A stretch of 64,000 bases of DNA, taken from Clostridia bacterium. Its GTDB lineage: Bacteria > Bacillota > Clostridia > RGIG6154. A model generated the notes under the pieces. The model was not told the origin of the DNA. It searched no databases and was given only the letters and a program-made list of their open reading frames with translations. This document shows, piece after piece, positions 1 to 64,000 of this stretch. Position 1 is the stretch's first letter; each line of letters begins with the position of its first letter. A program made the translations under genes and the position numbers. The stretch covers positions 9,192 through 73,191 of the forward strand of contig JAFQQW010000058.1 of assembly GCA_017410375.1 (NCBI GenBank). Reading direction: 5' to 3'.

Positions 1-53
1 ACATAAACCTCGTCCAACATTGCCGCATATTTCTTAAATCTTTCAATTGCCAT
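1..53 (-). CDS. 5' end of a minus-strand gene running off the left edge (MAIERFKKYAAMLDEVY...), probably a phage head-morphogenesis gene
   Basis: ATG at 51-53 (minus) with GGAGG 7 nt upstream; only 17 codons visible. Confidence 0.25.
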   Translation of the reverse strand, partial: MAIERFKKYAAMLDEVY

Positions 54-120
54 ATTCATTTCCTCCATTTTCGTATTTTAATTTTTTCTTTACTTTTTGG
101 CTGATGCGCACGCCGTTCGC

Positions 121-426
121 TTACAGCCCCAATGCCCGTCTTAATCGCTCTGCCTCGGGATCGTCGCTTTCACCGCCTGCAGGACCCGTAAACTGTACCG
201 CCTGCCCCTCAAACAAATAAGGGTGCTCGGAAAACAACTTCTCCACCGATGCCTCGGGGGTCAGATCGGACATATCCTGCTCGGCTAAAATGCCCTCTGC
301 CGCCGATACCGAACGCACTGAACGGGCGCTTAAATGTGCTCTTGTCACCTCTTTGCGCACCTCGCTTAAAATCTCAGCAATCTGCGCATCCTCTAAGGCA
401 TAGCCCTCCAAAAACTGTCTGTCCAT
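121..426 (-). CDS. hypothetical small phage-associated protein (101 aa)
   Basis: ORF immediately downstream of and overlapping (ATGA) the portal-like gene; no recognisable motif. Confidence 0.4.
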   Translation of the reverse strand: MDRQFLEGYALEDAQIAEILSEVRKEVTRAHLSARSVRSVSAAEGILAEQDMSDLTPEASVEKLFSEHPYLFEGQAVQFTGPAGGESDDPEAERLRRALGL

Positions 427-1541
427 TACAACACACCTCCCTTTTCACCGTACAAATAGCTTCGTACCTCCTGCGGTGTTAAAACGCCTTTGTCTAAAAG
501 CAACAGCAAATCCGAAATTTCGTCTGTCTTTCCGGTTAAAACCGAATCGTCAAAGTGGAACACCGCCTCTGCCTTACCTTCTTCGCAAAGCCCGTACACA
601 CTTAAAATATCCTTTGTTGCCTGCAACATATCATAAAGGGCTTTTTCCAATGCCCTTTGTAATGTTTTCACAGTCGCATAGGTGCGGTGTCGCATGATTT
701 TAAGCTCGGTCGCGGTGCGTGCCGAAAGATTTGCATCCGACAGCGTTCCGCGGGACAGCGCACAGCAGTCCTCAATCCTCTGCAGAATGCAGTTTAAGCC
801 CTCTATAATGTCTTTTTGACGAAAGGCAGGCGAATAATCGCAGAACAAATCGTCCTTGCCTGTGCAAAGCAGGCGATACAGCCGTTTATCGGGAAGCTTA
901 GGCTCACCCTTTTTGTCCCTGAAAAAGGCGGTATCTGCCACATACAGCGCACGGTTTCCGCTTTCAAACTCCCAGAGCAGGCGCGAAAACTGAGCCTCTG
1001 CCTCGGAAATCAATCGGTGCGCCTTTTCGCAAAAGGGCATCCCGTCGGTGGTGGAAAAATAGCCGTAAAGCGGTGTGGTGCGATTGGGAAAACGCACTTC
1101 CGCACGGTATTGCTTCCAGTTTTCGGGCATCGTTTCCAAAATTCTGCCCTTATACATGGCAAAATTCATAACTACATACTCATTTGGCAACTGGGTATGC
1201 CGTTCCACACGCACCGTATCTCCCTGCCGTTCGTAAAACTCAACTACGGTGGGCTTGCCTGTGCTCTCATCCCGCTCTAAAATTTTGTAATCCCCGTTTT
1301 TAACTGCCATTGCCTGCATTTTACCGCCTGCAAAATAAGGCTTTAAGATGACCGAGCCATGCAGCAGCCCCTCGGTCACATGGCTTGTGATGTTTTGCAA
1401 AATGGCATTTGCCGTATCCTGCAGAGCAGGTGCGACGGTTGTTTTAAGCTCCAGGGTCGTAAGCTCTGCCACCGTTCGGGAAATACTCTCTTCCAACCGA
1501 AGCGTATTTCCCTTTTCGGATATTTTATCTGAATCCAACAT
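426..1541 (-). CDS. phage portal-like protein (about 372 aa); start moved to the ATG at 1539-1541, which follows AAAGGAGG
   Basis: Position directly after the terminase large subunit. The ORF-track N-terminus (to 1640) is translated from a copy of repeat family A and lacks an RBS. Confidence 0.45.
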   Translation of the reverse strand: MLDSDKISEKGNTLRLEESISRTVAELTTLELKTTVAPALQDTANAILQNITSHVTEGLLHGSVILKPYFAGGKMQAMAVKNGDYKILERDESTGKPTVVEFYERQGDTVRVERHTQLPNEYVVMNFAMYKGRILETMPENWKQYRAEVRFPNRTTPLYGYFSTTDGMPFCEKAHRLISEAEAQFSRLLWEFESGNRALYVADTAFFRDKKGEPKLPDKRLYRLLCTGKDDLFCDYSPAFRQKDIIEGLNCILQRIEDCCALSRGTLSDANLSARTATELKIMRHRTYATVKTLQRALEKALYDMLQATKDILSVYGLCEEGKAEAVFHFDDSVLTGKTDEISDLLLLLDKGVLTPQEVRSYLYGEKGGVL

Positions 1542-1629
1542 CTGTTCCTCCTTTCTCGCTTTTTGATCGTACGCGTCGCAACAAGCCTTCCTTTTACGCA
1601 TATGCTTTTTTATCAGGCTGTTGCTCCTT

Positions 1630-2808
1630 TTAGCCACCATAACACAAAATTGTACTCACAAAATAGCGGATGTCATCCATCGCGTGGTCTGAAACCTGCA
1701 CCACCGTATCGGTTGTGGCATCGGTGTCCCAGGCATAGGTCTCAAACTCCTTTTTTGTCGCCCTGCAGGCAGGACTGAAGCTTAAATATCCCTGCTCCAA
1801 CAGCGAGGACACCCGCCGAATGCCGTCCAGCACGCGATTTTTGGCTTTGCGCACCGAAAACCTGCCCGAGCGGCGTATCAGTTCGATAAAGGATGCCGCG
1901 GAGGGGTCAACCACCACACACGAAATGGGTCGGTCGCCCGCCAATTCCTCTAACGCCTTGTAATACTCCGCATCGGTCTTTAAGCTTTCTGTGGCTTTGC
2001 CGTCATGATAATACTCCCTGATGCGGTGGGCGTGCTTTCCCACCACCTGCCAAAGCCCCATGGAACACGGGTTTAAAGTCCCGTAATCCACCGAAATGTA
2101 GTAAGGATAGCCTGCGCGCTCTTGGACTTCCCTCACATGCTTTTCGGGGTCGAACATGGGGTACACCAACCCGGATGCAACCACCCAGTCCCCTTCCACA
2201 AACCGTTTGTAAAAGAGTCCGGTATACTCTTTTTTTAAATCGCGAATGTAGTCGGCGGGTAAAAACGTGTTGTCATCTATGTGAAACCGGACAGAAAGCA
2301 AACTTAAATCAGCACGGTCTAAATATTTTTCTTTCAGCCAGTGCCGGGGACTGTCCGGGTTGGTGGTCGCAATCAGCTTTGCGCCTTCTAAGCTCAGGCG
2401 CGAGAGCAACATGGAAAAAAAGCTTTCGGGAAGCAGAGTCAGTTCGTCTAAATAGGCACCGTACAGCGTCATACCGCGGATTTTGCTTTCCGCACCGCTG
2501 TCGCCTGCGCCCTCAAAATATACTTTGCGGTCAAACAGATTTCCGCTCTTTTTGGCAAGGGAGTATGTAAAATGATTTGCCCCTACCATGTTTTGCAGAA
2601 GCTCCAAAGCGTTTCGCTCTAAGGTATTTAAGGTTCGGCCTGCCATTAGAAAGGTGCTCCCTTTGGGCGAGGCGGCAACAAAAAACGCAAACAGAATGAG
2701 CGAAATGTAGGTCTTACCGCTGCGCACCGCCCCCTGCAGGATGTTGATACGCTTCAAGCCCCCTTGTTTGAACAGCTTTAAAAGCTCTGCCTGTTTTTCG
2801 GTTACCAT
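1630..2808 (-). CDS. phage terminase large subunit, PBSX/XtmB-like
   Basis: Walker-A GAVRSGKT near the N-terminus, ATPase then nuclease-like C-terminal half, AGGAGG RBS, followed by the portal-like gene. Confidence 0.8.
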   Translation of the reverse strand: MVTEKQAELLKLFKQGGLKRINILQGAVRSGKTYISLILFAFFVAASPKGSTFLMAGRTLNTLERNALELLQNMVGANHFTYSLAKKSGNLFDRKVYFEGAGDSGAESKIRGMTLYGAYLDELTLLPESFFSMLLSRLSLEGAKLIATTNPDSPRHWLKEKYLDRADLSLLSVRFHIDDNTFLPADYIRDLKKEYTGLFYKRFVEGDWVVASGLVYPMFDPEKHVREVQERAGYPYYISVDYGTLNPCSMGLWQVVGKHAHRIREYYHDGKATESLKTDAEYYKALEELAGDRPISCVVVDPSAASFIELIRRSGRFSVRKAKNRVLDGIRRVSSLLEQGYLSFSPACRATKKEFETYAWDTDATTDTVVQVSDHAMDDIRYFVSTILCYGG

Positions 2809-2811
2809 AGT

Positions 2812-3078
2812 TCACGCCTCCTGCATTGCCTGAATCATCTGTTCAAGCACGGTATTTTCTTCGGACTGTTCTAAACCGCAAAGCCCTAAAATTTCTTTGG
2901 CGGCAGGCACAGACCCTTTCTTTACCGCCAGTTCAAACAGCGATGCTAAGAGCAGTACACCCTTGTCCGTGCGTCGCTTTGTAAGCCCGAAATTCCGCTT
3001 TAAAAACTTGGCTTCCTCCGCCGTCACGTCCTGCCTTAACAGCAGTTCGGTCTCCTTTTTAAAATCATAGCCCTTCAT
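2812..3078 (-). CDS. hypothetical small phage protein (88 aa)
   Basis: ORF between the DNA-binding protein and terL; position would fit a small terminase-associated protein but no motif supports that. Confidence 0.35.
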   Translation of the reverse strand: MKGYDFKKETELLLRQDVTAEEAKFLKRNFGLTKRRTDKGVLLLASLFELAVKKGSVPAAKEILGLCGLEQSEENTVLEQMIQAMQEA

Positions 3079-3653
3079 TTTTTATCAATCCTTTCCGCCA
3101 GAGCCTTCACTCTTTCCCGATGCAGGATTCTTTTGGCTTCGTAGTCATTGTCCCTGCCCGAAAAATTGTTAAATTTGCTTTTTTTAGTACGCGGCGCAAA
3201 GCCGCTTGTTTTGTTATTGTTTAAATTGTTATATTTGTTATTATTGTTATATATAATAGAAGAATTTTCCTCAACGGACCCTGAGCGGACCCTCAACGGT
3301 TCCTGAGGTGGTTTCACACAGGTGATTTTGCTGTAATTTAAAAGGGTTATGAGCAGTCTGCCATTGCCACATGACTGGACCCTCACGGGACTCTCAGGAA
3401 ACTCTGACTCTAAAAAATGCAGAACTTTTTTGAGTGCCGGCTGAGAAACGGTTTGCTTTGAACCGCCTTTGCCCGATTCGCAAATCTCGCAAAGCTCTTT
3501 TTTGGTGGTGTAAAACTGTCCGCGCTCCAAGCCTGAGCCGTCCCGATATGCCGCCTTCATCAGCATATATAGATAAATTTTTAAGTAATAGGGTGGCTTT
3601 TCCCAGATTGCCGACTCCATAATGCCTCTGTCTAAGGGGACAAAACCTTCCAT
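3075..3653 (-). CDS. phage-associated winged-helix DNA-binding protein (possible terminase small subunit or replisome-organiser N-domain-like); start uncertain, alternatives at 3845 and 3950
   Basis: W..PYYLKIYLYMLMKA...G.F..T..EL helix-rich N-terminus, Asn/Lys-rich linker, basic C-terminal helix; GAAAGGA RBS 8 nt before the ATG at 3651-3653. Confidence 0.4.
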   Translation of the reverse strand: MEGFVPLDRGIMESAIWEKPPYYLKIYLYMLMKAAYRDGSGLERGQFYTTKKELCEICESGKGGSKQTVSQPALKKVLHFLESEFPESPVRVQSCGNGRLLITLLNYSKITCVKPPQEPLRVRSGSVEENSSIIYNNNNKYNNLNNNKTSGFAPRTKKSKFNNFSGRDNDYEAKRILHRERVKALAERIDKK

Positions 3654-3667
3654 ATCCCACATCCTTT

Positions 3668-3889
3668 CTAGGGTCTTAAGTAATAGACCTCTTTTAAATA
3701 GAGCCTCTCTTCTGCTTCCAGAGAGTCCAATTTCCGAAGCAGTATTGTTTCGCACATTTTGCATAAAATGCCGTTTGAGGCCGTTTTTTCGCCGCATACG
3801 CAACGTTTCGGCATAGCCTGTCTGATGTTTTCGCCTCGCATACATGTTTCCTTTTTCCTTTCTGCCGAAATGGCAATGTTTTTCGCCAT
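3668..3889 (-). CDS. possible small zinc-ribbon protein (CxC-x11-CxxC); overlaps the alternative N-terminal extension of the previous gene in another frame
   Basis: Motif KRCVCGEKTASNGILCKMCE followed by an amphipathic helix; its ATG is the terminal ATG of a family-A 28-mer repeat. Confidence 0.3.
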   Translation of the reverse strand: MAKNIAISAERKKETCMRGENIRQAMPKRCVCGEKTASNGILCKMCETILLRKLDSLEAEERLYLKEVYYLRP

Positions 3890-3934
3890 ATGCTTTTTTA
3901 TCAGGCTGTTGCTCCTCTTTCGCTCTGCGCCTCC

Positions 3935-3992
3935 AGCTACTCGCTTCCACCTCATCAGTCTCGCTTTGCTCGACAGCTTCTCCTCAAGGGGA
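3935..3992. repeat. degenerate copy of twin-palindrome repeat family B (CTTCTCCTCAAGGGGAAG)
   Basis: Same cacctcatc-[palindrome]-[CTTCCCCTCAAGGGGAAG] order as the copies at 5352, 5697 and 28855. Confidence 0.5.
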
Positions 3993-4194
3993 AGCCTTTT
4001 TTGTCATTCTGAACGAGCAACGCGAAGTGAAGAATCTCCCGTGCAGATGATTTTATACCAAAACAACCTTCGTTCGTTTCTCAGTTGCACTACGCAACAC
4101 GATCTCAAAAAAATAAGTTTCCTAGCGTACCCTTCTACCCTCTCTACAAGTTTCCTCAGTACTTTTGCTTGTTGCGTTACGCAACGAACACTTC

Positions 4195-4340
4195 AAAAAA
4201 TAAGCAAGCGGAGCTTGCGTATCGCAAAAAGTATTTCGCAGAAAACTTTTTGCGGAAACGGAGTACCAGACCGAAAAACGAAGTTGTGTTTTTCAAAACG
4301 CAACGAGTAAAAAGGTCTCGGTACGACGTGCTTAAGGTTG
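4195..4340 (+). repeat. repeat family A copy: hairpin GCAAAAAGT-ATTTCGCAGAAA-ACTTTTTGC plus a conserved 3' tail
   Basis: Homologous to 5120-5240, 5450-5560 and 16265-16395. Confidence 0.6.
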
Positions 4341-4392
4341 CTTTCGCAACCGATGCCATTATTATACCACAAAATCCCTAATTTGTCAATAG

Positions 4393-4430
4393 TTTTTGGC
4401 AAAAAAGTTGCGTTATGCAACTTTTTCTTG
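4393..4430 (+). terminator. hairpin AAAAAGTTGCGTTATGCAACTTTTT followed by a T-run
   Basis: 10-bp stem, loop GTTAT, then CTTGTTTTTT. Confidence 0.45.
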
Positions 4431-4486
4431 TTTTTTACACACTTTTTGCCTTTCGCAAAACACTCGCTTGCTTCACAATCCCTTTT

Positions 4487-4735
4487 TTAATAGAGTTTAA
4501 TTTCATATTTTTGAATCAACCGCAAAAGTTTTTCTACTTTTTCGGTGTCGTCCAGTTTTTCACTACGCACAATTTTTTCCACCTTTTCAAAAAACATATT
4601 ATACGCCTCGTTGTATATCTGCTCAAAATCCATGTTCTGCATGGTTCTCCACACCGCATCGCTGATATACGTTTTAATCATACGGTTTGTGATACTTTTC
4701 CGAAAATCTTCTTTATTAAAATACATTTCAGACAT
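4487..4735 (-). CDS. small conserved hypothetical protein (82 aa), paralog of 18609-18857
   Basis: MSEMYFNKEDFRKS...EKLDDTEKVEKLLRLIQKYEIKLY, about 50% identical to the 18609 ORF; AAGGAGG RBS 8 nt before the ATG. Confidence 0.55.
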   Translation of the reverse strand: MSEMYFNKEDFRKSITNRMIKTYISDAVWRTMQNMDFEQIYNEAYNMFFEKVEKIVRSEKLDDTEKVEKLLRLIQKYEIKLY

Positions 4736-4944
4736 TTGTTTGTCCTCCTTAAATAAAAAAAGTGCGCAGCCCGAGAGCCACGCACCAAAAAGACGCAGTG
4801 ACTCCATTCCTACGGTTGCAACACCACATAAACATCATCCCACATAACAGAGGTATGACAAGAATAGAGTGTACGCTTTTTACAAAGATAGCGTACCCTC
4901 TGTTTATGTGGTTTATGTAATTGTTTATGTAATGTTGCATGTTC
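4736..4944 (-). promoter_or_regulatory. structured 5' leader (riboswitch- or attenuator-like) of the small gene, ending in a terminator that abuts the RBS
   Basis: Long-range helix CCACATAAACAGAGG / CCTCTGTTATGTGG; conserved core GCTATCTTTGTAAAAAGCGTAC; block CTGCGTCTTTTTGGTGCG; hairpin GTGCG...CGCAC plus T7; homologous to 18414-18608. Confidence 0.35.
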
Positions 4945-4973
4945 AGTATATCATACTTTTTTTAATTTATCAA
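4945..4973 (-). promoter_or_regulatory. sigma-A-like promoter TTGATA-17-TATACT for the leader and small gene
   Basis: -35 at 4968-4973 and -10 at 4945-4950 on the minus strand with a 17-nt spacer. Confidence 0.4.
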
Positions 4974-5119
4974 CCTTTTTTAACAGGAAATTCATTTCTC
5001 TCCCTCCGTCACCGCTCTGCGGTGCCACCTCCCTCGTCAGAGGGAGGCAAAAAAGGCTCCCTTGTGTAAAGGGCGCTGTCGAACAAAGTGAGACTTAAGG
5101 GAGAGAAAATGCGAACGGA

Positions 5120-5240
5120 GTGAGCACCAGCCAAAAAGTATTACTTGTAAACTTTTTGGCTAAAAGGAGCAACAGCCTGATAAAAAAGCATATGCCGACA
5201 AGGCGTATGTGTAAAAGGAAGGCTTGTTGCGACGAGATTC
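5120..5240 (+). repeat. repeat family A copy, including the invariant 28-mer GAGCAACAGCCTGATAAAAAAGCATATG (5167-5194)
   Basis: Hairpin GCCAAAAAGT...ACTTTTTGGC; the 28-mer is identical to the copies at 1599-1626 and 3887-3914 (both in minus orientation). Confidence 0.65.
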
Positions 5241-5351
5241 TTTAGGGGTGCTGTCCAAATCTTTGATTTGGCTAACAGTCCCCTATGCAACAGCGCTCCA
5301 AATCTTTGATTTGGTTAAGCGCCACTGTCGCTATCGCTCAGATTGACACCT

Positions 5352-5440
5352 CATCCGTCAACTTACAGTTGACACCTTCCCCTCAAGGGGAAGGCTATGG
5401 ATGGTGCTGTGTTCAGGGCTGGCTTCGCATTCAGAATGCG
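5352..5440 (+). repeat. repeat family B: GTCAACTTACAGTTGAC + CCTTCCCCTCAAGGGGAAGG twin palindromes with a conserved flank
   Basis: Near-identical copy at 5697-5790; inverted copy at 28855-28910. Confidence 0.65.
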
Positions 5441-5449
5441 CGAGCGGTT

Positions 5450-5560
5450 AAGCAAAATACTTTTTGCAGGCAAGCCGAAAAGTATTTCAAAGAAAACTTT
5501 TCGGCTAAAAGGAAGAGCAACAACGAAAAGGAGCACTTTGTCGTAAGGCAAAGTGTGATA
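5450..5560 (+). repeat. repeat family A copy (hairpin CCGAAAAGT-ATTTCAAAGAAA-ACTTTTCGG)
   Basis: Same loop consensus ATTTCNNAGAAA and AAAAGGA(A)GAGCAAC tail as the other copies. Confidence 0.55.
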
Positions 5561-5696
5561 ATACCGTTGTTTGCTCTGACGCGGGGGCGCCGCGGTCGAA
5601 ACGCAGGAGCGTAAGTTCCTGTCGTTTCGGGTTACCGCAAGAGAGCTTGGTATGGCAGAAATGCTATGTGTATGCGCTTTTTCAGGCTTCGCATTC

Positions 5697-5790
5697 AGAA
5701 TGACACCTCATCCGTCAACTTACAGTTGACACCTTCCCCTCAAGGGGAAGGCTATGGATGGTGCTGTGTTCAGAGCTGGCTTTGCCTTTA
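5697..5790 (+). repeat. repeat family B, second direct copy
   Basis: About 95% identical to 5352-5440, including the GCTTCGCATTCAGAATG flank. Confidence 0.65.
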
Positions 5791-5855
5791 GAATGACAAA
5801 AAACGAAGACCTCTTTAAAAGAGGTCTTCGAAAAGCAAAATATCAAATTTAAATA

Positions 5856-7538
5856 TTATTCGCCTTCAACAGCGGCTTTCTGTGCATCGTAAGCTGCAGT
5901 CCATTCGGAGGGCTGGAGCGGAACTTCGGGAGCCGGAGCTGCACCGGATGCCTGGTTTTCGGTGATGTAAGCATTCATCTGCTCAACATATTCCTTACCA
6001 CCCTGTGCATACCATTTTTCCAATGCTGCATCGTATTCAGAAACTTCCATCTGACCTGCGCAGATCTTGGTTACAACCTGAACCAATTCGTCCTGAGCGG
6101 TGATGAACTGAGTGCTGGATGCGATTGCGGGAACGAAGCCGTTATCCAAAGAGTCAATCTGGGTAACCTGGCCAATGTGGAAGTTGTTTAAGGTAATATC
6201 TTCCATATGAGCGGTCTTTGCGGGGTCGATACCACGCAGTGCGAAGAATTCAGGGTCACCTGCTTTTCTTACGATACCGGCCGGGAATGAAGCACCTCTG
6301 CCCTGTTCGCCGGGTTCAACCTGGATGCTGGTCTTAACGCCGCCGATCATTTCATAGGTAATACCTTCAACACCGTTTGCTACCATATCCCAAACTTCGT
6401 CAGAAAGGATGTAGTCGCAAAGCTGGATGAAGTTGTTCGGTTCAGCACATGCGGTGAATACGCAGAACTGACCCCACATGGGTTTGTAGTAACCGTTACC
6501 TGCTACAATGCCGTTATCATCCTTTGCAAAGAGGTATTCAACGTAAGAACCTTCGGGGCTCTGTAAATTGTTGTTTGCTTCCATCAAAGATTTTTCATGG
6601 CTAGCGATATCGCCTACGAAACCGATACCGAGACCATATCTCTGCTGTTTGAAGTTATCGTTAACAGCGGTCTTGGTGAGGGTCGGGCCGTCCTTATCGA
6701 GATAGCCTGCCTTCTGGATTTCCTGGGTGTAAGCGAGCTGCTTCTTGAAGATGTCAGACTTCTGAGAATACTGCGGGAACATGTAATCATAGTCTTCGCC
6801 TTCGTAAGCGTACCAGCCATAGTCACCATAGAAACCACGGGTGAATTCAAAAGGACCAAACTGCTTTGTGGTATCGTCAGTCCAGCAAGAGGTAGCCAAA
6901 GTATCGTTCTTACCGTTGTTATCCGGATCGTCTTCGGTCATTCTCTTTAAGAGTTCTTTGAATTCGTCTGCAGAAACTTCATGGAATTCACGGTCGAGGT
7001 ATTCGCCAAGGCCGATGTTCTTGAGCCAGTCAGCACGAACGATGATACCTTCGTTACGGGTCAGAGATGTTCTCGGAACCGCATAGATTTTGCCGTCATC
7101 GAGGGGTTTAACGCCTTCCCAAGCGGTGGGATAGGTGTAAGCCATCAGGTTGGGGCAGTTTTCTTCGGTTAAGTATTCGTCCAGTGCTACAACCTTACCA
7201 GCTTCGCATACGTCGATGTAAGCCTGTACGGTTGTGGTCGGGAACAATGCTGCGTCCGGATATTCACCGGAAGCAATCATGAGCTGTAACTGTTCCAGAT
7301 AACCGGAACCGGATGCTGTCTGAATTTCAACTGTAACGCCGGTCTTTTCTTTAAAGCCTTCGATGATCATTTCATCGATAACGGTAGGACCTTCAGCGCT
7401 ACCAATGTTACCGAACACGGTTAAAGTGTCGGCTGCATTTTTCTTGCCGCCGTCTTTGCCGGAGCCGTCACATGCTACCAAAGAAAGTACCAGAGTAAGC
7501 GCCAGCATCAGAGCCAAGATTTTGCTTAACTTTTTCAT
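5856..7538 (-). CDS. ABC transporter extracellular solute-binding lipoprotein (family-1 sugar SBP, LplA/YtcQ-like)
   Basis: Signal peptide plus lipobox LVACDGSG; about 560-aa SBP architecture; last gene of a three-gene importer operon. Confidence 0.8.
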   Translation of the reverse strand: MKKLSKILALMLALTLVLSLVACDGSGKDGGKKNAADTLTVFGNIGSAEGPTVIDEMIIEGFKEKTGVTVEIQTASGSGYLEQLQLMIASGEYPDAALFPTTTVQAYIDVCEAGKVVALDEYLTEENCPNLMAYTYPTAWEGVKPLDDGKIYAVPRTSLTRNEGIIVRADWLKNIGLGEYLDREFHEVSADEFKELLKRMTEDDPDNNGKNDTLATSCWTDDTTKQFGPFEFTRGFYGDYGWYAYEGEDYDYMFPQYSQKSDIFKKQLAYTQEIQKAGYLDKDGPTLTKTAVNDNFKQQRYGLGIGFVGDIASHEKSLMEANNNLQSPEGSYVEYLFAKDDNGIVAGNGYYKPMWGQFCVFTACAEPNNFIQLCDYILSDEVWDMVANGVEGITYEMIGGVKTSIQVEPGEQGRGASFPAGIVRKAGDPEFFALRGIDPAKTAHMEDITLNNFHIGQVTQIDSLDNGFVPAIASSTQFITAQDELVQVVTKICAGQMEVSEYDAALEKWYAQGGKEYVEQMNAYITENQASGAAPAPEVPLQPSEWTAAYDAQKAAVEGE

Positions 7539-7645
7539 CTTTTCTTCTCTCCTTTTTAATTTTGCTTTTATAAGAACACTTTCCTTTAAAGTGTACCTAT
7601 TCTTTTTTATATCTTTTTTATCATCCTATTATATTTTTTGACCTA

Positions 7646-8518
7646 TTATTCTTTTACAGAACCTACCATCATACCCTTAACGAAGTATTTCTGAATGAAG
7701 GGGTATACGATAAGAATCGGGGCAACGGTAATGATAAGCGCCGCATACTGGAAGTTAATCGGGTCGATAACTTCATCTACGATATCTTCTTCCGCACCTG
7801 TCATCTGCTGCTGGATGGAAGAACCGATAATAACTTCACGCAGGAACAGCGCCAGGGTCCATTTTTCGGTGCTTCTGATGTAGTAAACAGCTGCTGCATA
7901 AGAGTTCCACTGACCGATTGCCACGAACATTGCAAGGGTTGCAATGATTGCTTTGGAAAGCGGAGCCATAATCTTAAACAGAATAAAGAATTCGGACGCA
8001 CCGTCGATTCTTGCTGCTTCTACCAGCGAATCCGGAATACCTTCCATAAAGTTCTTCATCAGGGTCATGTTGTTTGTGGAGAACAAAGCAACAAAAATCA
8101 GCGCCCAGATGGTATCTAACATACCCAAGCCACGGATTAAGTAGAAAGTAGGAATCAAGCCGCCGCTAAACATCATAACGATGATGAAGTAGGTCATGAT
8201 ACCGCCCTTACCTCTCAAATCCTTTCTGGAAAGCGGATAAGCGGTTAAGAGGTACATGCAAACGGCAATAACGGTTGTAACGATGGTTACGAAAATGGTG
8301 TTACCGTATGCACGCCACAGGCTTACCTTTGCTAAGGTTTCGGTGTAAGCACCGGTGTTCCAGCTTGTAGGCCAAACCATCAGGGGGTTGTTGATAATGT
8401 CATTGTATGAGCTGAAGGATACTGCAAATACGTTTAAGAACGGATATAAAGTAACCAACGCTACCAAACCAACGAGGCAGAAATTAATATAGTCAAAAAA
8501 GTAAATCTTATTTTTCAT
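7646..8518 (-). CDS. carbohydrate ABC transporter permease (LplC/YtcP-like)
   Basis: Six-TM MalG-like permease with an EAA-loop region; adjacent to the partner permease. Confidence 0.85.
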   Translation of the reverse strand: MKNKIYFFDYINFCLVGLVALVTLYPFLNVFAVSFSSYNDIINNPLMVWPTSWNTGAYTETLAKVSLWRAYGNTIFVTIVTTVIAVCMYLLTAYPLSRKDLRGKGGIMTYFIIVMMFSGGLIPTFYLIRGLGMLDTIWALIFVALFSTNNMTLMKNFMEGIPDSLVEAARIDGASEFFILFKIMAPLSKAIIATLAMFVAIGQWNSYAAAVYYIRSTEKWTLALFLREVIIGSSIQQQMTGAEEDIVDEVIDPINFQYAALIITVAPILIVYPFIQKYFVKGMMVGSVKE

Positions 8519-8521
8519 TGA

Positions 8522-9484
8522 TTACCACAATCCTTTCTGTCCGATTTTACGCGAGATGAAGTTTGTTGTCATAACTAAGAAGAAGCTTACTACAGACTTA
8601 AACAAACCAACCGCGGTAGAGAAACCGAAGTCGCCCTTAACGATACCGATTTTGTATGTATAGGTTTCGAATACTTCCGATACCTCAGCATTCAAGCTGT
8701 TGGACAACAGATAAATCTGTTCGAAACCGTTGTTCATAACGGTACCCATGTTCAGGATCAATACGGTTACGATGGTGGACATAATGCCCGGCAGGGTGAT
8801 GTGCAGAATTCTCTGGAAACGGTTTGCACCGTCGATAAGAGCTGCTTCGTAAACCTGCTGGTCTAAGTTAGAAAGTGCTGCAAGGTAGATAATAGAAGAC
8901 CAACCGCAGCCCTTCCAGATGTTGGCGATAACGATAACGCCACGGAAGTATTTCGGATCCTGCAGGAACAGAATCGGGTCGCCGCCCAGTTTTTGTATAA
9001 TGAAGTTGATAGGACCTTGCGAATCCAGGTAGTTAATCAACATACCTGCGATAACAACCCAAGAGATAAAGTGCGGGAGGTAAGATACCGTCTGCACAAA
9101 ACGTTTGAACAGGTCTTGTTTTACTTCATTTAAGAGAATTGCGAGAATAATCGGGAACGGAAAACCGAAAATCAGATTGTAGAATGAAAGTACAACTGAG
9201 TTAAAGAATACGTGGTAGAATTCATCCGAACCAAAGAGGATTCTGAAGTTTTCAAAACCGATAAACTCACTGTCTGCAATGCTGTCAACCGCTTTAAAGT
9301 CCTGGAACGCAATCACGATACCGAACATAGGCAGGTAGTTGTAAATCAATACATACAGCATTGCCGGCACAAGCAAAATATAAAGCCATTTGTTTGTAAT
9401 GATGTACTTAAACAATGACTTCTTGGGGGCAACATAAACGCCCTCCGGGTAAACCGCTTGTAATTTTTTACCCAACTTTGTCAC
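8522..9484 (-). CDS. carbohydrate ABC transporter permease (LplB/YteP-like)
   Basis: Polytopic permease of about 320 aa with the N-terminal extension typical of LplB. Confidence 0.85.
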   Translation of the reverse strand: MTKLGKKLQAVYPEGVYVAPKKSLFKYIITNKWLYILLVPAMLYVLIYNYLPMFGIVIAFQDFKAVDSIADSEFIGFENFRILFGSDEFYHVFFNSVVLSFYNLIFGFPFPIILAILLNEVKQDLFKRFVQTVSYLPHFISWVVIAGMLINYLDSQGPINFIIQKLGGDPILFLQDPKYFRGVIVIANIWKGCGWSSIIYLAALSNLDQQVYEAALIDGANRFQRILHITLPGIMSTIVTVLILNMGTVMNNGFEQIYLLSNSLNAEVSEVFETYTYKIGIVKGDFGFSTAVGLFKSVVSFFLVMTTNFISRKIGQKGLW

Positions 9485-9627
9485 TCCCTTTCAAAAGATT
9501 ATACTTTTACAGTACTTATATCATACCACTTTCCACCAAAAAAGGAAATGTGTTTAAATTGGTTTTTTTTCTAAAAATATGTGTTTATATTAGATTTCAA
9601 CAAAAACCGATTGTTTTTTTTATAAAA

Positions 9628-9666
9628 AATGTACAAAAAAAGGAACTCCGCGGTTGGAGTTCCTTT
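9628..9666. terminator. bidirectional rho-independent terminator AAAGGAACTCCGCGGTTGGAGTTCCTTT
   Basis: GC-rich 11-bp stem flanked by A/T runs on both sides; lies just 3' of nhaC. Confidence 0.6.
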
Positions 9667-9682
9667 GGATGTACTTTTTTAA

Positions 9683-11311
9683 TTATGCCTCTTTTTTGCC
9701 AAGAGTTGCTTTGAGCACCAGAGTGGTTGCAACCATCAATACGATTGCTACGGGCAGAGCGATGAATACGTTCTGAACATAGCCTGCGATGATGAAGGAA
9801 ACAAACGATACAGCCGCAACGGTCAGCGCATAAGGCAACTGTGTGGAAACGTGGCTCACATGGTCACACTGTGCACCGGCAGAAGCCATGATGGTGGTAT
9901 CCGAAATAGGCGAGCAGTGGTCACCGCAAACCGCACCTGCGAGACATGCGGACATACCGATAATCTGCATTTCAGAGCCGTTGGGGAATACACTTACCAC
10001 AATCGGGATTAAGATACCGAAAGTACCCCAGGATGTACCTGTGGAGAATGCCAGGAAGATTGCTACCACAAAGATAACTGCGGGCAGGAGTGCCTGCAGA
10101 CCGCCTGCAACGCCACTCATAATGTCTGCTACATAGATGTCAGCACCCAAGAGAAGTGTCATGTTCTTCAAGGTGGTTGCCATGGTCAAGATAACCAGAG
10201 CAGGAACCATGGTCTTAAAGCCTGCAGTTACGCAGTCCATGCTTTCTTTGAAGTTGATGGAGCGACGGATCAGGAAATAGATTTCAATAATAACCAGCGC
10301 GATGATTGCACCTAAGGGCAAAGCAAAGGTTGCATCGGTGTTTGCAAATGCACCCGCAAAGGTTTCGCCTGCCCAGAAACCGCCGTTATACAGCATGCCC
10401 CAGATACAAGCTACAATTAAAACCACGATGGGGAAAATCAGGTCAAACATGTTGCTCTTTTTGTTCTGTGCCACCTGTTCAGCCTGTTCAGCCTTATCTG
10501 CAACAACGGTGAACAAATCGCCCTTTTCTGCGTTTGCTTCAAAGCGCTTCATAGGACCGAAGTCAAACTTGAGGCAGACAATCATAACCACGAACAAAAT
10601 GGTTAAGAGAGAATAGAAGTTGTAAGGGATTGCCTGAATGAACAGAGAAATACCGCTCACGCCATCGGGCGCAAATTCAGAAACCGCTGCTGCCCAGGAA
10701 GAAATGGGGGCAATCATACAAATCGGTGCTGCGGTTGCGTCGATTAAGAACGCAAGCTTTGCACGGGAGATTTTGTGGGTGTCGGTTACAGGTGTCATAA
10801 CAGAGCCTACGGTTAAGCAGTTAAAGTAGTCGTCTACGAAAATCAGAACACCCAAAACGAAGGTTGCAAGACCTGCACCAACCTTGGTTTTGATGTTTTT
10901 CTTTGCCCAACGACCGAATGCTGCGGAACCGCCGGATTTGTTAATCATCGCAACGATAACGCCCAGCAATACCAGGAACAGGAAGATACCTGCAGTACCG
11001 CCGATGGAATCAATCAAGCCTGCGGTCTGTGCTTCGCCGTCTACTAAAATTTCAGCGGAAAGAACCGACTGAATCGCATTAATGATGTTGAAATCTGCAT
11101 GGAACAAAGCACCAAGCACGATACCAACGAACAAAGAAGAATAAACTTCTTTTGTAATAAGTGCCAAAACAATGGCAACTACGGGCGGCACAAGAGCCCA
11201 GAAAGAATTGTAGAACTGTGCCGACTGACCTTCCACTGCCGCAAATGCAACCACGGGCATCATAATTGCAAGCAATGCAACAATCAGTGTTTTCAAACTG
11301 AATCTTTTCAT
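9683..11311 (-). CDS. nhaC: Na+/H+ antiporter NhaC family
   Basis: About 12 TM helices; NhaC-type sequence with N-terminal signal-like segment. Confidence 0.75.
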   Translation of the reverse strand: MKRFSLKTLIVALLAIMMPVVAFAAVEGQSAQFYNSFWALVPPVVAIVLALITKEVYSSLFVGIVLGALFHADFNIINAIQSVLSAEILVDGEAQTAGLIDSIGGTAGIFLFLVLLGVIVAMINKSGGSAAFGRWAKKNIKTKVGAGLATFVLGVLIFVDDYFNCLTVGSVMTPVTDTHKISRAKLAFLIDATAAPICMIAPISSWAAAVSEFAPDGVSGISLFIQAIPYNFYSLLTILFVVMIVCLKFDFGPMKRFEANAEKGDLFTVVADKAEQAEQVAQNKKSNMFDLIFPIVVLIVACIWGMLYNGGFWAGETFAGAFANTDATFALPLGAIIALVIIEIYFLIRRSINFKESMDCVTAGFKTMVPALVILTMATTLKNMTLLLGADIYVADIMSGVAGGLQALLPAVIFVVAIFLAFSTGTSWGTFGILIPIVVSVFPNGSEMQIIGMSACLAGAVCGDHCSPISDTTIMASAGAQCDHVSHVSTQLPYALTVAAVSFVSFIIAGYVQNVFIALPVAIVLMVATTLVLKATLGKKEA

Positions 11312-11332
11312 TTGTGATACTCCTCACTTATT

Positions 11333-11755
11333 TTATTCTGTAATGATGACCGTTGATGTCTCATCATTCCATTCAACATTAAGTCCGAAGCTTTCGGACA
11401 CGGCGCGCAAAGGCACCATGGTGCGTTCACCGATTAACTGCGGTGCCACATCCAACTGAATCGGTTTGTCATTAACAAACAGAGTCGGTAAATCAATCTG
11501 CATAATCACGTTTACGTCCCCTGCAAAGGCAAACACGGTCTGCGTTGCATCTTCCCAGTAAATGTTTGCACCTAAGGCTTCAAAAATAAAGCGCATGGGA
11601 ACCATTGTTCTGTCGTTTACCAACTGCGGCTGTGTGTCGGGGAACACCAGCTCCTGTCCTTTTAACACCACATGGATGGTGTCCTCTGCAAAAACGGGCA
11701 ACGCCGTTGCAAAAATCAGACTTAAGCTGAGTAACAGACAAAGCCATTTTTTCAT
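11333..11755 (-). CDS. secreted copper-amine-oxidase N-terminal-like (stalk) domain protein
   Basis: Signal peptide; two DRTMVP(M/L)R...E(A/S)(L/F)G motifs characteristic of the Cu_amine_oxidN1 domain. Confidence 0.7.
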   Translation of the reverse strand: MKKWLCLLLSLSLIFATALPVFAEDTIHVVLKGQELVFPDTQPQLVNDRTMVPMRFIFEALGANIYWEDATQTVFAFAGDVNVIMQIDLPTLFVNDKPIQLDVAPQLIGERTMVPLRAVSESFGLNVEWNDETSTVIITE

Positions 11756-11858
11756 CCTCTTTCCTCCCTCTTCCTTTTTTCCTTACTATTGTACACGAAT
11801 TTTTGTGCGTTGTCAATATATTTTAACGAAAAGAAACCGCCAAAGCGGTTTCTTTTTA

Positions 11859-12464
11859 TTACATTCTTTCGAAGTCGGATGCCGGATGCTTGCACAGCGG
11901 ACAAATGAAATCCGAAGGCAAAGGTCCCTCATGCACATATCCGCAAATTTTACATACCCACTTTTCCCCCTCGTCTGCTTTCACCTGGGGCTTGGGCTTG
12001 ATGTTTGCGTGATAGTACGCATAGGTCACCGACGGCTCGTTGTTTAACACCTCCGCCTCGGTAAGCTCTGCCACAAAAAGCGTGTGCGAGCCTAAATCGG
12101 TCATGGAAAGCACTTTGCCTGCCATGTAAGCATTTGCAAAGGTATTTAAGCGCAAAACACCGTTTTCGCAACGGGTATACGCCGCCTCGGACACAAATTT
12201 GTTTACCGCTCTTCCGCTCTGGAAGCCGTACCATTTAAACATTTCAAAGGGCGTGCTTTCTGTCAGGCAGGACACCGCAAAAAGTCCCGTATTTACAATC
12301 ATATCATGGGTTTTGTTCTGCTTGTTCACCGAAAAAACCAGACGGAGCGGATTGTCCGCCGCCTGCATCACCGTGTTTACAATACAACCGTTGTCAAACC
12401 CGTTTTCGTGCGCAGATAGCACATACAAGCCGTACCCAATCTTAAACAATGCCGTTTTATCCAT
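11859..12464 (-). CDS. flavin reductase-like domain fused to a C-terminal rubredoxin
   Basis: C-terminal CKICGYVHEG...CPLCKHPASDFE rubredoxin CxxC pair; N-terminal FMN-binding split-barrel-like region. Confidence 0.75.
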   Translation of the reverse strand: MDKTALFKIGYGLYVLSAHENGFDNGCIVNTVMQAADNPLRLVFSVNKQNKTHDMIVNTGLFAVSCLTESTPFEMFKWYGFQSGRAVNKFVSEAAYTRCENGVLRLNTFANAYMAGKVLSMTDLGSHTLFVAELTEAEVLNNEPSVTYAYYHANIKPKPQVKADEGEKWVCKICGYVHEGPLPSDFICPLCKHPASDFERM

Positions 12465-12527
12465 ATTATCCCATCCTCTCTATTCTGCTATCCTTAATAT
12501 ACCACATTTTCAGCAGTTTTACAAGTT

Positions 12528-13319
12528 TTATTTATACATGTGCTCTAAATTGAGCCGTTTATAGCTTGCAGGGGTTTGTCCGAAGTGTTGCTTGAAAAGG
12601 CGCTGGAAATATTTTACATCCGCAAACCCCGCCTTTTCAGCGGTTTCGGTCACGTTGTAAAACCCGCTCTGCAACAGTCCCGAGGCATACTCAAGCTTTA
12701 AATTGATAATATACCGCGCAGGCGATATCCCGTAAATGCTTTTGAAAACCCGTCTGAAATACGCCTCCGAAACAGATGCCATCTCCGCAAGATACGCCAC
12801 CGAAATTTTCTCTTTACGGTAATTCTTATGCATATAGTCTATGATGCTGTCGGGAATTTTATCCGTCCCCACCGCAGAAACACTCTCCTTTTCGGTCTGC
12901 AGCCGCAAAAGGTACAAAAGCTGATACAAAAGCGCCATGCACGCCTGCTTATATCCCGTTTTTTTCTCGGTCCAGAGCTTGTACATGGATTGGGTAAGCG
13001 CCATCGCTTCTTCGCGGTTTTCGGGCGAAACGGTTTCCACCTCCGACCTTTTTTCCGAGCTGTACCGTATAAAATGAATGGCAATAATGCTCTCCCCTGC
13101 GGTTTCCTGACTGTATTTTTTTGTTTGGGGCAGATAAATAAAATCTCCGGTCTGCACCGTATACTGTCTGCCGTCGCAGGTAAAGCTTCCGCTTCCTGCG
13201 GTACGCACACTTAAGCTGTCATAATGTCTGTCATGGGCAATCCGCAAAACCGACGCAGACCGCCTGATTTTAAACACCCCGATTAAATCCACCAGAACGC
13301 TGTCATTTCCAAAAAACAT
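12528..13319 (-). CDS. AraC-family transcriptional regulator (cupin sensor + AraC HTH)
   Basis: C-terminal dual HTH (SVSEAYFRRVFK...KYFQRLFK); divergent from the hydrolase genes. Confidence 0.85.
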   Translation of the reverse strand: MFFGNDSVLVDLIGVFKIRRSASVLRIAHDRHYDSLSVRTAGSGSFTCDGRQYTVQTGDFIYLPQTKKYSQETAGESIIAIHFIRYSSEKRSEVETVSPENREEAMALTQSMYKLWTEKKTGYKQACMALLYQLLYLLRLQTEKESVSAVGTDKIPDSIIDYMHKNYRKEKISVAYLAEMASVSEAYFRRVFKSIYGISPARYIINLKLEYASGLLQSGFYNVTETAEKAGFADVKYFQRLFKQHFGQTPASYKRLNLEHMYK

Positions 13320-13460
13320 CTTTTGTTCACCTCTTTAATCAGTATATCTTGTTTTTCTTCGAAAGTCAAGTATCGTTTTGTCCACCTTTTAGTGCGATTT
13401 GTGCGTTTACAATCCACTTTAACCGTGTTACTCTATAGATAGAAAGTGAGGTTTAAAAAA

Positions 13461-14810
13461 ATGACTAAAAAAGAAATTTTAAGCAAAATGCTGATTCAGC
13501 CTAAGAAAATCGCCCTTGGCGAAGGCACAATGCAGCTTGACGCAAGCGCAACCGTTAAAACCAACTGCACCAAAGACATTTCGTATCTTTTACAGCTGGC
13601 AAGCCTTAAAAATGCTCAAGTGGTGGATGCAGACACCAAAATCTTCTTCCTTACCGCAGGCGAGGCAACTTTTACAGAACAAGCCGAATTCGATAACGAC
13701 GAAGCCTTCTATTTAAATATAGAAGAAAAGGGCTTTGCAATTGTGGCAAAAACCGAAGACGGTCTGCTTTTAGGCTTAAAGGCGATAATCCGCATGACAG
13801 AAGAATTGTCCGATTGCCTTCCCGTTATGGACATTTACGATTACCCCAACATTCCGTTCCGTGCGGTACACACCTGCATTTTCCGTCCCGATGACGGCAG
13901 TGACAAGGAAGAAAGCCATCCCGATTACATCAAAAAGATGATTAAAACCGCGGCTCTTGCAGGCTACAATCACATTTTCATTGAATTCTGGGGCATGTTC
14001 CCGTACAGCTTAGACTACGCACACTGGCCGAACGCCTATACAAAGGAAGAAATTGCAGATTTGATTGCCTTTGCCATGGATAAAATGCACATCCGTCCGC
14101 TCCCTGCACAGAATTTGACCACCCATGCAGGCTGGAGCCGAATTGTAACCCGTCAGCACACCGTTTTGGACCAGAGACCCGACATGGCAGACATGTACAT
14201 CCCGGGCGGTTGGTGCTTTGCCACCGAAAACCCCAAAACAAAAGAATTTATCAAGCTTTTGATTGACGAGCTGGTGGAAATGTTCCGCAATCCGCCTTAC
14301 TTACATTGCTGCTGTGACAAGGCATTTGGCTTTGGCTCTACAGAAGAGGACAGAACCATGAGCGCAGACATTTTGTTTGCAAAGCATATTTCGTTCTTAA
14401 ACACCTACTTGCGCGAAAAGGATGTCAGAATGGTGATGTGGGGCGATATGCTCTACTCCTCTATGGATGCTCTGTACTGGAAGTGTGACGAAAAAACCTC
14501 TGATTTCATTCCCAAGAATGTTTTGATTAACATCTGGACCCACAACGACCCGGGCAGAAAATGGCAGGATGCGGCATTCTTTGAAAACAAAGGTTTTGAG
14601 ACCGTTTATTCCCCGTTCATGGGCGAAAAGAGCATCGAGAGCATGGTTGCCCTCTGCCACGAAAGAGGAAGCCACGGTATCGTGCAGACCACCTGGCACA
14701 GACCCCAGAGTGCAACACCCTTTGTGATTCTGTCGGGTGCATTGCAGTGGTGCGGTGAAAAGCCGAGCAAAGAGCTGATTGAAACCCATAAGGAAAAGTG
14801 GTACAGATAA
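13461..14810 (+). CDS. putative glycoside hydrolase-like TIM-barrel protein (GH20-like/DUF4838-like)
   Basis: AraC-divergent position; TIM-barrel-like alternation; AAGTGAGG RBS 8 nt before the ATG at 13461; family assignment uncertain. Confidence 0.45.
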   Translation: MTKKEILSKMLIQPKKIALGEGTMQLDASATVKTNCTKDISYLLQLASLKNAQVVDADTKIFFLTAGEATFTEQAEFDNDEAFYLNIEEKGFAIVAKTEDGLLLGLKAIIRMTEELSDCLPVMDIYDYPNIPFRAVHTCIFRPDDGSDKEESHPDYIKKMIKTAALAGYNHIFIEFWGMFPYSLDYAHWPNAYTKEEIADLIAFAMDKMHIRPLPAQNLTTHAGWSRIVTRQHTVLDQRPDMADMYIPGGWCFATENPKTKEFIKLLIDELVEMFRNPPYLHCCCDKAFGFGSTEEDRTMSADILFAKHISFLNTYLREKDVRMVMWGDMLYSSMDALYWKCDEKTSDFIPKNVLINIWTHNDPGRKWQDAAFFENKGFETVYSPFMGEKSIESMVALCHERGSHGIVQTTWHRPQSATPFVILSGALQWCGEKPSKELIETHKEKWYR

Positions 14811-14825
14811 GAAAGGAAATATGTT

Positions 14826-15911
14826 ATGGTAAGCATTCCCGAAAAATTTAAAGACCATCCGATTTTTAACGAGCGGATTTGCGGTACAAATTTCGGTTTT
14901 TTAAACACGAGAGGCTACTACCGCACCGAAAATGCCAAAAAACAGCCCGAGCTGATGCAAAAAATGGGCATCAACTGGACTACACTTAACATCAACCTCT
15001 GTCAGGAAAAGGTGTTTTCCACCAAGCTGTTTATTGATTTCAAGTACACGGTTGGCGAAGACGAAATCATTGAAATGACCCGTCTTTTGCATGAAAAGAA
15101 TGTTAAGGTGCTGTTAAAGCCGTGCTTTACCTCTTTAGACGGTGCGCCCATGTGCTGTGTAGACTTCCCCACCAAGGAAGCCTGCCGTCAGATTGAGGGG
15201 GTTGTAACCGACTACTGGAAAGAATGGTTTGCTTCCTACACCGAAAGCATGCGCTATTTTGCAGACCTGGCTCAAAGGGCAGGGGTAGACAGTATGATGA
15301 TTGGTGCAGAATTAGAAGGTACTGCAGGACAGGACGAATACTGGCTGGATATCATCAAAACGGTAAGAAGTATTTATGATGGACCGATTACCTATGAATT
15401 CACCTTCGCATCCCGCAAAAAACATGCGCTTGAATGGATGAAGGAATTGGACTATTTAAGCTACAGCTACTATCCGCCTGCACAAAAACAGCTTCCCGAC
15501 ACGTACAACGCAAAGGCAGAAGAAATTAACGCACTCCCCACCCCCACAGTGGAGGAAATGGTGGAATTCTTAAAGCCCAGAAGAGACAGAATCAAGTCTA
15601 TCATAGAGCAGTTTGGCAACAAGCCCATTGTGTTTACCGAAGCAGGCGTGCGTTCGTCGCATGGGTGCAGTATGCTTCCCTATAACTTCAACTGGGAAAC
15701 CCGCTATGACGGTGAAGAACAGGCAAATTACATGGAAGCACTGTTCCGGACCTTCCATGACATCCCGGGCTGGATGGGACTGTTTTGGTGGAAATGGGAC
15801 GAAACCCAGCACCGTCCGCACTATCACACAGAGCCGGGGGTAGACAAGGGCTTTACCATTCAGGGCAAGCCTGCAGAAGCGGTCTTAAAGAAATGGTTTT
15901 TAAAGAAATAA
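14826..15911 (+). CDS. putative clan GH-A glycoside hydrolase (GH113/GH5-like)
   Basis: MIGAELEG-type catalytic Glu context and aromatic-rich TIM barrel; co-operonic with the other hydrolase-like genes. Confidence 0.45.
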   Translation: MVSIPEKFKDHPIFNERICGTNFGFLNTRGYYRTENAKKQPELMQKMGINWTTLNINLCQEKVFSTKLFIDFKYTVGEDEIIEMTRLLHEKNVKVLLKPCFTSLDGAPMCCVDFPTKEACRQIEGVVTDYWKEWFASYTESMRYFADLAQRAGVDSMMIGAELEGTAGQDEYWLDIIKTVRSIYDGPITYEFTFASRKKHALEWMKELDYLSYSYYPPAQKQLPDTYNAKAEEINALPTPTVEEMVEFLKPRRDRIKSIIEQFGNKPIVFTEAGVRSSHGCSMLPYNFNWETRYDGEEQANYMEALFRTFHDIPGWMGLFWWKWDETQHRPHYHTEPGVDKGFTIQGKPAEAVLKKWFLKK

Positions 15912-15957
15912 GTTTTGAAAATTATAAATTGCTTTTTAGTATTTGTATGGGCTTACC

Positions 15958-16208
15958 CATTGCATTATAGTATAATAATTGCGACTACAGAAAAAACACT
16001 TCGTGTTTTACATTTATGCAATTATTGTACCACGGAGTGATGAAGCAAGCCGACTACGGCTTGCACTTATGGTATAATAATTGCGACCAAAGAAAAAACA
16101 CTTCGTGTTTTACATTTATGCAATTATTGTACCACGGAGTGATGAAGCAAGCCGACTACGGCTTGCACTTATGGTATAATAATTGCGACCACGGAGTGAT
16201 GACAAAAA
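15958..16208 (+). repeat. tandem direct repeat (about 2.3 x 118 bp), each unit carrying TGGTATAAT and two hairpins
   Basis: The unit TATAATAATTGCGACC...CAAGCCGACTACGGCTTGCACTTATGG recurs at about 15965, 16075 and 16183. Confidence 0.7.
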
Positions 16209-16264
16209 GGCTCCCTCTGACGAGGGAGCTGGCAAACCGCAGGTTTGTCTGAGGGAGAGATAAA

Positions 16265-16395
16265 GCGAGCTTCGCTCGCCCCTCGTGAAAAGTATTTCGA
16301 AGAAAACTTTTCACGAAAAAGGAGCAACCGACCGAAAAACGAAGTTGGGTTTGCCAAAACACAACGAGACAAACGGTCGTGTTGCGACACAAAAA
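16265..16395 (+). repeat. repeat family A copy
   Basis: Hairpin GAAAAGT-ATTTCGAAGAAA-ACTTTTC; tail AAAAGGAGCAACCGACCGAAAAACGAAGTTG...GTTGCGAC matches 4258-4340. Confidence 0.55.
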
Positions 16396-16412
16396 TAAAG
16401 GAGAGTTTTAAG

Positions 16413-17453
16413 ATGGCAATCAAACACACAGGTATCAGCTATTACGGCATCAATTACGTAGAGCATGCCGAAGCAGATTTTAAAGAAATGCTTGAACACG
16501 GTGTGGACACCGTTATCCTGGCAATCACCGAATTTGACATGGATTTCTGGTTTCCCAACATCAATAACATTGTAAAAAAAGCACATGAATTAGGACTTCG
16601 AGTTATCGCAGACCCCTGGGGTATCGGCAAATATTTCGGCGGTGAGCAGGTAAGCTTGTTCTTACAGAACAACATTCATCACCGTCAGGTTTCGGCATAC
16701 ACAGGCGAAGTGTTAAACGCCGCTTGCTTTAATACCAATTCGTTCCGGGACTATTTCAAAGGCATTTGCTTAAAGCTTGCCAAAAACACCGAAGTGGACG
16801 GCTTTTTCTGGGACGAACCCCACTACGCATATCCTAAGGCTTACGCTTCCATCACAGGCGGTGCCGGAGATGACTGGGCTTGCAGATGTCCCGAATGTAT
16901 GAAAAAGTTTGAGGACTACTACGGCTATGAAATGCCCAAATTCATGAACGATGACGTAAAGCAGTTCAGATGGAGAGAAGCGCTTTACACCTTAACAGAT
17001 GTTTCCAAGGCTTTAAAGGAATACAATCCGAATTTGGAAATCACCTGCTGTGTACACGCAACCCTGAACTCGTATTATGTAACCGAGCTTCGGGGCTATG
17101 ACAACTGGGATATGGTGGCAAGCTGTCCGTATTTTGACGTATTCTCCACCACCATCATCAACTGGACCCTGCCCGAAAGCTTTTTCCGTGAAATCACCGA
17201 GCGCACCGTTGCCATGGCGAAAAAGTACGGCAAGCAGTCCGAGCGCTGGCTGATGGGCTACAACAACCGCCCTGCCGATTTTAGTCAGATTGACAAAGTG
17301 GTTGATATGTACGAAGAATTAGGCGTTGACCGCCTGGCAACCTGGACATACAGAGGCGGCTACGGCACATCGGTTGCCGCAAAGGATGCTTTAGAGCTTT
17401 GGGACAACATCGGCAGAAACTATAAGCGCGTTTTGAAAAAGGAGGACAAATAA
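16413..17453 (+). CDS. hypothetical TIM-barrel sugar-processing enzyme (GH42/clan-A-like)
   Basis: GAGAG RBS before the ATG at 16413; hydrolase-like beta/alpha periodicity; the ORF-track start at 16245 lies inside a repeat. Confidence 0.4.
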   Translation: MAIKHTGISYYGINYVEHAEADFKEMLEHGVDTVILAITEFDMDFWFPNINNIVKKAHELGLRVIADPWGIGKYFGGEQVSLFLQNNIHHRQVSAYTGEVLNAACFNTNSFRDYFKGICLKLAKNTEVDGFFWDEPHYAYPKAYASITGGAGDDWACRCPECMKKFEDYYGYEMPKFMNDDVKQFRWREALYTLTDVSKALKEYNPNLEITCCVHATLNSYYVTELRGYDNWDMVASCPYFDVFSTTIINWTLPESFFREITERTVAMAKKYGKQSERWLMGYNNRPADFSQIDKVVDMYEELGVDRLATWTYRGGYGTSVAAKDALELWDNIGRNYKRVLKKEDK

Positions 17454-18203
17454 ATGCAGGATTTTGGTTATTATGAATCTATACTTAAAAATTTAGAACA
17501 GGTCAATGCCACCCAGGAAGAAACTATCAAGGCGGCAGGCAAGCTGATGGCAGATGCCATTGCAGAGGACCGTTTAATTCATGTGTACGGCGGTGGCGGT
17601 CACACCACATTGCCGGTGGGTGAAATGTTTTTCCGTGCAGGTGGGCTTTCTTGCATCAACCCCGTTATGGAAACAGGCCTTTCGGTATTCAATCAGGCTT
17701 TAAAATACTTAGAATTAGAGCGCACCGTAAACTACGGCAGCTCTATCATGAAGTATTATGACTTAAAAAAAGACGATGTCTTAATTATTTTCCACAACAT
17801 CGGCATCAACCCTGCCACCATTGATGCGGCTATGGAAGCCAAAAAGCAGGGTGCAAAAATCATTGCGGTTTCATCCTCTTACTGGCAGGACGAAATGCCG
17901 GCTGACCATTTTATCCGTCATCCCAATAAGACAAACCTCTTTGATTATGCAGACGTTTGCATTGACGATTTCAATCCCGTAGGCGATGCGGTGGTTAACG
18001 TGCCGGGTCTTGATACCCCCATCGCGCCCATTTCCAACATTGTGGATTTTTATATCGCACATTTATTGGAAATCGAAACAGTACGCCAGTGCGTAGAACG
18101 TGGCATCACACCGCCCGTGTGGAACAGCGCCAACACCCCCGGCGGTGACGAAAAGAACGCAGGCTATCTTGAAAAATATAAACCCAGAATCAAAATGTTA
18201 TAA
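17454..18203 (+). CDS. SIS (sugar isomerase) domain protein
   Basis: Rossmann-like SIS fold segments (IHVYGGGGH...); translationally coupled to the upstream gene (TAAATG). Confidence 0.65.
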   Translation: MQDFGYYESILKNLEQVNATQEETIKAAGKLMADAIAEDRLIHVYGGGGHTTLPVGEMFFRAGGLSCINPVMETGLSVFNQALKYLELERTVNYGSSIMKYYDLKKDDVLIIFHNIGINPATIDAAMEAKKQGAKIIAVSSSYWQDEMPADHFIRHPNKTNLFDYADVCIDDFNPVGDAVVNVPGLDTPIAPISNIVDFYIAHLLEIETVRQCVERGITPPVWNSANTPGGDEKNAGYLEKYKPRIKML

Positions 18204-18384
18204 TCAAAAAGGAACTCTGTGTTAAACAGAGTTCCTTTTTTTACTTTAATAAAAAATTCCGTAAAATCTTGTGTTACAAAGCAAAAGTATATTAAAAAAT
18301 AGTATTTTGTGCACTTTTTTTAATTTAAGAAGGGGTAAGCAACAGATTCAAAATAGCACTTTAAATAAATTTTAAAGATAAAGG

Positions 18385-18413
18385 TTGCTATTTGCAAAAA
18401 GATATGGTAAAAT
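18385..18413 (+). promoter_or_regulatory. sigma-A-like promoter TTGCTA-17-TAAAAT
   Basis: Hexamers at 18385-18390 and 18408-18413 with a 17-nt spacer, upstream of the structured leader. Confidence 0.4.
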
Positions 18414-18608
18414 AAATACGACCAAACACAAATGAATATTTACTTCCAAGAGAGATATGCTATCTGTAAAAAGCGTACCTCTGCTTCTGTTGTATCTCTC
18501 ATATGGAAGGATATTTTGTGTTTGGTCGCACGTAACGAAGTTGGAGCTCTGCGTTTTTTGGGTGCACACTTCGTTGTGCACTTTTTTTAATTCAAGGAGG
18601 AAAATGAT
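18414..18608 (+). promoter_or_regulatory. structured 5' leader (riboswitch- or attenuator-like) with a terminator/antiterminator, homologous to 4736-4944
   Basis: 14-bp long-range helix CGACCAAACACAAA (18417-18430) / TTTGTGTTTGGTCG (18512-18525); core GCTATCTGTAAAAAGCGTAC; ACGAAGT / ACTTCGT alternative pairing; hairpin GTGCACACTTCGTTGTGCAC plus T7 abutting AAGGAGG. Confidence 0.4.
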
Positions 18609-18857
18609 ATGTCCGGGCAATTCACTGACAGAGAGGATTTTTTCAAAGATGTACGAATGCGCATGATTAAATACTATATAGAAGACTATGTGCAGAACAC
18701 TATGATGCGTATGGATTTCGAGGAAGTTCTGAACAACTCCTTTGATAAATTTTTTAAGACATTGGAAAAAATCATACATAGCGAAAAGTTAGATGACAGC
18801 ACAAAGGTGGAAAAAATCTTAAAGCTAATCCAAAAATATCAGTTAACATTAGATTAA
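18609..18857 (+). CDS. small conserved hypothetical protein (82 aa), paralog of 4487-4735
   Basis: Shares the EKLDD(S/T)xKVEK(I/L)LKLIQKY C-terminus and MDFEE core with its paralog. Confidence 0.55.
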   Translation: MSGQFTDREDFFKDVRMRMIKYYIEDYVQNTMMRMDFEEVLNNSFDKFFKTLEKIIHSEKLDDSTKVEKILKLIQKYQLTLD

Positions 18858-18870
18858 AGCAGATGCTTCT

Positions 18871-18912
18871 GCCGTTAAAAAGGGCTGTAAATTTATTACA
18901 GCCCTTTTTTGG
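18871..18912. terminator. bidirectional terminator AAAGGGCTGTAAATTTATTACAGCCCTTT
   Basis: 10-bp stem with a T-run 3' on plus and an A-run 5'. Confidence 0.6.
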
Positions 18913-19029
18913 GGAATAGGAAAAAATGTTTGGAATGAACGAATCGAACCCCAAAGGGGTATGCCCGCAATTATACAAAGGTATATTGCGGGTTTGATTC
19001 GTTTATAGCAAAAACGCATCAATCAAAAG

Positions 19030-19064
19030 AAAACACGCAAAAAATTTGCGTGTTTTCTTCATTT
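19030..19064. terminator. hairpin GAAAACACGCAAAAAATTTGCGTGTTTTC, candidate terminator for the giant minus-strand gene
   Basis: 12-bp stem followed by U-rich tracts on both strands. Confidence 0.45.
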
Positions 19065-19153
19065 TGTGCCTTTCTTGTAAGCTTGTAGGAACTTCGTTTG
19101 TCTTTATACTCGCGTTTTTGCGATCCGGACTTTTTTTACATTCCCTTTTATGT

Positions 19154-22100
19154 TTATTTGCCTTTAATGGTTATTGTAGGCTTAAATTTCGACCAGTCTG
19201 CATCGGAGTTATAGGCTTCGGTGATTGTTTTGCAATCTACCAGCAACAGCAACTGTTCCGAATTGCTTCTGTCCTCATTGTTGTCGATTTTTGCGGTAAT
19301 TTTCTGTTCATCACCGTTTAAATCCTTGTAAGCAATTTCAATCTCCAGACCTTTGAGCATGCCGGGTGCCACCTCAAAGGGGAAATCCTTTCTGTTGCAA
19401 ACCAGGCGTAAGCCTGTACCCTCACCTGCGTTGGTGGGCTTAACCGTAAAGGTCTTAAAGTCAGCAGGAAGTGTTGCATCAGAGGTTGCAGGCGGCAAAG
19501 TAACTTCGGGTGCTTCTACCGCACCTGCATCCTCACCGGGCGCAATAATGGTTAAGGTAAACTTGTGCGTCTTTGCCTTGTCATTATCGTAGTCAATTGC
19601 CTTTAAGCCGTTAACGGGGTCAAGCTGCAGAACGGTTGCGGTTTCACGCATTTCGTTCTTCATGATGGTGCCCACAAATTCCTGTTCGTCACCATTGTCT
19701 ACGCTCTTCATTTTAATTTTAATCTTAAGACCCTTTAACATATCCTCAGCCAGTGCAAAGGGATATTTGTCAAGCGGTGTTACAAAACGGAGGCTTTCAC
19801 TGCTTACGCCCTGGGTGCTGTAAGGAATGCTGAAGCTCTTGAATTCGGGAAGCTTGCTGCCGGGTGCTGCGCCCTGCTGGGCAGCATCGCTGTCAAACTT
19901 ACCGCTTGCGTTTAATTTCACATCTTCAAAATCCTTGTCGGGCGAGAGAATCACCATGTCACAAGGAAGTGTTGCAATCAGTCTGTAATCCTGATACGGA
20001 ACAGCCTCGGTGGGTTCAACGCAAAGCACAAACGTACCGTCATCACGCACTTCGTTAGCCGTAATAACACTCTCTAAAAGCACCTTTTGTCCGGTCGCCT
20101 TATCGGTCATAATGCCTTTAATCTGCAAGCCTGCAAGCATGTTCGGGGTAATCTTTTCCCAGGGAGCGCCCTCAAGTCTTGTTACAAAGCGCAAAAGGTT
20201 GTTGCCGCAGCCCATACCGTGAATGGAAGCGGTAAAGTTTTCAAAGGGCTTTAAGCCGGACTTTAATGCCTCAACCTTATCGCCTTTTTTATATGCCTTC
20301 TGCTCGCTTGCCTTGATGGGGCTTAAAGTACCTTCGCCCAAATCAATTTCTTTGCCGGAATGGTCGGTTGCCTTAACGCTGAAATTAAAGTCAGCCTTGG
20401 GATTATCCACCTTAACGATGGTTTCGAAGGGATATACATCAATCTTTCTGCTTTCGGTCTTACCGTCAACCGTATAGGTAAAGGTCACATCCTTTACATC
20501 CTTTGCCATCTTGGTCGAATAGATGTATGCATAGTAGTTATTGTCGTTAAACTGCATGAGATATGCCTTACCGCCGTCAAACTGTGCAACGGTGTTGCCG
20601 ATAGACTGGGAAGGTGTATATTCTCTTACATAAGACGGCACCTTTACATCCGGGTGCAATACCACAGACTGAATGCCCTTTGCAGGAATGGTTAAGGTAA
20701 ACTTACCGTCAACGATTTCAACGGTGGACTTGTTGCCTTCCTTATCGTAAAGGGTTGCGGTTTCGCTATACGAAGAAGCGTTCGGAATCTTGTCACCCAA
20801 AGTAATGGTGGTGGTTAAGGTATCTGCGCCTTCGTTTACAAATGCAACGCCTAAAACGCCGTCCTTTTTCGCAGGTAAGTAGTCAACGTCCGGAGAATCG
20901 GGCTCTACAATACCGCGGTCTAACCACATCCACATACCGTCTTCATCATAGAATTTACCCGAATCAAAACCGTACTGGTTGGTTACAAAGTATGCATAAC
21001 CTTGGTTTACAGCGGTGGGGAATTCTACCTTTCCGCCGGATTTCTGCCAGATGTCATTGATTAAGAAGTCTTCCATGAGCCCCAAGAATACCGGAATATG
21101 ATGCCAGTAAATCAGGTTGGAGTCAGGACCGTCGATGGGATAGTTTGCCTTCTTGTCATGGAACGAATATCTTTCGTAATAGTAACCCGAATAGTTTCCG
21201 AATCGACCAATCATGGCATTTCTTGCCTGGGTGATGAAGAAATCATCGCCTGTATATTCACCAAGTCTTAAACCGGTACCTGCCCACATGTTCATGATGA
21301 TGGCATTACCGTTTGAAGGTGTCATGGTGTGCTCGGTGGACATACCTGCTCTTGCAGGTACCCAACCGGGGCCTGTTTCGGTTTCAATCAGCTTTTCACT
21401 CGGATTTTCGGCATCAAATACCGGCTTATTTACGCCAACCGGGTTACCGATACGCCACTGGGTACCGTCCTTATGGAAGAACCAGGTTGCTTTATCGTTT
21501 GCCATGGGTCTGGAATAGAATTTTTCGGGGGTTACGGTGTAGTCGGTGGTCGCATAATCATTCTGATAGCCTGTGGTCCAGAGCGCCATCATAATCAGCT
21601 GACCCACTTCTTCTGCCGCATCTAAGTATTTCTGTTCGCCTGTTGCTTCGTACGCAGAAATGAACGACTGCAGCATCGGCACATCATTGGAGTAGATAAA
21701 TCCGCCGTAGGGCTTGGTATAGAAGGTTGTGCCTTCTTTCAAGGTGCTGTCAATATATTTGTCGGTTGCTGCCTTGATTTCTTCTTCATACTGACCGGGG
21801 AACATATCGTTCATTGCGGTGTAGCCGGTAACCGCAGAAAGGTTATTGCCTGCGCCAAGCTTAGATACCGCATGGTTCATCAGGAACGGCGTTCTGCCCT
21901 GGGACATACGGTAAAGCGCAAGGTAGGAGGAAGGTCCGAAACCGCCGTTAAAGCCATTCAGGGGCACGGGGGTAACAGAAGTGTAGGAGTTAGAGCCTTC
22001 CACACGCTTAAAGTGCATACCGCCTCTGGAAATCATGTAAGCGATGGACGGAATACCGCGTTCTTCCAAAATTTCTTCGTTGTCGGTGAGCATGTATCTC

Positions 22101-24136
22101 TGCATCAATTCCACAACGTTGGACTGGGTGGTAACCATTTTCGCTTCCATGTTATAAAATGCCATATCCTTGTCATCCCAACCGCCGTAGGTATCGTCCA
22201 TAATCAGGTCGGTACAGTTGTAGATGGCTTCGTTCAAGGAATGATATACATTATGACGCAGGTCAACGCAGTTAAAGATGTCCTGTGCCACATGCTTGTA
22301 GTTGTCATACCAGTCATCGCCGTTGTAAATCAAGCGGTAACCGAAGGTATGTACATCGCCTGCTTCGAAAACAGAGCCTTCAGAGCCCTGAAGCGGCGCA
22401 ATAATCTGACCTCTTACATTGCCGTTGGGGGCACGGAACAAGATACCGTAATCGGATCTGCCGGGGGTTGCAATGTCCTGACGGACAAACAGCGGGTCAA
22501 CTGCAATACCCTTGGTGATTGCGTTCTCGCCTTCACCGAAGGTAAAGGTTACCATAGGTGTAAACATCATGTATTCTGCCAGTACCGCATCGTCTTCGGG
22601 CACAAAATCCTTGGTGTACATCAAGGGTGCGGTTACACGGTCATAGGTACCGTCTTTAAAATCAGAACCGGTAAAGTGTGCAAACGAATACGAGCCGGGA
22701 GTCTTGATGGTTGCATTAAAGGTAACTTTGGGTTCATAGGTTACATCGTTATAAGTATATGTAAGGGTTGCATCTACATTTGCGTTAGACAGACCCAAAA
22801 CAACGGTCTGGTCATCCAGCTTCTGCATGGTGGTGGGAATTAACCACTCAGAGGTACCTGATTTGTAGAAATTCTTGTGACCGCTTAAGGTCAGTTCACC
22901 GTCATGGGTATCAAAGGTAGAGGTAAATCTGTGCCAGGGTGTTTCGGAAAGGGATGCAACGGGCGGTCTGGTAGTGGAAAGCGGTGCGTCGTTTGCACGA
23001 ACTGCCAGTACACCCAAATCCTCGTTTCTGCCCTTTACTTCAATCCAATTGCCGTTTTTGTTGATTAAAATACGGTTCTGGATAACAGAGCCACGGTTTG
23101 TGGTACCCTGATAGAATTCAATTTTAATCTTGTCGTTGCCGATGGTTTCGGAAGCAACGTCTTCGATTTCGCCCTTTGCCCACTGGGGATAGTTACCGGG
23201 AATAATCGCACCGACTTTAGAGCTTTCCTGATAATAATCCATATATCCTGTATCGGAAGGCACAAAGTTTAAGTCAGGACTCACCATAACACCTGCCGCA
23301 CGGGCAAAGAATCTTGAAGTATCCTGGAAGGAAATCTTGTGTGCGCCTTTGGTCAGCTCATACACGCCAACCTCGTCAAAGGAAAAGCCTTCCTTACCGT
23401 GTGCACCAAACTTTGTGGGCGAACGCTGACCGTCTACCGCAATGTGGAAAAAGCGGGTACCGGGCTGGTTGGTCTTATAGTCCTTGGAAAGACCCCAGAT
23501 TTTGTATTTGCCGTCAAAGGGAATGTCAATCAAAAGCTCTGCATCTCCGTCGGTTGCACCGATTTCTAAGGTTTCACCGTCTTTTGTGGTGGTTCTGCCC
23601 TTAATGATGCCGTCGCCGTCTACAGACCAAACACCCAAATCATAGCAGTCGGATACCGAATAGTAACGGGTAAAGGATTCGGCGGATTCCTGATCTAAAA
23701 CGCGGTCAATGGTAACGGTCTGGGTCTTGTCATCCCAGCCTACCTTCGCACCTAAGGATTCGGATACAAAGCGAATGGGAACCAAAGTTCTGCCGTCTTT
23801 TAATACAGCAGGCTGGTCTAATTCATACGCTTCACCGTTTACGGTTGCGGTGGTGTCACCAATGGGCAATACCATCGAGCCGGAGGTATTGCTGTATGCC
23901 GTAACGGTTTCGTTCAATTCGCTCCAGTACACGGTTGTGTCCAGTGCTTCAAAAATGGCACGCATAGGTACCATGGTACGGTCATTCATTAAGATGGGCT
24001 GTACATCAAATTCCAGCTTTTCACCGTTTAAAATAACCGTGATGTTGTCTGCCGCGCTAACGGTTGCAGGCACGAATGCAAGCATGGATGCCAGCATGCA
24101 AAGCACAACAAACAACGAAGTCAGTTTTTTACTCAT
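19154..24136 (-). CDS. giant secreted multidomain protein (1660 aa): signal peptide, two Cu-amine-oxidase-N-like domains, a large probable carbohydrate-active central region, three C-terminal repeats of about 110 aa
   Basis: Uninterrupted 4983-nt ORF; N-terminal hydrophobic signal; DRTMVPMR / GRTLVPIR stalk motifs; C-terminal repeats share LRFV...ML.GL.I.I...G.EQ. Confidence 0.7.
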   Translation of the reverse strand: MSKKLTSLFVVLCMLASMLAFVPATVSAADNITVILNGEKLEFDVQPILMNDRTMVPMRAIFEALDTTVYWSELNETVTAYSNTSGSMVLPIGDTTATVNGEAYELDQPAVLKDGRTLVPIRFVSESLGAKVGWDDKTQTVTIDRVLDQESAESFTRYYSVSDCYDLGVWSVDGDGIIKGRTTTKDGETLEIGATDGDAELLIDIPFDGKYKIWGLSKDYKTNQPGTRFFHIAVDGQRSPTKFGAHGKEGFSFDEVGVYELTKGAHKISFQDTSRFFARAAGVMVSPDLNFVPSDTGYMDYYQESSKVGAIIPGNYPQWAKGEIEDVASETIGNDKIKIEFYQGTTNRGSVIQNRILINKNGNWIEVKGRNEDLGVLAVRANDAPLSTTRPPVASLSETPWHRFTSTFDTHDGELTLSGHKNFYKSGTSEWLIPTTMQKLDDQTVVLGLSNANVDATLTYTYNDVTYEPKVTFNATIKTPGSYSFAHFTGSDFKDGTYDRVTAPLMYTKDFVPEDDAVLAEYMMFTPMVTFTFGEGENAITKGIAVDPLFVRQDIATPGRSDYGILFRAPNGNVRGQIIAPLQGSEGSVFEAGDVHTFGYRLIYNGDDWYDNYKHVAQDIFNCVDLRHNVYHSLNEAIYNCTDLIMDDTYGGWDDKDMAFYNMEAKMVTTQSNVVELMQRYMLTDNEEILEERGIPSIAYMISRGGMHFKRVEGSNSYTSVTPVPLNGFNGGFGPSSYLALYRMSQGRTPFLMNHAVSKLGAGNNLSAVTGYTAMNDMFPGQYEEEIKAATDKYIDSTLKEGTTFYTKPYGGFIYSNDVPMLQSFISAYEATGEQKYLDAAEEVGQLIMMALWTTGYQNDYATTDYTVTPEKFYSRPMANDKATWFFHKDGTQWRIGNPVGVNKPVFDAENPSEKLIETETGPGWVPARAGMSTEHTMTPSNGNAIIMNMWAGTGLRLGEYTGDDFFITQARNAMIGRFGNYSGYYYERYSFHDKKANYPIDGPDSNLIYWHHIPVFLGLMEDFLINDIWQKSGGKVEFPTAVNQGYAYFVTNQYGFDSGKFYDEDGMWMWLDRGIVEPDSPDVDYLPAKKDGVLGVAFVNEGADTLTTTITLGDKIPNASSYSETATLYDKEGNKSTVEIVDGKFTLTIPAKGIQSVVLHPDVKVPSYVREYTPSQSIGNTVAQFDGGKAYLMQFNDNNYYAYIYSTKMAKDVKDVTFTYTVDGKTESRKIDVYPFETIVKVDNPKADFNFSVKATDHSGKEIDLGEGTLSPIKASEQKAYKKGDKVEALKSGLKPFENFTASIHGMGCGNNLLRFVTRLEGAPWEKITPNMLAGLQIKGIMTDKATGQKVLLESVITANEVRDDGTFVLCVEPTEAVPYQDYRLIATLPCDMVILSPDKDFEDVKLNASGKFDSDAAQQGAAPGSKLPEFKSFSIPYSTQGVSSESLRFVTPLDKYPFALAEDMLKGLKIKIKMKSVDNGDEQEFVGTIMKNEMRETATVLQLDPVNGLKAIDYDNDKAKTHKFTLTIIAPGEDAGAVEAPEVTLPPATSDATLPADFKTFTVKPTNAGEGTGLRLVCNRKDFPFEVAPGMLKGLEIEIAYKDLNGDEQKITAKIDNNEDRSNSEQLLLLVDCKTITEAYNSDADWSKFKPTITIKGK

Positions 24137-24198
24137 ACTTCTTCATCCTTTCTTACTTTTTACAGGTGATGTAAAAACTACACCTATTGTATAAAACT

Positions 24199-24228
24199 AT
24201 TATACACTACCCTTTAAATTGCTGTCAA
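24199..24228 (-). promoter_or_regulatory. consensus sigma-A promoter TTGACA-18-TATAAT for the giant gene
   Basis: -35 at 24223-24228 and -10 at 24199-24204 on the minus strand. Confidence 0.5.
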
Positions 24229-24270
24229 TAGCAATATGTTGCGCAAAAATAGCAAAATGTTGTTTTTTCA

Positions 24271-24300
24271 AAAAAGAAGCACCCGCAGAGGGGTGCAAAA
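24271..24300 (-). terminator. hairpin GCACCCCTCTGCGGGTGC plus T-run after the methyltransferase gene
   Basis: GC-rich 6-bp stem followed by CTTCTTTTTTG on the minus strand. Confidence 0.55.
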
Positions 24301-24362
24301 CAAAGATATGTGTTTTTGTGTGAGGTACTTAAAGTTTGCCCCGATTTTTTTTAGACTATACC

Positions 24363-25475
24363 TCATTTTTTAAAATATTGATACAAATCGCATTTAATCA
24401 TGCCGTTATACAGCTTTCGCTTTTTGTCGGCAGGCGTGCCGAAGCATTTTTCAAAATCCTCTAAGGGGGTTAAAACAAACATTTTCCAGTCATTCAGCCG
24501 CTCGTATACCGCGCCCATATTCCGGGCAATTTCCCGGCAGGTTTCCTTGTCCGAAAGACGCTCGCCATAGGGTGGATTGCAAACGATATAACCGCCTGCC
24601 TCTGCATGATTGAAGTTTTTTACGTCCCGTCTGGTTACGGTCACCAAATCCGAAACATGCGCTTTTGCGCAGTTGCCTGCGGTAAGCTCTACCGCAGAAT
24701 CCAAAATATCGCTCGCCACAATTTTAAGCTTGGACGGGCGCATCAAATCCTTTGCCTCTCCCCTTGCAGTTTTAAACATGTCTTCCCCGAAAAAGGGCAT
24801 ATGCTCCGCCCCGAATCGTCTGAAAAGACCCGGTGCAATGTTTTTGGCAATCAGTCCTGCCTCAATGGGAATTGTCCCCGACCCGCAAAACGGGTCTGCA
24901 AACACACCGTCATATTTAAAACGGCTTAAAATCACCATTGCCGCCGCCATAGTCTCTCTTAAGGGTGCCTCGTTGTGCAAAAGGCGATAGCCTCTTTTAT
25001 GTAAGCCCGGTCCCGAGGTGTCCAGCATCAGGTCTACCTCATCTTTAAAAATGCGGAACACAATCTGATGCACCGTGCCCGTTTCGGACAAATCCTCGGT
25101 GCGGTGTCCCTTTTTTAACCGTTCCACCACACTTTTTTTGATGATTTTCTGACAATCGGGCACAGAATGCAGTTGTGATTTTAACGAAGAGCCTTTTACG
25201 GGGAATTTTGCATCCTTCGGGATAAAATCTTCCCAGTTGATGGCATGACACTTGTCAAAAAGCTCGGTAAAGGACAGCGCCTTAAAGGTTTTTAATTTCA
25301 AAAGCACCCGCTCGCCCGTCCGAAGTCCGATGTTGACCCGTGCCGCCGCATTTTTGTCGCCCCGAAACACCACCCTGCCGTCTTCCACAGCGGTGGTTTC
25401 GTATCCTAAATTGCGAATCTCCTTCGCACAAATCGCCTCCATGCCAAACAGCACCGGCACAACATATTCAAACAT
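24363..25475 (-). CDS. THUMP-domain class I SAM-dependent RNA methyltransferase (RlmL/YpsC-like m2G methyltransferase family)
   Basis: NPPYG motif, FADPFCGSGT SAM-binding motif I, N-terminal THUMP-like region; AGGAGGGGG RBS before the ATG at 25475. Confidence 0.8.
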   Translation of the reverse strand: MFEYVVPVLFGMEAICAKEIRNLGYETTAVEDGRVVFRGDKNAAARVNIGLRTGERVLLKLKTFKALSFTELFDKCHAINWEDFIPKDAKFPVKGSSLKSQLHSVPDCQKIIKKSVVERLKKGHRTEDLSETGTVHQIVFRIFKDEVDLMLDTSGPGLHKRGYRLLHNEAPLRETMAAAMVILSRFKYDGVFADPFCGSGTIPIEAGLIAKNIAPGLFRRFGAEHMPFFGEDMFKTARGEAKDLMRPSKLKIVASDILDSAVELTAGNCAKAHVSDLVTVTRRDVKNFNHAEAGGYIVCNPPYGERLSDKETCREIARNMGAVYERLNDWKMFVLTPLEDFEKCFGTPADKKRKLYNGMIKCDLYQYFKK

Positions 25476-25492
25476 CTGTTCCCCCTCCTGTC

Positions 25493-26794
25493 TTACACTT
25501 CCTTTATCAGAATGCTGCTGCACACATCCATTTTAAAGGTAAGGTTATCGGTAATCTCTGCAAAGGTGCCGTCGTGTTCGGCATCAAGCAGATATATTTC
25601 ATACTTTCCTTCTTTTCCAAAGTCAATGTTAACCTCTTTTGATGGTGCATTTTCGTCGTGGTCATCATAATAGGTTACGATACACATCACTTTGCCCTGT
25701 TCATCTTTTCCGCACAAGGTATATATTTTTTCAGGCTGATTTTCGCATCTGATTTCGACAGTTAAATCATAAAACATACCATACCAGTAAAGAGGATAAT
25801 ACCCTTTCAACGGAAGTGTGGTGTAAAAATCAAAAGCACCGCAAAACACGCTTGGTCTTGTGTCATAATACATCAACATATCAATGCCGTCATTTTTTTG
25901 CGCCTCCGAAATACAAGCCATGGTAAAGGTTGCGCCTTTAATACCGTGCATAGTCTGAATGGAATAAATATATTCGTCGGTCCAACCCTTAACATAATTC
26001 CATTCATTTAAAATGCTTTCAGCATTGCCGTAACCGTAGTGATTCATCATTTCACGCACTTGCGTTGCCCTTGCCATCATTTTATTTGGTTCGGTGCAAT
26101 AACAATGCCACGAGAAGAAATCCAATTCAACCCCTCTTGCCTGCATTTCTTTTAAAAATCTTTCGCCCCATTCCACATCAAACGCAATGGCAGGTCCACC
26201 GATTTTAATGTTGGGAAAACATTTTTTCAAATGTTTCGCCGCCGTTTCAAACAGGTCGAAAAACTGTTCATCCGTGCCTGTCCAGCAACCGCCACCTTTT
26301 ACATCAGGCTCGTTCCAGATTTCCCAATACTCCATCCCAAGTTCAAAGCCGTTTGCCCATCCTTGGTTGTAATGGCGAATGATATGTTCACATATTTCCG
26401 CCCATTTCTGAAAATCTTTTGGCGGATTTGCACCGTGTTTTACCACGTGATGCTCAATGGTCTGCCCAAGACGGAAAAAGGTTTGCGTACCTGCATCCAA
26501 AGTTACAAGAACGGATTCATCGGTACACGGAAAATCATAAGATTCGGGTGTGTGCACATCTGCATCAAAAAAAGGAAATATTTTTGTGATATCGTGACTG
26601 TACGGTCCGCCGTATACACTCACAACCCCCGAATCGTGATTACGAGAATAAGGAATTCTTGCCGCTTTATACGCTTCAAAATTACTCTGATTCTGTCCGT
26701 CGGTATGTCGTTTGTGCCAGGGACCACCGTTTGTGGCATTCAAAATTTTAAACTTCTGCCCCGCTTTGTTTAAATCAAATTTCAACATTTCCAT
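25493..26794 (-). CDS. glycoside hydrolase, GH39-like (clan GH-A)
   Basis: WEIWNEPD catalytic acid/base motif typical of GH39/GH5. Confidence 0.55.
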   Translation of the reverse strand: MEMLKFDLNKAGQKFKILNATNGGPWHKRHTDGQNQSNFEAYKAARIPYSRNHDSGVVSVYGGPYSHDITKIFPFFDADVHTPESYDFPCTDESVLVTLDAGTQTFFRLGQTIEHHVVKHGANPPKDFQKWAEICEHIIRHYNQGWANGFELGMEYWEIWNEPDVKGGGCWTGTDEQFFDLFETAAKHLKKCFPNIKIGGPAIAFDVEWGERFLKEMQARGVELDFFSWHCYCTEPNKMMARATQVREMMNHYGYGNAESILNEWNYVKGWTDEYIYSIQTMHGIKGATFTMACISEAQKNDGIDMLMYYDTRPSVFCGAFDFYTTLPLKGYYPLYWYGMFYDLTVEIRCENQPEKIYTLCGKDEQGKVMCIVTYYDDHDENAPSKEVNIDFGKEGKYEIYLLDAEHDGTFAEITDNLTFKMDVCSSILIKEV

Positions 26795-26850
26795 TGCTTT
26801 TCACCCTTTTCATGGATAAAAAACTGCACCAAGGTGCAGTTTTTATCCAA

Positions 26851-28359
26851 TTATAAAGTTGCCATAAACTTATCAAAGTCAGCCTTACCCTTTTCGTCGC
26901 GCTTATACACACCTGCGTGCTCTAAAACAGTTACGAATACCTTGCCCACCTCTTCTTTTAAGATGGCATCCACATTGTCGGCATTCAATTCGGGATGCTT
27001 TTTCAGCACCACGTCCTTTGCCCAGTCTGCATGGGAAGCGGTTTTTTCATCTTTGGTTAAATCCTTGCCGTTGATCAGGGCATCTGCCACTGCGTCTAAT
27101 TCTTCCACCAGACGGGACGGAAGCACCGCAAGACCCATAACCTCAATCAAGCCGATATTTTCCTTTTTGATGTGGTGCAGTTCATCGTGGGGATGATAGA
27201 CACCCAAAGGATACTGCTCGGTTGTGATGTTGTTGCGAAGCACCAAATCCATGGTATACTTGCCGTCACGCATAGAAGCGATAGGTGTAATGGTGTTGTG
27301 GGGTGTGCCGTCGGTTTCTGCAAAGATAAAGGCATCCTCGTCTGTGTACCCTCTCCAGGCACAAAGAATTTTGTCGGACAATTCAATGATTTTTTCCTTG
27401 TCTGTACCCACCAGACGGATAACCGACATGGGCCAGTCCAGACGGCTTACTTCGATGTCCTCAAAGCCTTTTACGGTATAGAACTTTTCGCTCTTGGCTC
27501 TGTGCATGGCAAACACATGGTTACCGCCCTGGAAATGCTCGTGGGTAAGAATGGAGCCACCCACAATGGGCAAATCCGCATTAGAGCCGATGATGTAGTG
27601 ATTAAAGCGGGTCACAAAATCCAAAAGCTTTCCGAACACGCTTTTGTCAATCACCATGGGGATGTGCTTGGAATTAAACACAATGCAATGCTCGTTATAG
27701 TATACATAGGGCGAATACTGGAAGCACCAGTCCTGCCCCTGAATCTCAATGGGAATAATTCTGTGGTTCTGTCTTGCAGGATGATTCACTCTTCCGCCGT
27801 AGCCCTCGTTTTCCACACAAAGCTGGCACTTGGGATAAGAAGCCTGTGCCATATTCTTTGCCGCAGCGATGGCTTTGGGGTCTTTTTCAGGCTTGGAGCG
27901 GTTGATGGTAATTTCAATCTCACCGTAGGAAGAATCCACCGTCCATTTTACGTCCTTTTTGATTCTGCCGCGACGGATGTAGTTGTTGTCGCAGGACAGT
28001 TTATAAAAATAGTCGGTCGCATCCTTAGAGGATTTCTCGTAAAGGCTGTTAAAGGTATGGATAACCGTAGACGGATACGGAGTTAAAGTATCCATAATTT
28101 CGGTATCAAAAATATCTCTGTATACCACGCTGTTGTTTTCAAGCAAGCCCGATTCTGCCGCATAATCCAAAATGCCGTCTAAAATTTCGTCCAGCTCCGA
28201 AACATCGGTGCAAACCGCACCCGTTTCTTCGTATTCGTCTAATTTCAGCTTGGTCAAAAGACGGTTTCTTACATACATTTTATCGTACTCGCCAATCAAA
28301 CCCGTCAGCAAACCGTACGAAATCAGTCTGTCAATATTCTGATAAATCATTTCTTTCAC
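26851..28359 (-). CDS. galT: UDP-glucose--hexose-1-phosphate uridylyltransferase (Gram-positive type II GalT)
   Basis: About 500-aa type-II GalT architecture; conserved N-terminal IxxLIxYGL and internal His-rich motifs. Confidence 0.8.
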   Translation of the reverse strand: MKEMIYQNIDRLISYGLLTGLIGEYDKMYVRNRLLTKLKLDEYEETGAVCTDVSELDEILDGILDYAAESGLLENNSVVYRDIFDTEIMDTLTPYPSTVIHTFNSLYEKSSKDATDYFYKLSCDNNYIRRGRIKKDVKWTVDSSYGEIEITINRSKPEKDPKAIAAAKNMAQASYPKCQLCVENEGYGGRVNHPARQNHRIIPIEIQGQDWCFQYSPYVYYNEHCIVFNSKHIPMVIDKSVFGKLLDFVTRFNHYIIGSNADLPIVGGSILTHEHFQGGNHVFAMHRAKSEKFYTVKGFEDIEVSRLDWPMSVIRLVGTDKEKIIELSDKILCAWRGYTDEDAFIFAETDGTPHNTITPIASMRDGKYTMDLVLRNNITTEQYPLGVYHPHDELHHIKKENIGLIEVMGLAVLPSRLVEELDAVADALINGKDLTKDEKTASHADWAKDVVLKKHPELNADNVDAILKEEVGKVFVTVLEHAGVYKRDEKGKADFDKFMATL

Positions 28360-28427
28360 CCTTCATACATTCATAATAGAATTAGTATATCACATTTTTC
28401 TCCGTATTGCAAGCAAAAAAGCAAGTC

Positions 28428-28787
28428 TCACGACTTGCTTTTTTCTAAGTTGTTTAAAATTTCTTCGCAAACGCCTTCAAAATTTTGGTTTAATTCCAAA
28501 TTGGAATATCTGAAAACCTGAATCCCCAGCCCGCTTAAATACGCATCTCTTTCCGCATCCCGCTTTTCGCCCGCCTGCTCAAAATGCTGAGAGCCGTCAA
28601 GCTCTATCACAAGCTTTGCAGAAGCGATGTAAAAATCAACAATATATGAACCGATAACCTTTTGGCGGTTTACGGTAACGGGCAAATTTTTCAGAAAATC
28701 ATACCAAAGATGCTTTTCTTCTTTGGTCATGTTCTTACGCAAGGCTTTCGCGTTGCCGGTCAGATTTTTATTATTTGTTTTGTTCAT
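28428..28787 (-). CDS. DUF559 endonuclease-domain protein (Vsr-like fold)
   Basis: Standalone 119-aa ORF; the ORF-track TTG start at 28832 lies inside a repeat hairpin, ATG at 28787 preferred. Confidence 0.6.
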   Translation of the reverse strand: MNKTNNKNLTGNAKALRKNMTKEEKHLWYDFLKNLPVTVNRQKVIGSYIVDFYIASAKLVIELDGSQHFEQAGEKRDAERDAYLSGLGIQVFRYSNLELNQNFEGVCEEILNNLEKSKS

Positions 28788-28814
28788 TTCCACCTCATCC
28801 GAGTTGCGTTCCGC

Positions 28815-28910
28815 AACCCACCTTCCCCTCAAGGGGAAGGCTTTTAAGTTCCATCTACCTCAAAAGGCTTCCCCTTTGAGGGGAAGCTGTCAACGAAGTT
28901 GACTGATGAG
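28815..28910. repeat. repeat family B: one CCTTCCCCTCAAGGGGAAGG hairpin plus an inverted full copy (CTTCCCCTTTGAGGGGAAG-GTCAACGAAGTTGAC-TGATGAGGTG)
   Basis: Reverse-complement arrangement of the 5352 and 5697 elements, between the GH78 stop and the DUF559 start. Confidence 0.6.
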
Positions 28911-28935
28911 GTGTAGCTTGCAAAGCAAGCGTCCC

Positions 28936-31062
28936 TCAAAATCTATATTTCCCTGCCTTTTTCCATTCGGTTTTGCCATCTATTGTCACATAGCAGTCAA
29001 TGGGAATCTCGATTTCGTAATGTACCCTTTCTCCCTCATACTGCCATGCCGATTTTATCAAGCCATACATCGAATGGAATTCTGCATTTAAATCGCCTAA
29101 CTGCTTATCAGGCTTGGGTGCAATTTCGATGCCCTTTTCCGAAACGCGAATGCCTGCAGAGACCGCATACACCCACTCTAAAACCGAGCCGTAGGCATAA
29201 TGATTAAAGGAATTCATATCCTTGCTCCAGAATGTGCCGTCCTCTTTTTTGCTGTCCCAATGCTCCCAGATGGTGGTTGCCCCCTGGTTTACCGAAAACA
29301 GCCAGGACGGGAATTTTTCCTGCAGCAACAGCGTGTACGCAAGCTCTGTATAGCCGTTTTCGCTTAACGCAAACAGTAGATAGGGCGTACCCACAAACCC
29401 TGTGGTTAAGCGGTTGCCGTTTTGCTTTATCATTTCCGCCAATTGGTCTGCAATCTGCTTTTTATGGTCGGTCAAATCAAAATGCAGTGCCAACACACAT
29501 TCGGTCTGGGTTTTAAAGACAGGAAACCGTTTGATAAACGCCTTTCGTACATTCTCTGCTTTTTGGGCATAAAAATCATATTTGCCGTTTTGCAAAACCT
29601 TTGCGGATTTTGCCACTAAATCGGCACAGTATTTTAAGTAAGCCGAAGCAATCAAGTCCTCATCCGTTGCGCCTTTGTAAGAGCCTTCTTCATTATCCAG
29701 ACCCAGCCAGTCCCCGTGACCGCTGTGTCCGACCCATAAATTCTGCTCCCTCGAAGTGGATTCCATGTACGAAATCCATTTCTCCATCATGGGAAAATGC
29801 TTTTGCAAAAGGTCTTTGTCGCCGTACATCTCATACAAAACCCAGGGACAAATGACCGCCGCATCGCCCCAGGCAGGGGACAGAAAATCGGCATTGATTT
29901 TGTTCTGCACCACAAAATTCGGCACGGTATCGGGAACGGCACCGTCATTTCGTTGCTCAGCCTGCATATCGTTTAACCATTTGGTAAAGAATTTCTTTAC
30001 ATCATACTGATACGACGCGGTCTTGATAAATACCTGCGCATCTCCCGTCCAGCCCAATCGCTCGTTGCGTTGCGGACAGTCGGTGGGAATGTCCAAAAAG
30101 TTCCCTTTTTGTCCCCACAAAATATTTGAGAACAGTTGATTTACCTTTTCGTGGCTTGTTGCTATATACCCCGTGCGTTTTAATTCGGAATGCACCACAA
30201 TGGCAGTAAATTTCGTTTGCTCGGGCGCGCTGTCCACACGGACATACCGAAAGCCATAAAACACCGTTTTAGGCTTATAGCTTTGCTTTCCGTCTTTACA
30301 AATATATTTATAAATACATTTTGCATCGCGGTAATTTTCGGTATAGAAATTGCCGTCTTTATCCAAAACCTCCGCAAAGGAAAGAGAAATTTCTTCGCCA
30401 TTTTTTGCATTGGTTTCAAGCCCGATATAGCCCGTAATTTCCTGCCCGAAATCCAAAACCCTTTCGCCTTTCGGGGTCACAAAGGTTGCAATCGGCTTAA
30501 AACGTTCCTGCTCCTTGATTTCTTCCCCCTCTTGCGGAATTAAAATCGCCTTGTTGTAGCAGGCATGCTGTACTGCTTCCGGCTCACTTTCAAAGTTGGC
30601 GTCAAAAATTTCACCGTCATATATATCAGAAAAAAGCACCTTGCTCTTTTTGACCTGCCAGCTTAAATCGGTGCCGATGCGCTCGGTTTCCGTTTCATAC
30701 TCTAAAATAAGCTCTGCAATAAGAGACGGCTGACTTTGAATCTGACTTTGATAGCTTCTGGTAATGCCGCCTCTGAACCAGCCGTTGCCCACAAGTACCG
30801 AAAGGGTGTTTTCTCCCGCTTTTAAAAGATGGGTTACATCATAGGTCTGGTACTGCAAGCGTGTAATAAAATCGGTACAGCCCGGTGCCAGTACATACTC
30901 CGACACACGCGCATCATTTATTTTTGCTTCATATACCCCAAGACATGTCAAGGTAAGGCTTGCAGATTGCAAACCTTTTTTGACCGTTATGCTTTTTAAA
31001 TACTCAGGACAAATCCCCTCAAAATTGCTTTGGGGAACAATCCATAAACTGTCCTTTAACAT
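28936..31062 (-). CDS. alpha-L-rhamnosidase (GH78)
   Basis: GH78 N-terminal bacterial rhamnosidase region (GNGWFRG..) and length; AAGAGGTG RBS before the ATG at 31062. Confidence 0.7.
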   Translation of the reverse strand: MLKDSLWIVPQSNFEGICPEYLKSITVKKGLQSASLTLTCLGVYEAKINDARVSEYVLAPGCTDFITRLQYQTYDVTHLLKAGENTLSVLVGNGWFRGGITRSYQSQIQSQPSLIAELILEYETETERIGTDLSWQVKKSKVLFSDIYDGEIFDANFESEPEAVQHACYNKAILIPQEGEEIKEQERFKPIATFVTPKGERVLDFGQEITGYIGLETNAKNGEEISLSFAEVLDKDGNFYTENYRDAKCIYKYICKDGKQSYKPKTVFYGFRYVRVDSAPEQTKFTAIVVHSELKRTGYIATSHEKVNQLFSNILWGQKGNFLDIPTDCPQRNERLGWTGDAQVFIKTASYQYDVKKFFTKWLNDMQAEQRNDGAVPDTVPNFVVQNKINADFLSPAWGDAAVICPWVLYEMYGDKDLLQKHFPMMEKWISYMESTSREQNLWVGHSGHGDWLGLDNEEGSYKGATDEDLIASAYLKYCADLVAKSAKVLQNGKYDFYAQKAENVRKAFIKRFPVFKTQTECVLALHFDLTDHKKQIADQLAEMIKQNGNRLTTGFVGTPYLLFALSENGYTELAYTLLLQEKFPSWLFSVNQGATTIWEHWDSKKEDGTFWSKDMNSFNHYAYGSVLEWVYAVSAGIRVSEKGIEIAPKPDKQLGDLNAEFHSMYGLIKSAWQYEGERVHYEIEIPIDCYVTIDGKTEWKKAGKYRF

Positions 31063-31072
31063 AAGACACCTC

Positions 31073-31954
31073 TTATTTTGCAATCAAAGTATCGTTTTTC
31101 TCTTCCACATCTGCAAAATGCGGACGTTCTGCACCTTTGGGATTGTTGGGCTGATGGTATGCAAATTTCATGTCGCCTGCTTTGTCATAAAACAGCATAC
31201 CGTGTCCGCCGTCTTTGGAGAAAAGCAACTTTTCTTCGTGTGCCCAGTTGCCAAGTACAGAGCCGTTATCCGAATAAGAAATGGCTTCGCAGTAGCCCTC
31301 TTTGGTAAAACTCGACCAAATCATAAGCAAACGACCGCTTTTTGTTCTGTACATAAACGGACCGTCTGTAACAAAGTTGCCTTTACTGTCACAATTCTGC
31401 CCCGGCGCATACCCCACTTCACACACCCCGGGAAGGGAGGATGCCGTAAACAACACCTTGGGCTCGCCTACCGCTTTTGTCAAATCCTTTGACAATTCAA
31501 TGACGCACATTTCTCCGTCGTGCACCTGCACCCACTCGTGGCAGAACACCATATAAGGCGTGCCGTTTTCAATGTGGAGCGTACCGTCTAAGCACATCCA
31601 GTCAGCAGGTGTTACGGGACCTTCGCTATGTAATTTAAAGGGACCCAAAGGACTTTCTGCCTTTAAAATCTGCGTACCGCGCATTTTGTCTTTGGCATAA
31701 AAGGTAGCCAACATATAATATGCACCCTCATATTTATGCACCTCGGGCGCCCAGAAATTTCTGTCCGACCAAAAATCCGCAGGGGGTGTAAACACCTCAA
31801 TGGGGTCGGAAAAGGTCTCTAAATCGTCGCTTACATACACATCAAGCCCTGTGCATAAGCCCCAGGTTTCGCTGCCCCGGCTTCCGTACATATAATATTT
31901 TCCGTCCTCATAAAGCACAAAGGGATCTCTGATGTTAATATCTGTATTTTTCAT
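31073..31954 (-). CDS. GH43-family glycoside hydrolase (five-bladed beta-propeller; arabinanase/xylosidase-like)
   Basis: N-terminal IRDPFVL catalytic-Asp motif; recurring WAPE / W..E blade motifs. Confidence 0.8.
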   Translation of the reverse strand: MKNTDINIRDPFVLYEDGKYYMYGSRGSETWGLCTGLDVYVSDDLETFSDPIEVFTPPADFWSDRNFWAPEVHKYEGAYYMLATFYAKDKMRGTQILKAESPLGPFKLHSEGPVTPADWMCLDGTLHIENGTPYMVFCHEWVQVHDGEMCVIELSKDLTKAVGEPKVLFTASSLPGVCEVGYAPGQNCDSKGNFVTDGPFMYRTKSGRLLMIWSSFTKEGYCEAISYSDNGSVLGNWAHEEKLLFSKDGGHGMLFYDKAGDMKFAYHQPNNPKGAERPHFADVEEKNDTLIAK

Positions 31955-31969
31955 GTTATTTTCTCCTTT

Positions 31970-32746
31970 TTATAAACAAATGTCCGCAAAAACGGGAGAA
32001 TGGTCTGTGGCATCCAATATGGCTTTATCGCAAACCACCCGATACTGCTCTGTTTTAAATGTGCCCATGCCGATAATATAATCCAGCGACATACTGTACG
32101 GATTTTGGGTGGTCTTGCCATGGTAAAAGCCCTTTTCATCCGCCACCGGGTCCCCGTGCATGGTGGACACATCATCTTTATTTTCGGTCAGGTCAAAAAG
32201 CACCTCTGCCTTTTCGCCCTGAAACACCTTAAATACCGGATGGTCTCTTTTACTGTTCAAATCGCCAAACCCGAACACGGGACAATCAAAACGCTCTTTC
32301 ACAAAACGCATCAATCCAACAAGCTGTTTGGCATTTCGCACACGGATTTCATCATCCTTTGGACAATCATATTTCCACCAGAAATGGGTGTTGAAAACAC
32401 CAAGCCGTTTTCCGTCTTTTTCAATAACCGCCCAGGTAACGGCTTTGGATTGGTCGGGCGTTTCGGTTAAATATTCATATCCCTTTGCCAAAATATCCCA
32501 TGTCTTTGAAATTGCCATAGGCACATAATTGTTGTTATAAAAAAGCTCTGTACCCAAAATACGGTAGTTTTCCGAAAGGCGTTTGAACAGCTTTGCATTG
32601 TACCATCCTTGGGTAATTTCCTGCAAGCCGATTACATCGGGTGCATATTTCCGGAAGGTTTCAAAAATGCCGTCCTCACGCACCTCTACCGGGTTCCCGA
32701 AATAGTCGCCCCAGATATTGCTTGTCATAATTCTCATAACAGACAC
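31970..32746 (-). CDS. endonuclease/exonuclease/phosphatase (EEP) family hydrolase
   Basis: N-terminal TSNIW...GLQE and C-terminal SDHSPV motifs of the EEP fold. Confidence 0.7.
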   Translation of the reverse strand: MSVMRIMTSNIWGDYFGNPVEVREDGIFETFRKYAPDVIGLQEITQGWYNAKLFKRLSENYRILGTELFYNNNYVPMAISKTWDILAKGYEYLTETPDQSKAVTWAVIEKDGKRLGVFNTHFWWKYDCPKDDEIRVRNAKQLVGLMRFVKERFDCPVFGFGDLNSKRDHPVFKVFQGEKAEVLFDLTENKDDVSTMHGDPVADEKGFYHGKTTQNPYSMSLDYIIGMGTFKTEQYRVVCDKAILDATDHSPVFADICL

Positions 32747-32749
32747 CTC

Positions 32750-33562
32750 TTAAAATTCCACCACGCAACCGTCGTAAGACACTTCCAGTCCCATGGGATT
32801 TACCTGTGCCTCCAGCTCATGGTGAATGGGCGCGCCGTTGTGAGAAAAATGGTTGATGTAAAGCTTTGTATCGGGCTTGATTGCATCGCCTAACCGTTCG
32901 CGCACACGCTGAATGTTTGCAATACCCATGTGTCCGCCCTCATCCGATGCAGGTATATTCACATTGGTGCAGTCAAAGGAAATCATGTCAAACCGAATGT
33001 TATTCTCGGCAATATACGCAAATACCTCATCGTAGAGGTAGCCCGTGTCATGGGCATAGAAAAGGGTTTTGTCACCCTGACGGATGATATAAATCAGCGC
33101 ACCGCTTCCCTCCGCATGACGGGCAGGCAGGGCGGTAATCTGATAGTCCCCTGCTTCAACCGTCTCAAAAGGCTCTATTTTAATAACCTCTGTCTGCTTG
33201 GATGCACCATTTTCTTCAAAGTAGCGGTACACATCCCCTCCGCAAATCACTTTCAGATTGTTCTCGCGCATGTTGTGTGCAAAGGGCGGATGCTTGTAGT
33301 GCAGCTCGTTGGGATAAAAATGGTCGCTGTGGCTGTGTGTCACCAACAAAAACTTGATTTTATCTCCTTCAATATCATTTTCCAGAAAATGATGAAACGT
33401 ATCTGCAGGCAAGTCAATCAGCAAATCGTCGTTTATAATAGACTGAGAACGGGTACGGATGTTTTTACCCTTTAACCGTCTGGATACAAGACATTTTTCG
33501 CATCTGCAAAAAACACCCGGAAAGCCCTCTGCCGCCGCAGTTCCTAAAAATGTAAGTTTCAT
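32750..33562 (-). CDS. MBL-fold metallo-hydrolase (PhnP-like phosphodiesterase fold)
   Basis: THSHSDH metal-binding motif; N-terminal LGT...G beta-lactamase fold. Confidence 0.75.
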   Translation of the reverse strand: MKLTFLGTAAAEGFPGVFCRCEKCLVSRRLKGKNIRTRSQSIINDDLLIDLPADTFHHFLENDIEGDKIKFLLVTHSHSDHFYPNELHYKHPPFAHNMRENNLKVICGGDVYRYFEENGASKQTEVIKIEPFETVEAGDYQITALPARHAEGSGALIYIIRQGDKTLFYAHDTGYLYDEVFAYIAENNIRFDMISFDCTNVNIPASDEGGHMGIANIQRVRERLGDAIKPDTKLYINHFSHNGAPIHHELEAQVNPMGLEVSYDGCVVEF

Positions 33563-33734
33563 ATTTTATTCCTCCCCTAAAAATTGGTCTGTCCACTACC
33601 CATTTTGCAAAGTTCCCCATAGAATTTGCGAACGTATTCCGGACAGATTGAAATTAAGTTAGTTCTATTCTATCACAAACAAATTTCGATTTCAATAACC
33701 TCTGCACAAAAATCCCCATTTTCTGCACAAAAAC

Positions 33735-33762
33735 AAGCGTCCCCATTACGAGGACGCTTACT
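33735..33762 (-). terminator. hairpin AAGCGTCCTCGTAATGGGGACGCTT plus T-run after the sugar ABC operon
   Basis: 8-bp GC stem followed by GTTTTTGTG on the minus strand. Confidence 0.55.
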
Positions 33763-33794
33763 CAAAATCTAAAACGCTGCGCACTTATTCATTT

Positions 33795-34832
33795 TTATCC
33801 CTGATACACCAGATTCTTTTCAATCATTTCGTCAACGTTTGTTGCATCCCACCATGCACCGGAGATATCAACCTTCTTCTGAACCTCCTTGCCTTCCAGA
33901 GCAAATACCGCCTGTTCAACTGCCTGATAACCAATCTGGAACGAATCCTGTGCAACAGAACCTATAAGCTTAGGACCTGTTGTTTTCTTCATCCATTCAA
34001 TCTGTTTTGTACCGGCATCATATCCTGCAAACTTGATTGCATCATACTTTGCACCGGCAGCACCGATAGCATCATAAACCTGTTTAACAACGCCTTCGTT
34101 TGACATAAAGATGGCATCTGCACCCTTTTCGGCAAGTGCTTCGAGAGCTGCTTTATAAGCATTATCTGCATCACCGGGCTTAACTTCCTTTTCAATTGTG
34201 TATTTACCCTTTGTTGCTTCGTCAGCATCTGCAAGCTCTTTGAACTTATCAATAAAGCCTGCCGCTCTGTCAATACCGGTCTGCGTTTCATCGTGCTGAA
34301 TCACACCGATGATATAGCCGTCAGAAGCTGCAATATCGTCCTTGAGCACTGCATAGAAATTTTCAGCAACTGTGCCTGCTGCAAGATAGTTACTTGTTGA
34401 AACATGTGCAACCAACGGGTTTTTGCCTGCTGCATCCAATGCTGCAATATCGTTTGCCCAGATACCGCTGTCGAACTGAACTACGGGAATATCATTATCC
34501 TTAGCCTGTGTCAGGAGATCAACAAAGCCTTCACCAATAGTCGCTAATACGATAGCCGATGCATTGTTGGAAAGCGCTGTCTGAACCATTTCCATCTGCG
34601 AGGGAAGGTCTTTTGCCGATTCACTCGCAGGCCCTCTGAATGTGATTTCGTAACCATATTTAGCACCCGCTGCTTCCGCACCTGCTTTTACAGACTGCCA
34701 GAATGCGTGTGATTCGCCTTTTGCAACTACAGCAATGGTCTTACCTCCTGTTGCTTCGCCGGTACCACCGCAACCTGTAAGAGTAGCCACAAGAATTGTT
34801 GCCAGCAAAATAAGTGATAATACTTTTTTCAT
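33795..34832 (-). CDS. sugar ABC transporter substrate-binding lipoprotein (RbsB-like periplasmic binding protein fold)
   Basis: Lipobox LTGCGG; type I PBP fold of about 345 aa; operon with the RbsC- and RbsA-like genes. Confidence 0.8.
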   Translation of the reverse strand: MKKVLSLILLATILVATLTGCGGTGEATGGKTIAVVAKGESHAFWQSVKAGAEAAGAKYGYEITFRGPASESAKDLPSQMEMVQTALSNNASAIVLATIGEGFVDLLTQAKDNDIPVVQFDSGIWANDIAALDAAGKNPLVAHVSTSNYLAAGTVAENFYAVLKDDIAASDGYIIGVIQHDETQTGIDRAAGFIDKFKELADADEATKGKYTIEKEVKPGDADNAYKAALEALAEKGADAIFMSNEGVVKQVYDAIGAAGAKYDAIKFAGYDAGTKQIEWMKKTTGPKLIGSVAQDSFQIGYQAVEQAVFALEGKEVQKKVDISGAWWDATNVDEMIEKNLVYQG

Positions 34833-34902
34833 AAAACATCCTCCTTTTTTTTATTTTTTGCTTTTCTTTTGTTTTGCGCGCGCTTTATTTTTTTGCTTAA
34901 TA

Positions 34903-35922
34903 TTAAGCTTTCACTTTTTCTTTTTTAGGCTTCTTTTCTATTTTAACTTTGCTCGCATTTTTGTTTTTAATAACGTCCATAAGTACTGCTACGACGACAA
35001 TGATACCTGTTAAAACATATGTAACATACGTTGAATTTACATTTAAATTGAATCGTGCAAGTACAAAGTTAAGTCCACTTCTGATTACAACAAGCATAAT
35101 CGCACCGATTACAGAGCCGGCAATTGAAGCAGTACCGCCAGCAGCGGATGTACCGCCGATGTATACGCCTGCAATGGCATCAAGCTCCATACCATTGCCT
35201 GTTGCGGATGCTACTGTTGTAAAGGATGCTGCCCAGAAAATCGCTGCAATACCTGTTGCAATTCCTGCGATTGTATAAGCAATAATTTTGTATTTGTCTG
35301 TGTTTATACCCGAAAGCCTTGTCGCTTCTTCATTACTGCCGATTGAAAGTATGTATCTTCCAATTTTGCATTTGTACATAAGATACATACAAATCAGTGC
35401 AAACAGCAACACCCACAGCAAGCCCACAGGTACGCCGTTAAAGTTTGAAAACACTTTATTAAACCATGTTCCACCCGGGAAAAAGATATTGGGAATCGAA
35501 ACTATAATTGCACTGAGCCCTCTTCCAAACATCATTGTTCCGAGCGTAGCTATAAATGCCGGAATTTTAAGCTTAGCAACCAAAAGTCCATTTACAAAGC
35601 CAACTACGGCACCAATTGCTATCATAACAGGAATTGTAAACCCAAGAGGCATGCCGTTCATATACAGCTTACCTGCAACAACTGCTGCCGCAATGCAAGT
35701 TGTACCGATCGAAAGGTCGATACCGCCTGTTGCAATGACAAATGTAACACCAAGTCCCATAATAGCATATGGAGCCAATGACTGTGCCATACTGACTATA
35801 TTATATTTCCCTAAAAAATTTGGATTCAATATCCAGAATACAAGCACCAGAACTGCAAGCGCAGCGATGATAATCATGTTCTGCATGCTTTTCCTTACTA
35901 AAGCTGCAAATGAATTTTTCAT
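34903..35922 (-). CDS. sugar ABC transporter permease (RbsC-like)
   Basis: About 10 TM helices; GAAGGGAGAG RBS before the ATG at 35922. Confidence 0.8.
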   Translation of the reverse strand: MKNSFAALVRKSMQNMIIIAALAVLVLVFWILNPNFLGKYNIVSMAQSLAPYAIMGLGVTFVIATGGIDLSIGTTCIAAAVVAGKLYMNGMPLGFTIPVMIAIGAVVGFVNGLLVAKLKIPAFIATLGTMMFGRGLSAIIVSIPNIFFPGGTWFNKVFSNFNGVPVGLLWVLLFALICMYLMYKCKIGRYILSIGSNEEATRLSGINTDKYKIIAYTIAGIATGIAAIFWAASFTTVASATGNGMELDAIAGVYIGGTSAAGGTASIAGSVIGAIMLVVIRSGLNFVLARFNLNVNSTYVTYVLTGIIVVVAVLMDVIKNKNASKVKIEKKPKKEKVKA

Positions 35923-35953
35923 ACTATATTCTCTCCCTTCATCAAACAACTGC

Positions 35954-37453
35954 TTATTGTTCTCTCATTGTAGCATAAGCCATTATTTTTTCCTGTGTTG
36001 CATCCTTTATGTCAATCTCACCGGTTATACGACCTTCACACATTACCACAACCCTGTCACTAAGTCTCTGGATTTCTGTCAGTTCAGATGAAATCATAAT
36101 AACTGACTTGCCTTGAGATGTAAGTTCTTCCATCAAAGTATACATCTCGCTCTTTGCTCCAATATCAATACCTCTTGTGGGTTCGTCAAATATAAAAATA
36201 TCTGAATTTTCGAGAAGCCATCTTGCAATAATAACCTTCTGCTGATTTCCGCCCGAGAGATTTTTAAGCAATTGCTTCATGGAAGGAGTTTTGGTCTTAA
36301 GCTTCTCATTTTCCTTTGCCGTTTCCGCTTCGACCATTCTATCGTTAATCCATCCGAATTGAATGAATTTTTCAAGGGATGCCAGCGCTGAATTTTCCGC
36401 AACAGATTTATCAAGCATTAGCCCGTATCTTTTTCTGTCCTCCGAAAGATAACAAATGCCTCTCTTTACTGCATCCTCCGGTGTCTTGATTTTAACTTTT
36501 TCTCCATTCACGAAAATTTCACCGCTGTCAATAGGGTCTGCACCATAGATTGCACGTGCAACCTCCGTTCTTCCGGCGCCCATAAGCCCCGAAAAGCCTA
36601 ATATTTCGCCTTTTCTTAATTTGAAGCTTACATTCTTTATTTCCTTGCCTCTGGTTAAGTTTCTAACCTCAAGTACAACTTCTGCATCCTCCGGAACACT
36701 ACTTTGTTCCTTTTTATCGCCATAAATGACTCTTCCGACCATCATTTTAACGATTTCATCTTTGGTTGTATCTTTTGTCAGGGCAGTTCCTACATACTCA
36801 CCGTCGCGCATTACGGTAATCCGGTCAGAAATCCGATTGATTTCATCCATACGGTGCGAAATATATATCATGCCTATACCTTTAGCCTTAAGGTCATTCA
36901 TAATTTTAAAAAGTTCTTCAACTTCAACCTGCGTTAAGGCAGCAGTAGGTTCATCAAGAATCAGTATTTTGCAATCTCTTGAAACCGCCTTGGCAATTTC
37001 AACCATTTGCTGTTTTCCCACAGTAAGCGTACCGAGCACCGCAGAGGGGTCTATTTTAACACCGATTCTGTCAAACAACTCCTTCGCGTCCTGCTCCATC
37101 TTTTTATCGTCTATGTATATCCCCTTCACCATAGGCTCTCTGCCTATATAAATGTTTTGTGCAACCGTTAAATGATTCATCATATTGAGTTCCTGGTGAA
37201 TAATGCTTATGCCGGCGTCCTGAGACTCTTTAATGGTGCCAAATTCCACTTCCTGTCCAAAAAGACGGATTTCACCGCCGTCGCGCTTATGAATTCCGCA
37301 CAAAACCTTCATAAGAGTTGATTTTCCTGCTCCGTTCTCACCCATAAGAGCATGCACTTCGCCCTCTTCCAGCTCCAGGTTTACATTTTTCAAAGCATGG
37401 ACTCCCGAAAATCTCTTGTCTATGTCTTTCATTTCAAGAATAATCTGACCCAT
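35954..37453 (-). CDS. sugar ABC transporter ATP-binding protein with two ATPase cassettes (RbsA-like)
   Basis: Two Walker A motifs (GENGAGKS, GLMGAGRT), two LSGG signature motifs, length 499 aa. Confidence 0.9.
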   Translation of the reverse strand: MGQIILEMKDIDKRFSGVHALKNVNLELEEGEVHALMGENGAGKSTLMKVLCGIHKRDGGEIRLFGQEVEFGTIKESQDAGISIIHQELNMMNHLTVAQNIYIGREPMVKGIYIDDKKMEQDAKELFDRIGVKIDPSAVLGTLTVGKQQMVEIAKAVSRDCKILILDEPTAALTQVEVEELFKIMNDLKAKGIGMIYISHRMDEINRISDRITVMRDGEYVGTALTKDTTKDEIVKMMVGRVIYGDKKEQSSVPEDAEVVLEVRNLTRGKEIKNVSFKLRKGEILGFSGLMGAGRTEVARAIYGADPIDSGEIFVNGEKVKIKTPEDAVKRGICYLSEDRKRYGLMLDKSVAENSALASLEKFIQFGWINDRMVEAETAKENEKLKTKTPSMKQLLKNLSGGNQQKVIIARWLLENSDIFIFDEPTRGIDIGAKSEMYTLMEELTSQGKSVIMISSELTEIQRLSDRVVVMCEGRITGEIDIKDATQEKIMAYATMREQ

Positions 37454-37526
37454 ATTTTCTCTCCTTTCTCCCTAAAACCATCATACCATATTGCCATTTC
37501 CTCGTCAATATCTTTTTTATTTACGT

Positions 37527-38051
37527 TCAGACCTTATTTTTAAACCTTACCAGCGAAGCAACCGCTGAAATCATATTGAAAACCTCTGCCACTATTCCGC
37601 CCAGTGTAAAATTGAAAATATTATGAATCAGCCAAGCAGGAGAAAGTGCTGCAACCTGAAAATATCTTATCTTCTTTCCGGCCTCATACCACATCAATAC
37701 ACTCACCACCAAAAGCGAAACATACGGAAGTGTCGTTAATATAATTTGAAGGATATCCCCTTCAAGCAAGGTCAGTGAATAGATATACGCAACCGTAAAC
37801 AGTGCCTCTACAAGTAGCATCTTCCATATTTTATTGTTCTTCTTCATATACAGCACGCCTCTTACCAGAATTGTAAGATTAAAAAGTGCACCGCCATATG
37901 CGCCTATAAGCAAGAAGTTTATAAAAAACATCAGTCCGCCTATCCCCTGCACAAAAACCAGTTTTTTACTGTTTTTGCACTGAAAAGACAACACAAACAA
38001 CAAAAGTCCGAATATACCGAAAACTTGTCCAGTAATCTCTCTGACGCCCAT
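37527..38051 (-). CDS. YgjV-family small inner-membrane protein
   Basis: 174 aa with about 5 TM helices and a YgjV-like hydrophobic pattern; own strong promoter. Confidence 0.5.
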   Translation of the reverse strand: MGVREITGQVFGIFGLLLFVLSFQCKNSKKLVFVQGIGGLMFFINFLLIGAYGGALFNLTILVRGVLYMKKNNKIWKMLLVEALFTVAYIYSLTLLEGDILQIILTTLPYVSLLVVSVLMWYEAGKKIRYFQVAALSPAWLIHNIFNFTLGGIVAEVFNMISAVASLVRFKNKV

Positions 38052-38160
38052 TTTTCACCCCGTTTTAATGTATCCCTATAATTTTATGAAAATCCGAAAC
38101 AATATATTATTTATATTAATTATATAATTAGGTTACAGGAAAGATGCACCTTGTTTTTAA

Positions 38161-38340
38161 TGAATTGACAACTTCGTTGTCATGAATTGGCTAAAGCCAT
38201 GAATTGTTGCTATCGCAACATGAATTGAATTGCCTATATAATGCACGAAGTGTAATTCATGAGCCGCAAGGCTCAATTCATGAAATCACAGATTTCAATT
38301 CACGACGAAGGCAATTCATTGAGTTTGCTTTGCAAACTCA
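38161..38340 (-). promoter_or_regulatory. 5'-UTR array: four AUGAAUUG-type and four CAAUUCAU-type 8-mers interleaved with tetraloop hairpins
   Basis: Hairpins GACAAC-TTCG-GTTGTC, GGC-TAAA-GCC, GTTGC-TATC-GCAAC, GAGCC-GCAA-GGCTC, GAGTTTGC-TT-GCAAACTC, each flanked by the 8-mer; lies between the promoter and the YgjV start. Confidence 0.5.
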
Positions 38341-38368
38341 TTATATCATAAAAAATATTAACTTTCAA
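38340..38368 (-). promoter_or_regulatory. strong sigma-A promoter TTGAAA-17-TGaTATAAT (extended -10)
   Basis: -35 at 38363-38368, -10 at 38340-38345, TG at -15 on the minus strand. Confidence 0.55.
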
Positions 38369-38377
38369 TACTTTCCG

Positions 38378-38406
38378 CAAAAAAAACGGAGCTTTCGCTC
38401 CGCTTC
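38378..38406 (-). terminator. rho-independent terminator GCGGAGCGAAAGCTCCGC + T8 ending the polysaccharide operon
   Basis: Perfect 7-bp GC stem with GAAA loop and a U8 tract, directly after the ugd stop. Confidence 0.75.
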
Positions 38407-39591
38407 TTAATCTCTGAAATATAAGTCTCTGGTATACACCTTATCTAAAACATCCGCAATGTCCTCCGAATAGCGGTTTGCCAGAATTACGTCGCTGATT
38501 TCCTTAAACTCTGCCAAATCACGGATTACACGGCTGTTAAAGAATTTGTCATCATGCATGGTCGGCTCATAAATAACCACCTCAATGCCCTTTGCCTTGA
38601 TACGCTTCATAACCCCCTGAATAGAGCTTTGACGGAAATTGTCCGACCCCGCCTTCATGGTCAGACGGTAAATGCCAACCGTCTTGGGTTGCTTTGCGAT
38701 AATCTGGTCTGCAATAAAATCTTTTCGGGTGCCGTTTGCCGCCACAATTGCCGAAATGATGTTTTGGGGCACATCATTGTAGTTTGCAAGCAACTGCTTT
38801 GTGTCTTTGGGCAGACAGTAGCCGCCGTACCCGAAAGAGGGATTGTTATAGTGATTGCCGATTCTGGGGTCTAAGCCAACCCCCTCGATGATGGATTTTG
38901 TGTCTAAATTCCGCACCTGTGCATAGGTATCCAACTCATTAAAGAAAGATACGCGAAGGGCTAAGTAAGTGTTTGCAAAAAGCTTTACCGCTTCTGCCTC
39001 TGTAGGGTTCATGTAGCGGATTTCAATATCCTCTTTTAAAGCCCCGTCTTTTAAAAGACCTGCAAAGGTTTCTGCCGCTTTTCTAAGGCGTGCATTCTTT
39101 ACCGGCACACCCACAATGATACGGCTGGGATACAAATTGTCATAAAGTGCTCTGCCCTCACGCAAAAATTCGGGGCTGAACAAAATGTTGTCACAGCAAA
39201 ATCTTTCCCGCACCGATTCGGTGTAGCCTACCGGCACGGTGGATTTGATAATCATCACCGCATCGGGGTTTACTGCAATCACCTGCTCGATCACACTTTC
39301 TACCGAGGACGTATCAAAATAATTTTTGTTCGGGTCATAATTTGTGGGGGTGGAGATGACAACCATATCCGCATCCTTGTACGCAGACGCCCCGTCTGTG
39401 GTTGCGGTTAAATTCAGTTCTTTTTTGCTTAAATATTCTGCAATTTCCTTGTCCTGAATGGGTGAAATGCGATTGTGAATCATATTCACCTTTTCTTCAA
39501 TAATGTCTACCGCCGTAACGGTATTTTTCTGTGCCAGAAGAACGGCAACCGAAAGTCCTACATACCCGGTGCCTGCAACTGCAATTTTCAT
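38407..39591 (-). CDS. ugd: UDP-glucose 6-dehydrogenase
   Basis: N-terminal [15 protein letters not shown]-binding motif; UDPGDH central and C-terminal regions with the catalytic-Cys context GGYCLPKD. Confidence 0.9.
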
Positions 39592-39733
39592 AAAAACATA
39601 CCTCTTTCTTAAGTTTTCTGCTCTCCCCGCCCGACATCTCTGTGGCGGTTTCAAACAGCCGGTAGGTTTTATGCACTACTCGTCCCTGTGGTGTCTCCTA
39701 TGGCAACGAAAATGCAATGTGCTGTATTAAAAT

Positions 39734-40468
39734 TTATTTTATACCTTTATAATCCTTCTGTACCTGTTCGTAGCTTTCTAAATTGCCGATGTCATAGCGC
39801 TTGCCGGGCATTTCCATGGCATGCACCTTAGTCTGCTGACAAAGCCATGCAATGTAGCTTCCGGGCGCGTCCACACCGCAGCCGTCGTTGATGCCCTTTT
39901 CCACAAGGCGCGCATCGTCCCTGGTATAGAAATAAAAGGGCGGGGTTGCCCAATGGGTTTCGGGATTGGGCGATTTTTCGGTCATTTTCAAAACCAAATC
40001 ATTTTCATCAACGGTTACCACACCGCATTTTAAAAGCTTCTGATCGCTTTCTTCATAGTAACGCATAATGCAGGAGGTCTGCTTTGCTTTTGCGTACTTA
40101 ATAAACTCGGTAAGCGAAAAATCCAACAGATTATCCCCTGCGATAACCAACATATCGTCATCAAGCCCTAATTGATCAATGGTAAACTGAATGTCCTTTA
40201 CCGCCCCTAAGCGGGTTTCATTGGATTCGGTGCCGTCATCCACAACTGTGATTTTCTGGCTCTTTTCAGCCGCCCAGGCATCAAAATGATGGGCAAACTT
40301 GTGGTTGGAAATCACCACATATTCGTCAATCTCACCCAAAGTGTCAATATCGTCAATCAGCCAGTCCAAAATGGTCTTGTCCTGAACCTTTAAAAGAGGC
40401 TTGGGGAAATTTTCGGTTAAAGGATACAGTCTTGTGGCATAGCCTGCCGCTAAAATCAAACATTTCAT
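39734..40468 (-). CDS. sugar-1-phosphate nucleotidyltransferase (NTP_transferase fold)
   Basis: LILAAGYATRLYPLT...PKPLL signature of sugar nucleotidyltransferases; AGGAGTG RBS before the ATG at 40468. Confidence 0.75.
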   Translation of the reverse strand: MKCLILAAGYATRLYPLTENFPKPLLKVQDKTILDWLIDDIDTLGEIDEYVVISNHKFAHHFDAWAAEKSQKITVVDDGTESNETRLGAVKDIQFTIDQLGLDDDMLVIAGDNLLDFSLTEFIKYAKAKQTSCIMRYYEESDQKLLKCGVVTVDENDLVLKMTEKSPNPETHWATPPFYFYTRDDARLVEKGINDGCGVDAPGSYIAWLCQQTKVHAMEMPGKRYDIGNLESYEQVQKDYKGIK

Positions 40469-40473
40469 ATTGT

Positions 40474-41655
40474 TCACACTCCTAATTCTGCACCGTCGGC
40501 ACTGTCACAAAAATGTACCGAGTACTTGCCCTTAAGTTCCGGGAACGCCTTTAAATATTCTTCGCTTACCTGTTGCTCAATTTTTTCTGCAAAGGCAGGG
40601 TCGATAAGCGCCATACAGCACCCCTTAAAGCCTGCACCCGAGAATCTTCCGCCGTAAATACCGTCAGTTTTGGTCATAATTTCATAAAGGGTTTTAAGCT
40701 CGGGCGAGCCGGTTTCCCAATTATAAATGGAAGAATGACCGCTTTCAAAAGAAAGCTTGCCGTAGGTTTCAATATCGCCCTTTCTCCAGGCCTCTGCACC
40801 CCTTTGCACCCGGTCAAATTCGGTGTACCAGTGCTCGGCACGCTTTGCCCAGTTTTCAGGCAGTTTTTCTTTGTATTTCAAATACACTTCATACGGAACG
40901 TGTCTTAAATTCGCTTCTTCAAATTTGCCGTACTCCATACCTGCATACGCCTGCAACGCATACGCCGCCGAACGGCATTCGTCCACTCGCATGTTAAATT
41001 TGGAGCCTGCAAGGGTTCTTTCCACGCCTGAAAACAGCACCATAAGCTTATAGGGCTTCATGTTGGGATTTGTGTCAATCAACTCAAAGCTGTCGTCCAT
41101 TGTATCTAAGTACAAAAGCTTATCCTTTTTGGAAAACACTTCGCAAGACTGGTCCAGCTTACCACAAGAAACACCCACATATTTATTTTCCGCTTCCTTT
41201 GCAGTGAGTATCATTTCAATCGGAGAAAGGGTTACATTGTTCACCTTACAAAGTGCGGACAAAAACGCAATGATAACCGCCGCCGAGGAAGATAAGCCCC
41301 CGATAGGCAAGCTACCCTCAATCACACCGCAAAGCCCGATTTCTAAGTTTCTTCTTTTGGCAAGGGCCAGTGCCGCACCGCGCAGATAATCTGCCCAGTC
41401 GTTCTGCTTTTCCTTTGGAATGGACGATACATGGAACTGCGCACGCTTGTCAAATTGCAGGGAATTTAATTCAATGACCCCGTTCTGTTTGGGACGGTAG
41501 GCGATATGAATGCCCTTGTCAATGGCAAAGCCCGTAATTTTGCCCAACTGATGGTCGCTGTGGGCACCAATGGGGCAAATGCGGTAAGGACAAAAGGCAA
41601 GCGCCTCCGCTTCTCTGTGATAAATTTCAAAAAACTTCTCCTGACATCTCATCAT
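40474..41655 (-). CDS. GHMP-family sugar-1-kinase, galactokinase-like
   Basis: Galactokinase signature R.CPIGAHSDHQLG and GHMP ATP-binding motif PIGGLSSSAAV. Confidence 0.8.
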   Translation of the reverse strand: MMRCQEKFFEIYHREAEALAFCPYRICPIGAHSDHQLGKITGFAIDKGIHIAYRPKQNGVIELNSLQFDKRAQFHVSSIPKEKQNDWADYLRGAALALAKRRNLEIGLCGVIEGSLPIGGLSSSAAVIIAFLSALCKVNNVTLSPIEMILTAKEAENKYVGVSCGKLDQSCEVFSKKDKLLYLDTMDDSFELIDTNPNMKPYKLMVLFSGVERTLAGSKFNMRVDECRSAAYALQAYAGMEYGKFEEANLRHVPYEVYLKYKEKLPENWAKRAEHWYTEFDRVQRGAEAWRKGDIETYGKLSFESGHSSIYNWETGSPELKTLYEIMTKTDGIYGGRFSGAGFKGCCMALIDPAFAEKIEQQVSEEYLKAFPELKGKYSVHFCDSADGAELGV

Positions 41656-41673
41656 AACTTATATTAACTCCAA

Positions 41674-42741
41674 TTATAAATAGAATTCTTTATACCATTT
41701 TGCAAATTTTCTTAATCCCTCTCGAAGTGACGTGGACGGCTTAAAGCCAAAGTCCGCTTCCAAAGCAGAGGTGTCTGCATAGGTTACCGGCACGTCACCC
41801 GGTTGCATGGGTACTAACTTTTTGTGTGCATCAAAATCAAAATCCTTCGGAAGCACGCCGGCACCTACTAATTCCTGCTGCAGAATATCCACAAAATCCA
41901 GTAAATTTTCGGGTGAGTTGTTGCCGATGTTATATACCGCATAGGGCGGAAGCGGTAAGCCGTCCTCCCCTGCTTTTTTCTCGGGTGCACACGCCATAAC
42001 ACGCATCACACCCTCTACAATATCGTCCACAAAGGTAAAATCACGCTTGCAGTTGCCGAAATTGAAAATTTCAATGGTGTCGCCTTTAATCAGCTTATTG
42101 GTAAAGCCGAAATATGCCATATCGGGACGTCCTGCAGGGCCGTAAACGGTAAAGAACCGAAGCCCCGTGGAAGGAATGTTATAAAGCTTTGAATAGGAGT
42201 GTGCCAGAAGCTCATTGGACTTCTTGGTTGCCGCATACAGCGACACGGGATTGTCCACCTTATCGTCTGTGGAATAGGGAATTTTTTTGTTCGAACCGTA
42301 AACCGAGGAACTGGAGGCATACACCAAATGCTCTACAGGATGGTTTCTGCACGCCTCTAAAATGTTGTAAAACCCGATTAAATTGGACTCAATATACACA
42401 TCGGGATTGGTAATGGAATACCGCACCCCTGCCTGTGCCGCAAGGTTTACCACCACATCAAATTTGTGTTCTTCAAATAAGCCCTCCAGCATCACTTTAT
42501 CTGCAATATTGCCCTTTACAAAGGTCCATTTTGCGTTATGCTTTGCCTGCTCCTTTTCAATTTCGGTTAAACGGTACTCTTTGATAGACACATCATAGTA
42601 ATCGTTCATGTTATCCAACCCCACAATATGCATGGGCGTATCGGTTTTCATGAGCGATAACACCAAATTTGCACCAATAAAGCCTGCCGCACCGGTTACC
42701 AGTATGGTTTTGTTTTCAAAGCTTACATTCTTTTCTCTCAT
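41674..42741 (-). CDS. NAD-dependent epimerase, UDP-glucuronate 4-epimerase-like (Cap1J/GlaE type)
   Basis: TGAAGFIG Rossmann motif, LDNMNDYYD, YxxxK context; next to ugd; TAAGGAGT RBS before the ATG at 42741. Confidence 0.8.
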   Translation of the reverse strand: MREKNVSFENKTILVTGAAGFIGANLVLSLMKTDTPMHIVGLDNMNDYYDVSIKEYRLTEIEKEQAKHNAKWTFVKGNIADKVMLEGLFEEHKFDVVVNLAAQAGVRYSITNPDVYIESNLIGFYNILEACRNHPVEHLVYASSSSVYGSNKKIPYSTDDKVDNPVSLYAATKKSNELLAHSYSKLYNIPSTGLRFFTVYGPAGRPDMAYFGFTNKLIKGDTIEIFNFGNCKRDFTFVDDIVEGVMRVMACAPEKKAGEDGLPLPPYAVYNIGNNSPENLLDFVDILQQELVGAGVLPKDFDFDAHKKLVPMQPGDVPVTYADTSALEADFGFKPSTSLREGLRKFAKWYKEFYL

Positions 42742-42755
42742 TATATACTCCTTAC

Positions 42756-45725
42756 TCAAAATTCCAACGAACAACCCCACACATCAATGCTGTTGTCCTG
42801 GAACACTTCTTTTAATCGTTTGTGTACGGCTTCCTTGGTCACGCCTTTTTTTAAGATAACCTGTAAGAATCCGCCACCGCCTGCACCGCAGATGAGCTTA
42901 CCGCAAATTAAATCCTCTATGGATGCAAAAATCTGGTCAATCAGGGTATTTGTAGAGCCTGCATCTACCATTTGAGAAAGCTCCCAATGGCGGTTTAACA
43001 GCTTTGCAAACTCGTCCACATTGCCACGTTCTAATTCAAATCGCATGAGCACTGCCACACGCTGAATTTCGTTTAAGGCATACAGCGAATCGGGCTGATT
43101 GCCCACATATCTGCCGACCACATCCCGAAGCAGGTTTCTGGCAAGTCGTCTTTGTCCCGTATAGATTAACGCAAACCGTTCGTTTAATTCCTTTTTGGTT
43201 TGTTCATCAATTTCCACATGCTCTACCTTTAATTGCTGATTAAGTGCAGGACGGGAAGTGATGTATTTAATGCCGCTTGTGACACCGCCCACCTGATCCT
43301 GCCAGCCACCGCCTGTGGACATAATCTGTTCCATGCAAAGCACATGGCTGTAGAGCATATCCTCGGTAAACGCAATGCCCATAAACTCAAACACAGCTTT
43401 CACGCATGCAGCAGACAGAATAGAGGACGTACCAAGTCCCGAGCCTTTGGGTACATTGGTTACCTCGGAATGCATTTCAAACCCACCACCGAGACGGGTT
43501 AAAATCTCCTCTAAATTGTGTCCCTCTTTGGGAATGATACCGCATGCCAGAAGTGCCGCCTTTTGCAACGCAAAGGGGTCATAAGGGTCACCTGTTTGCT
43601 GTAAAGGCTCAATGGTATCAAATTCTCCGTGCACATCCATGTCCCGGCTGTCAAACACAATTTTCTTTTCGGGAATCTTGATTAAAGTCACTTCCACAGG
43701 CTTTTCGCCGTTTAAGAAGATTGCCGCATTTAATACTGTACCGCCGTTTTCCATGCAGTAAGGCGGCGTATCGCTCCAGCCACCGCCCCAGTTGACTCTT
43801 AAGGGCAGTTTTACGGTGTGCTTATCCTTTGCAATTTTACAGGTTTCATTAAATTTAAGATTATTCAGGGTTCCTTTTAAAATGCCCTCCTGAATGGTTT
43901 TAAAGCATTTGGCAATGAATTTTTCACCCTCGGCACCGCCTAAAGCTACACCGATGTAATAGTAAAGACGCATCGCCATAGAGAAATCCGCCTGCGCCAG
44001 TCTGCGCTCTAACCATTCCTGCTGAATGCAGGTTAATTTGTCTGCCTGAAGCAGTTTTTTCGCGTCCTCCGCAGGCACTTTTGCTTTGATAAGCTTGACC
44101 AAACCGTCCATGCAAACCAACTCATGCATGCGCTGATTCCAGTCAATAATGGCTTTGGGGTCTGCATGGTTAAAGCCTGACGATAAGCTTTGTCTTTCCG
44201 CCTTGCGCCATGCCTCTTTATCCCCCTTACCCTGCGCCATAGCATACACGTTAAGTGCTGCTGCAACCGCATCTTTAATGTTGTCGCAAGCAGGATATAA
44301 ATTCGCCATCCATAGGGTATGATTGTCTGACCCCCAGATATCGGTTTCTTTTAAACCGTTTTTCTCTAAAAACACCTCTAAACTCTGTCCAAAGAACATA
44401 TTTTCTTTGGGATTATCGGTCACGCCGTAAATGCGTGCCACAAATTTCCCATCCTTTTGCTTTAAGCCGTGCAGAACCACATTATCAGGCACCGTTTCGT
44501 CATGAATGTCAATGTAAGACAGCACCACATTGTTGCCCACCTTCGCATCATGATGCACATACGAAACCTCTAAATAGCAGTTTTCGCCAATTTCCGCTTC
44601 ATCCGAAAGTACGCTGTTGTAGCCACCTGCATTTTTGGTGATACTGCTATTGACCTGTCTGCTCCAGCCCAAATCCTTGTAATTTTCAACGCCCTCTGCC
44701 ATAAGCTCCATAATTTCACGGGTAGTACCGAAATGAATAAACTTGGCAGGTGCTAAACGCAAAAGCTTCATGCGGAAAGGTCTTAAAGCTTCCCACACCT
44801 TTTGTCTTGCTTCTTTTAATTCTGCACAAAACTCACCTTCGGGTGCTTCATTATAAAACTGTTCCAAAGTAGAGTCGCTCGCCAAAGGATATAAGAAATC
44901 ACCATACAAAGAAAGACGAACCGTTTCGTTTACAAAAGCATCAAATTTACCTTCTTCGGCAATAAGTCCGAAAAGGGCTTTTAACATATCGGCAGAGAAA
45001 ACAACTGCACCGGTATCAATATCTACCGCACCGCGTTCATTCACCGCGCCTTGTTCGGTTAAAGTTTCCACCGTTTGCTTGTGCAGGAATTTACGCACAT
45101 TGCCGTCCTCACCATTTAAAAATACGCCGTGGTTTTTGCCGGTTTGAACATCTTCTTTAAAGGAAATTGCCGCAGCACCTACTCCGGAATAGTCAATCTG
45201 CAGGGGATTAAACAATAGCAAAACATCGCCCGACAAAAGCAACATCCCTTCACGGATGCGCGAAGGCACAGAAGACATACAAATCATAAATTCATCAAAC
45301 AAAGTAGATGCTCTGCCGTCGGGCAAAGTATGAGGTACAGGCGAAAACAGTTTTCCAAGCGCAGAATACTGTGGTACTCGCTTACTGTCACCGCCACTAT
45401 GAATAACCAGAATTTTCAGATTTTTAAAATCAGTTGTTTTTGCGTGTTCCGAAATATATTTCAACACGCCCAAAGTTGCACCGCCCGAGCCGACACGTTT
45501 ACCTTCGGGGTCGGGAATGACCGCAAAATGAGTTTCAGACGGAAGCATACCATTTTTCTGTCTGTCTTCAATTTGCATCATAAACCCCTCTGCCTGCTTT
45601 TGGTTGGATGCAGTAAGCACCACATAATCCCACCCGGCAAATCCGGCTTTGGTCAAAGAGCGGTTATAGTCATCCCAGGTATCTTTATAGGATTGTGATA
45701 AGAAAAGTGATGTCATATTTTTCAT
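42756..45725 (-). CDS. fkp: bifunctional L-fucokinase / fucose-1-phosphate guanylyltransferase, Fkp-like (989 aa)
   Basis: N-terminal FPGT-like domain (GWDYVVLTASNQKQAEGF), C-terminal GHMP kinase (PKGSGLGTSSILSAACV); the length matches the 949-aa Bacteroides Fkp. Confidence 0.75.
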   Translation of the reverse strand: MKNMTSLFLSQSYKDTWDDYNRSLTKAGFAGWDYVVLTASNQKQAEGFMMQIEDRQKNGMLPSETHFAVIPDPEGKRVGSGGATLGVLKYISEHAKTTDFKNLKILVIHSGGDSKRVPQYSALGKLFSPVPHTLPDGRASTLFDEFMICMSSVPSRIREGMLLLSGDVLLLFNPLQIDYSGVGAAAISFKEDVQTGKNHGVFLNGEDGNVRKFLHKQTVETLTEQGAVNERGAVDIDTGAVVFSADMLKALFGLIAEEGKFDAFVNETVRLSLYGDFLYPLASDSTLEQFYNEAPEGEFCAELKEARQKVWEALRPFRMKLLRLAPAKFIHFGTTREIMELMAEGVENYKDLGWSRQVNSSITKNAGGYNSVLSDEAEIGENCYLEVSYVHHDAKVGNNVVLSYIDIHDETVPDNVVLHGLKQKDGKFVARIYGVTDNPKENMFFGQSLEVFLEKNGLKETDIWGSDNHTLWMANLYPACDNIKDAVAAALNVYAMAQGKGDKEAWRKAERQSLSSGFNHADPKAIIDWNQRMHELVCMDGLVKLIKAKVPAEDAKKLLQADKLTCIQQEWLERRLAQADFSMAMRLYYYIGVALGGAEGEKFIAKCFKTIQEGILKGTLNNLKFNETCKIAKDKHTVKLPLRVNWGGGWSDTPPYCMENGGTVLNAAIFLNGEKPVEVTLIKIPEKKIVFDSRDMDVHGEFDTIEPLQQTGDPYDPFALQKAALLACGIIPKEGHNLEEILTRLGGGFEMHSEVTNVPKGSGLGTSSILSAACVKAVFEFMGIAFTEDMLYSHVLCMEQIMSTGGGWQDQVGGVTSGIKYITSRPALNQQLKVEHVEIDEQTKKELNERFALIYTGQRRLARNLLRDVVGRYVGNQPDSLYALNEIQRVAVLMRFELERGNVDEFAKLLNRHWELSQMVDAGSTNTLIDQIFASIEDLICGKLICGAGGGGFLQVILKKGVTKEAVHKRLKEVFQDNSIDVWGCSLEF

Positions 45726-45758
45726 CGTTTTCTCCTCATTTCAATTTATATATTGAGC

Positions 45759-47318
45759 TTATTTTGCGTGTTTAAGAAAGCGGGAAAATAAAAGTGTTTT
45801 CGCCATTTTAACAGTTTCTTTCAAATAATTGTTTCGCGCAAACACCAAAAGCAGGAATGCTGCGGTCAAAACGGCAGTAAACCCTGCGCGCAACACAAAT
45901 GCGACCAAACTCGTTTTCATACCGAATACCAAGAAATTCAGTTTGTACATCAAGAATGCCCCTGCCGCCGCAATCAGCAGATACGCCGCATTTTTGGAAT
46001 AATAAAGCCACACATTGCGTTGCAAAGCGTGTTTATACACAATCAAAGGCTCCACCCAAAAGGTAACCAGAATGTTACTGATTAACGTACCTGCCAAAAC
46101 GCCGAACACACCGTAATGGCGTACCAATATCAGCGAAACAATCAGATTCATAATAGATTCAATAAACACTCTGTATCTGTCCTGCCAGAACAGACCACAG
46201 GCAGATTTAAATTGTTCAGCTGTCTTCTGCACACCCAGGAAATAAAAGTTTGCCGTAACAATCAGCACAACCTCAATACCCATACAGTAAGTTTTACCCA
46301 ACCAAAGTGCTATAAAGGGTTCAAACAGGCAAATCATACAAATACTACAGAAAGCATGAATGAAATAATTAACAAAATATGTATGGCAGAATACATCATA
46401 CAACCTCTGTTTGTCGGCACTTTTTTCAGATGCATTCAGATTACCGATGCTTGCCGTCAAAGAAGAGGTAAACATCATGGTGAAATTGTTTAACGCATTT
46501 TTAATAACAAGATAGTTAGAATAAAAACCTGCCGAAGCAACATTTACACAAGAAGCAATAATAAAGCTGTCGGTGCAGTTAATAATCAGACTCCCCGCGC
46601 GATTGAACACCAACGCAGTGGTATTTTTGACAATATTCTTTTTGTCTTCGGGGTCAACAGGATTCACCTTACCACCAAAAAATTGCGGATACAGCTTTTT
46701 GGCTTTATATGAAACAAATCCGTATATAACGGTATTCTGTAAGGACTGCAGTGCGAGATATACCATATATTTCTTTGTCAGGAACAAGAAGAAAATCTCC
46801 AGAATATTAATTGCCGCAACACTGACTATTTTGACTTTTGAAACAATGTACGATTTTTGGTGTGCAACAATCACACATTGCTTGTCTGCAAAAAAATAGA
46901 AAGAAACCGTGCTGAGCAACATAAAAAGATAAATTACGTAAAGATTTTCAGGGATATCCGGCGTTTCTTTCAGCAAAGAATCCAAAAACGGCATCAAAGC
47001 CAGCCCGATACACAGCACCACAACGCCTATTATATAATAACACGTTCTGTACAAGCGGAACAATGTACGGCATTTTTCGGTATCCCCATCCGCAATAGGC
47101 TTGTACACACTGTATGTAATGGCAGTCCCGATACCCACATTTACGATTTCAATCATATTGATGATGTTTAAGAAAACCGCATCAATCCCCAAATAATTCT
47201 GCCCCAAAAATTTGATAAAAAATGTTCTGGTAACAAATGGCAAAATTGTAATCAAGAGTGTATTCAACATGCCGTATTTTAAATTTTGAAACGAACTATG
47301 CGTTCTGCTTTCCGCCAT
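45759..47318 (-). CDS. wzx: polysaccharide flippase Wzx (MOP/MATE-like polysaccharide biosynthesis protein)
   Basis: About 14 TM helices; N-terminal loop pattern of Wzx/RfbX. Confidence 0.75.
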   Translation of the reverse strand: MAESRTHSSFQNLKYGMLNTLLITILPFVTRTFFIKFLGQNYLGIDAVFLNIINMIEIVNVGIGTAITYSVYKPIADGDTEKCRTLFRLYRTCYYIIGVVVLCIGLALMPFLDSLLKETPDIPENLYVIYLFMLLSTVSFYFFADKQCVIVAHQKSYIVSKVKIVSVAAINILEIFFLFLTKKYMVYLALQSLQNTVIYGFVSYKAKKLYPQFFGGKVNPVDPEDKKNIVKNTTALVFNRAGSLIINCTDSFIIASCVNVASAGFYSNYLVIKNALNNFTMMFTSSLTASIGNLNASEKSADKQRLYDVFCHTYFVNYFIHAFCSICMICLFEPFIALWLGKTYCMGIEVVLIVTANFYFLGVQKTAEQFKSACGLFWQDRYRVFIESIMNLIVSLILVRHYGVFGVLAGTLISNILVTFWVEPLIVYKHALQRNVWLYYSKNAAYLLIAAAGAFLMYKLNFLVFGMKTSLVAFVLRAGFTAVLTAAFLLLVFARNNYLKETVKMAKTLLFSRFLKHAK

Positions 47319-47320
47319 GT

Positions 47321-48619
47321 TTACCTCCTTTTCAATTTCCGCGTGGTTTTTTGATTAACATAATCTATGATGTAGGGCGAAGCCGGCACCATAAAAAGAA
47401 TACATGTAGGAATGATAAAATTTAACATAACGGGCTGTGCAACATACATAATAAAGAAGATAATATACAAAGCCGTATATTTGCAGTTTAAATTTAATTT
47501 TTCAAACCCCTTTTTGATAGTTTCAGCCATTTTGTAGTAAAAAACACCCATAGCCGCAGTGAACCAAAATCCATATCTTGCCATATCCGAGAACAACTGC
47601 GAATGTTCGTGCACAACATATGTACCGTTGCCCGCCCCCTGATAGTAAGAGCCAACCCCGAGACCATAGGTGTTGAAGAAAGTCTCCAAGTCCCACAGCC
47701 AACGGTCGCTTCGTGCCGCCATATCACCGGTCGCCTCACCGCCAATCAGCGAGCTGCCCATATCATAAACCTTCCAGGATATATAGTGATTTTCAATGTG
47801 TGTTGCCGCTTCCTGTAACCACGCACCAACAACACTTTTAAAAAACAGCAAGAAAGCAAGCGAAAAAATAGTCACCACAAATTTGGTTGCAGGCGTTCTG
47901 TTTTGCAAAATAACCAAAACAGGCGCAAGAAAAGCGCAAACAAAAACAGTACCGGTTGAGCAAATAAGTGCAAGACAAAAACAAATGATAACAATAATCC
48001 AAGCCGCCACTCTCACCCAGCATTTTTTTAAGCATTTGCCTTGTAACATACACAAAAGCATTGTACCGATCAGAATAGAGCAGTAAATATGATGCACATT
48101 ACCGATATTTTTGAAATAGTTTTCCGCTATCATGTCGGTTTGACTTGAAAATTCACGATAGGATGCCGGATTTTCAATAAGACCGAGCAATGTTGTAAAA
48201 AGCGTAAACGCAAATGCAAGAAAAACAACGCACCCCAAAGAACCGAGCGCTTGCTTTTTATCGGTATAATAATAGTAATAGTATACAAGAAATACATACC
48301 ACGGTCCTGCAATCATAATAAACATTTCTGCCGCGTTACCGATACCAAGCAAGGCAAAATATACATATATCCCGATAAAAAGGAATGCCAGCACACCACA
48401 TATTGTTCCGTTAAAAAACCAGTTTGGTCTTAAAAAGTAACTTGTGCAAAACCATCCGCCCATAACGGTTGCCATGATAAGCGTATACAAACCACCCAAA
48501 AGGGGCGCTTGTACAATAGGCACAATCATCAAAAAGATGGATACCATTGCAAAAAAGTAATTGGAAAACAGCCAGAATTTTTCACTGAAATCTGCTTTTC
48601 TTTCCAAATTGTACATCAT
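47321..48619 (-). CDS. wzy: oligosaccharide repeat-unit polymerase, Wzy-like
   Basis: Polytopic membrane protein with one large extracytoplasmic loop, in a wzx-wzy context. Confidence 0.5.
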   Translation of the reverse strand: MMYNLERKADFSEKFWLFSNYFFAMVSIFLMIVPIVQAPLLGGLYTLIMATVMGGWFCTSYFLRPNWFFNGTICGVLAFLFIGIYVYFALLGIGNAAEMFIMIAGPWYVFLVYYYYYYTDKKQALGSLGCVVFLAFAFTLFTTLLGLIENPASYREFSSQTDMIAENYFKNIGNVHHIYCSILIGTMLLCMLQGKCLKKCWVRVAAWIIVIICFCLALICSTGTVFVCAFLAPVLVILQNRTPATKFVVTIFSLAFLLFFKSVVGAWLQEAATHIENHYISWKVYDMGSSLIGGEATGDMAARSDRWLWDLETFFNTYGLGVGSYYQGAGNGTYVVHEHSQLFSDMARYGFWFTAAMGVFYYKMAETIKKGFEKLNLNCKYTALYIIFFIMYVAQPVMLNFIIPTCILFMVPASPYIIDYVNQKTTRKLKRR

Positions 48620-48628
48620 TTCACTTCC

Positions 48629-49741
48629 TCATTTACATCTATACTTAATTTTTCGGTATAACCACACTTTAAAGGGCGGCGACACCGTATATTTTTTCAA
48701 TTTCTTCAAAATATTTTCCGCACTTAATCCTTCAAAAAAGGCGTCTCTCTCTTTGTGCATTGCTATATTCTGATGTTGTTCCATGGCGGTATGTTCTATT
48801 TTTTTCACACGACAATCTTCTTTTGCCGCTTGCAGCAATGCCTCACCTTTCGAGGTGTGCACAATGGCTTTTCCTGTGCCTCTCTCATCCGCGAAAGTCG
48901 CATCATATTTGGCAATATCAAAGAAATCACCTATCGTTATATCCGATGCGTGCATTTTATCCTGCGCACTGCAGGTATAACAACTTTTACGCAAAAACAG
49001 ATTCTGCAGATACCCGCGCATATACAAATCGTCCTGATGATATTTGCAATATCTGACTTTTGCCGACTGAATGCGTACACTGTACGCCCGCCAGGAAATA
49101 CGCTTATCCCGAAACGCGATTTTTTCAGGTCTCCCTTTGGCAATTTTCCGACTGTAAAAATCAAAAACTTTCGGACTGCCTACACCGTGGCATAAAAAAT
49201 CCACAAGGTACACATTGTCACGCGCACCCAAAAACGCTTTAACTGCACCAATCTGGCAAGGTGTTCCGCAAATCAGAACTTTCTCGCCTGCATCCGCCTT
49301 TTCTTTCAGAAGCGGTAATGCATCGTAAAGATTGCTTTGTACATATTTGGAACCAAGCAGTTTTGCGAGCTCGTTTTGGTTATTTGCCGCCTGATGGGAA
49401 AGCATACCTTTCTCATCAAATGCCGCACCGAACACGGTGCCGCCCTGCCCGATGATCCACATCGCCAAAGCAGAAAACATCCCGCCCGAAGAAGATTTTT
49501 GCAATACTTCAGGGGATTTATGTACCGTTGCGTACACACTTTCCCGAATGTCCGTCTGTACCGTCTTTTGCAAGGCAACGCAGTTGCGCATACATTTACC
49601 GCATTGTGTACATCGCGTACCGACTATCTCCGGATATAAAAATCCCTCTGTATTTTCTCGCATGATTATCGCCTGTGCGGGACAACCTTCGGCACATACA
49701 CCGCAACCGACACATTCATTTTCGGGCAAACGGATATTCAT
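48629..49741 (-). CDS. coenzyme F420 hydrogenase/dehydrogenase beta-subunit-like Fe-S protein (polysaccharide pyruvylation-associated)
   Basis: N-terminal 2x[4Fe-4S] ferredoxin motifs CVGCGVCAEGCP / CTQCGKCMRNC; partner of the pyruvyl transferase. Confidence 0.7.
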   Translation of the reverse strand: MNIRLPENECVGCGVCAEGCPAQAIIMRENTEGFLYPEIVGTRCTQCGKCMRNCVALQKTVQTDIRESVYATVHKSPEVLQKSSSGGMFSALAMWIIGQGGTVFGAAFDEKGMLSHQAANNQNELAKLLGSKYVQSNLYDALPLLKEKADAGEKVLICGTPCQIGAVKAFLGARDNVYLVDFLCHGVGSPKVFDFYSRKIAKGRPEKIAFRDKRISWRAYSVRIQSAKVRYCKYHQDDLYMRGYLQNLFLRKSCYTCSAQDKMHASDITIGDFFDIAKYDATFADERGTGKAIVHTSKGEALLQAAKEDCRVKKIEHTAMEQHQNIAMHKERDAFFEGLSAENILKKLKKYTVSPPFKVWLYRKIKYRCK

Positions 49742-49752
49742 TGTACTCTCCT

Positions 49753-50922
49753 TTATAATAATTCCTTCAACGCCTTTGCGGCGGTATATGCATTTTCAAC
49801 ATATTCGGGCATAATTTCCTGCAAATGTGCACGAACTTCCTCTTTTTTGTCATCCAACGCACGGTATGCCTGTGTAAGTTCATCCTTGCCGTGCATATCT
49901 TTCATGGAAATGACATATCCTTGCTCGGTGCCAAACAAATCCCGTGCAATGCCGACAGATTTTATGCTGTACCCGATAACCAATGTAGGCACACACATCG
50001 CGTATGCCGAAATGGAAGAATGGGTTCTTGCACAAATTAACATTTCACATTTGGAAATGATATCCCGAAGCTGTGCATATTTATAATCAGTACCGATTAT
50101 TTTCACACGTCCGGTATGTACATATTGGTCAAACAGTGGTTTCATACAAGCATAGTCGCTGTTTCCGTCAAAATTTACATGTGGAATAAACAAAATATTT
50201 TTTTCGGTATCATTTAAAATGTATTCAATCAGATTCTGCACCGATTTAAGTACATCTGCATTTTTGCCGCCCTGCGTAACAATGGGACTGAAATTGATGC
50301 CCACCGTATTGGGTTCCACCTCAAATTTACTGTCTTCCTTCTGAATGGTAAAAGCGGGATCGGACACCCGTACCACCTTTGCATTTTTCAATTTTCCGGA
50401 CAACGCATTAAAGGTTTCTTCTTCGCGTGCGGTAATCAGTGCATAGCCGTCCAAATCAGCAATCATGGCATCATTTAAAAATGCCGCATCCACACTGCAC
50501 CCCCACAAGACACGTTTAAAACCGGCCTTGTCAATCAAACGGTTACTGTAATACAACCATGCAGGCGTTTCGCAACAATAGTTGTCCCCGCCAATGGACA
50601 TGAACACTGTATCCTTCGGTTGTTTTTGGATACTCTTTTTAAAATTCGGATATGTTTTTCTTGCCACAATTTCTTCATCTTTAAAGAATTTACGCCAAGC
50701 ACCGTAAATTTTACGCAAAAACTTGTTTTTTGTATAACTGTCGGGATAAATTTCTTTTATTGTTCCCTTTGGAAGAAAACGATCATCCGCCGCCTTTTCC
50801 AGACTGGAAAGCACAAATTCGTTATCCTCTTTGCCAATCATATTTACGCTGGACACCACAATGGCTTCACAACCATGGTTATTACATCCGCCATGTCCGT
50901 ACATATAATATCTTTTTTTCAC
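49753..50922 (-). CDS. polysaccharide pyruvyl transferase (WcaK/CsaB family)
   Basis: N-terminal YGHGGCNNHGCEAIV (GxxNxGDxAI-like) motif of PS_pyruv_trans. Confidence 0.75.
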   Translation of the reverse strand: MKKRYYMYGHGGCNNHGCEAIVVSSVNMIGKEDNEFVLSSLEKAADDRFLPKGTIKEIYPDSYTKNKFLRKIYGAWRKFFKDEEIVARKTYPNFKKSIQKQPKDTVFMSIGGDNYCCETPAWLYYSNRLIDKAGFKRVLWGCSVDAAFLNDAMIADLDGYALITAREEETFNALSGKLKNAKVVRVSDPAFTIQKEDSKFEVEPNTVGINFSPIVTQGGKNADVLKSVQNLIEYILNDTEKNILFIPHVNFDGNSDYACMKPLFDQYVHTGRVKIIGTDYKYAQLRDIISKCEMLICARTHSSISAYAMCVPTLVIGYSIKSVGIARDLFGTEQGYVISMKDMHGKDELTQAYRALDDKKEEVRAHLQEIMPEYVENAYTAAKALKELL

Positions 50923-52037
50923 AGCTTATTCACCTCATCAAAAATTGCTTGCATTTCCGCTTCCAGATCGGTTGCGTTGTGCTTGGCTTTGCACGCCGCA
51001 TACGCTTTGTCGAAATCGATTTCCCCGGCCATAGCGTTACGTAATGCATCGGCACAGCTTTTCGGGTCGTCTTTGCGATACGCAAATACATGCCCATACA
51101 TAAATTCTTTTAAATTGTCATAATCTGGCACAACAATCGGCTTTCTTGCCGCACACGCCTCATATATCAATCGCGTCTGATGCGCCTTAGTCGGCGAAAA
51201 CAGTACCGTATCACAAGCTGCATACAATTGTTCCACCTGTTGTGTAGGCGGAACAATTTCAATTTTGTCTGCAAGACCATGCTTTCGTATATACATAAGA
51301 CAAGTTTTGGCATAACTTTGTGCCTGTGCTTCTTCAAAGGTTTTGGAAGAAACAATTAACAATTTACAGTTTTCTGTTTCTTTCAATGCTTTTAATGCCG
51401 TCAATGTTCCCTTCAATCGATTGATACCACCCAGAAACAGTATCTTTTTGGGGTTGTCGGAATTTAAAAAGCCTTCCTGCTTGTCATACAAATCAAAATC
51501 CACTTTATCATATAAAACAGTTTTAAAAATATCTGACTTGTCGAAAAAGTGCATATCATATGCCGAAATGAACACCAACCCATCAAAATGTGCTGCCATT
51601 TGTTTACGGATATGTGATGCATACAGAGTGTCCGGCAAAGTTTCCCTTTGCAGACAAATGGCTTTCTTGCCATATTTCTTTGCAATCGCCCCTGTATAAA
51701 ATAAGGTAAGTGAATTGGCAATCACCAAATCACAATCACTATTTTTAATACAATTTTCTATGATTTTTTTCGTTTTGCACACATGGCGCATGGAACTCCA
51801 GAATGAGGGCGACAACAGATTGGTCACACCACCGTTATAGTAAGGATTTGACATAACCCACGGCACACGTTGCACCGAAAAACCATCCTTTTCCAAACGT
51901 TTGCATGTATCTTCAGGCTTGGTTGTGTTTAAAAAGGAAACGGAATCTCCACGATTTTTAAGTGCATTTGCCAACTGCATCATGCTGACTGAAGAACCGC
52001 CCCACACACCTGCGTGATTGATAAAAAGAATCTTCAT
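50919..52037 (-). CDS. glycosyltransferase family 4 (GT-B)
   Basis: N-terminal MKILFINHAGVWGG and a C-terminal E-x7-E-type region. Confidence 0.75.
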   Translation of the reverse strand: MKILFINHAGVWGGSSVSMMQLANALKNRGDSVSFLNTTKPEDTCKRLEKDGFSVQRVPWVMSNPYYNGGVTNLLSPSFWSSMRHVCKTKKIIENCIKNSDCDLVIANSLTLFYTGAIAKKYGKKAICLQRETLPDTLYASHIRKQMAAHFDGLVFISAYDMHFFDKSDIFKTVLYDKVDFDLYDKQEGFLNSDNPKKILFLGGINRLKGTLTALKALKETENCKLLIVSSKTFEEAQAQSYAKTCLMYIRKHGLADKIEIVPPTQQVEQLYAACDTVLFSPTKAHQTRLIYEACAARKPIVVPDYDNLKEFMYGHVFAYRKDDPKSCADALRNAMAGEIDFDKAYAACKAKHNATDLEAEMQAIFDEVNKL

Positions 52038-52951
52038 TATTTTTTGCCCCGTTTCAGTAATTTCCTTATTTTTTTCTTCCAGCGGAGCATAAGGGGTCGA
52101 CGGAATATTTGTGCAACCGCCTTTTCAATGCGCGCGTCTAATTCTACATTTTCAAAACGCACTTTTCCCTTATTTTCGTTAATTTCCGTATCAAAACGGG
52201 TATCTGCGCTGCTTACATGTACGCCCGACCCGTCGTTTCCGCCGTTGGAAACCAATGTTTCTTTCGGCAAAACAAAAAGCATATCATTTTTAAAGGCGTT
52301 ATATGTAAAACGAATTGCCCAGGAATCAATTCTGCCTTCCATTTGCGACATCAGCATCTCGGTTCTGTCGCAACCGGTTTTATTAAAAGCTTTAACTTGC
52401 TTTTTATCTTTTATAAATGTTTTATAGTCACGGATTTCCCAGTCGATTTTTTCCCAACGGTCTTTCCAGGTCGCCCAGGCATAACTGGAACCCCTGCCCA
52501 TCACAAAAACATCATGTTTATAATCAGCAGGGAAGGTTATGGGCAATGTGTATCCGCCCAACGCCCAGATTTTTTGATTGTCACGATAAAATTCCAAACC
52601 TCTGTTCATATAATCCAGAAAATCTTCCGAAACCACGTTATCATCTTCCACAACAATCACATTGCCGTGCTTGCCGATAACATTGTTTACACCCGAAATA
52701 ACCGAGTTTGCCAGCCCCTGGTTTTGGGGAGCTTCCACAACCTCTACTTCGCCAAACCATTCTTTGATCGCATCGGAACGGATATATTCCCGCACCTGCT
52801 CCACTTTTTCGGCAACCTTTTCATTTTTAGGACCATCCGAAAAAATATACAACTTGCTTTCCTTTGCTTCAGGACATTTTGAAAGAGAGGTCAGCAATCT
52901 TTTTGCGTGGTCCGCTCTGTTATAAACAAAAACAACAATTGGTGCTTTCAT
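52037..52951 (-). CDS. putative GT-A-fold glycosyltransferase
   Basis: VVEDD DxD-like motif after a Rossmann-like N-terminus; TAGGAGC RBS before the ATG at 52951; family unclear. Confidence 0.45.
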   Translation of the reverse strand: MKAPIVVFVYNRADHAKRLLTSLSKCPEAKESKLYIFSDGPKNEKVAEKVEQVREYIRSDAIKEWFGEVEVVEAPQNQGLANSVISGVNNVIGKHGNVIVVEDDNVVSEDFLDYMNRGLEFYRDNQKIWALGGYTLPITFPADYKHDVFVMGRGSSYAWATWKDRWEKIDWEIRDYKTFIKDKKQVKAFNKTGCDRTEMLMSQMEGRIDSWAIRFTYNAFKNDMLFVLPKETLVSNGGNDGSGVHVSSADTRFDTEINENKGKVRFENVELDARIEKAVAQIFRRPLMLRWKKKIRKLLKRGKK

Positions 52952-53074
52952 AATTTTGCTCCTATCTGTCGCCGAACAAACTATATGCTTTGGACGACAA
53001 TTTCTTAATCCGCATAAAGCGGGCAATATGTCACGCACCGTCTTCCGACACAGCGGCTGACATATTCACTTAAA

Positions 53075-53973
53075 TTACCAATAGCAAGCGCCTTCCACCT
53101 GCTGTGCTTTTTCCGGCGTTTCCGTTTTGGAAGGACGAACCCAATGTTCGTTGTACAATTTGGAAACAATGGGATGATTATCCCAACGGTTACCCTTGAT
53201 ACCAAATAAAATTTGTGTAGCGCCACCCATATGTATTGCGGTTTTACCTGCTTTTTTCAACATGCAAGCGAGAGAAAACCCATACGCACCGCAACCGAGA
53301 ATCGCAACATCAAAATCTATTTTCATTGCCTCGTCATACATATAGTTCAGTGCATCAAACCAAGTTTCGAAGGAAGTTTCAAAAAAAGCTGAAGACTGTA
53401 CCGCTTTTATTGTTTTCAATTCAAATTCGGGCAGTACATCCGGATTTTCAAACAACAGCTCTCTTTTTTCATACTGACTGCGAATGGTTTCCTCAAACGG
53501 ATGGATAACCAAAACTTTTTTGCCTTTCAATGCAGCTGACCAGGGTTCATTCCAGTAATAAGGCTCCAGTCCGCGGGGAACGCAAACTTTTGCCTGTGGT
53601 GAATACAATTGAAGCAAAAAATCTTCCATGGGCCAAGCATAAACACCATACAAATCCGCTTCGCGGGATAAATCACCCTGCATTTTGCCGAAACGGTATC
53701 CCAGATCGGCATCATTCGGGAAAAATCCTGCATTCCGACACAAACTCAACATACAGTCGTCGCTGATTTTTTCTCTTTTCCCCATGTCCATTTCCAAAGC
53801 CTGCACCAATGTGCATCTTTAATTACATGATTCGCCTGCTCGGCAGACATCAACGGTCGTCCTGCGTATTTCTTCTCTTTAGACAACGTAAAACATTTTA
53901 ATTTTTTACGGACTAATCGCCATAAACCGGCAACCCTACATTTATTATACAGTGCTTTCATCCTGTTCACCAT
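53075..53973 (-). pseudogene. polysaccharide-locus gene of unknown family split across two frames (53746-53973 and 53075-53809); possible frameshift at an A6 run, or two genes
   Basis: Two same-strand ORFs overlap by 64 nt in different frames; T6/A6 homopolymer at about 53766-53771; the C-terminal part has a GCGAYGFSLA nucleotide-binding-like motif. Confidence 0.3.
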
Positions 53974-53985
53974 ATCCTTTCCGTT

Positions 53986-54900
53986 TCAACGTTTCAACAA
54001 AGCAGACATTTTCCGTTTTAAAATCTGATACAAAAATCTGTATCTCGCTTTCCAGACAGACATAACCTTTTTGGGATCGCCTGCGTAATACCTGTATGCT
54101 ATATTTTTATGAAAGCCTTGAATATGCAAAAGCATCATCATAACCGGTTGCCCTGTTTTTGTGTCTGTACAGTATGCCTTTTTATCTTCAAAAGAAACAT
54201 CCTTATATATTCCTTTCATCGCAAATCGGGTATCACTTTTTTTGGCAATATGGCTATCGAACGAAATGTTATCCCGAATCTGCAACAAGTCATAACGGGT
54301 AACACCGCAGTCTTTTACAAACATTTCAATCATGTACATATCGGTAATGTTTCTGCTGCCACCGTTGGCGTTTTTTTCGTTGGCACGAACATCTTTCAAA
54401 TGCTGTAAACATTCCGCGTCGGTGTAATATCTGAAGGTGTTGTCCACAAGCTTTGTAAGCACATCCACATTCTTAAAAACGTTACATCCGGGACCATATT
54501 CCCCATGCAAAGTCACATCGGCATCGCCACAATATTTATCGTGATATTCTGTTATGTCTCCATATACCAAAACATCCGAATCCAGGCAACAAAATCTGCC
54601 CGTAATACCTGCCTGCAACACAAAATCACGCATATACATCCACCGCTGGAAACAAATTCGTTCCACGAATCCGTTCATACTGCTTAAATGCACATAAATT
54701 TTTTCGAACTCTTTTGCTGTTTTTTCGCAGGTAGTCATATCTACATGCTGAATGCCGAACTTTTCATAATGCTTGTTTTTTTCGTCACCGATTAAATAAA
54801 TATCCGAATTGGGGTTGGACTGTATAATCTGATTAAATGTATATTGTAAATAGAAAGAGTCGCCTTTATGAAAAAAGATTAACGGTATTCCTGCTTTCAT
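53986..54900 (-). CDS. putative glycosyltransferase with DxD motif (GT32-like / capsule-biosynthesis-like)
   Basis: CLDSDVLV DxD motif; location inside the GT cluster; family uncertain. Confidence 0.4.
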   Translation of the reverse strand: MKAGIPLIFFHKGDSFYLQYTFNQIIQSNPNSDIYLIGDEKNKHYEKFGIQHVDMTTCEKTAKEFEKIYVHLSSMNGFVERICFQRWMYMRDFVLQAGITGRFCCLDSDVLVYGDITEYHDKYCGDADVTLHGEYGPGCNVFKNVDVLTKLVDNTFRYYTDAECLQHLKDVRANEKNANGGSRNITDMYMIEMFVKDCGVTRYDLLQIRDNISFDSHIAKKSDTRFAMKGIYKDVSFEDKKAYCTDTKTGQPVMMMLLHIQGFHKNIAYRYYAGDPKKVMSVWKARYRFLYQILKRKMSALLKR

Positions 54901-56111
54901 TTTAAAATACCTCCCAAAAAGTCTACAATTCGCTTACCCTGCACCTTATAATTCTTTTCATCCAATGCATACCGCTTAGACGCTTCGCCTTTTTCGGCAA
55001 GCACTTGCGCATCCTGCGTCAGAACTGTTTCAATACAGTTCCGGATTGCTTCCGCCGAGTCATTTTCGATTGGATAAATGTAGTCAAAATATGCTTTCGG
55101 GATACCGCCGACTGTTGTAGATGCCACCGTAGTTCCCGAAGTCATGTATTCTAAAATTTTGGACGGGAATGCATAATTGGCGTGGTCTTCATCAGGCGAT
55201 TTTACACTAATCAAAAGGTGTGCCGCCTTTTGATGTTCCAACAAATCCTTTCGGTCAACCTTGCCGAAATAGTGAATGCGACTGTCTTTTGCTTCGCATT
55301 CTTTTATGTAGTCAATCAAATCTCCATAACCAAACAACCATAGATTATAGTCGCCCTCTACCTGCATAAATCCGTCTAAAAGCTTGTCAATATTAAAGCT
55401 TTTGGAAAGGGCACCGGCATACATAACAGTTTTTTTGTCATTCTTAGGTACATCGTCCGTAATATCGAAAATGCTTGCATCGGAAAATCCTTCCACCAAA
55501 ACCGCAGGTTTTTCTTCAATTTTCATTTTCTTTGCCATATGTTCGGTAAGCAGAATATATGAATCAAATCCCGTCTGCAGCTTTACCATTTTGTTGCTGT
55601 AATGGTCAGTCATCAAGGTTTTCAAGCCTTTTGTTTCGTGCATTTTATAAAGGTAAGCCGGCAAATCAGAAATCAGACCGCATGTCTTTGTACCGTATTT
55701 CTTGCCCAACTTCTGTGTTGGCGCGGAATAAGGCGGATACACGCTGTAATTCAAAATCACCTTATCCTTGACATCCTTGTTTTCTTTCAACCATTTTTTC
55801 AATGCTCTGCGTGTACCGATTGCAGCACACATCTGCTTTAAAAACATCAGATTAATGCAGGGAATCCAGGTAACTTCTTTACCGAAATTAAGCTTTTCTT
55901 TACGTTTACCCCAGGCAAACAAGTTGCCACCCGGATATACACTTACGGTAGGCAAAGACACAACCGTAACATCGGCACCTGCTTCTTCCAAGCCTTTAAC
56001 AAGCATATTTTCAAAATTAACCGGTGCGTTGGAAGGTTTTACCTTGCTTTTGACCGCAATATCATCTAATGTCTTGTCGTTAATTAACGAACCCAAGAAA
56101 AATATTTTCAT
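54897..56111 (-). CDS. glycosyltransferase family 4 (GT-B)
   Basis: FPSKILEYMTSG E-x7-E motif region. Confidence 0.75.
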   Translation of the reverse strand: MKIFFLGSLINDKTLDDIAVKSKVKPSNAPVNFENMLVKGLEEAGADVTVVSLPTVSVYPGGNLFAWGKRKEKLNFGKEVTWIPCINLMFLKQMCAAIGTRRALKKWLKENKDVKDKVILNYSVYPPYSAPTQKLGKKYGTKTCGLISDLPAYLYKMHETKGLKTLMTDHYSNKMVKLQTGFDSYILLTEHMAKKMKIEEKPAVLVEGFSDASIFDITDDVPKNDKKTVMYAGALSKSFNIDKLLDGFMQVEGDYNLWLFGYGDLIDYIKECEAKDSRIHYFGKVDRKDLLEHQKAAHLLISVKSPDEDHANYAFPSKILEYMTSGTTVASTTVGGIPKAYFDYIYPIENDSAEAIRNCIETVLTQDAQVLAEKGEASKRYALDEKNYKVQGKRIVDFLGGILK

Positions 56112-56983
56112 ACGTTCTCCTCTTCAAAAAACTGACCGAATTTTTCGTCATATTCAGGCGGATTAAAGGGCACAAGCCCACCACCCGAGTGGAATGTCAA
56201 TTCACTAAACAGAATTTTACCGTTATTTTCATACAAATCCACACGAACAAAACGAAACGGCTTTGCAAGCTTTTCTGCAATTTCCACAAGCTCCGCTTTC
56301 TTTTCGGTAAGCGGATATTCAATATTCGGATACCCGAATTTTACGGGGATTTTTTCAAACTTTTCACTTAAAACATTGGTATACCGTTTGCCGTCTTTAT
56401 TCACATTCTGACAAATCAGCTTCACTTTTCCGTTAAAGCAATACAGCTTGTATTCCGCCAAGCAATCGGAAAAATCAATGTATTTGTCGCACAAAATGCG
56501 CGGCTTGATGTTTTTATAATTCTTTTCTCTGTCTTTGTAATAGAAATTGGTTTTCAGCCACTTATCAAACTTTTGCTTGGCATCCGCCTTATCAAGCTTT
56601 TCCTTATCGGTAACGATAATGTTAAAGCCCGAGGCATGGGTTGCCTTTAATGCAAAGCTTTTAGGCAATTTATCAAAATCAATTTCATCAAAAGAATTGT
56701 AAACGCCCAAAACTTCATTCAAAACCTCTTCGCCGACACATTCTTTCACATAGTTATGTACTTCGTACTTGTCGGTATATTTATCATATCCGTACTTTTC
56801 ATCCTTTAATTTTTCCGCAATGATATGCTGATTAAAGGTTTTTGGATTTTTAATGTCCATCCGCTTACCGAACACAATAAAGTACAAAAGCTTTGAATAA
56901 CTTTCATCGCTCATCAGCTTGGGAAACCGCTGACTGAACTTTATGGTAAGCACTTTAAGTACCATTTTAATTTTCCACAGCAT
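56108..56983 (-). CDS. TupA-like ATP-grasp fold amidoligase (teichuronopeptide-type)
   Basis: About 290 aa; KATHASG...FRFVRVDLY motifs of the ATPgrasp_TupA family. Confidence 0.6.
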   Translation of the reverse strand: MLWKIKMVLKVLTIKFSQRFPKLMSDESYSKLLYFIVFGKRMDIKNPKTFNQHIIAEKLKDEKYGYDKYTDKYEVHNYVKECVGEEVLNEVLGVYNSFDEIDFDKLPKSFALKATHASGFNIIVTDKEKLDKADAKQKFDKWLKTNFYYKDREKNYKNIKPRILCDKYIDFSDCLAEYKLYCFNGKVKLICQNVNKDGKRYTNVLSEKFEKIPVKFGYPNIEYPLTEKKAELVEIAEKLAKPFRFVRVDLYENNGKILFSELTFHSGGGLVPFNPPEYDEKFGQFFEEENV

Positions 56984-56988
56984 ATGTA

Positions 56989-58119
56989 TTAAACCTCGTT
57001 AAAGCAATCCACATATTGCTTGATAATCTCATCAATTTTGAGCTTGGAATCAATAAATGCCTTTGCATTGTTGCAAATTTCGTCATATTCTGCTTGTTCC
57101 ATATCGCAAAAGGCTTCAATCGCCTGCTCAAATTTTTCAGGGGCAGAAAGAGGCAACGCACAACCGCCGTTTGCCTGATTGATTCCGTTCCAGGGTGTGG
57201 TATCGCTGATGATAATGGGACGCTTGTGAATCATACCCTCCACAATGGAGTGTCCGTAATTTTCACCGATGGTAGGCATGTAGTAGGCATGGTACTTTGA
57301 TACCGTTTTGCCCACATCCTCATGGTCTACCGAACCGCAATAGTTCAGCTTCACATTTTCGGGCAGCTGAACTGCAAAGCACTTGTCATAGTATTCTCTG
57401 TTTTCGATGGGCCCGTAAATATCATAGGTTACATTGCCCTTGATATTTTTAAGACGTTCCACACCGTAAAGCAAATTTTTGGTATCCTGAATACGCGCAA
57501 TATAACAAAGTTTTAAATCGCCTTTTTCCTTTGTAATGGGCTTAATCTGGCTGTTATCCGCATAAGAAAAATTGTTGATATTGTAAATATCTTTGGCAGA
57601 AATGCCCATATATTTTACCATATCGTTAAGCTCTTCGTTGCCTGTTGCCTGATATTTTACACCTTTTAAGTACCCAAGCCATTTCAAAGCTTTGGTGTAC
57701 ACCGACTTTTTCAGATAGCCCTGCTTAAAGCGGTTTTCGCAGATTTCACCCCGAGGCGCAATCACAACACCCACATTTTTATGCTTTTTCTTGTATTTCA
57801 AAACGGGAATCACATGATTGTGGCTGAAAAAGCTGTTCTGGTAAATCACATCAGGCTGAACTTCCTCAATAATGGGATAAATATCTTTTCCGGAGGTTTT
57901 GCCGTATGGGCAATAAAATACCTTCCCGAAATCAAAAGTATTCCATCCGTTTTCAATGCCCGGAAGCGGTTTGGAATCCCCTACCTCAAAATTCTGAGAA
58001 ATGATATAAACTTCAAAATCATTTTTGATTGCCTGCACCACATTCATAATGCTCACCGGAGGTCCGCCACCGTTCTTCTGGGGCGGAAACAGCGATGCCA
58101 TAATCAGTAATTTTCTCAT
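56989..58119 (-). CDS. glycosyltransferase family 4 (GT-B)
   Basis: GT-B two-Rossmann layout with a C-terminal EGMIHKRPII-type donor-binding region. Confidence 0.75.
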   Translation of the reverse strand: MRKLLIMASLFPPQKNGGGPPVSIMNVVQAIKNDFEVYIISQNFEVGDSKPLPGIENGWNTFDFGKVFYCPYGKTSGKDIYPIIEEVQPDVIYQNSFFSHNHVIPVLKYKKKHKNVGVVIAPRGEICENRFKQGYLKKSVYTKALKWLGYLKGVKYQATGNEELNDMVKYMGISAKDIYNINNFSYADNSQIKPITKEKGDLKLCYIARIQDTKNLLYGVERLKNIKGNVTYDIYGPIENREYYDKCFAVQLPENVKLNYCGSVDHEDVGKTVSKYHAYYMPTIGENYGHSIVEGMIHKRPIIISDTTPWNGINQANGGCALPLSAPEKFEQAIEAFCDMEQAEYDEICNNAKAFIDSKLKIDEIIKQYVDCFNEV

Positions 58120-58120
58120 T

Positions 58121-59278
58121 TTACTTTCCCTCTTTTACATCTTTAAACAGTTGTTTAAACTGCTCTGCTACTCTTTCTTTTGAATATATTTCTTCTGTCG
58201 CTTTTCTTGCATTTTTGCCCATCTCAAGGCGTTTTTCCTTGTTTTCATACAAATCCAGCACACAGGATGCAATGTCCTTTGCGGTTAAGCTTTCGGGACA
58301 AACCCCTGCATTGTTGTTTATCACGGTATTGTAAAGGTCATTGTCTTTGTTACAAACCGCAAGTATCGGCATACCGCAAGCCATCATGTTGAACGTTTTG
58401 CTGGGCATAAAAAGTTCCGACATTTTATCTTCCTGGGAAACCAAGCCCACATCCCCCGACGCCATAGACATCTGAAAAACATCTTCAGGCTGGTGCGGTA
58501 ACAGTTTTACATTTTCAGCACCATTATCTATTGCCGCCTGCACAAAATCGCAACCGGGACCTTTGCCGATAAACAAAAACAGAATATCTTTTTTATCTTC
58601 CAACGCATTAGCCGATTCCAAAAGAAGCGGAATGTTGTGTCCTAAGCCCAGCTTCCCCGAATACAGCACAACGAATTTTCCCTCTAATCCCTGCTCTTTG
58701 ATGAAGCGGTTTTCTTCTTTTGGGATAGGCTTCATAAAATCAGGGTCGCAAGGATACGGAATCACTGCAATATCCTGCTTTTTCTTTAGTGGCTTGTTGA
58801 TGCTTTTGGCCATTACTTCACCTAATGTCACAATTTTATCAATTTTCGGGAAAGTGCGATTGTTTAAAAAATGCCACCCTTTACAAATCAAATGCACAAC
58901 GGGATTGCCTGTGCTTTTTTCCACCACATGCGGATAAATATCCCAGTTCATAAAAACAAATTTAGATTTGGTCTTTTTCTTACACCACACACCAAGCAAA
59001 CTGTTAATGGGCGGATTGGAAGTAGCATACACCAAATCAAATTGCATATTTTTATTCTGCTTCATAAATTTACGCACATCTTTGCGGTACTTTATCCAGC
59101 AAATAAAACGACTTTTTAACGAGCGAGGGTCATGGGGTGCTGTTTTATGAATTGTAATATTCGGCTGTTCTTTCGGTTCGCTGCCGGTTAAAAGATGCAC
59201 TTCGTCGCCCTCAAAAATTTTAGATAGTTGTTCTACCTCATCAGAACCTAGGTTCTGATTCAACACAAGAACTCTCAT
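58121..59278 (-). CDS. glycosyltransferase family 4 (GT-B)
   Basis: GT4-like C-terminal domain (FMPSKTFNMMACGMPIL). Confidence 0.75.
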   Translation of the reverse strand: MRVLVLNQNLGSDEVEQLSKIFEGDEVHLLTGSEPKEQPNITIHKTAPHDPRSLKSRFICWIKYRKDVRKFMKQNKNMQFDLVYATSNPPINSLLGVWCKKKTKSKFVFMNWDIYPHVVEKSTGNPVVHLICKGWHFLNNRTFPKIDKIVTLGEVMAKSINKPLKKKQDIAVIPYPCDPDFMKPIPKEENRFIKEQGLEGKFVVLYSGKLGLGHNIPLLLESANALEDKKDILFLFIGKGPGCDFVQAAIDNGAENVKLLPHQPEDVFQMSMASGDVGLVSQEDKMSELFMPSKTFNMMACGMPILAVCNKDNDLYNTVINNNAGVCPESLTAKDIASCVLDLYENKEKRLEMGKNARKATEEIYSKERVAEQFKQLFKDVKEGK

Positions 59279-59299
59279 AATTTATCCCACTTTTCTTTT

Positions 59300-60571
59300 T
59301 TATACTTTATCCTCGTTAATTGCCGTCTGATATTTTCCGTTTTTTCCGAGTGCTATATCTTCAACTTGTTCCAGAACAAATTCACCTGCACCAAAGCAAT
59401 CTCTTAAACGATCTAAAAGCTGTTCCCGGTCTGATTCCTCAATTCTGCCAACATATTTTAAAATATAAACATAATTTTTCTTTTGTACCATCTGATACTT
59501 TACGATGCCGGTAAACGGTTCTGTAACCGCCGCCATCATCACATTGCTTACAGCTCTGCCATCTGTTGCAGTTAACTGTCCTGCAACACGCCCGTGCAGT
59601 TGTTCCAATGTTGTAATGGCTCCGCGTTCCTCCAAAGAAACACCCAAGTCGCCCGTGTCGTACCGAATCAACGGCATTGCGCGATTATATAAATCCGTAA
59701 GAACAATTCGTCCGATTTCGCCCGACTCTACAGGTTCATCCGAATCAAGCTTCAGAATTTCAAAATAAATACTTGCCGTATTCAAATATAGCTTCTCTTC
59801 ATACGCCTTTGTAATGCCAAACAAACCGTTCTCTTCGTTGTCATAGCGATTAAAAACAGGACATTCAAAGGCCTGCTCCAGATTCCTTTTAAGCTGTATG
59901 GACAGCATATCCGAATCACATACAATCAATTTAACTTTAAATGCTTTACAATCTATCTTTTCACGTTGTATAAACAGCAGAAACTCTTTCATCGCAGACG
60001 CATAGCCAAACAAAACGCATTTTTTGTGTTTTTTCAGATACAACGCAAGCTCTTTTTTCTTTGCATCATCAAAAGTGGCGATGTTTACATTATAAACATT
60101 CTGCATAAAAGACTTTAGTTTAGACTGCTTATAATTGCTCACCCAGTTCCGGATAAATATGTATTTTGTGCCTAGTTTCCAGCCTATCCGGTTATGACAA
60201 TATACTAAATCACAAACTGTTCGGTTTCGTTTTTCAGCGTTCTGCACCACTTTAAAGGGTGTGCCGGTTGAACCACTGGTATACACCGTGTGTAAGTTTT
60301 GTCCTTCAAATTCATCCGAAAGAAACTCTGTTTCTGCTTTTTCACGGAATTTTAATTTTGTCATAACAGGAAATTCGGACAACTCCGGTGATTTTATATT
60401 CTTATAATAGGGAACATGTGCTATTGTATACTGTAATATTGCTTTTAGTCTGTCCTGTCTTACTAACCCCTGATGTATTGCAATATCTTTATAGCATTTT
60501 CGCTTTTTCCCTTTTCCTAATACAAAATCAGACACCCAGAAACCTGCGTTTCTGAACCATGCACCGAACAT
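59300..60571 (-). CDS. phenylacetate-CoA ligase / F390 synthetase family adenylate-forming enzyme (CapK-like)
   Basis: YTSGSTGTPFKV AMP-binding motif; length and layout of PaaK/CapK. Confidence 0.75.
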   Translation of the reverse strand: MFGAWFRNAGFWVSDFVLGKGKKRKCYKDIAIHQGLVRQDRLKAILQYTIAHVPYYKNIKSPELSEFPVMTKLKFREKAETEFLSDEFEGQNLHTVYTSGSTGTPFKVVQNAEKRNRTVCDLVYCHNRIGWKLGTKYIFIRNWVSNYKQSKLKSFMQNVYNVNIATFDDAKKKELALYLKKHKKCVLFGYASAMKEFLLFIQREKIDCKAFKVKLIVCDSDMLSIQLKRNLEQAFECPVFNRYDNEENGLFGITKAYEEKLYLNTASIYFEILKLDSDEPVESGEIGRIVLTDLYNRAMPLIRYDTGDLGVSLEERGAITTLEQLHGRVAGQLTATDGRAVSNVMMAAVTEPFTGIVKYQMVQKKNYVYILKYVGRIEESDREQLLDRLRDCFGAGEFVLEQVEDIALGKNGKYQTAINEDKV

Positions 60572-60572
60572 A

Positions 60573-61535
60573 TTATAACCTCCGAATCATCACTTCGTTA
60601 TATTTCATCATATAGATGCCTTCATCATAGGCACCGATATTTTTCTTGTTTTGGATGCCGTGGATGTTGTTCTGAATGAGCGTCATGTGGTCGCATCCGC
60701 TTTCATAAGCGTGGGGATAACCGCCGCCGAAACGGGGATTGACCTCTGAAATGTAATACGCACCGTCCACATCAAAAACGTCAATATCAATCTGTCCGCT
60801 GTAGCCTGCTTTTTTCACGAAATCCTCAATGAGTGCAAACAGCTTTTCATCCTTGAAGGATACCGCCTTATCGGTCTCCCCTGCACGCATGAGTAACTTT
60901 TTCTTGGTGAAAATGGACACAATCTCGCCCGACAGCATATCAATATACACATCCGCGCCGATTTCCTGTCCGTCCATAAATTCCTGAATCATCAGTCCCT
61001 CGTGATGTGCAAAGAGATTCTCTACCGTCTCCTTGTCATACACCTTGGAAATGGTTATACTGGCAGAACCGCAAATGGGCTTTACAAACACGGGATACTT
61101 TGCTTTTCCCGCTTCCACTTCCTTAAAGAACTCTTCTTTGTCAATATAGCTTTTGGCACAGTTATAGCCGTTATCCCGAAGCCATACATACATATCCCAT
61201 TTGTTTAAAGACATTTCGCAAAGCTCGTAAGAAGAACCTACCACCGTAACACCCAATTCTTTAAACTTGTCCTTATGCTGAGCAAGCAAAGAAAGCTCGG
61301 GGTCAATAAGGGTTAAAACCGCGTCAATCTCTTCTTTTTTGCAGATATCAAAAATAATGTCTATGTAGCCATCTTCTGTCATACGGGGCACCTGATAGAA
61401 CTTGTCCGCCTCATGCACCGCAGGCGCTAAATTGGTCATATCGGTCGCAACAACTTTGCCGTTGTTGCCTACCGTCCGTTTAAAATACTGCACCACTTTA
61501 TCCCGGGTGCCTGCACTTAAAATCAAAATATTCAT
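60573..61535 (-). CDS. ATP-grasp domain protein (amino-acid/carboxylate ligase, CPSase-like)
   Basis: ATP-grasp B/C-domain pattern (YPVFVKP...GSAS...EVNPRFGGG). Confidence 0.75.
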   Translation of the reverse strand: MNILILSAGTRDKVVQYFKRTVGNNGKVVATDMTNLAPAVHEADKFYQVPRMTEDGYIDIIFDICKKEEIDAVLTLIDPELSLLAQHKDKFKELGVTVVGSSYELCEMSLNKWDMYVWLRDNGYNCAKSYIDKEEFFKEVEAGKAKYPVFVKPICGSASITISKVYDKETVENLFAHHEGLMIQEFMDGQEIGADVYIDMLSGEIVSIFTKKKLLMRAGETDKAVSFKDEKLFALIEDFVKKAGYSGQIDIDVFDVDGAYYISEVNPRFGGGYPHAYESGCDHMTLIQNNIHGIQNKKNIGAYDEGIYMMKYNEVMIRRL

Positions 61536-61538
61536 ACC

Positions 61539-62198
61539 TTACACCTTTTCCTTTTCCAGCTCAGCTTTTCGGATTTGTGCAAAATTGCCTTCGGTGGCAT
61601 TGGTGTTTTCCGAAATGTCACTGCGCTTTAACACCTTCATTGCGGTCATAAAGATAATTTTGATGTCCATCCACATGCTGATGTTTTGCACATATTCCAC
61701 GTCCAGCTTAAAACGATCCTCCCAGTTCACGCTGTTTCTGCCGTTCACCTGCGCCCATCCGGTAAGACCGGGACGCACATCGTGCCGATGGCGTTCGGTT
61801 TCGTTGTACCAGGGCAGGTATTCCACCAACAAAGGTCTCGGACCTACAATGGAGATATCGCCTTTTAAGATGTTAATTAAAGAGGGCAACTCATCGCATG
61901 AAGTCGAACGTAAAAATTTGCCATACTTATTCAGGCGCACCTCGTCGGGCAGGAGATTGCCGTCTTTATCTTTGGCATTGGACATGGTGCGGAATTTTAA
62001 AAGCTTAAAAATCTTTTCCTCACCGGTCTTTTTATCAATTTTACCGGGTCGCATTTGGGTAAAGAACGGATTTCCGCGCATAGCAATGGCACCGACAATC
62101 GTAAAAATCAACAGAAACGGCGACAAACACACCAGTGCGATAAAAGAAAGCAAAATATCCAAAAATCGTTTAAAAAACTTTGCGTACAAACTGAACAC
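61539..62198 (-). CDS. undecaprenyl-phosphate sugar phosphotransferase, small PglC/WecP-like initiating transferase
   Basis: Single N-terminal TM then the Bac_transf core (DELPSLINILKGDISIVGPRP). Confidence 0.85.
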   Translation of the reverse strand: MFSLYAKFFKRFLDILLSFIALVCLSPFLLIFTIVGAIAMRGNPFFTQMRPGKIDKKTGEEKIFKLLKFRTMSNAKDKDGNLLPDEVRLNKYGKFLRSTSCDELPSLINILKGDISIVGPRPLLVEYLPWYNETERHRHDVRPGLTGWAQVNGRNSVNWEDRFKLDVEYVQNISMWMDIKIIFMTAMKVLKRSDISENTNATEGNFAQIRKAELEKEKV

Positions 62199-62203
62199 TC
62201 CTC

Positions 62204-63451
62204 TTATTCAAAACAGCTTCTGATGATTTCAATCACAACATCCTGCTCCTGCTCTGTCATACGGATATCGCTGGGCAAGCACAGACCACGATGGAAAATA
62301 TCCTCGCCCACTTCAGAATAGTCGCCCGATGCAATGTAGGCATTGGTACGGCATCTGCCGTCGCCCGTCGCGGTTACATAGGGATTCATGCGGAAGATGG
62401 GTTGCATATGCATGGGCTTCCAGATGGGTCTGCCCTCTGCATTGTATTTGGCAAGTGCCTCTAAAATTTCTGTGGGACAGCTTTTTCCGCTTTCGGGAAT
62501 GAAAAGTGCCTCGCTGTCACTTCTGACCTGCTTGCACATAGCATCTTCGTCAATCAAAAGGCAGGACAGCCAGAAGTTCGGTTCGCATTCTTCGGGATTA
62601 TAGGGATTCATCGAAACGGGCAAATCCTTTAATCCCTCTTTGTAGCGCATATAAATTGCCTTTTTCTTGGCAATATGTTCTTCCAAGTACGGAAGCTGAC
62701 CGCGTACAACCCCCGCAATCACGTTGGACATGCGGTAATTGTAGCCGATTTCCTCATGCTGATACCAGGGTGCATTCTCACGGCTCTGGGTAGACCATTT
62801 GCGCGCACGGTTTGCCGCTTCCAAATCGTCGGTTAAGAGCATACCGCCCGAAGAGCCGGTTATAATTTTGTTGCCGTTAAAGCTGATGGCATTATATGTA
62901 CCGAATGTACCTGTCTGCACACCCTTATAAGAAGCACCAAAGGATTCTGCCGCGTCCTCAATTAAAATTGCACCGTGCTTTTCACAGACTGCCTTGATTT
63001 CATCCATTTTGGCAGGTGTGCCATATAGGTTTACGCTCACAACCACCTTTACATCCGGATACATCTCAAAGGCTTTTTCCAACGCCACCGGGTCCATGTT
63101 CCAGGTATCCCGTTCCGAATCAATAAATATCGGGATGCCCCCCTCATACACAACCGGGTTTACGGTTGCACTGAAAGTCATGTCCGAGCAGAACACATAA
63201 TCGCCTTTTTTAATGCCTGCAAGCTTCATGCAAAGGTGCAGTGCCGCAGTTCCGGCAGACAAAGCCACTGCATACTTGCAACCGATTTTTTCTGCCGCAA
63301 GGCGTTCCACCTCATTGATATTCTTGCCAACCGTAGACATCCAGTTGGTTTCGTACGCCTCTGTCACATATTGAATCTCTTCGCCGTGCATGCATGGCGA
63401 AGCAAGCCAGATTCGATTTTCGAACGGCTTGAACGCTTTTGTATGTGCCAT
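62204..63451 (-). CDS. DegT/DnrJ/EryC1/StrS-family PLP-dependent sugar aminotransferase
   Basis: Fold-type I aminotransferase with SxNGNK(I/L) lysine region (ISFNGNKIIT); first gene of the operon, GGGGG RBS. Confidence 0.9.
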   Translation of the reverse strand: MAHTKAFKPFENRIWLASPCMHGEEIQYVTEAYETNWMSTVGKNINEVERLAAEKIGCKYAVALSAGTAALHLCMKLAGIKKGDYVFCSDMTFSATVNPVVYEGGIPIFIDSERDTWNMDPVALEKAFEMYPDVKVVVSVNLYGTPAKMDEIKAVCEKHGAILIEDAAESFGASYKGVQTGTFGTYNAISFNGNKIITGSSGGMLLTDDLEAANRARKWSTQSRENAPWYQHEEIGYNYRMSNVIAGVVRGQLPYLEEHIAKKKAIYMRYKEGLKDLPVSMNPYNPEECEPNFWLSCLLIDEDAMCKQVRSDSEALFIPESGKSCPTEILEALAKYNAEGRPIWKPMHMQPIFRMNPYVTATGDGRCRTNAYIASGDYSEVGEDIFHRGLCLPSDIRMTEQEQDVVIEIIRSCFE

Positions 63452-63523
63452 ACTTTACCCCCCATATGGTCAATTTTTAAATTTCGCACTTATATATGTA
63501 AAAACACATGATTATTCTTTATA

Positions 63524-63552
63524 ATTATATCACGAAGCAGTATCTTTGTCAA
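63524..63552 (-). promoter_or_regulatory. perfect consensus sigma-A promoter TTGACA-17-TATAAT driving the polysaccharide operon
   Basis: -35 at 63547-63552 and -10 at 63524-63529 on the minus strand; leader of about 65 nt to the DegT start. Confidence 0.6.
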
Positions 63553-63596
63553 CGTATTTTCTATCCCTCTTTTCGGTCAAAAAGCCTCTTTTTTTG

Positions 63597-64000
63597 ACAT
63601 CTGAAGCGTTCCGCCCATTCATACAATGTAGGGCAGGGGCTTGCTCCTGCCGAAAAAGGCGAAATGATACGCAGGTACTTCCCTACAAGACGTTAATTTG
63701 ACATCTGAAGCGTTCTGCCCATTCATACAATGTAGGGCAGGGGCTTGCTCCTGCCGAAAAAGGCGGAACGAGCAAGCCCGTTCCCTACAAGATTGTAATA
63801 AAACAACTTTGTGCTTGCAAATTTTGTTAAATTGCAGCAAAATTCAATTGCAGAGAAGCAGCTGTGCGAAATGATACGTAGGTGCTTCCCTGCAAGACGT
63901 TAATTTGACATCTGAAGCGTTCTGCCCATTCATACAATGTAGGGCAGGGGCTTGCTCCTGCCGAAAAAGGCGGAACGAGCAAGCCCGTTCTCTACAAGAT
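63597..64000. repeat. tandem long-palindrome repeats of about 100 bp (three or more copies, one with an internal deletion of about 120 bp), running off the window edge
   Basis: Unit GACATCTGAAGCGTTCTGCCCATTCATACAATGTAGGGCAGGGGCTTGCTC...GAGCAAGCCCGTTCCCTACAAG at 63597, 63700 and 63907. Confidence 0.7.

Follow-up and report, generated by a model that had tools for sequence, protein, structure and literature searches.

The window analysed here is a 64-kb stretch from a MAG of uncultured gut Clostridia. It carries a polysaccharide operon with three carboxylate-activating ligases (Table 1). The first-pass annotation had correctly placed the three ORFs, all on the minus strand, with their motifs, the pair of GT4 genes among them, and the genes for Ugd and a 4-epimerase. 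Its assignments to the ATP-grasp, CapK-like and TupA-like families hold on profile and structure comparison. Adjoining genes in the operon abut or overlap by 1-21 nt and are therefore co-transcribed, and the ligase genes are translationally coupled. The candidate promoter, a perfect consensus match, is located approximately 73 nt before the start codon of the aminotransferase gene.

Table 1. Predicted features of the operon, in the order of transcription
Feature	Position	Strand	Basis
Candidate operon promoter	63524..63552	-	TTGACA, 17-nt spacer, TG-extended TATAAT; 12/12 consensus matches
DegT/LegC/PseC-type sugar 4-aminotransferase	62204..63451	-	PF01041 3.5e-82
Small monotopic phosphoglycosyltransferase (PglC-like)	61539..62198	-	PF02397 Bac_transf 2.1e-57
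Pyl/PglB2-like ATP-grasp ligase, 320 aa	60573..61535	-	PylC-like_N 1.4e-40; ATP-grasp_3 2.3e-14
CapK-like PaaK-fold adenylate-forming ligase, 423 aa	59300..60571	-	AMP-binding 22.9 bits, below the gathering score of 29.9
GT4 glycosyltransferase, WcaI-like C-terminal half	58121..59278	-	Profile match
GT4 glycosyltransferase	56989..58119	-	Profile match; related-locus gene order
TupA-like ATP-grasp amidoligase, 291 aa	56108..56983	-	PF14305 ATPgrasp_TupA 7.2e-46
GT4 glycosyltransferase, weakly TuaC-like (teichuronic acid)	54897..56111	-	Profile match
Probable SDR 4-epimerase	41674..42780	-	SSSSVYG...YAATK motifs; PDB 5u4q 4.5e-109
UDP-glucose 6-dehydrogenase-like (Ugd)	38407..39654	-	NF011631 609 bits, below its cut-off of 757

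At the operon head, the aminotransferase scores 320 bits with the LegC family and 207 bits with PseC, both below the equivalog cut-offs, and is a putative supplier of a 4-amino sugar. The small phosphoglycosyltransferase is the predicted initiating enzyme. Since no 4,6-dehydratase is encoded anywhere in the 64-kb window, the substrate of the aminotransferase is assumed.

The Pyl/PglB2-like ATP-grasp ligase belongs to a large and strongly conserved family, with at least 8000 homologues scored and approximately 75-100% identity for the best 120 listed. It matches NCBIfam NF009406 ('carbamoyl phosphate synthase-like protein') with 523 bits against a cut-off of 271, and among solved structures only 2pn1 is close (41% identity, TM 0.87), a protein whose function is unassigned. 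Among 67 genome loci having enough upstream sequence, the gene is preceded by a phosphoglycosyltransferase in 61, by an aminotransferase in 57 and by both in 55, and a GT4 gene comes after it in nearly all related loci. Fusion partners of family members are Bac_transf (P0494), a DegT aminotransferase (P0466), PglD-like N-acetyltransferases (P0379, P0460), GNATs and an Orn/DAP-decarboxylase fold. Where relatives have extra genes between those for the phosphoglycosyltransferase and the ligase, these encode small-acid or amino-acid enzymes: GNAT, PALP, an Orn/DAP decarboxylase fold, and a D-2-hydroxyacid dehydrogenase accompanied by a class I/II aminotransferase. Since the ligase is tied to the aminotransferase and the phosphoglycosyltransferase, it most likely N-acylates the initiating 4-amino sugar. 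The proposed acceptor is UDP-4-amino-4,6-dideoxy-HexNAc, matching Pyl and PglB2. The first-pass annotation had not drawn this link to the genes at the operon head.

In addition to the sub-threshold AMP-binding match of the CapK-like protein, a profile of 47 homologues matches PaaK (4r1l) at 6.6e-22, and its AlphaFold model (pLDDT 91.6) compares with PaaK1 (2y27) at TM 0.71. The motif YTSGSTGTPFKV lies at residue 97. The ANL core motifs are all kept, namely TSGSTGTP (98-105), R303-Y-D-x-G-D308, G327-R328 and K413, and are invariant over the 47 homologues, with G327 invariant and R328 nearly so. As modelled, the protein is an intact PaaK-fold adenylating ligase. All 14 contexts examined place CapK-like genes in an amino-sugar or phosphoglycosyltransferase module, and a Pyl-like ATP-grasp gene directly abuts in 11 of them. 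In loci L088 and L092, two CapK paralogues directly follow the sugar aminotransferase, without the ATP-grasp ligase. PDB matches of the profile or model include NatL2, AjiA1 and ClxA, PaaK-family ligases that function without CoA. No acyltransferase or carrier protein is encoded beside the CapK-like gene in the operon, or elsewhere in the 64-kb window. The CapK-like enzyme probably extends or caps the N-acyl group.

The TupA-like protein reaches 157 bits with PF14305 against a cut-off of 25, carries KATHASG at residue 113 and FRFVRVDLY at residue 243, and shows 19 invariant residues in alignment A1. In RefSeq, its homologues carry the name 'ATP-grasp fold amidoligase family protein'. It shares its family with Campylobacter Cj1438C, a proven glucuronate amidoligase, and we propose amide formation on the carboxylate of GlcA or GalA in a growing lipid-linked glycan. 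The start of the weakly TuaC-like GT4 gene overlaps the tupA-like stop by 4 nt, and related loci keep the GT4 on the other side (45-51% identity) together with TupA and the GT4 that follows. This GT4-TupA-GT4 set is kept in L003-L006, L018 and L024. Dedicated amine-supply genes of the Cj1436/Cj1437 type are absent from the window.

Further down the same operon, Ugd reaches 332 bits with the NDP-sugar dehydrogenase subfamily (cut-off 190) and is the predicted source of uronic acid. In the SDR protein, the [ST]DE acid/base pair was looked for and is absent, and SSSSVYG...YAATK is present. After 5u4q, its next PDB matches are 6zl6, WbgU and WbpP (approximately 1e-41 to 1e-34), which we take to be sugar-nucleotide 4-epimerases; 6zl6 is labelled in the match table only as 'Epimerase domain-containing protein'. 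No NCBIfam equivalog cut-off is reached. The protein is probably a UDP-GlcA 4-epimerase and not a 4,6-dehydratase.

Three diverged loci (L083, L084 and L024) have the ATP-grasp, CapK and TupA genes side by side, with CapK homologues 47-55% identical to that of the window, and the trio is thus not a chance co-occurrence. However, in most loci the ATP-grasp gene is the only one of the three. L003-L006 and L018 keep TupA and the same GT4 partners but lack CapK, and at least nine loci (L059, L068, L073, L085-L088, L091, L092), as well as L093, have CapK but lack TupA. Of the earlier proposal that the three ligases act together, the co-occurrence is thus real, but they are not one unit and look like separate decoration modules. 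Since the trio is contiguous in three diverged loci, TupA could also act on the side chain of the amino sugar.

We read the three ligases as acylating an amino sugar and amidating a uronic acid, and favour, with moderate confidence, an operon making a Wzx/Wzy-type heteropolysaccharide with two separate kinds of amide decoration. For this reading, the folds, motifs, gene order and its conservation are directly observed, and we infer every substrate and the order of reactions. In the first module, a 4,6-dehydratase encoded outside the window would provide UDP-4-keto-6-deoxy-HexNAc, which the aminotransferase would turn into the 4-amino sugar. The ATP-grasp ligase would activate a small carboxylic acid of the oxo, hydroxy or amino type as acyl phosphate and ligate it onto the 4-amino group. 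The phosphoglycosyltransferase would then transfer the acylated sugar to undecaprenyl phosphate, where it would form the first residue. As an optional add-on, the CapK-like enzyme would form an acyl-adenylate. Its most likely product is a second amide on the side chain just attached, which it could make either by acylating a free amine or by activating a free carboxylate. In the second module, Ugd and the 4-epimerase would supply GlcA or GalA, and the TupA-like enzyme, encoded between two GT4 genes, would activate the C6 carboxylate of such a residue within the lipid-linked glycan as it grows. Amidation with an amine or amino acid would occur before the next sugar is added. The earlier prediction of amide substituents on amino-sugar amines and/or uronic carboxylates fits this evidence. 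There is no sign of polyglutamate or a peptide in the locus.

The trio, contiguous in L083, L084 and L024, can also be read as a single assembly line, in which the ATP-grasp ligase links the 4-amine to a dicarboxylic or amino acid, and CapK and TupA each add a residue, giving a short peptide-like substituent on the initiating sugar and leaving the uronic acid free. L085, L087, L091 and L093 have, beside ATP-grasp and CapK, FemAB-like transferases (Acetyltransf_6/FemAB_like), a family known to form peptide bonds from aminoacyl-tRNA. L068 combines both with a second ATP-grasp, and GNAT and PALP genes are common in the module. We nevertheless consider this reading unlikely: TupA and CapK occur without each other, Ugd and the epimerase are located in the window operon, and the sole biochemically characterised TupA-like enzyme works on a glycan GlcA carboxylate (PMC11800379).

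The CapK-like protein might instead only supply substrate, turning a free acid into acyl-AMP or acyl-CoA for transfer by another enzyme (e.g., O- or N-acylation). Its closest solved relatives are phenylacetate-CoA ligases and a 2-hydroxyisobutyryl-CoA ligase, and several related loci carry acyltransferases of the GNAT or hexapeptide type. The lack of such a partner beside it in the window operon, PaaK equivalog scores far below cut-off, and the CapK pairs of L088 and L092 make this quite improbable. Homologues are named 'carbamoyl-phosphate synthase large subunit' or 'phenylacetate-CoA ligase' in databases, as if D-Ala-D-Ala ligase or carbamoyl-phosphate synthase and phenylacetate-CoA ligase stood in the operon by chance. 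The first-pass annotation had itself named D-Ala-D-Ala ligase as an example of an alternative, but Ddl (TIGR01205) scores 39.5 bits against 245.65 and PaaK (TIGR02155) 40.3 against 646.3. With strict synteny to the aminotransferase and phosphoglycosyltransferase, the fusion proteins and the translational coupling, a housekeeping identity is extremely improbable and is effectively refuted by profile scores and genomic context.

For the two-module reading, two of the three ligases have characterised counterparts, and the modification is thus not wholly 'poorly characterised' in Gram-positive bacteria, as had been stated: Pyl is characterised in the Gram-positive B. cereus, PglB2 is assigned in Neisseria and Cj1438C is characterised in Campylobacter. 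The Pat/Pyl pathway of B. cereus ATCC 14579 makes UDP-Yelosamine (Hwang et al. 2014, PMID 25368324, cited in PMC11626204). According to the description in PMC11626204, the Pyl ATP-grasp ligates 2-oxoglutarate to the 4-amino group of UDP-4-amino-6-deoxy-HexNAc. As in the window, genes for a sugar 4-aminotransferase, an ATP-grasp and a small phosphoglycosyltransferase share one polysaccharide cluster in a Firmicute, and the 4,6-dehydratase, Bc3750, is encoded in another operon (PMC4514872). However, the gene order differs (Pat-Pyl-PGT versus aminotransferase-PGT-ATP-grasp), and the literature covered reports no CapK-like or TupA-like partner for B. cereus, whereas the window has both. Pyl is likened to the window ligase by gene content and described activity, not by sequence, and may belong to a different sub-branch, since no B. 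cereus protein is among the top matches of a Bacillaceae query.

PglB2 of Neisseria meningitidis (GATDH synthesis) is an ATP-grasp/phosphoglycosyltransferase fusion in which the ATP-grasp takes the place of the usual N-acetyltransferase, and it makes a 4-glyceramido sugar, a 4-N-acyl trideoxyhexose (PMC11130364, PMC6959607). The assignment of this activity comes from genetics and mass spectrometry of the glycan and not from work on purified enzyme. The same architecture is found in the window family (P0494), and some relatives have an aminotransferase and a 2-hydroxyacid dehydrogenase that could make glycerate. This likeness is one of architecture and description, not of sequence, and PglB2 acts in protein O-glycosylation, whereas the window has separate genes in a polysaccharide operon.

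The C-terminal domain of Campylobacter jejuni Cj1438, likened to the window TupA-like protein by family (PF14305) and not by pairwise sequence, amidates C6 of GlcA on the growing chain, ahead of the following glycosyl transfer (PMC11800379). Both are set among polymerising glycosyltransferases, but Cj1438C is fused to a GT2 whereas the window protein stands alone. Cj1438C uses serinol phosphate or ethanolamine phosphate from dedicated neighbouring enzymes, followed by a phosphatase. Since the window has no such supply genes, its amine probably differs.

The CapK-like protein has the fold and complete adenylation motifs of PaaK-family AMP ligases (PaaK1/2, BT_0428, NatL2/AjiA1/ClxA), but identity to solved members is only 16-18%. 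No reaction has been demonstrated for any CapK-like member found in a glycan locus, and its link to amino-sugar modules comes from genomic context. A plasmid homologue of Deinococcus actinosclerus is annotated 'capsule biosynthesis protein CapK'.

The genes for the ATP-grasp, the CapK-like enzyme, and the TupA-like enzyme belong to a single long series of abutting minus-strand genes that covers 38407-63451 of the window. A promoter-like site with a perfect consensus (TTGACA-17-TATAAT, 63552-63524) is located about 73 nt 5' of the first gene. The locus is also found on the ENA metagenome contig L001, and a protein named 'MAG: Clostridia bacterium' shares 100% identity with the ATP-grasp. ORF calls, Pfam, and a motif check bear out the coordinates, the families, and the motifs that the first-pass annotation had given for the three ligases.

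Genes of the glycan operon, in transcription order
Product	Position	Strand
DegT/LegC-like aminotransferase	62204-63451	-
Small Bac_transf phosphoglycosyltransferase	61539-62198	-
ATP-grasp	60573-61535	-
CapK/PaaK-like ligase	59300-60571	-
GT4	58121-59278	-
GT4	56989-58119	-
TupA-like ATP-grasp	56108-56983	-
GT4	54897-56111	-
304-aa protein, no function assigned	53986-54900	-
GT-D-like fragment	53075-53809	-
GT2-like	52037-53038	-
GT4	50919-52037	-
Pyruvyl transferase	49753-50922	-
FrhB-like Fe-S protein	48629-49741	-
432-aa membrane protein, Wzy candidate	47321-48619	-
Flippase-like protein	45759-47318	-
Fucokinase/GDP-fucose pyrophosphorylase	42756-45725	-
SDR epimerase	41674-42780	-
GalK-like kinase	40474-41655	-
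Nucleotidyltransferase	39734-40477	-
UDP-glucose 6-dehydrogenase-like enzyme	38407-39654	-

The ATP-grasp protein matches PylC-like_N and ATP-grasp_3, and scores 523 bits (cut-off 271) against the NCBIfam equivalog NF009406, named 'carbamoyl phosphate synthase-like protein'. The only close solved relative is 2pn1, an uncharacterised structural-genomics entry (2.9e-84 in the sequence search; TM 0.87 and 41% identity to the AF2 model, which has a pLDDT of 90.5). All other ATP-grasp structures are 14-20% identical. An alignment of 33 homologues contains 88 invariant columns, including the E264-x-N266-P-R268 block, and the protein has the ATP-grasp fold with a conserved nucleotide- and metal-binding core. 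The D-Ala-D-Ala ligase of peptidoglycan, which the first-pass annotation had named as the competing identity, is rejected (39.5 bits on TIGR01205, cut-off 245.65), as are the Van ligases (at most 32 bits, cut-offs of at least 495); profile searches confirm ATP-grasp, PF14305, and the PaaK fold for the trio. The ATP-grasp family is very large: the scoring covered at least 8000 homologues, of which the best 120 listed share about 75-100% identity with the window protein. It is unusually conserved for a gene of glycan loci and is common in Bacillaceae too. A search seeded with a Bacillaceae homologue, together with cluster look-ups, returned no named B. cereus or Neisseria match among the top hits.

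The function of this family is suggested by its neighbors. Eighty genome loci were fetched and their ORFs mapped against the window proteins, and the 67 with sufficient upstream sequence were counted. A phosphoglycosyltransferase is encoded upstream of the ATP-grasp in 61 of the 67, an aminotransferase in 57, and both in 55. The window has the same arrangement, with the aminotransferase and the initiating small phosphoglycosyltransferase encoded alongside the ATP-grasp. In many related loci, a 4,6-dehydratase-type SDR precedes the aminotransferase. Natural fusions provide useful Rosetta-stone evidence for the entire family. An exhaustive search of ATP-grasp representatives revealed fusions to Bac_transf (P0494, which is the PglB2 architecture), to a DegT aminotransferase (P0466), to PglD-like N-acetyltransferases (P0379 and P0460), and to an Orn/DAP-decarboxylase fold (P0397), as well as to GNATs and to a GT4. 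The full set also includes P0438, P0505, and P0454, and several fusions occur on many contigs.

Two ATP-grasp ligases that N-acylate a UDP-4-amino-4,6-dideoxy-HexNAc serve as precedents, Pyl of B. cereus and PglB2 of Neisseria. The latter, in which an ATP-grasp is fused to a phosphoglycosyltransferase, accounts for the 4-glyceramido sugar GATDH (PMC11130364, PMC6959607). Based on the conserved gene context, the fusions, and these two precedents, the ATP-grasp of the window is assigned as the likely N-acylating ligase for the initiating 4-amino sugar, Pyl and PglB2 being likened to it by context and architecture. We hold this role to be likely and no more, partly since no 4,6-dehydratase was found in the window. 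The scan for a UDP-GlcNAc 4,6-dehydratase, which was negative, covered the larger window ORFs (most of those of at least 150 aa). The dehydratase gene is adjacent in many related loci and unlinked in B. cereus, where it is encoded in a separate operon (PMC4514872); thus its absence from the window does not exclude the pathway.

The genes inserted between the phosphoglycosyltransferase and the ATP-grasp in relatives encode small-molecule enzymes. Twenty-five of the ORFs are for a GNAT and/or a PLP beta-family enzyme. An Orn/DAP decarboxylase fold was at first counted in 7 loci, and in 11 by wider BLAST labelling; for a class I/II aminotransferase, the corresponding counts are 3 and 6 loci, and in two of the three loci first counted it is joined by a D-2-hydroxyacid dehydrogenase. 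In the ATP-grasp tree, loci with different accessory genes are not cleanly separated, so the tree offers no handle on acid specificity. As weak evidence, it agrees with a first step that is conserved and tailoring that varies after it.

A dTDP-sugar cassette on E. coli plasmids likewise has a GNAT-PALP-ATP-grasp triad after its DegT aminotransferase. This O-antigen-like cassette encodes an epimerase, dTDP-glucose 4,6-dehydratase, RfbA, a flippase, the DegT aminotransferase, a GNAT, a PLP enzyme resembling ACC deaminase/D-Cys desulfhydrase, an ATP-grasp 32% identical to that of the window, and a glycosyltransferase. IS elements flank the cassette, which is carried on plasmids of four E. coli genomes (for example, locus L090, NZ_LR890610.1, 17689-32666); IncR typing was seen for NZ_LR890610.1 only. 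No E. coli serogroup of known structure with a related cassette was found, the cassette being present on plasmids only, with no chromosomal copy in 5426 genomes.

The first-pass annotation had described the predicted modification as poorly characterised in Gram-positive bacteria. For two of the trio this goes too far, and the CapK-like enzyme is the least understood step. It scores 22.9 bits against Pfam AMP-binding PF00501, below the threshold of 29.9, and a weak precomputed match to PF27533 CapK_C is recorded. The family diverges fast, the closest relatives sharing 56% identity, and the NCBI name of the window protein is 'hypothetical protein'. It is not an orthologue of phenylacetate-CoA ligase (TIGR02155, 40.3 vs 646.3) and is a distinct subfamily. 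The ANL core motifs are all kept in 47 homologues, among them the P-loop TSGSTGTP, the hinge R-Y-D-x-G-D, and the C-terminal lysine K413. Invariant positions in these sequences are T98-S99-G100-S101-x-G103-x-P105, E247, G249, R303, Y304, D305, G307, D308, G327, and K413, while at least 90% of the sequences keep T102, T104, and R328. The family profile matches PaaK at 6.6e-22, and the AlphaFold model (pLDDT 91.6) matches PaaK1 over its full length (Foldseek 1e-25, TM 0.71). The motifs, the profile match, and the model together indicate a two-domain adenylating enzyme of the PaaK fold. Among the PDB matches are the PaaK-family ligases NatL2, AjiA1, and ClxA, which form ester or amide bonds without CoA. 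Direct amide formation by the CapK-like enzyme would therefore be plausible, and a role as a plain acyl-CoA supplier is a possible alternative. We found no useful literature on the role of CapK or F390 synthetase in glycan loci.

Fourteen genomic contexts of CapK, including the window, were examined. CapK directly adjoins a Pyl-like ATP-grasp in 11 of them (the window and the related loci L024, L059, L068, L073, L083, L084, L085, L086, L091, and L093). It lies two genes from a different ATP-grasp in one (L087), within a dehydratase-aminotransferase-phosphoglycosyltransferase module. In the remaining two (L088 and L092), two CapK paralogues come directly after a dehydratase and a sugar aminotransferase, without an ATP-grasp. 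FemAB-like transferases are encoded alongside CapK in four loci. The ATP-grasp does not need CapK, since CapK is present in only 4 of the 67 ATP-grasp loci. In the simplest reading, CapK would add a second amide to a side chain begun by the ATP-grasp, and in loci without the ATP-grasp it may itself N-acylate the amino sugar. The gene order of L088 and L092 is dehydratase, DegT aminotransferase, CapK, a protein of about 390 aa without known function, the second CapK, and a thiamine-diphosphate enzyme. Judging by this order, CapK-like enzymes seem able to act on amino sugars by themselves, and the last enzyme possibly makes the acid. In Texcoconibacillus texcoconensis (L068, about 8001-11500), a CapK-like gene lies between two genes for Pyl-like ATP-grasps (61% and 66% identical to that of the window), with a PALP gene upstream. 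Such an arrangement might yield a longer side chain.

The TupA-like protein matches PF14305 with 157.1 bits (threshold 25) over residues 56-286 of 291 and profile positions 5-240 of 241. RefSeq names its homologues 'ATP-grasp fold amidoligase family protein', and neither single-sequence nor profile searches returned a solved relative. The gene is flanked by two GT4 genes, and its stop overlaps the downstream GT4 start by 4 nt. The GT4-TupA-GT4 set is conserved in six loci of the mapped set, with TupA at 50-60% identity. It occurs without CapK in L003-L006 and L018, and with CapK in L024, L083, and L084. The one documented characterised relative is the C-terminal domain of Cj1438 in C. jejuni, which joins serinol phosphate or ethanolamine phosphate to the C6 carboxylate of GlcA through an amide bond and has to do so before the chain receives its next sugar (PMC11800379).

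The operon tail encodes uronic-acid supply by the Ugd-like enzyme and a UDP-GlcA-type 4-epimerase. The latter, the operon's sole SDR, has an SSSSVYG...YAATK signature and lacks the dehydratase acid/base pair. We take its best PDB matches, whose names in the search table are loose, to be sugar-nucleotide 4-epimerases, including the UDP-GlcA 4-epimerase of B. cereus. The motif analysis and these epimerase-type matches rule out this SDR as the missing 4,6-dehydratase. The Cj1438 precedent, the GT4 neighbors, and the uronic-acid supply favor uronamide formation as the predicted activity of the TupA-like enzyme. C. jejuni HS:2 has dedicated amine-supply and phosphatase genes (Cj1436/Cj1437/Cj1435), whereas the window operon has no counterparts, lacking both a PLP decarboxylase/aminotransferase pair and a HAD phosphatase. 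The amine for TupA would thus come from general metabolism.

Co-occurrence of the three ligases recurs in diverged loci, and in three loci their genes are contiguous, as would fit an assembly line in which ATP-grasp, CapK, and TupA together build one side chain on the amino sugar. However, each gene is also found without the others, and we consider such a joint product improbable. The three ligases are best viewed as combinable modules. Of the earlier proposal that they attach amino acids or a short peptide to the glycan, amide decorations are likely, and the addition of a peptide by three enzymes is not shown.

A broader and tentative reading, to which we give less than an even chance as a whole, places the Pyl-like ATP-grasp and CapK at the core of a widespread uncharacterised tailoring system of gut Firmicutes, whose partners elaborate the side chain. 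The 4-amino sugar would first receive a common acid from the ATP-grasp. Before the glycan is initiated, partners that can replace one another would then build this up, still on the nucleotide sugar, into a short side chain of non-ribosomal, peptide-like or otherwise elaborated form. Such partners may be CapK, FemAB-like transferases, GNATs, PALP enzymes, decarboxylases, transaminase/dehydrogenase pairs, and sometimes TupA. In that case, CapK would form amides on a sugar nucleotide, as a new synthetase that does not depend on CoA.

N-acyl groups on 4-amino-6-deoxy sugars and uronic-acid amides alter the charge and antigenicity of bacterial surface glycans, and the enzymes that install them are known in few cases only. 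The NF009406/2pn1-type ATP-grasp is abundant in gut Clostridia and Bacillaceae and is nearly always tied to a sugar aminotransferase and an initiating transferase, in variable company of tailoring genes. By this context, thousands of unannotated genes gain a testable functional label. For the window itself, the result is a reasoned annotation and no surprise. The wider yield is a hypothesis on what a very abundant and mis-named ATP-grasp family of gut Firmicutes does, together with the conserved partnership of this family with an uncharacterised CapK-like ligase.

Other features of the locus were also observed. The region 5' of the operon promoter (63555-64000) contains direct repeats, 63659-63793 and 63866-64000, which are 97% identical over 135 nt and reach the window edge, and a third, weaker copy at 63555-63689. 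An Rfam scan of this region gave no match. Two of the copies carry the same GC-rich terminator-like hairpin (63784-63765 and 63990-63973), GGAACGGGCTTGCTCGTTCC, followed by a T run. Within the operon, the GT-D-like ORF has no normal N-terminus, and its 5' end is overlapped by a 75-aa ORF (53746-53973) in another frame, close to the A-rich run GGGGAAAAGAGAAAAAATC. Since the split calls at 53075-53973 are identical on the independent metagenome contig L001, this glycosyltransferase is possibly frameshifted or phase-variable. The fucokinase/GDP-fucose pyrophosphorylase is a bifunctional enzyme of the Bacteroides type, and the GalK-like GHMP kinase is paired with a sugar-1-phosphate nucleotidyltransferase. 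Both look like salvage routes that feed the glycan in this Clostridia MAG. The polysaccharide pyruvyl transferase is paired with an FrhB/FdhB-like 4Fe-4S flavoprotein, a redox partner with which it recurrently occurs.

Follow-up and report, generated by a model that had tools for sequence, protein, structure and literature searches.

Tandem palindromes upstream of a surface-polysaccharide operon in a Clostridia genome as a probable cluster of GTAG-tagged REP elements

The tandem palindromic repeats at the end of the window (the whole 64-kb stretch of DNA analyzed here) are best read as a cluster of GTAG-tagged REP elements, organized in a BIME- or REPIN-like manner and reiterated together with local flanking DNA. 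We put the probability of this reading at roughly 85%. It is carried by the hairpin architecture of the repeats, by a large, dispersed, and mostly extragenic family of the same elements in Clostridia, by an association with RAYT-type genes, and by a strain polymorphism that is bounded by the REPs. This is a deflationary result for the locus: no special regulatory role has to be invoked for the repeats, and their annotation as terminators or operators is unwarranted. The array is locally ordinary and draws its interest from the family, most of all from the in-frame REP pairs found inside transposase genes. To our knowledge, work on GTAG REPs and RAYTs has dealt almost exclusively with Proteobacteria. 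A large and highly conserved REP family is now placed in gut and rumen Clostridia, in a phylum hardly described for such elements.

Results

Operon start and array geometry

The operon is a typical surface-polysaccharide synthesis locus. Its first gene encodes a DegT/DnrJ/EryC1-family aminotransferase (Table 1), followed by genes for a Bac_transf sugar transferase, an ATP-grasp protein, a CapK-like ligase, and several GT1 glycosyltransferases. The first-pass annotation of this DNA had assigned a consensus promoter to the operon and a G-rich ribosome-binding site to the DegT gene. Both were confirmed, the promoter with a TG extension as well. The array lies on the upstream side of the promoter, 44 bp from the –35 hexamer.

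Table 1. Features of the repeat array and of the operon start, in window positions.
Feature	Position	Strand	Remarks
DegT/DnrJ/EryC1-family aminotransferase gene	62204..63451	–	ORF; Pfam PF01041, E = 3.5e-82
RBS GGGGGG (C on the plus strand)	63458..63463	–	six-G run, 6 nt before the DegT ATG, read from the sequence
Sigma-70 promoter TTGACA-17-TATAAT, TG before –10	63552..63524	–	12/12 positions match
Array copy 1, 104 bp	63596..63699	+	flank a, R1, 7-nt spacer, decayed R3, tail
REP R1, copy 1	63628..63651	+	8-bp ssDNA hairpin
R3, decayed third REP TGTAGGGAAGTACCTGCGTATCATTTCG	63660..63687	–	pairs with R1 in copy 1; weak hairpin
Array copy 2, 207 bp, full unit	63700..63906	+	flank a, R1, spacer, inverted R2, segments b and c, decayed R3, tail
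REP R1, copy 2	63732..63755	+	8-bp ssDNA hairpin
103-bp segment in copy 2, missing from copy 1	63764..63866		boundaries coincide with the beginnings of R2 and R3; alignment
REP R2	63765..63788	–	inverted to R1, GTAG heads outside
TTGCAA hexamer (self reverse complement), segment b	63815..63820		copy of the divergent-promoter –35
R3 counterpart in copy 2	63867..63894		head mutated to GCAG
Array copy 3, cut at the window edge	63907..64000	+	in contig L001 reaches window-equivalent 64038 (132 bp of unit sequence)
REP R1, copy 3	63939..63962	+	
REP R2, second copy	63972..63995	–	head mutated to GTAGAG

The 33-mer GACATCTGAAGCGTTC[C/T]GCCCATTCATACAATG starts three direct copies of the repeat at 63596, 63700, and 63907, which bears out the at least three tandem units noted upstream of the promoter in the first-pass annotation. 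The left arm of the palindrome, the 26-mer TGTAGGGCAGGGGCTTGCTCCTGCCG, also occurs three times (63627, 63731, and 63938). The 64-kb window holds no further copy of either sequence, and the chance expectation was 0 (100 shuffles). The unit length of about 100 bp given earlier was wrong: the period of the array is 207 bp, copy 1 measuring 104 bp. The array amounts to about 2.6 iterations of a dimer and of roughly 150 bp of DNA that flanks it locally. The inverted arms in copies 2 and 3 are 26 nt each, with 85% complementarity and a 7-nt gap.

Compared with copy 1, copy 2 has R2 and a further 77 bp between the spacer and R3. The length difference described in the first-pass annotation as an internal deletion in copy 1 measures 103 bp in the alignment and not about 120 bp. 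Lacking this segment, copy 1 retains only the left palindrome arm plus a decayed third hairpin. It may be a deletion derivative or an ancestral R1+R3 dimer. In addition to the 103-bp indel, four substitutions separate copies 1 and 2, and two separate copies 2 and 3. Tandem Repeats Finder reported nothing for positions 62000–64000, because the indel between the copies defeats the program.

Other identities of the repeats were considered as well. A location inside a coding sequence, named earlier as a possible refutation, is not borne out: the ORFs over the array are short, overlap on both strands, and none is supported. A CRISPR array was rejected for its irregular period and for supposed spacers that repeat together with the unit, and an invertible promoter switch because no inverted partner lies beyond the operon promoter.

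Each palindrome is a dimer of two different REPs

R1 is a 24-nt element on the plus strand (GTAGGGCAGGGGCTTGCTCCTGCC) with a GTAG head, an 8-bp stem (GGCAGGGG/CTCCTGCC), and a CTTG loop. R2, on the minus strand, is also 24 nt long (GTAGGGAACGGGCTTGCTCGTTCC) and has the same head and loop around a different 8-bp stem (GGAACGGG/CTCGTTCC). The long palindrome is thus a head-to-head dimer of R1 and R2 with a 7-nt spacer. Of the imperfect hairpin described previously, the inverted arms stand, whereas its reading as a single hairpin gives way to two small 24-nt hairpins placed head to head. As single-stranded DNA, the dimer folds into one long hairpin (–21.5 kcal/mol, z = –6.6), while each REP alone forms its 8-bp stem. 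Differences between the R1 and R2 stems come in pairs, suggesting that each hairpin has been under selection by itself. R3, a further GTAG element in the tail of the unit, now folds poorly.

A dispersed REP family in Clostridia

The R1 20-mer TGTAGGGCAGGGGCTTGCTC was scanned in one genome per species, and the counts below refer to the matches listed. Exact copies were found in at least 120 stretches from at least about 90 genomes, several of which had matches on several contigs. The carriers among the matches listed were nearly all gut or rumen Clostridia MAGs (Ruminococcus, Oscillospiraceae, Acutalibacteraceae, Faecousia, and "Lachnospiraceae"), and included the complete genome of Chakrabartyella piscis. 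Only the 26-mer is common to the listed loci. Between their flanks there is no relation, and the local part of the unit (segments a, b, and c) had no match at the other listed R1 loci. Among 2.9 million viral contigs, R1 occurred in 3 stretches, and this near-absence indicates that the element is not phage-borne. A full-text literature search for the R1 24-mer returned no paper. Against Rfam 15 with permissive thresholds, the window end and the extended intergenic region had sub-threshold chance matches only.

Stem and loop lengths are too variable for a single structure line, and the hairpins were therefore evaluated against control hexamers. At the listed loci, 151 of 274 non-ascertained GTAGGG sites (55%) directly precede a hairpin of at least 7 bp, compared with 2–8% for 11 control hexamers. 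More than 100 stem and loop variants keep their pairing, including CAGG/CCTG, CGGG/CCCG, AACG/CGTT, TTGG/CCAA, and AAGG/CCTT. Since these variants were selected for hairpin potential, it is the control-hexamer test that carries the statistical weight. The placement of the elements at the listed loci is mostly extragenic: 8% of the REPs fall in ORFs of at least 300 aa, as against 59% of random positions. Pairs of neighboring REPs at these loci were head-to-head in 51 cases, tail-to-tail in 24, and in tandem in 42. At distances above 1 kb from the ascertained copies, the density of REP-like elements is about 1 per 13 kb. The window itself contains one REP cluster in 64 kb.

Arrays in which a REP is repeated in tandem along with its flank were also found in other genomes, with periods of 64 bp (L008), about 103 bp (L046), and 48 bp (L089). 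The doublets of R1 and R2 in L022, L027, L078, and L107 have other spacers. The junction of the present array, R1-AAAAAGG-R2, was found neither at the other listed R1 loci (at least 120) nor in the JGI metagenomes, and the unit-specific junction CATACAATGTAGGGCAGGGG had no match in the JGI metagenome scan.

Sequence beyond the window edge, strain comparison, and alternative explanations

L001, a 32.5-kb contig (ENA sample ERZ28018789) that encodes the DegT protein and differs from the window at 1 position in 4 kb, allowed the array to be followed past the window edge. The first-pass annotation had the repeats continuing there and proposed extending the sequence and counting the units. In L001, the array stops after 38 bp, at window-equivalent 64038, with three copies in total and unique sequence afterwards. 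In this contig, the intergenic region comprises 858 bp. It borders on a co-directional 1663-aa gene, whose own strong terminator, canonical and bidirectional (AAAAAGCACCC...GGGTGCTTTTT), precedes the array by about 230 bp. A complete divergent promoter (TTGCAA-17-TATACT with TG) exists only behind copy 3 (window-equivalent 64022–64050), and the array is located between it and the operon promoter.

Among the roles suggested earlier was an insulator or terminator stack, with hairpins that would block read-through from the upstream 1663-aa gene, or from the array, into the operon promoter. R2 on the operon strand is followed by GCCTTTTTCG, which a consensus scan flagged twice as terminator-like, and REPs elsewhere are reported to affect termination and mRNA stability (PMC3733652). 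With TTTTT placed 3 nt after R2 on the operon strand, some terminator-like effect may exist. However, the hairpins have no proper U-tract: this T-run, the only one, begins within the 7-nt spacer, which is the loop of the full palindrome fold, no T-run follows the whole palindrome on either strand, and copy 1 has no R2. The upstream gene is already closed by its own terminator, and the same 24-mer in other genomes (listed loci) is followed by unrelated sequence, mostly without a T-run. We consider a stack of this kind improbable.

A platform for a regulator appears just as improbable. Here the units or the AT-rich dyad would act as operators or activating sites for the operon or the divergent promoter, for which the position between divergent promoters, close to the –35 hexamer, would be suitable. 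Repeated sites are typical of operators, and in Thauera, GTAG arrays flank EPS genes, for which a modulation was suggested (PMC3733652). The conserved part of the unit is nevertheless the REP core, present at more than 100 unrelated loci, and no regulator gene is adjacent. The AT-rich dyad noted in the first-pass annotation is not an operator but the duplicated –35 region (TTGCAA) of the divergent promoter. Furthermore, the copy number and content of the array vary between close strains while the promoter is invariant. In L002 (GCA_054267915.1), a second strain with 31 synonymous differences in DegT, the promoter region matches the window at all 148 positions between the ATG and the array. The L002 array differs by a 76-bp indel, which begins exactly where one R1 ends, stops where the next one begins, and leaves R1-AA-R1. 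All three indel boundaries in the two comparisons (copy 1 with copy 2, and L002 with the window) lie at REP edges. We saw no evidence in the array of selection for regulation, with a promoter region that does not change between the strains.

An assembly artefact, in which collapsed or duplicated reads would yield a false tandem repeat, is very improbable: the sources are short-read metagenome assemblies and in two other assemblies the contigs end within the array, but the copies carry point changes and the 103-bp indel, the short copy-1 junction recurs in an independent sample (contig L128), and the divergent strain L002 has a related array. A REP cluster explains the assembly breaks at the locus. 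The copy number of the array could be under-estimated.

The REP family is associated with RAYT-type transposases

A search with an approximate E. coli RayT sequence, which served as a lead only, was followed by tests of its matches with Pfam, NCBIfam, PDB, and fold searches. About 10 of the listed R1 loci hold a gene of about 165 aa with best matches to RAYT. The sole NCBIfam match of the protein is REP_Tyr_transpos (REP-associated tyrosine transposase), with E = 3e-21 and 75.7 bits against a cut-off of 80 bits, and it is weak on Pfam Y1_Tnp. Its best sequence match in the PDB is 4ER8, the E. coli TnpA-REP. The AlphaFold model (pLDDT 91.8) matches Y1 transposases, among which 4ER8 has the highest TM-score (0.62) and the highest identity (22%), and IS608 and ISDra2 have slightly better E-values in the fold search. 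Residues H82 and H84 of the HUH motif (MPNHIH) and Y148, the tyrosine of the YIxxNP motif, are invariant in 88 sequences. The family is large: 7991 of the 8000 candidates scored matched at E ≤ 1e-5, and it comprises 22,477 clusters at 50% identity. A tblastn search of the window and L001 gave no RAYT gene.

As judged from sequence and predicted fold, the 165-aa family is one of RAYT-type Y1 (HUH) transposases, apparently closer to TnpA-REP than to IS200 TnpA. R1 and the R2-like REP are, on sequence grounds, the probable cognate REPs of two lineages of this RAYT-like family.

In-frame REP pairs inside the transposase genes

In L005, L041, L053, L054, L085, and L098, R1 is located inside the RAYT-like gene itself. 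Every one of these genes holds an inverted pair of in-frame copies, spaced by about 140 nt and flanking the HUH motif. In the predicted model, the peptide VGQGLAPA, encoded by the forward copy, forms the tip of a β-hairpin after strand 1, and AGASPCPT, encoded by the reverse copy, forms a loop after the HUH strand. The six loci were ascertained via the reverse REP copy, and the forward copies of five genes had not been matched by the search 20-mer. Of these five forward copies, four are nevertheless exact, and that of L085 has a compensatory stem change (GGGAGGGG/CTCCTCCC) by which two amino acids are replaced.

Between the proteins of the six full genes, identity is only about 64–68%. In the REP columns, the nucleotide identity of the genes is 98.6%, compared with 66.8% elsewhere. 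Where the amino acid is invariant, the codon is identical in all six genes at 14 of 14 sites in the REP columns and at 9 of 54 sites elsewhere (Fisher p = 6.6e-9).

Genes with other REP types follow the same scheme. The gene of L121 contains GTAGGGGCGGCAACCTGCCGCCC, which yields VGAATCRP/GRQVAAPT, and is closely followed downstream by a dimer of this REP type. The P0177 gene (L123) contains GTAGGGAACGGTCTTGACCGTTCC, which yields VGNGLDRS/ERSRPFPT. Its outer stem is that of R2, and a further copy lies upstream of the gene. The REP-coded peptides co-vary by a reverse-complement rule, with types including VGRGLAPA/AGASPRPT and VGEGLAPP/GGASPSPT. Close homologs comprised 95 VGQGLAPA/AGASPCPT pairs, 9 VGRGLAPA/AGASPRPT pairs, and 1 mixed pair. 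Among 144 diverse representatives, 50 had an antisense-compatible peptide pair flanking the HUH motif (37 with 8/8 and 13 with 7/8 positions), while an unreversed control reached a maximum of 6/8. More than 20 types of peptide pair occur in these representatives.

Some proteins of the family contain several REP-coded peptides in a row.

On this sequence evidence, the existence of in-frame inverted REP pairs in transposase genes appears essentially established. That these in-gene REPs are functional rather than merely tolerated insertions, and that they are previously undescribed, is a tentative proposal, which we regard as possible but somewhat doubtful. We found no description of them in the literature searched. 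The 2017 survey (PMC5581495) looked only at the extragenic flanks of RAYT genes, and surveys with this limit would miss REPs inside the genes. The in-gene copies could serve as a cis site for autoregulation, could be the master copy that seeds the genomic REPs, or could lock the protein and its target together. If functional, they would give a direct handle on the co-evolution of a domesticated transposase and its target. A double constraint, on the hairpin and on the coding sequence, is a plausible reason for the presence of one identical 24-mer across Clostridia families.

Discussion

Among the roles put forward in the first-pass annotation, the satellite-like repeat came close, the repeats being REP elements; the terminator or insulator and the regulator platform were not upheld. 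For the REP cluster, we infer an origin in which REPs would have been seeded by RAYT-catalyzed single-strand DNA transposition. The tandem copies may then have arisen from recombination, slippage, or RAYT-type cleavage and joining between REPs, and the reiterated flank would have taken along the decayed R3 and the TTGCAA –35 of the neighboring divergent promoter. Located between divergent promoters, the array is presumably selfish or structural DNA that would influence their expression, if at all, only as a side effect.

R1 and R2 have the marks of GTAG-type REPs: a short palindrome with a GTAG end, compensatory stems, occurrence in dimers and clusters, and, at the family level, a RAYT association. 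With the described GTAG-tagged REPs (Di Nocera, De Gregorio & Rocco 2013, PMC3733652; Nunvar et al. 2010, PMC2817692), the present family shares the GTAG head beside a GC-rich stem of 6–13 bp with a short loop, sub-families related by compensatory changes, a mostly extragenic location, predominantly head-to-head dimers, clusters of dimers reiterated in tandem with flanking DNA, and the association with RAYT genes. The 2013 survey of GTAG REPs found them in Proteobacteria, Cyanobacteria, Chloroflexi, and PVC, with Firmicutes not among these groups (PMC3733652), whereas group 1 RAYTs have been recorded in Clostridia (Bertels et al. 2017, PMC5581495). The present family differs in several respects. 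The host phylum is another one, and a single 24-mer recurs unchanged in many genera and families, while the REP families described so far are mostly confined to a species or genus. REPs of two different types are combined in the dimer, and the putative cognate transposase genes carry REPs within their coding sequence and are not merely flanked by them.

In the BIMEs of E. coli, REPs alternate in orientation, are amplified in tandem, and vary in copy number between strains. The array has all three properties in common with them (PMC2817692). In contrast to the E. coli elements, no conserved inter-REP linker motifs and no IHF or gyrase sites were identified here, and the reiterated unit of 207 bp includes non-REP local DNA.

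With REPINs (Bertels & Rainey 2011, PMC3116915), the dimer shares two inverted REPs, a short spacer, and the folding into one long ssDNA hairpin. REPINs, however, replicate as a unit, whereas the R1–spacer–R2 doublet recurred neither at the other listed loci nor in the JGI metagenomes, unlike what is expected of a REPIN. Moreover, the two halves of the dimer come from different REP lineages.

The predicted transposase resembles RAYT/TnpA-REP (4ER8) and the IS200/IS605 TnpA proteins in its HUH motif, its YIxxNP tyrosine, and its Y1-transposase fold. It differs from TnpA-REP 4ER8 in sequence, with about 22% identity, and in having two predicted surface segments that are encoded by an inverted pair of its putative cognate REP.

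REPs within the transposase genes

The RAYT-type transposase genes at eight loci carry their own REP, the 24-nt GTAG-headed hairpin, as an in-frame inverted pair flanking the HUH motif. These in-gene copies are nucleotide-perfect, though the encoded transposases are only ~64–68% identical, and they co-vary with lineage. Some transposase homologs (P0127, P0151, P0185, P0187, P0199, and P0220) have at least three REP-coded peptides, as exemplified by the repeated VGEGLAPPA, which indicates that REPs were inserted in frame repeatedly and into the same loops. The 20-mer of R1, one of the REP types in the array upstream of the operon, was also found at 2496–2515 of L034, a contig from a Flavobacteriales-labelled MAG, where the closing half of the hairpin is missing. 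This match may reflect chance, mis-binning, or a fragment.

Promoter-like sites and a candidate small RNA around the array

Both promoter-like sites in the b segments of the array, which lie next to R2, face the operon and read directly into R2. Each segment contains such a site because TTGCAA is its own reverse complement; they are promoter-like only in matching the consensus. Directly outside the window, a divergent promoter (TTGCAA-17-TATACT with TG) precedes a non-coding stretch of ~160–250 nt, which holds three TTGCGACAC motifs and two terminator-like hairpins, and is predicted to fold very stably (−102 kcal/mol, z = −10.7). The Rfam search of this stretch gave no match; it is a candidate small RNA. 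The product of the upstream gene has a signal-peptide-like N-terminus and no Pfam matches on record.

Coordinates of the features (L-numbers denote other contigs; L001 is near-identical to the window)
Feature	Location	Strand	Basis
RAYT-type gene with in-frame inverted REP pair	L053 6855–7352		
Same	L098 962–1471		
Same	L054 1400–1900		
Same	L041 5417–5908		
Same	L005 3926–4438		
Same	L085 3114–3602		
Same	L121 6264–6749		
Same	L123 3001–3507		
Promoter-like site TTGCAA-17-TACAAT, 9/12	window 63792–63820	minus	consensus match
Promoter-like site TTGCAA-17-TACAAT, 9/12	window-equivalent 63999–64027	minus	consensus match
Divergent promoter and non-coding stretch	L001 5285–5563 (window-equivalent ~64022–64300)	minus (plus)	
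Upstream gene, co-directional with operon, 1663-aa product	L001 284–5275		

Comparison with a second strain

Window 62204–63595 was compared with the second strain, L002. The 148-bp promoter and leader region of the operon is 100% identical in the two, and the DegT protein is likewise identical despite 31 synonymous nucleotide differences. The 423-aa CapK-like gene, flanked in the window by the ATP-grasp gene on one side and the first GT1 gene on the other, is absent from L002 (L002 2343–4475 versus L001 8050–11464, window ~58121–61535); thus, the content of the polysaccharide operon differs among strains.
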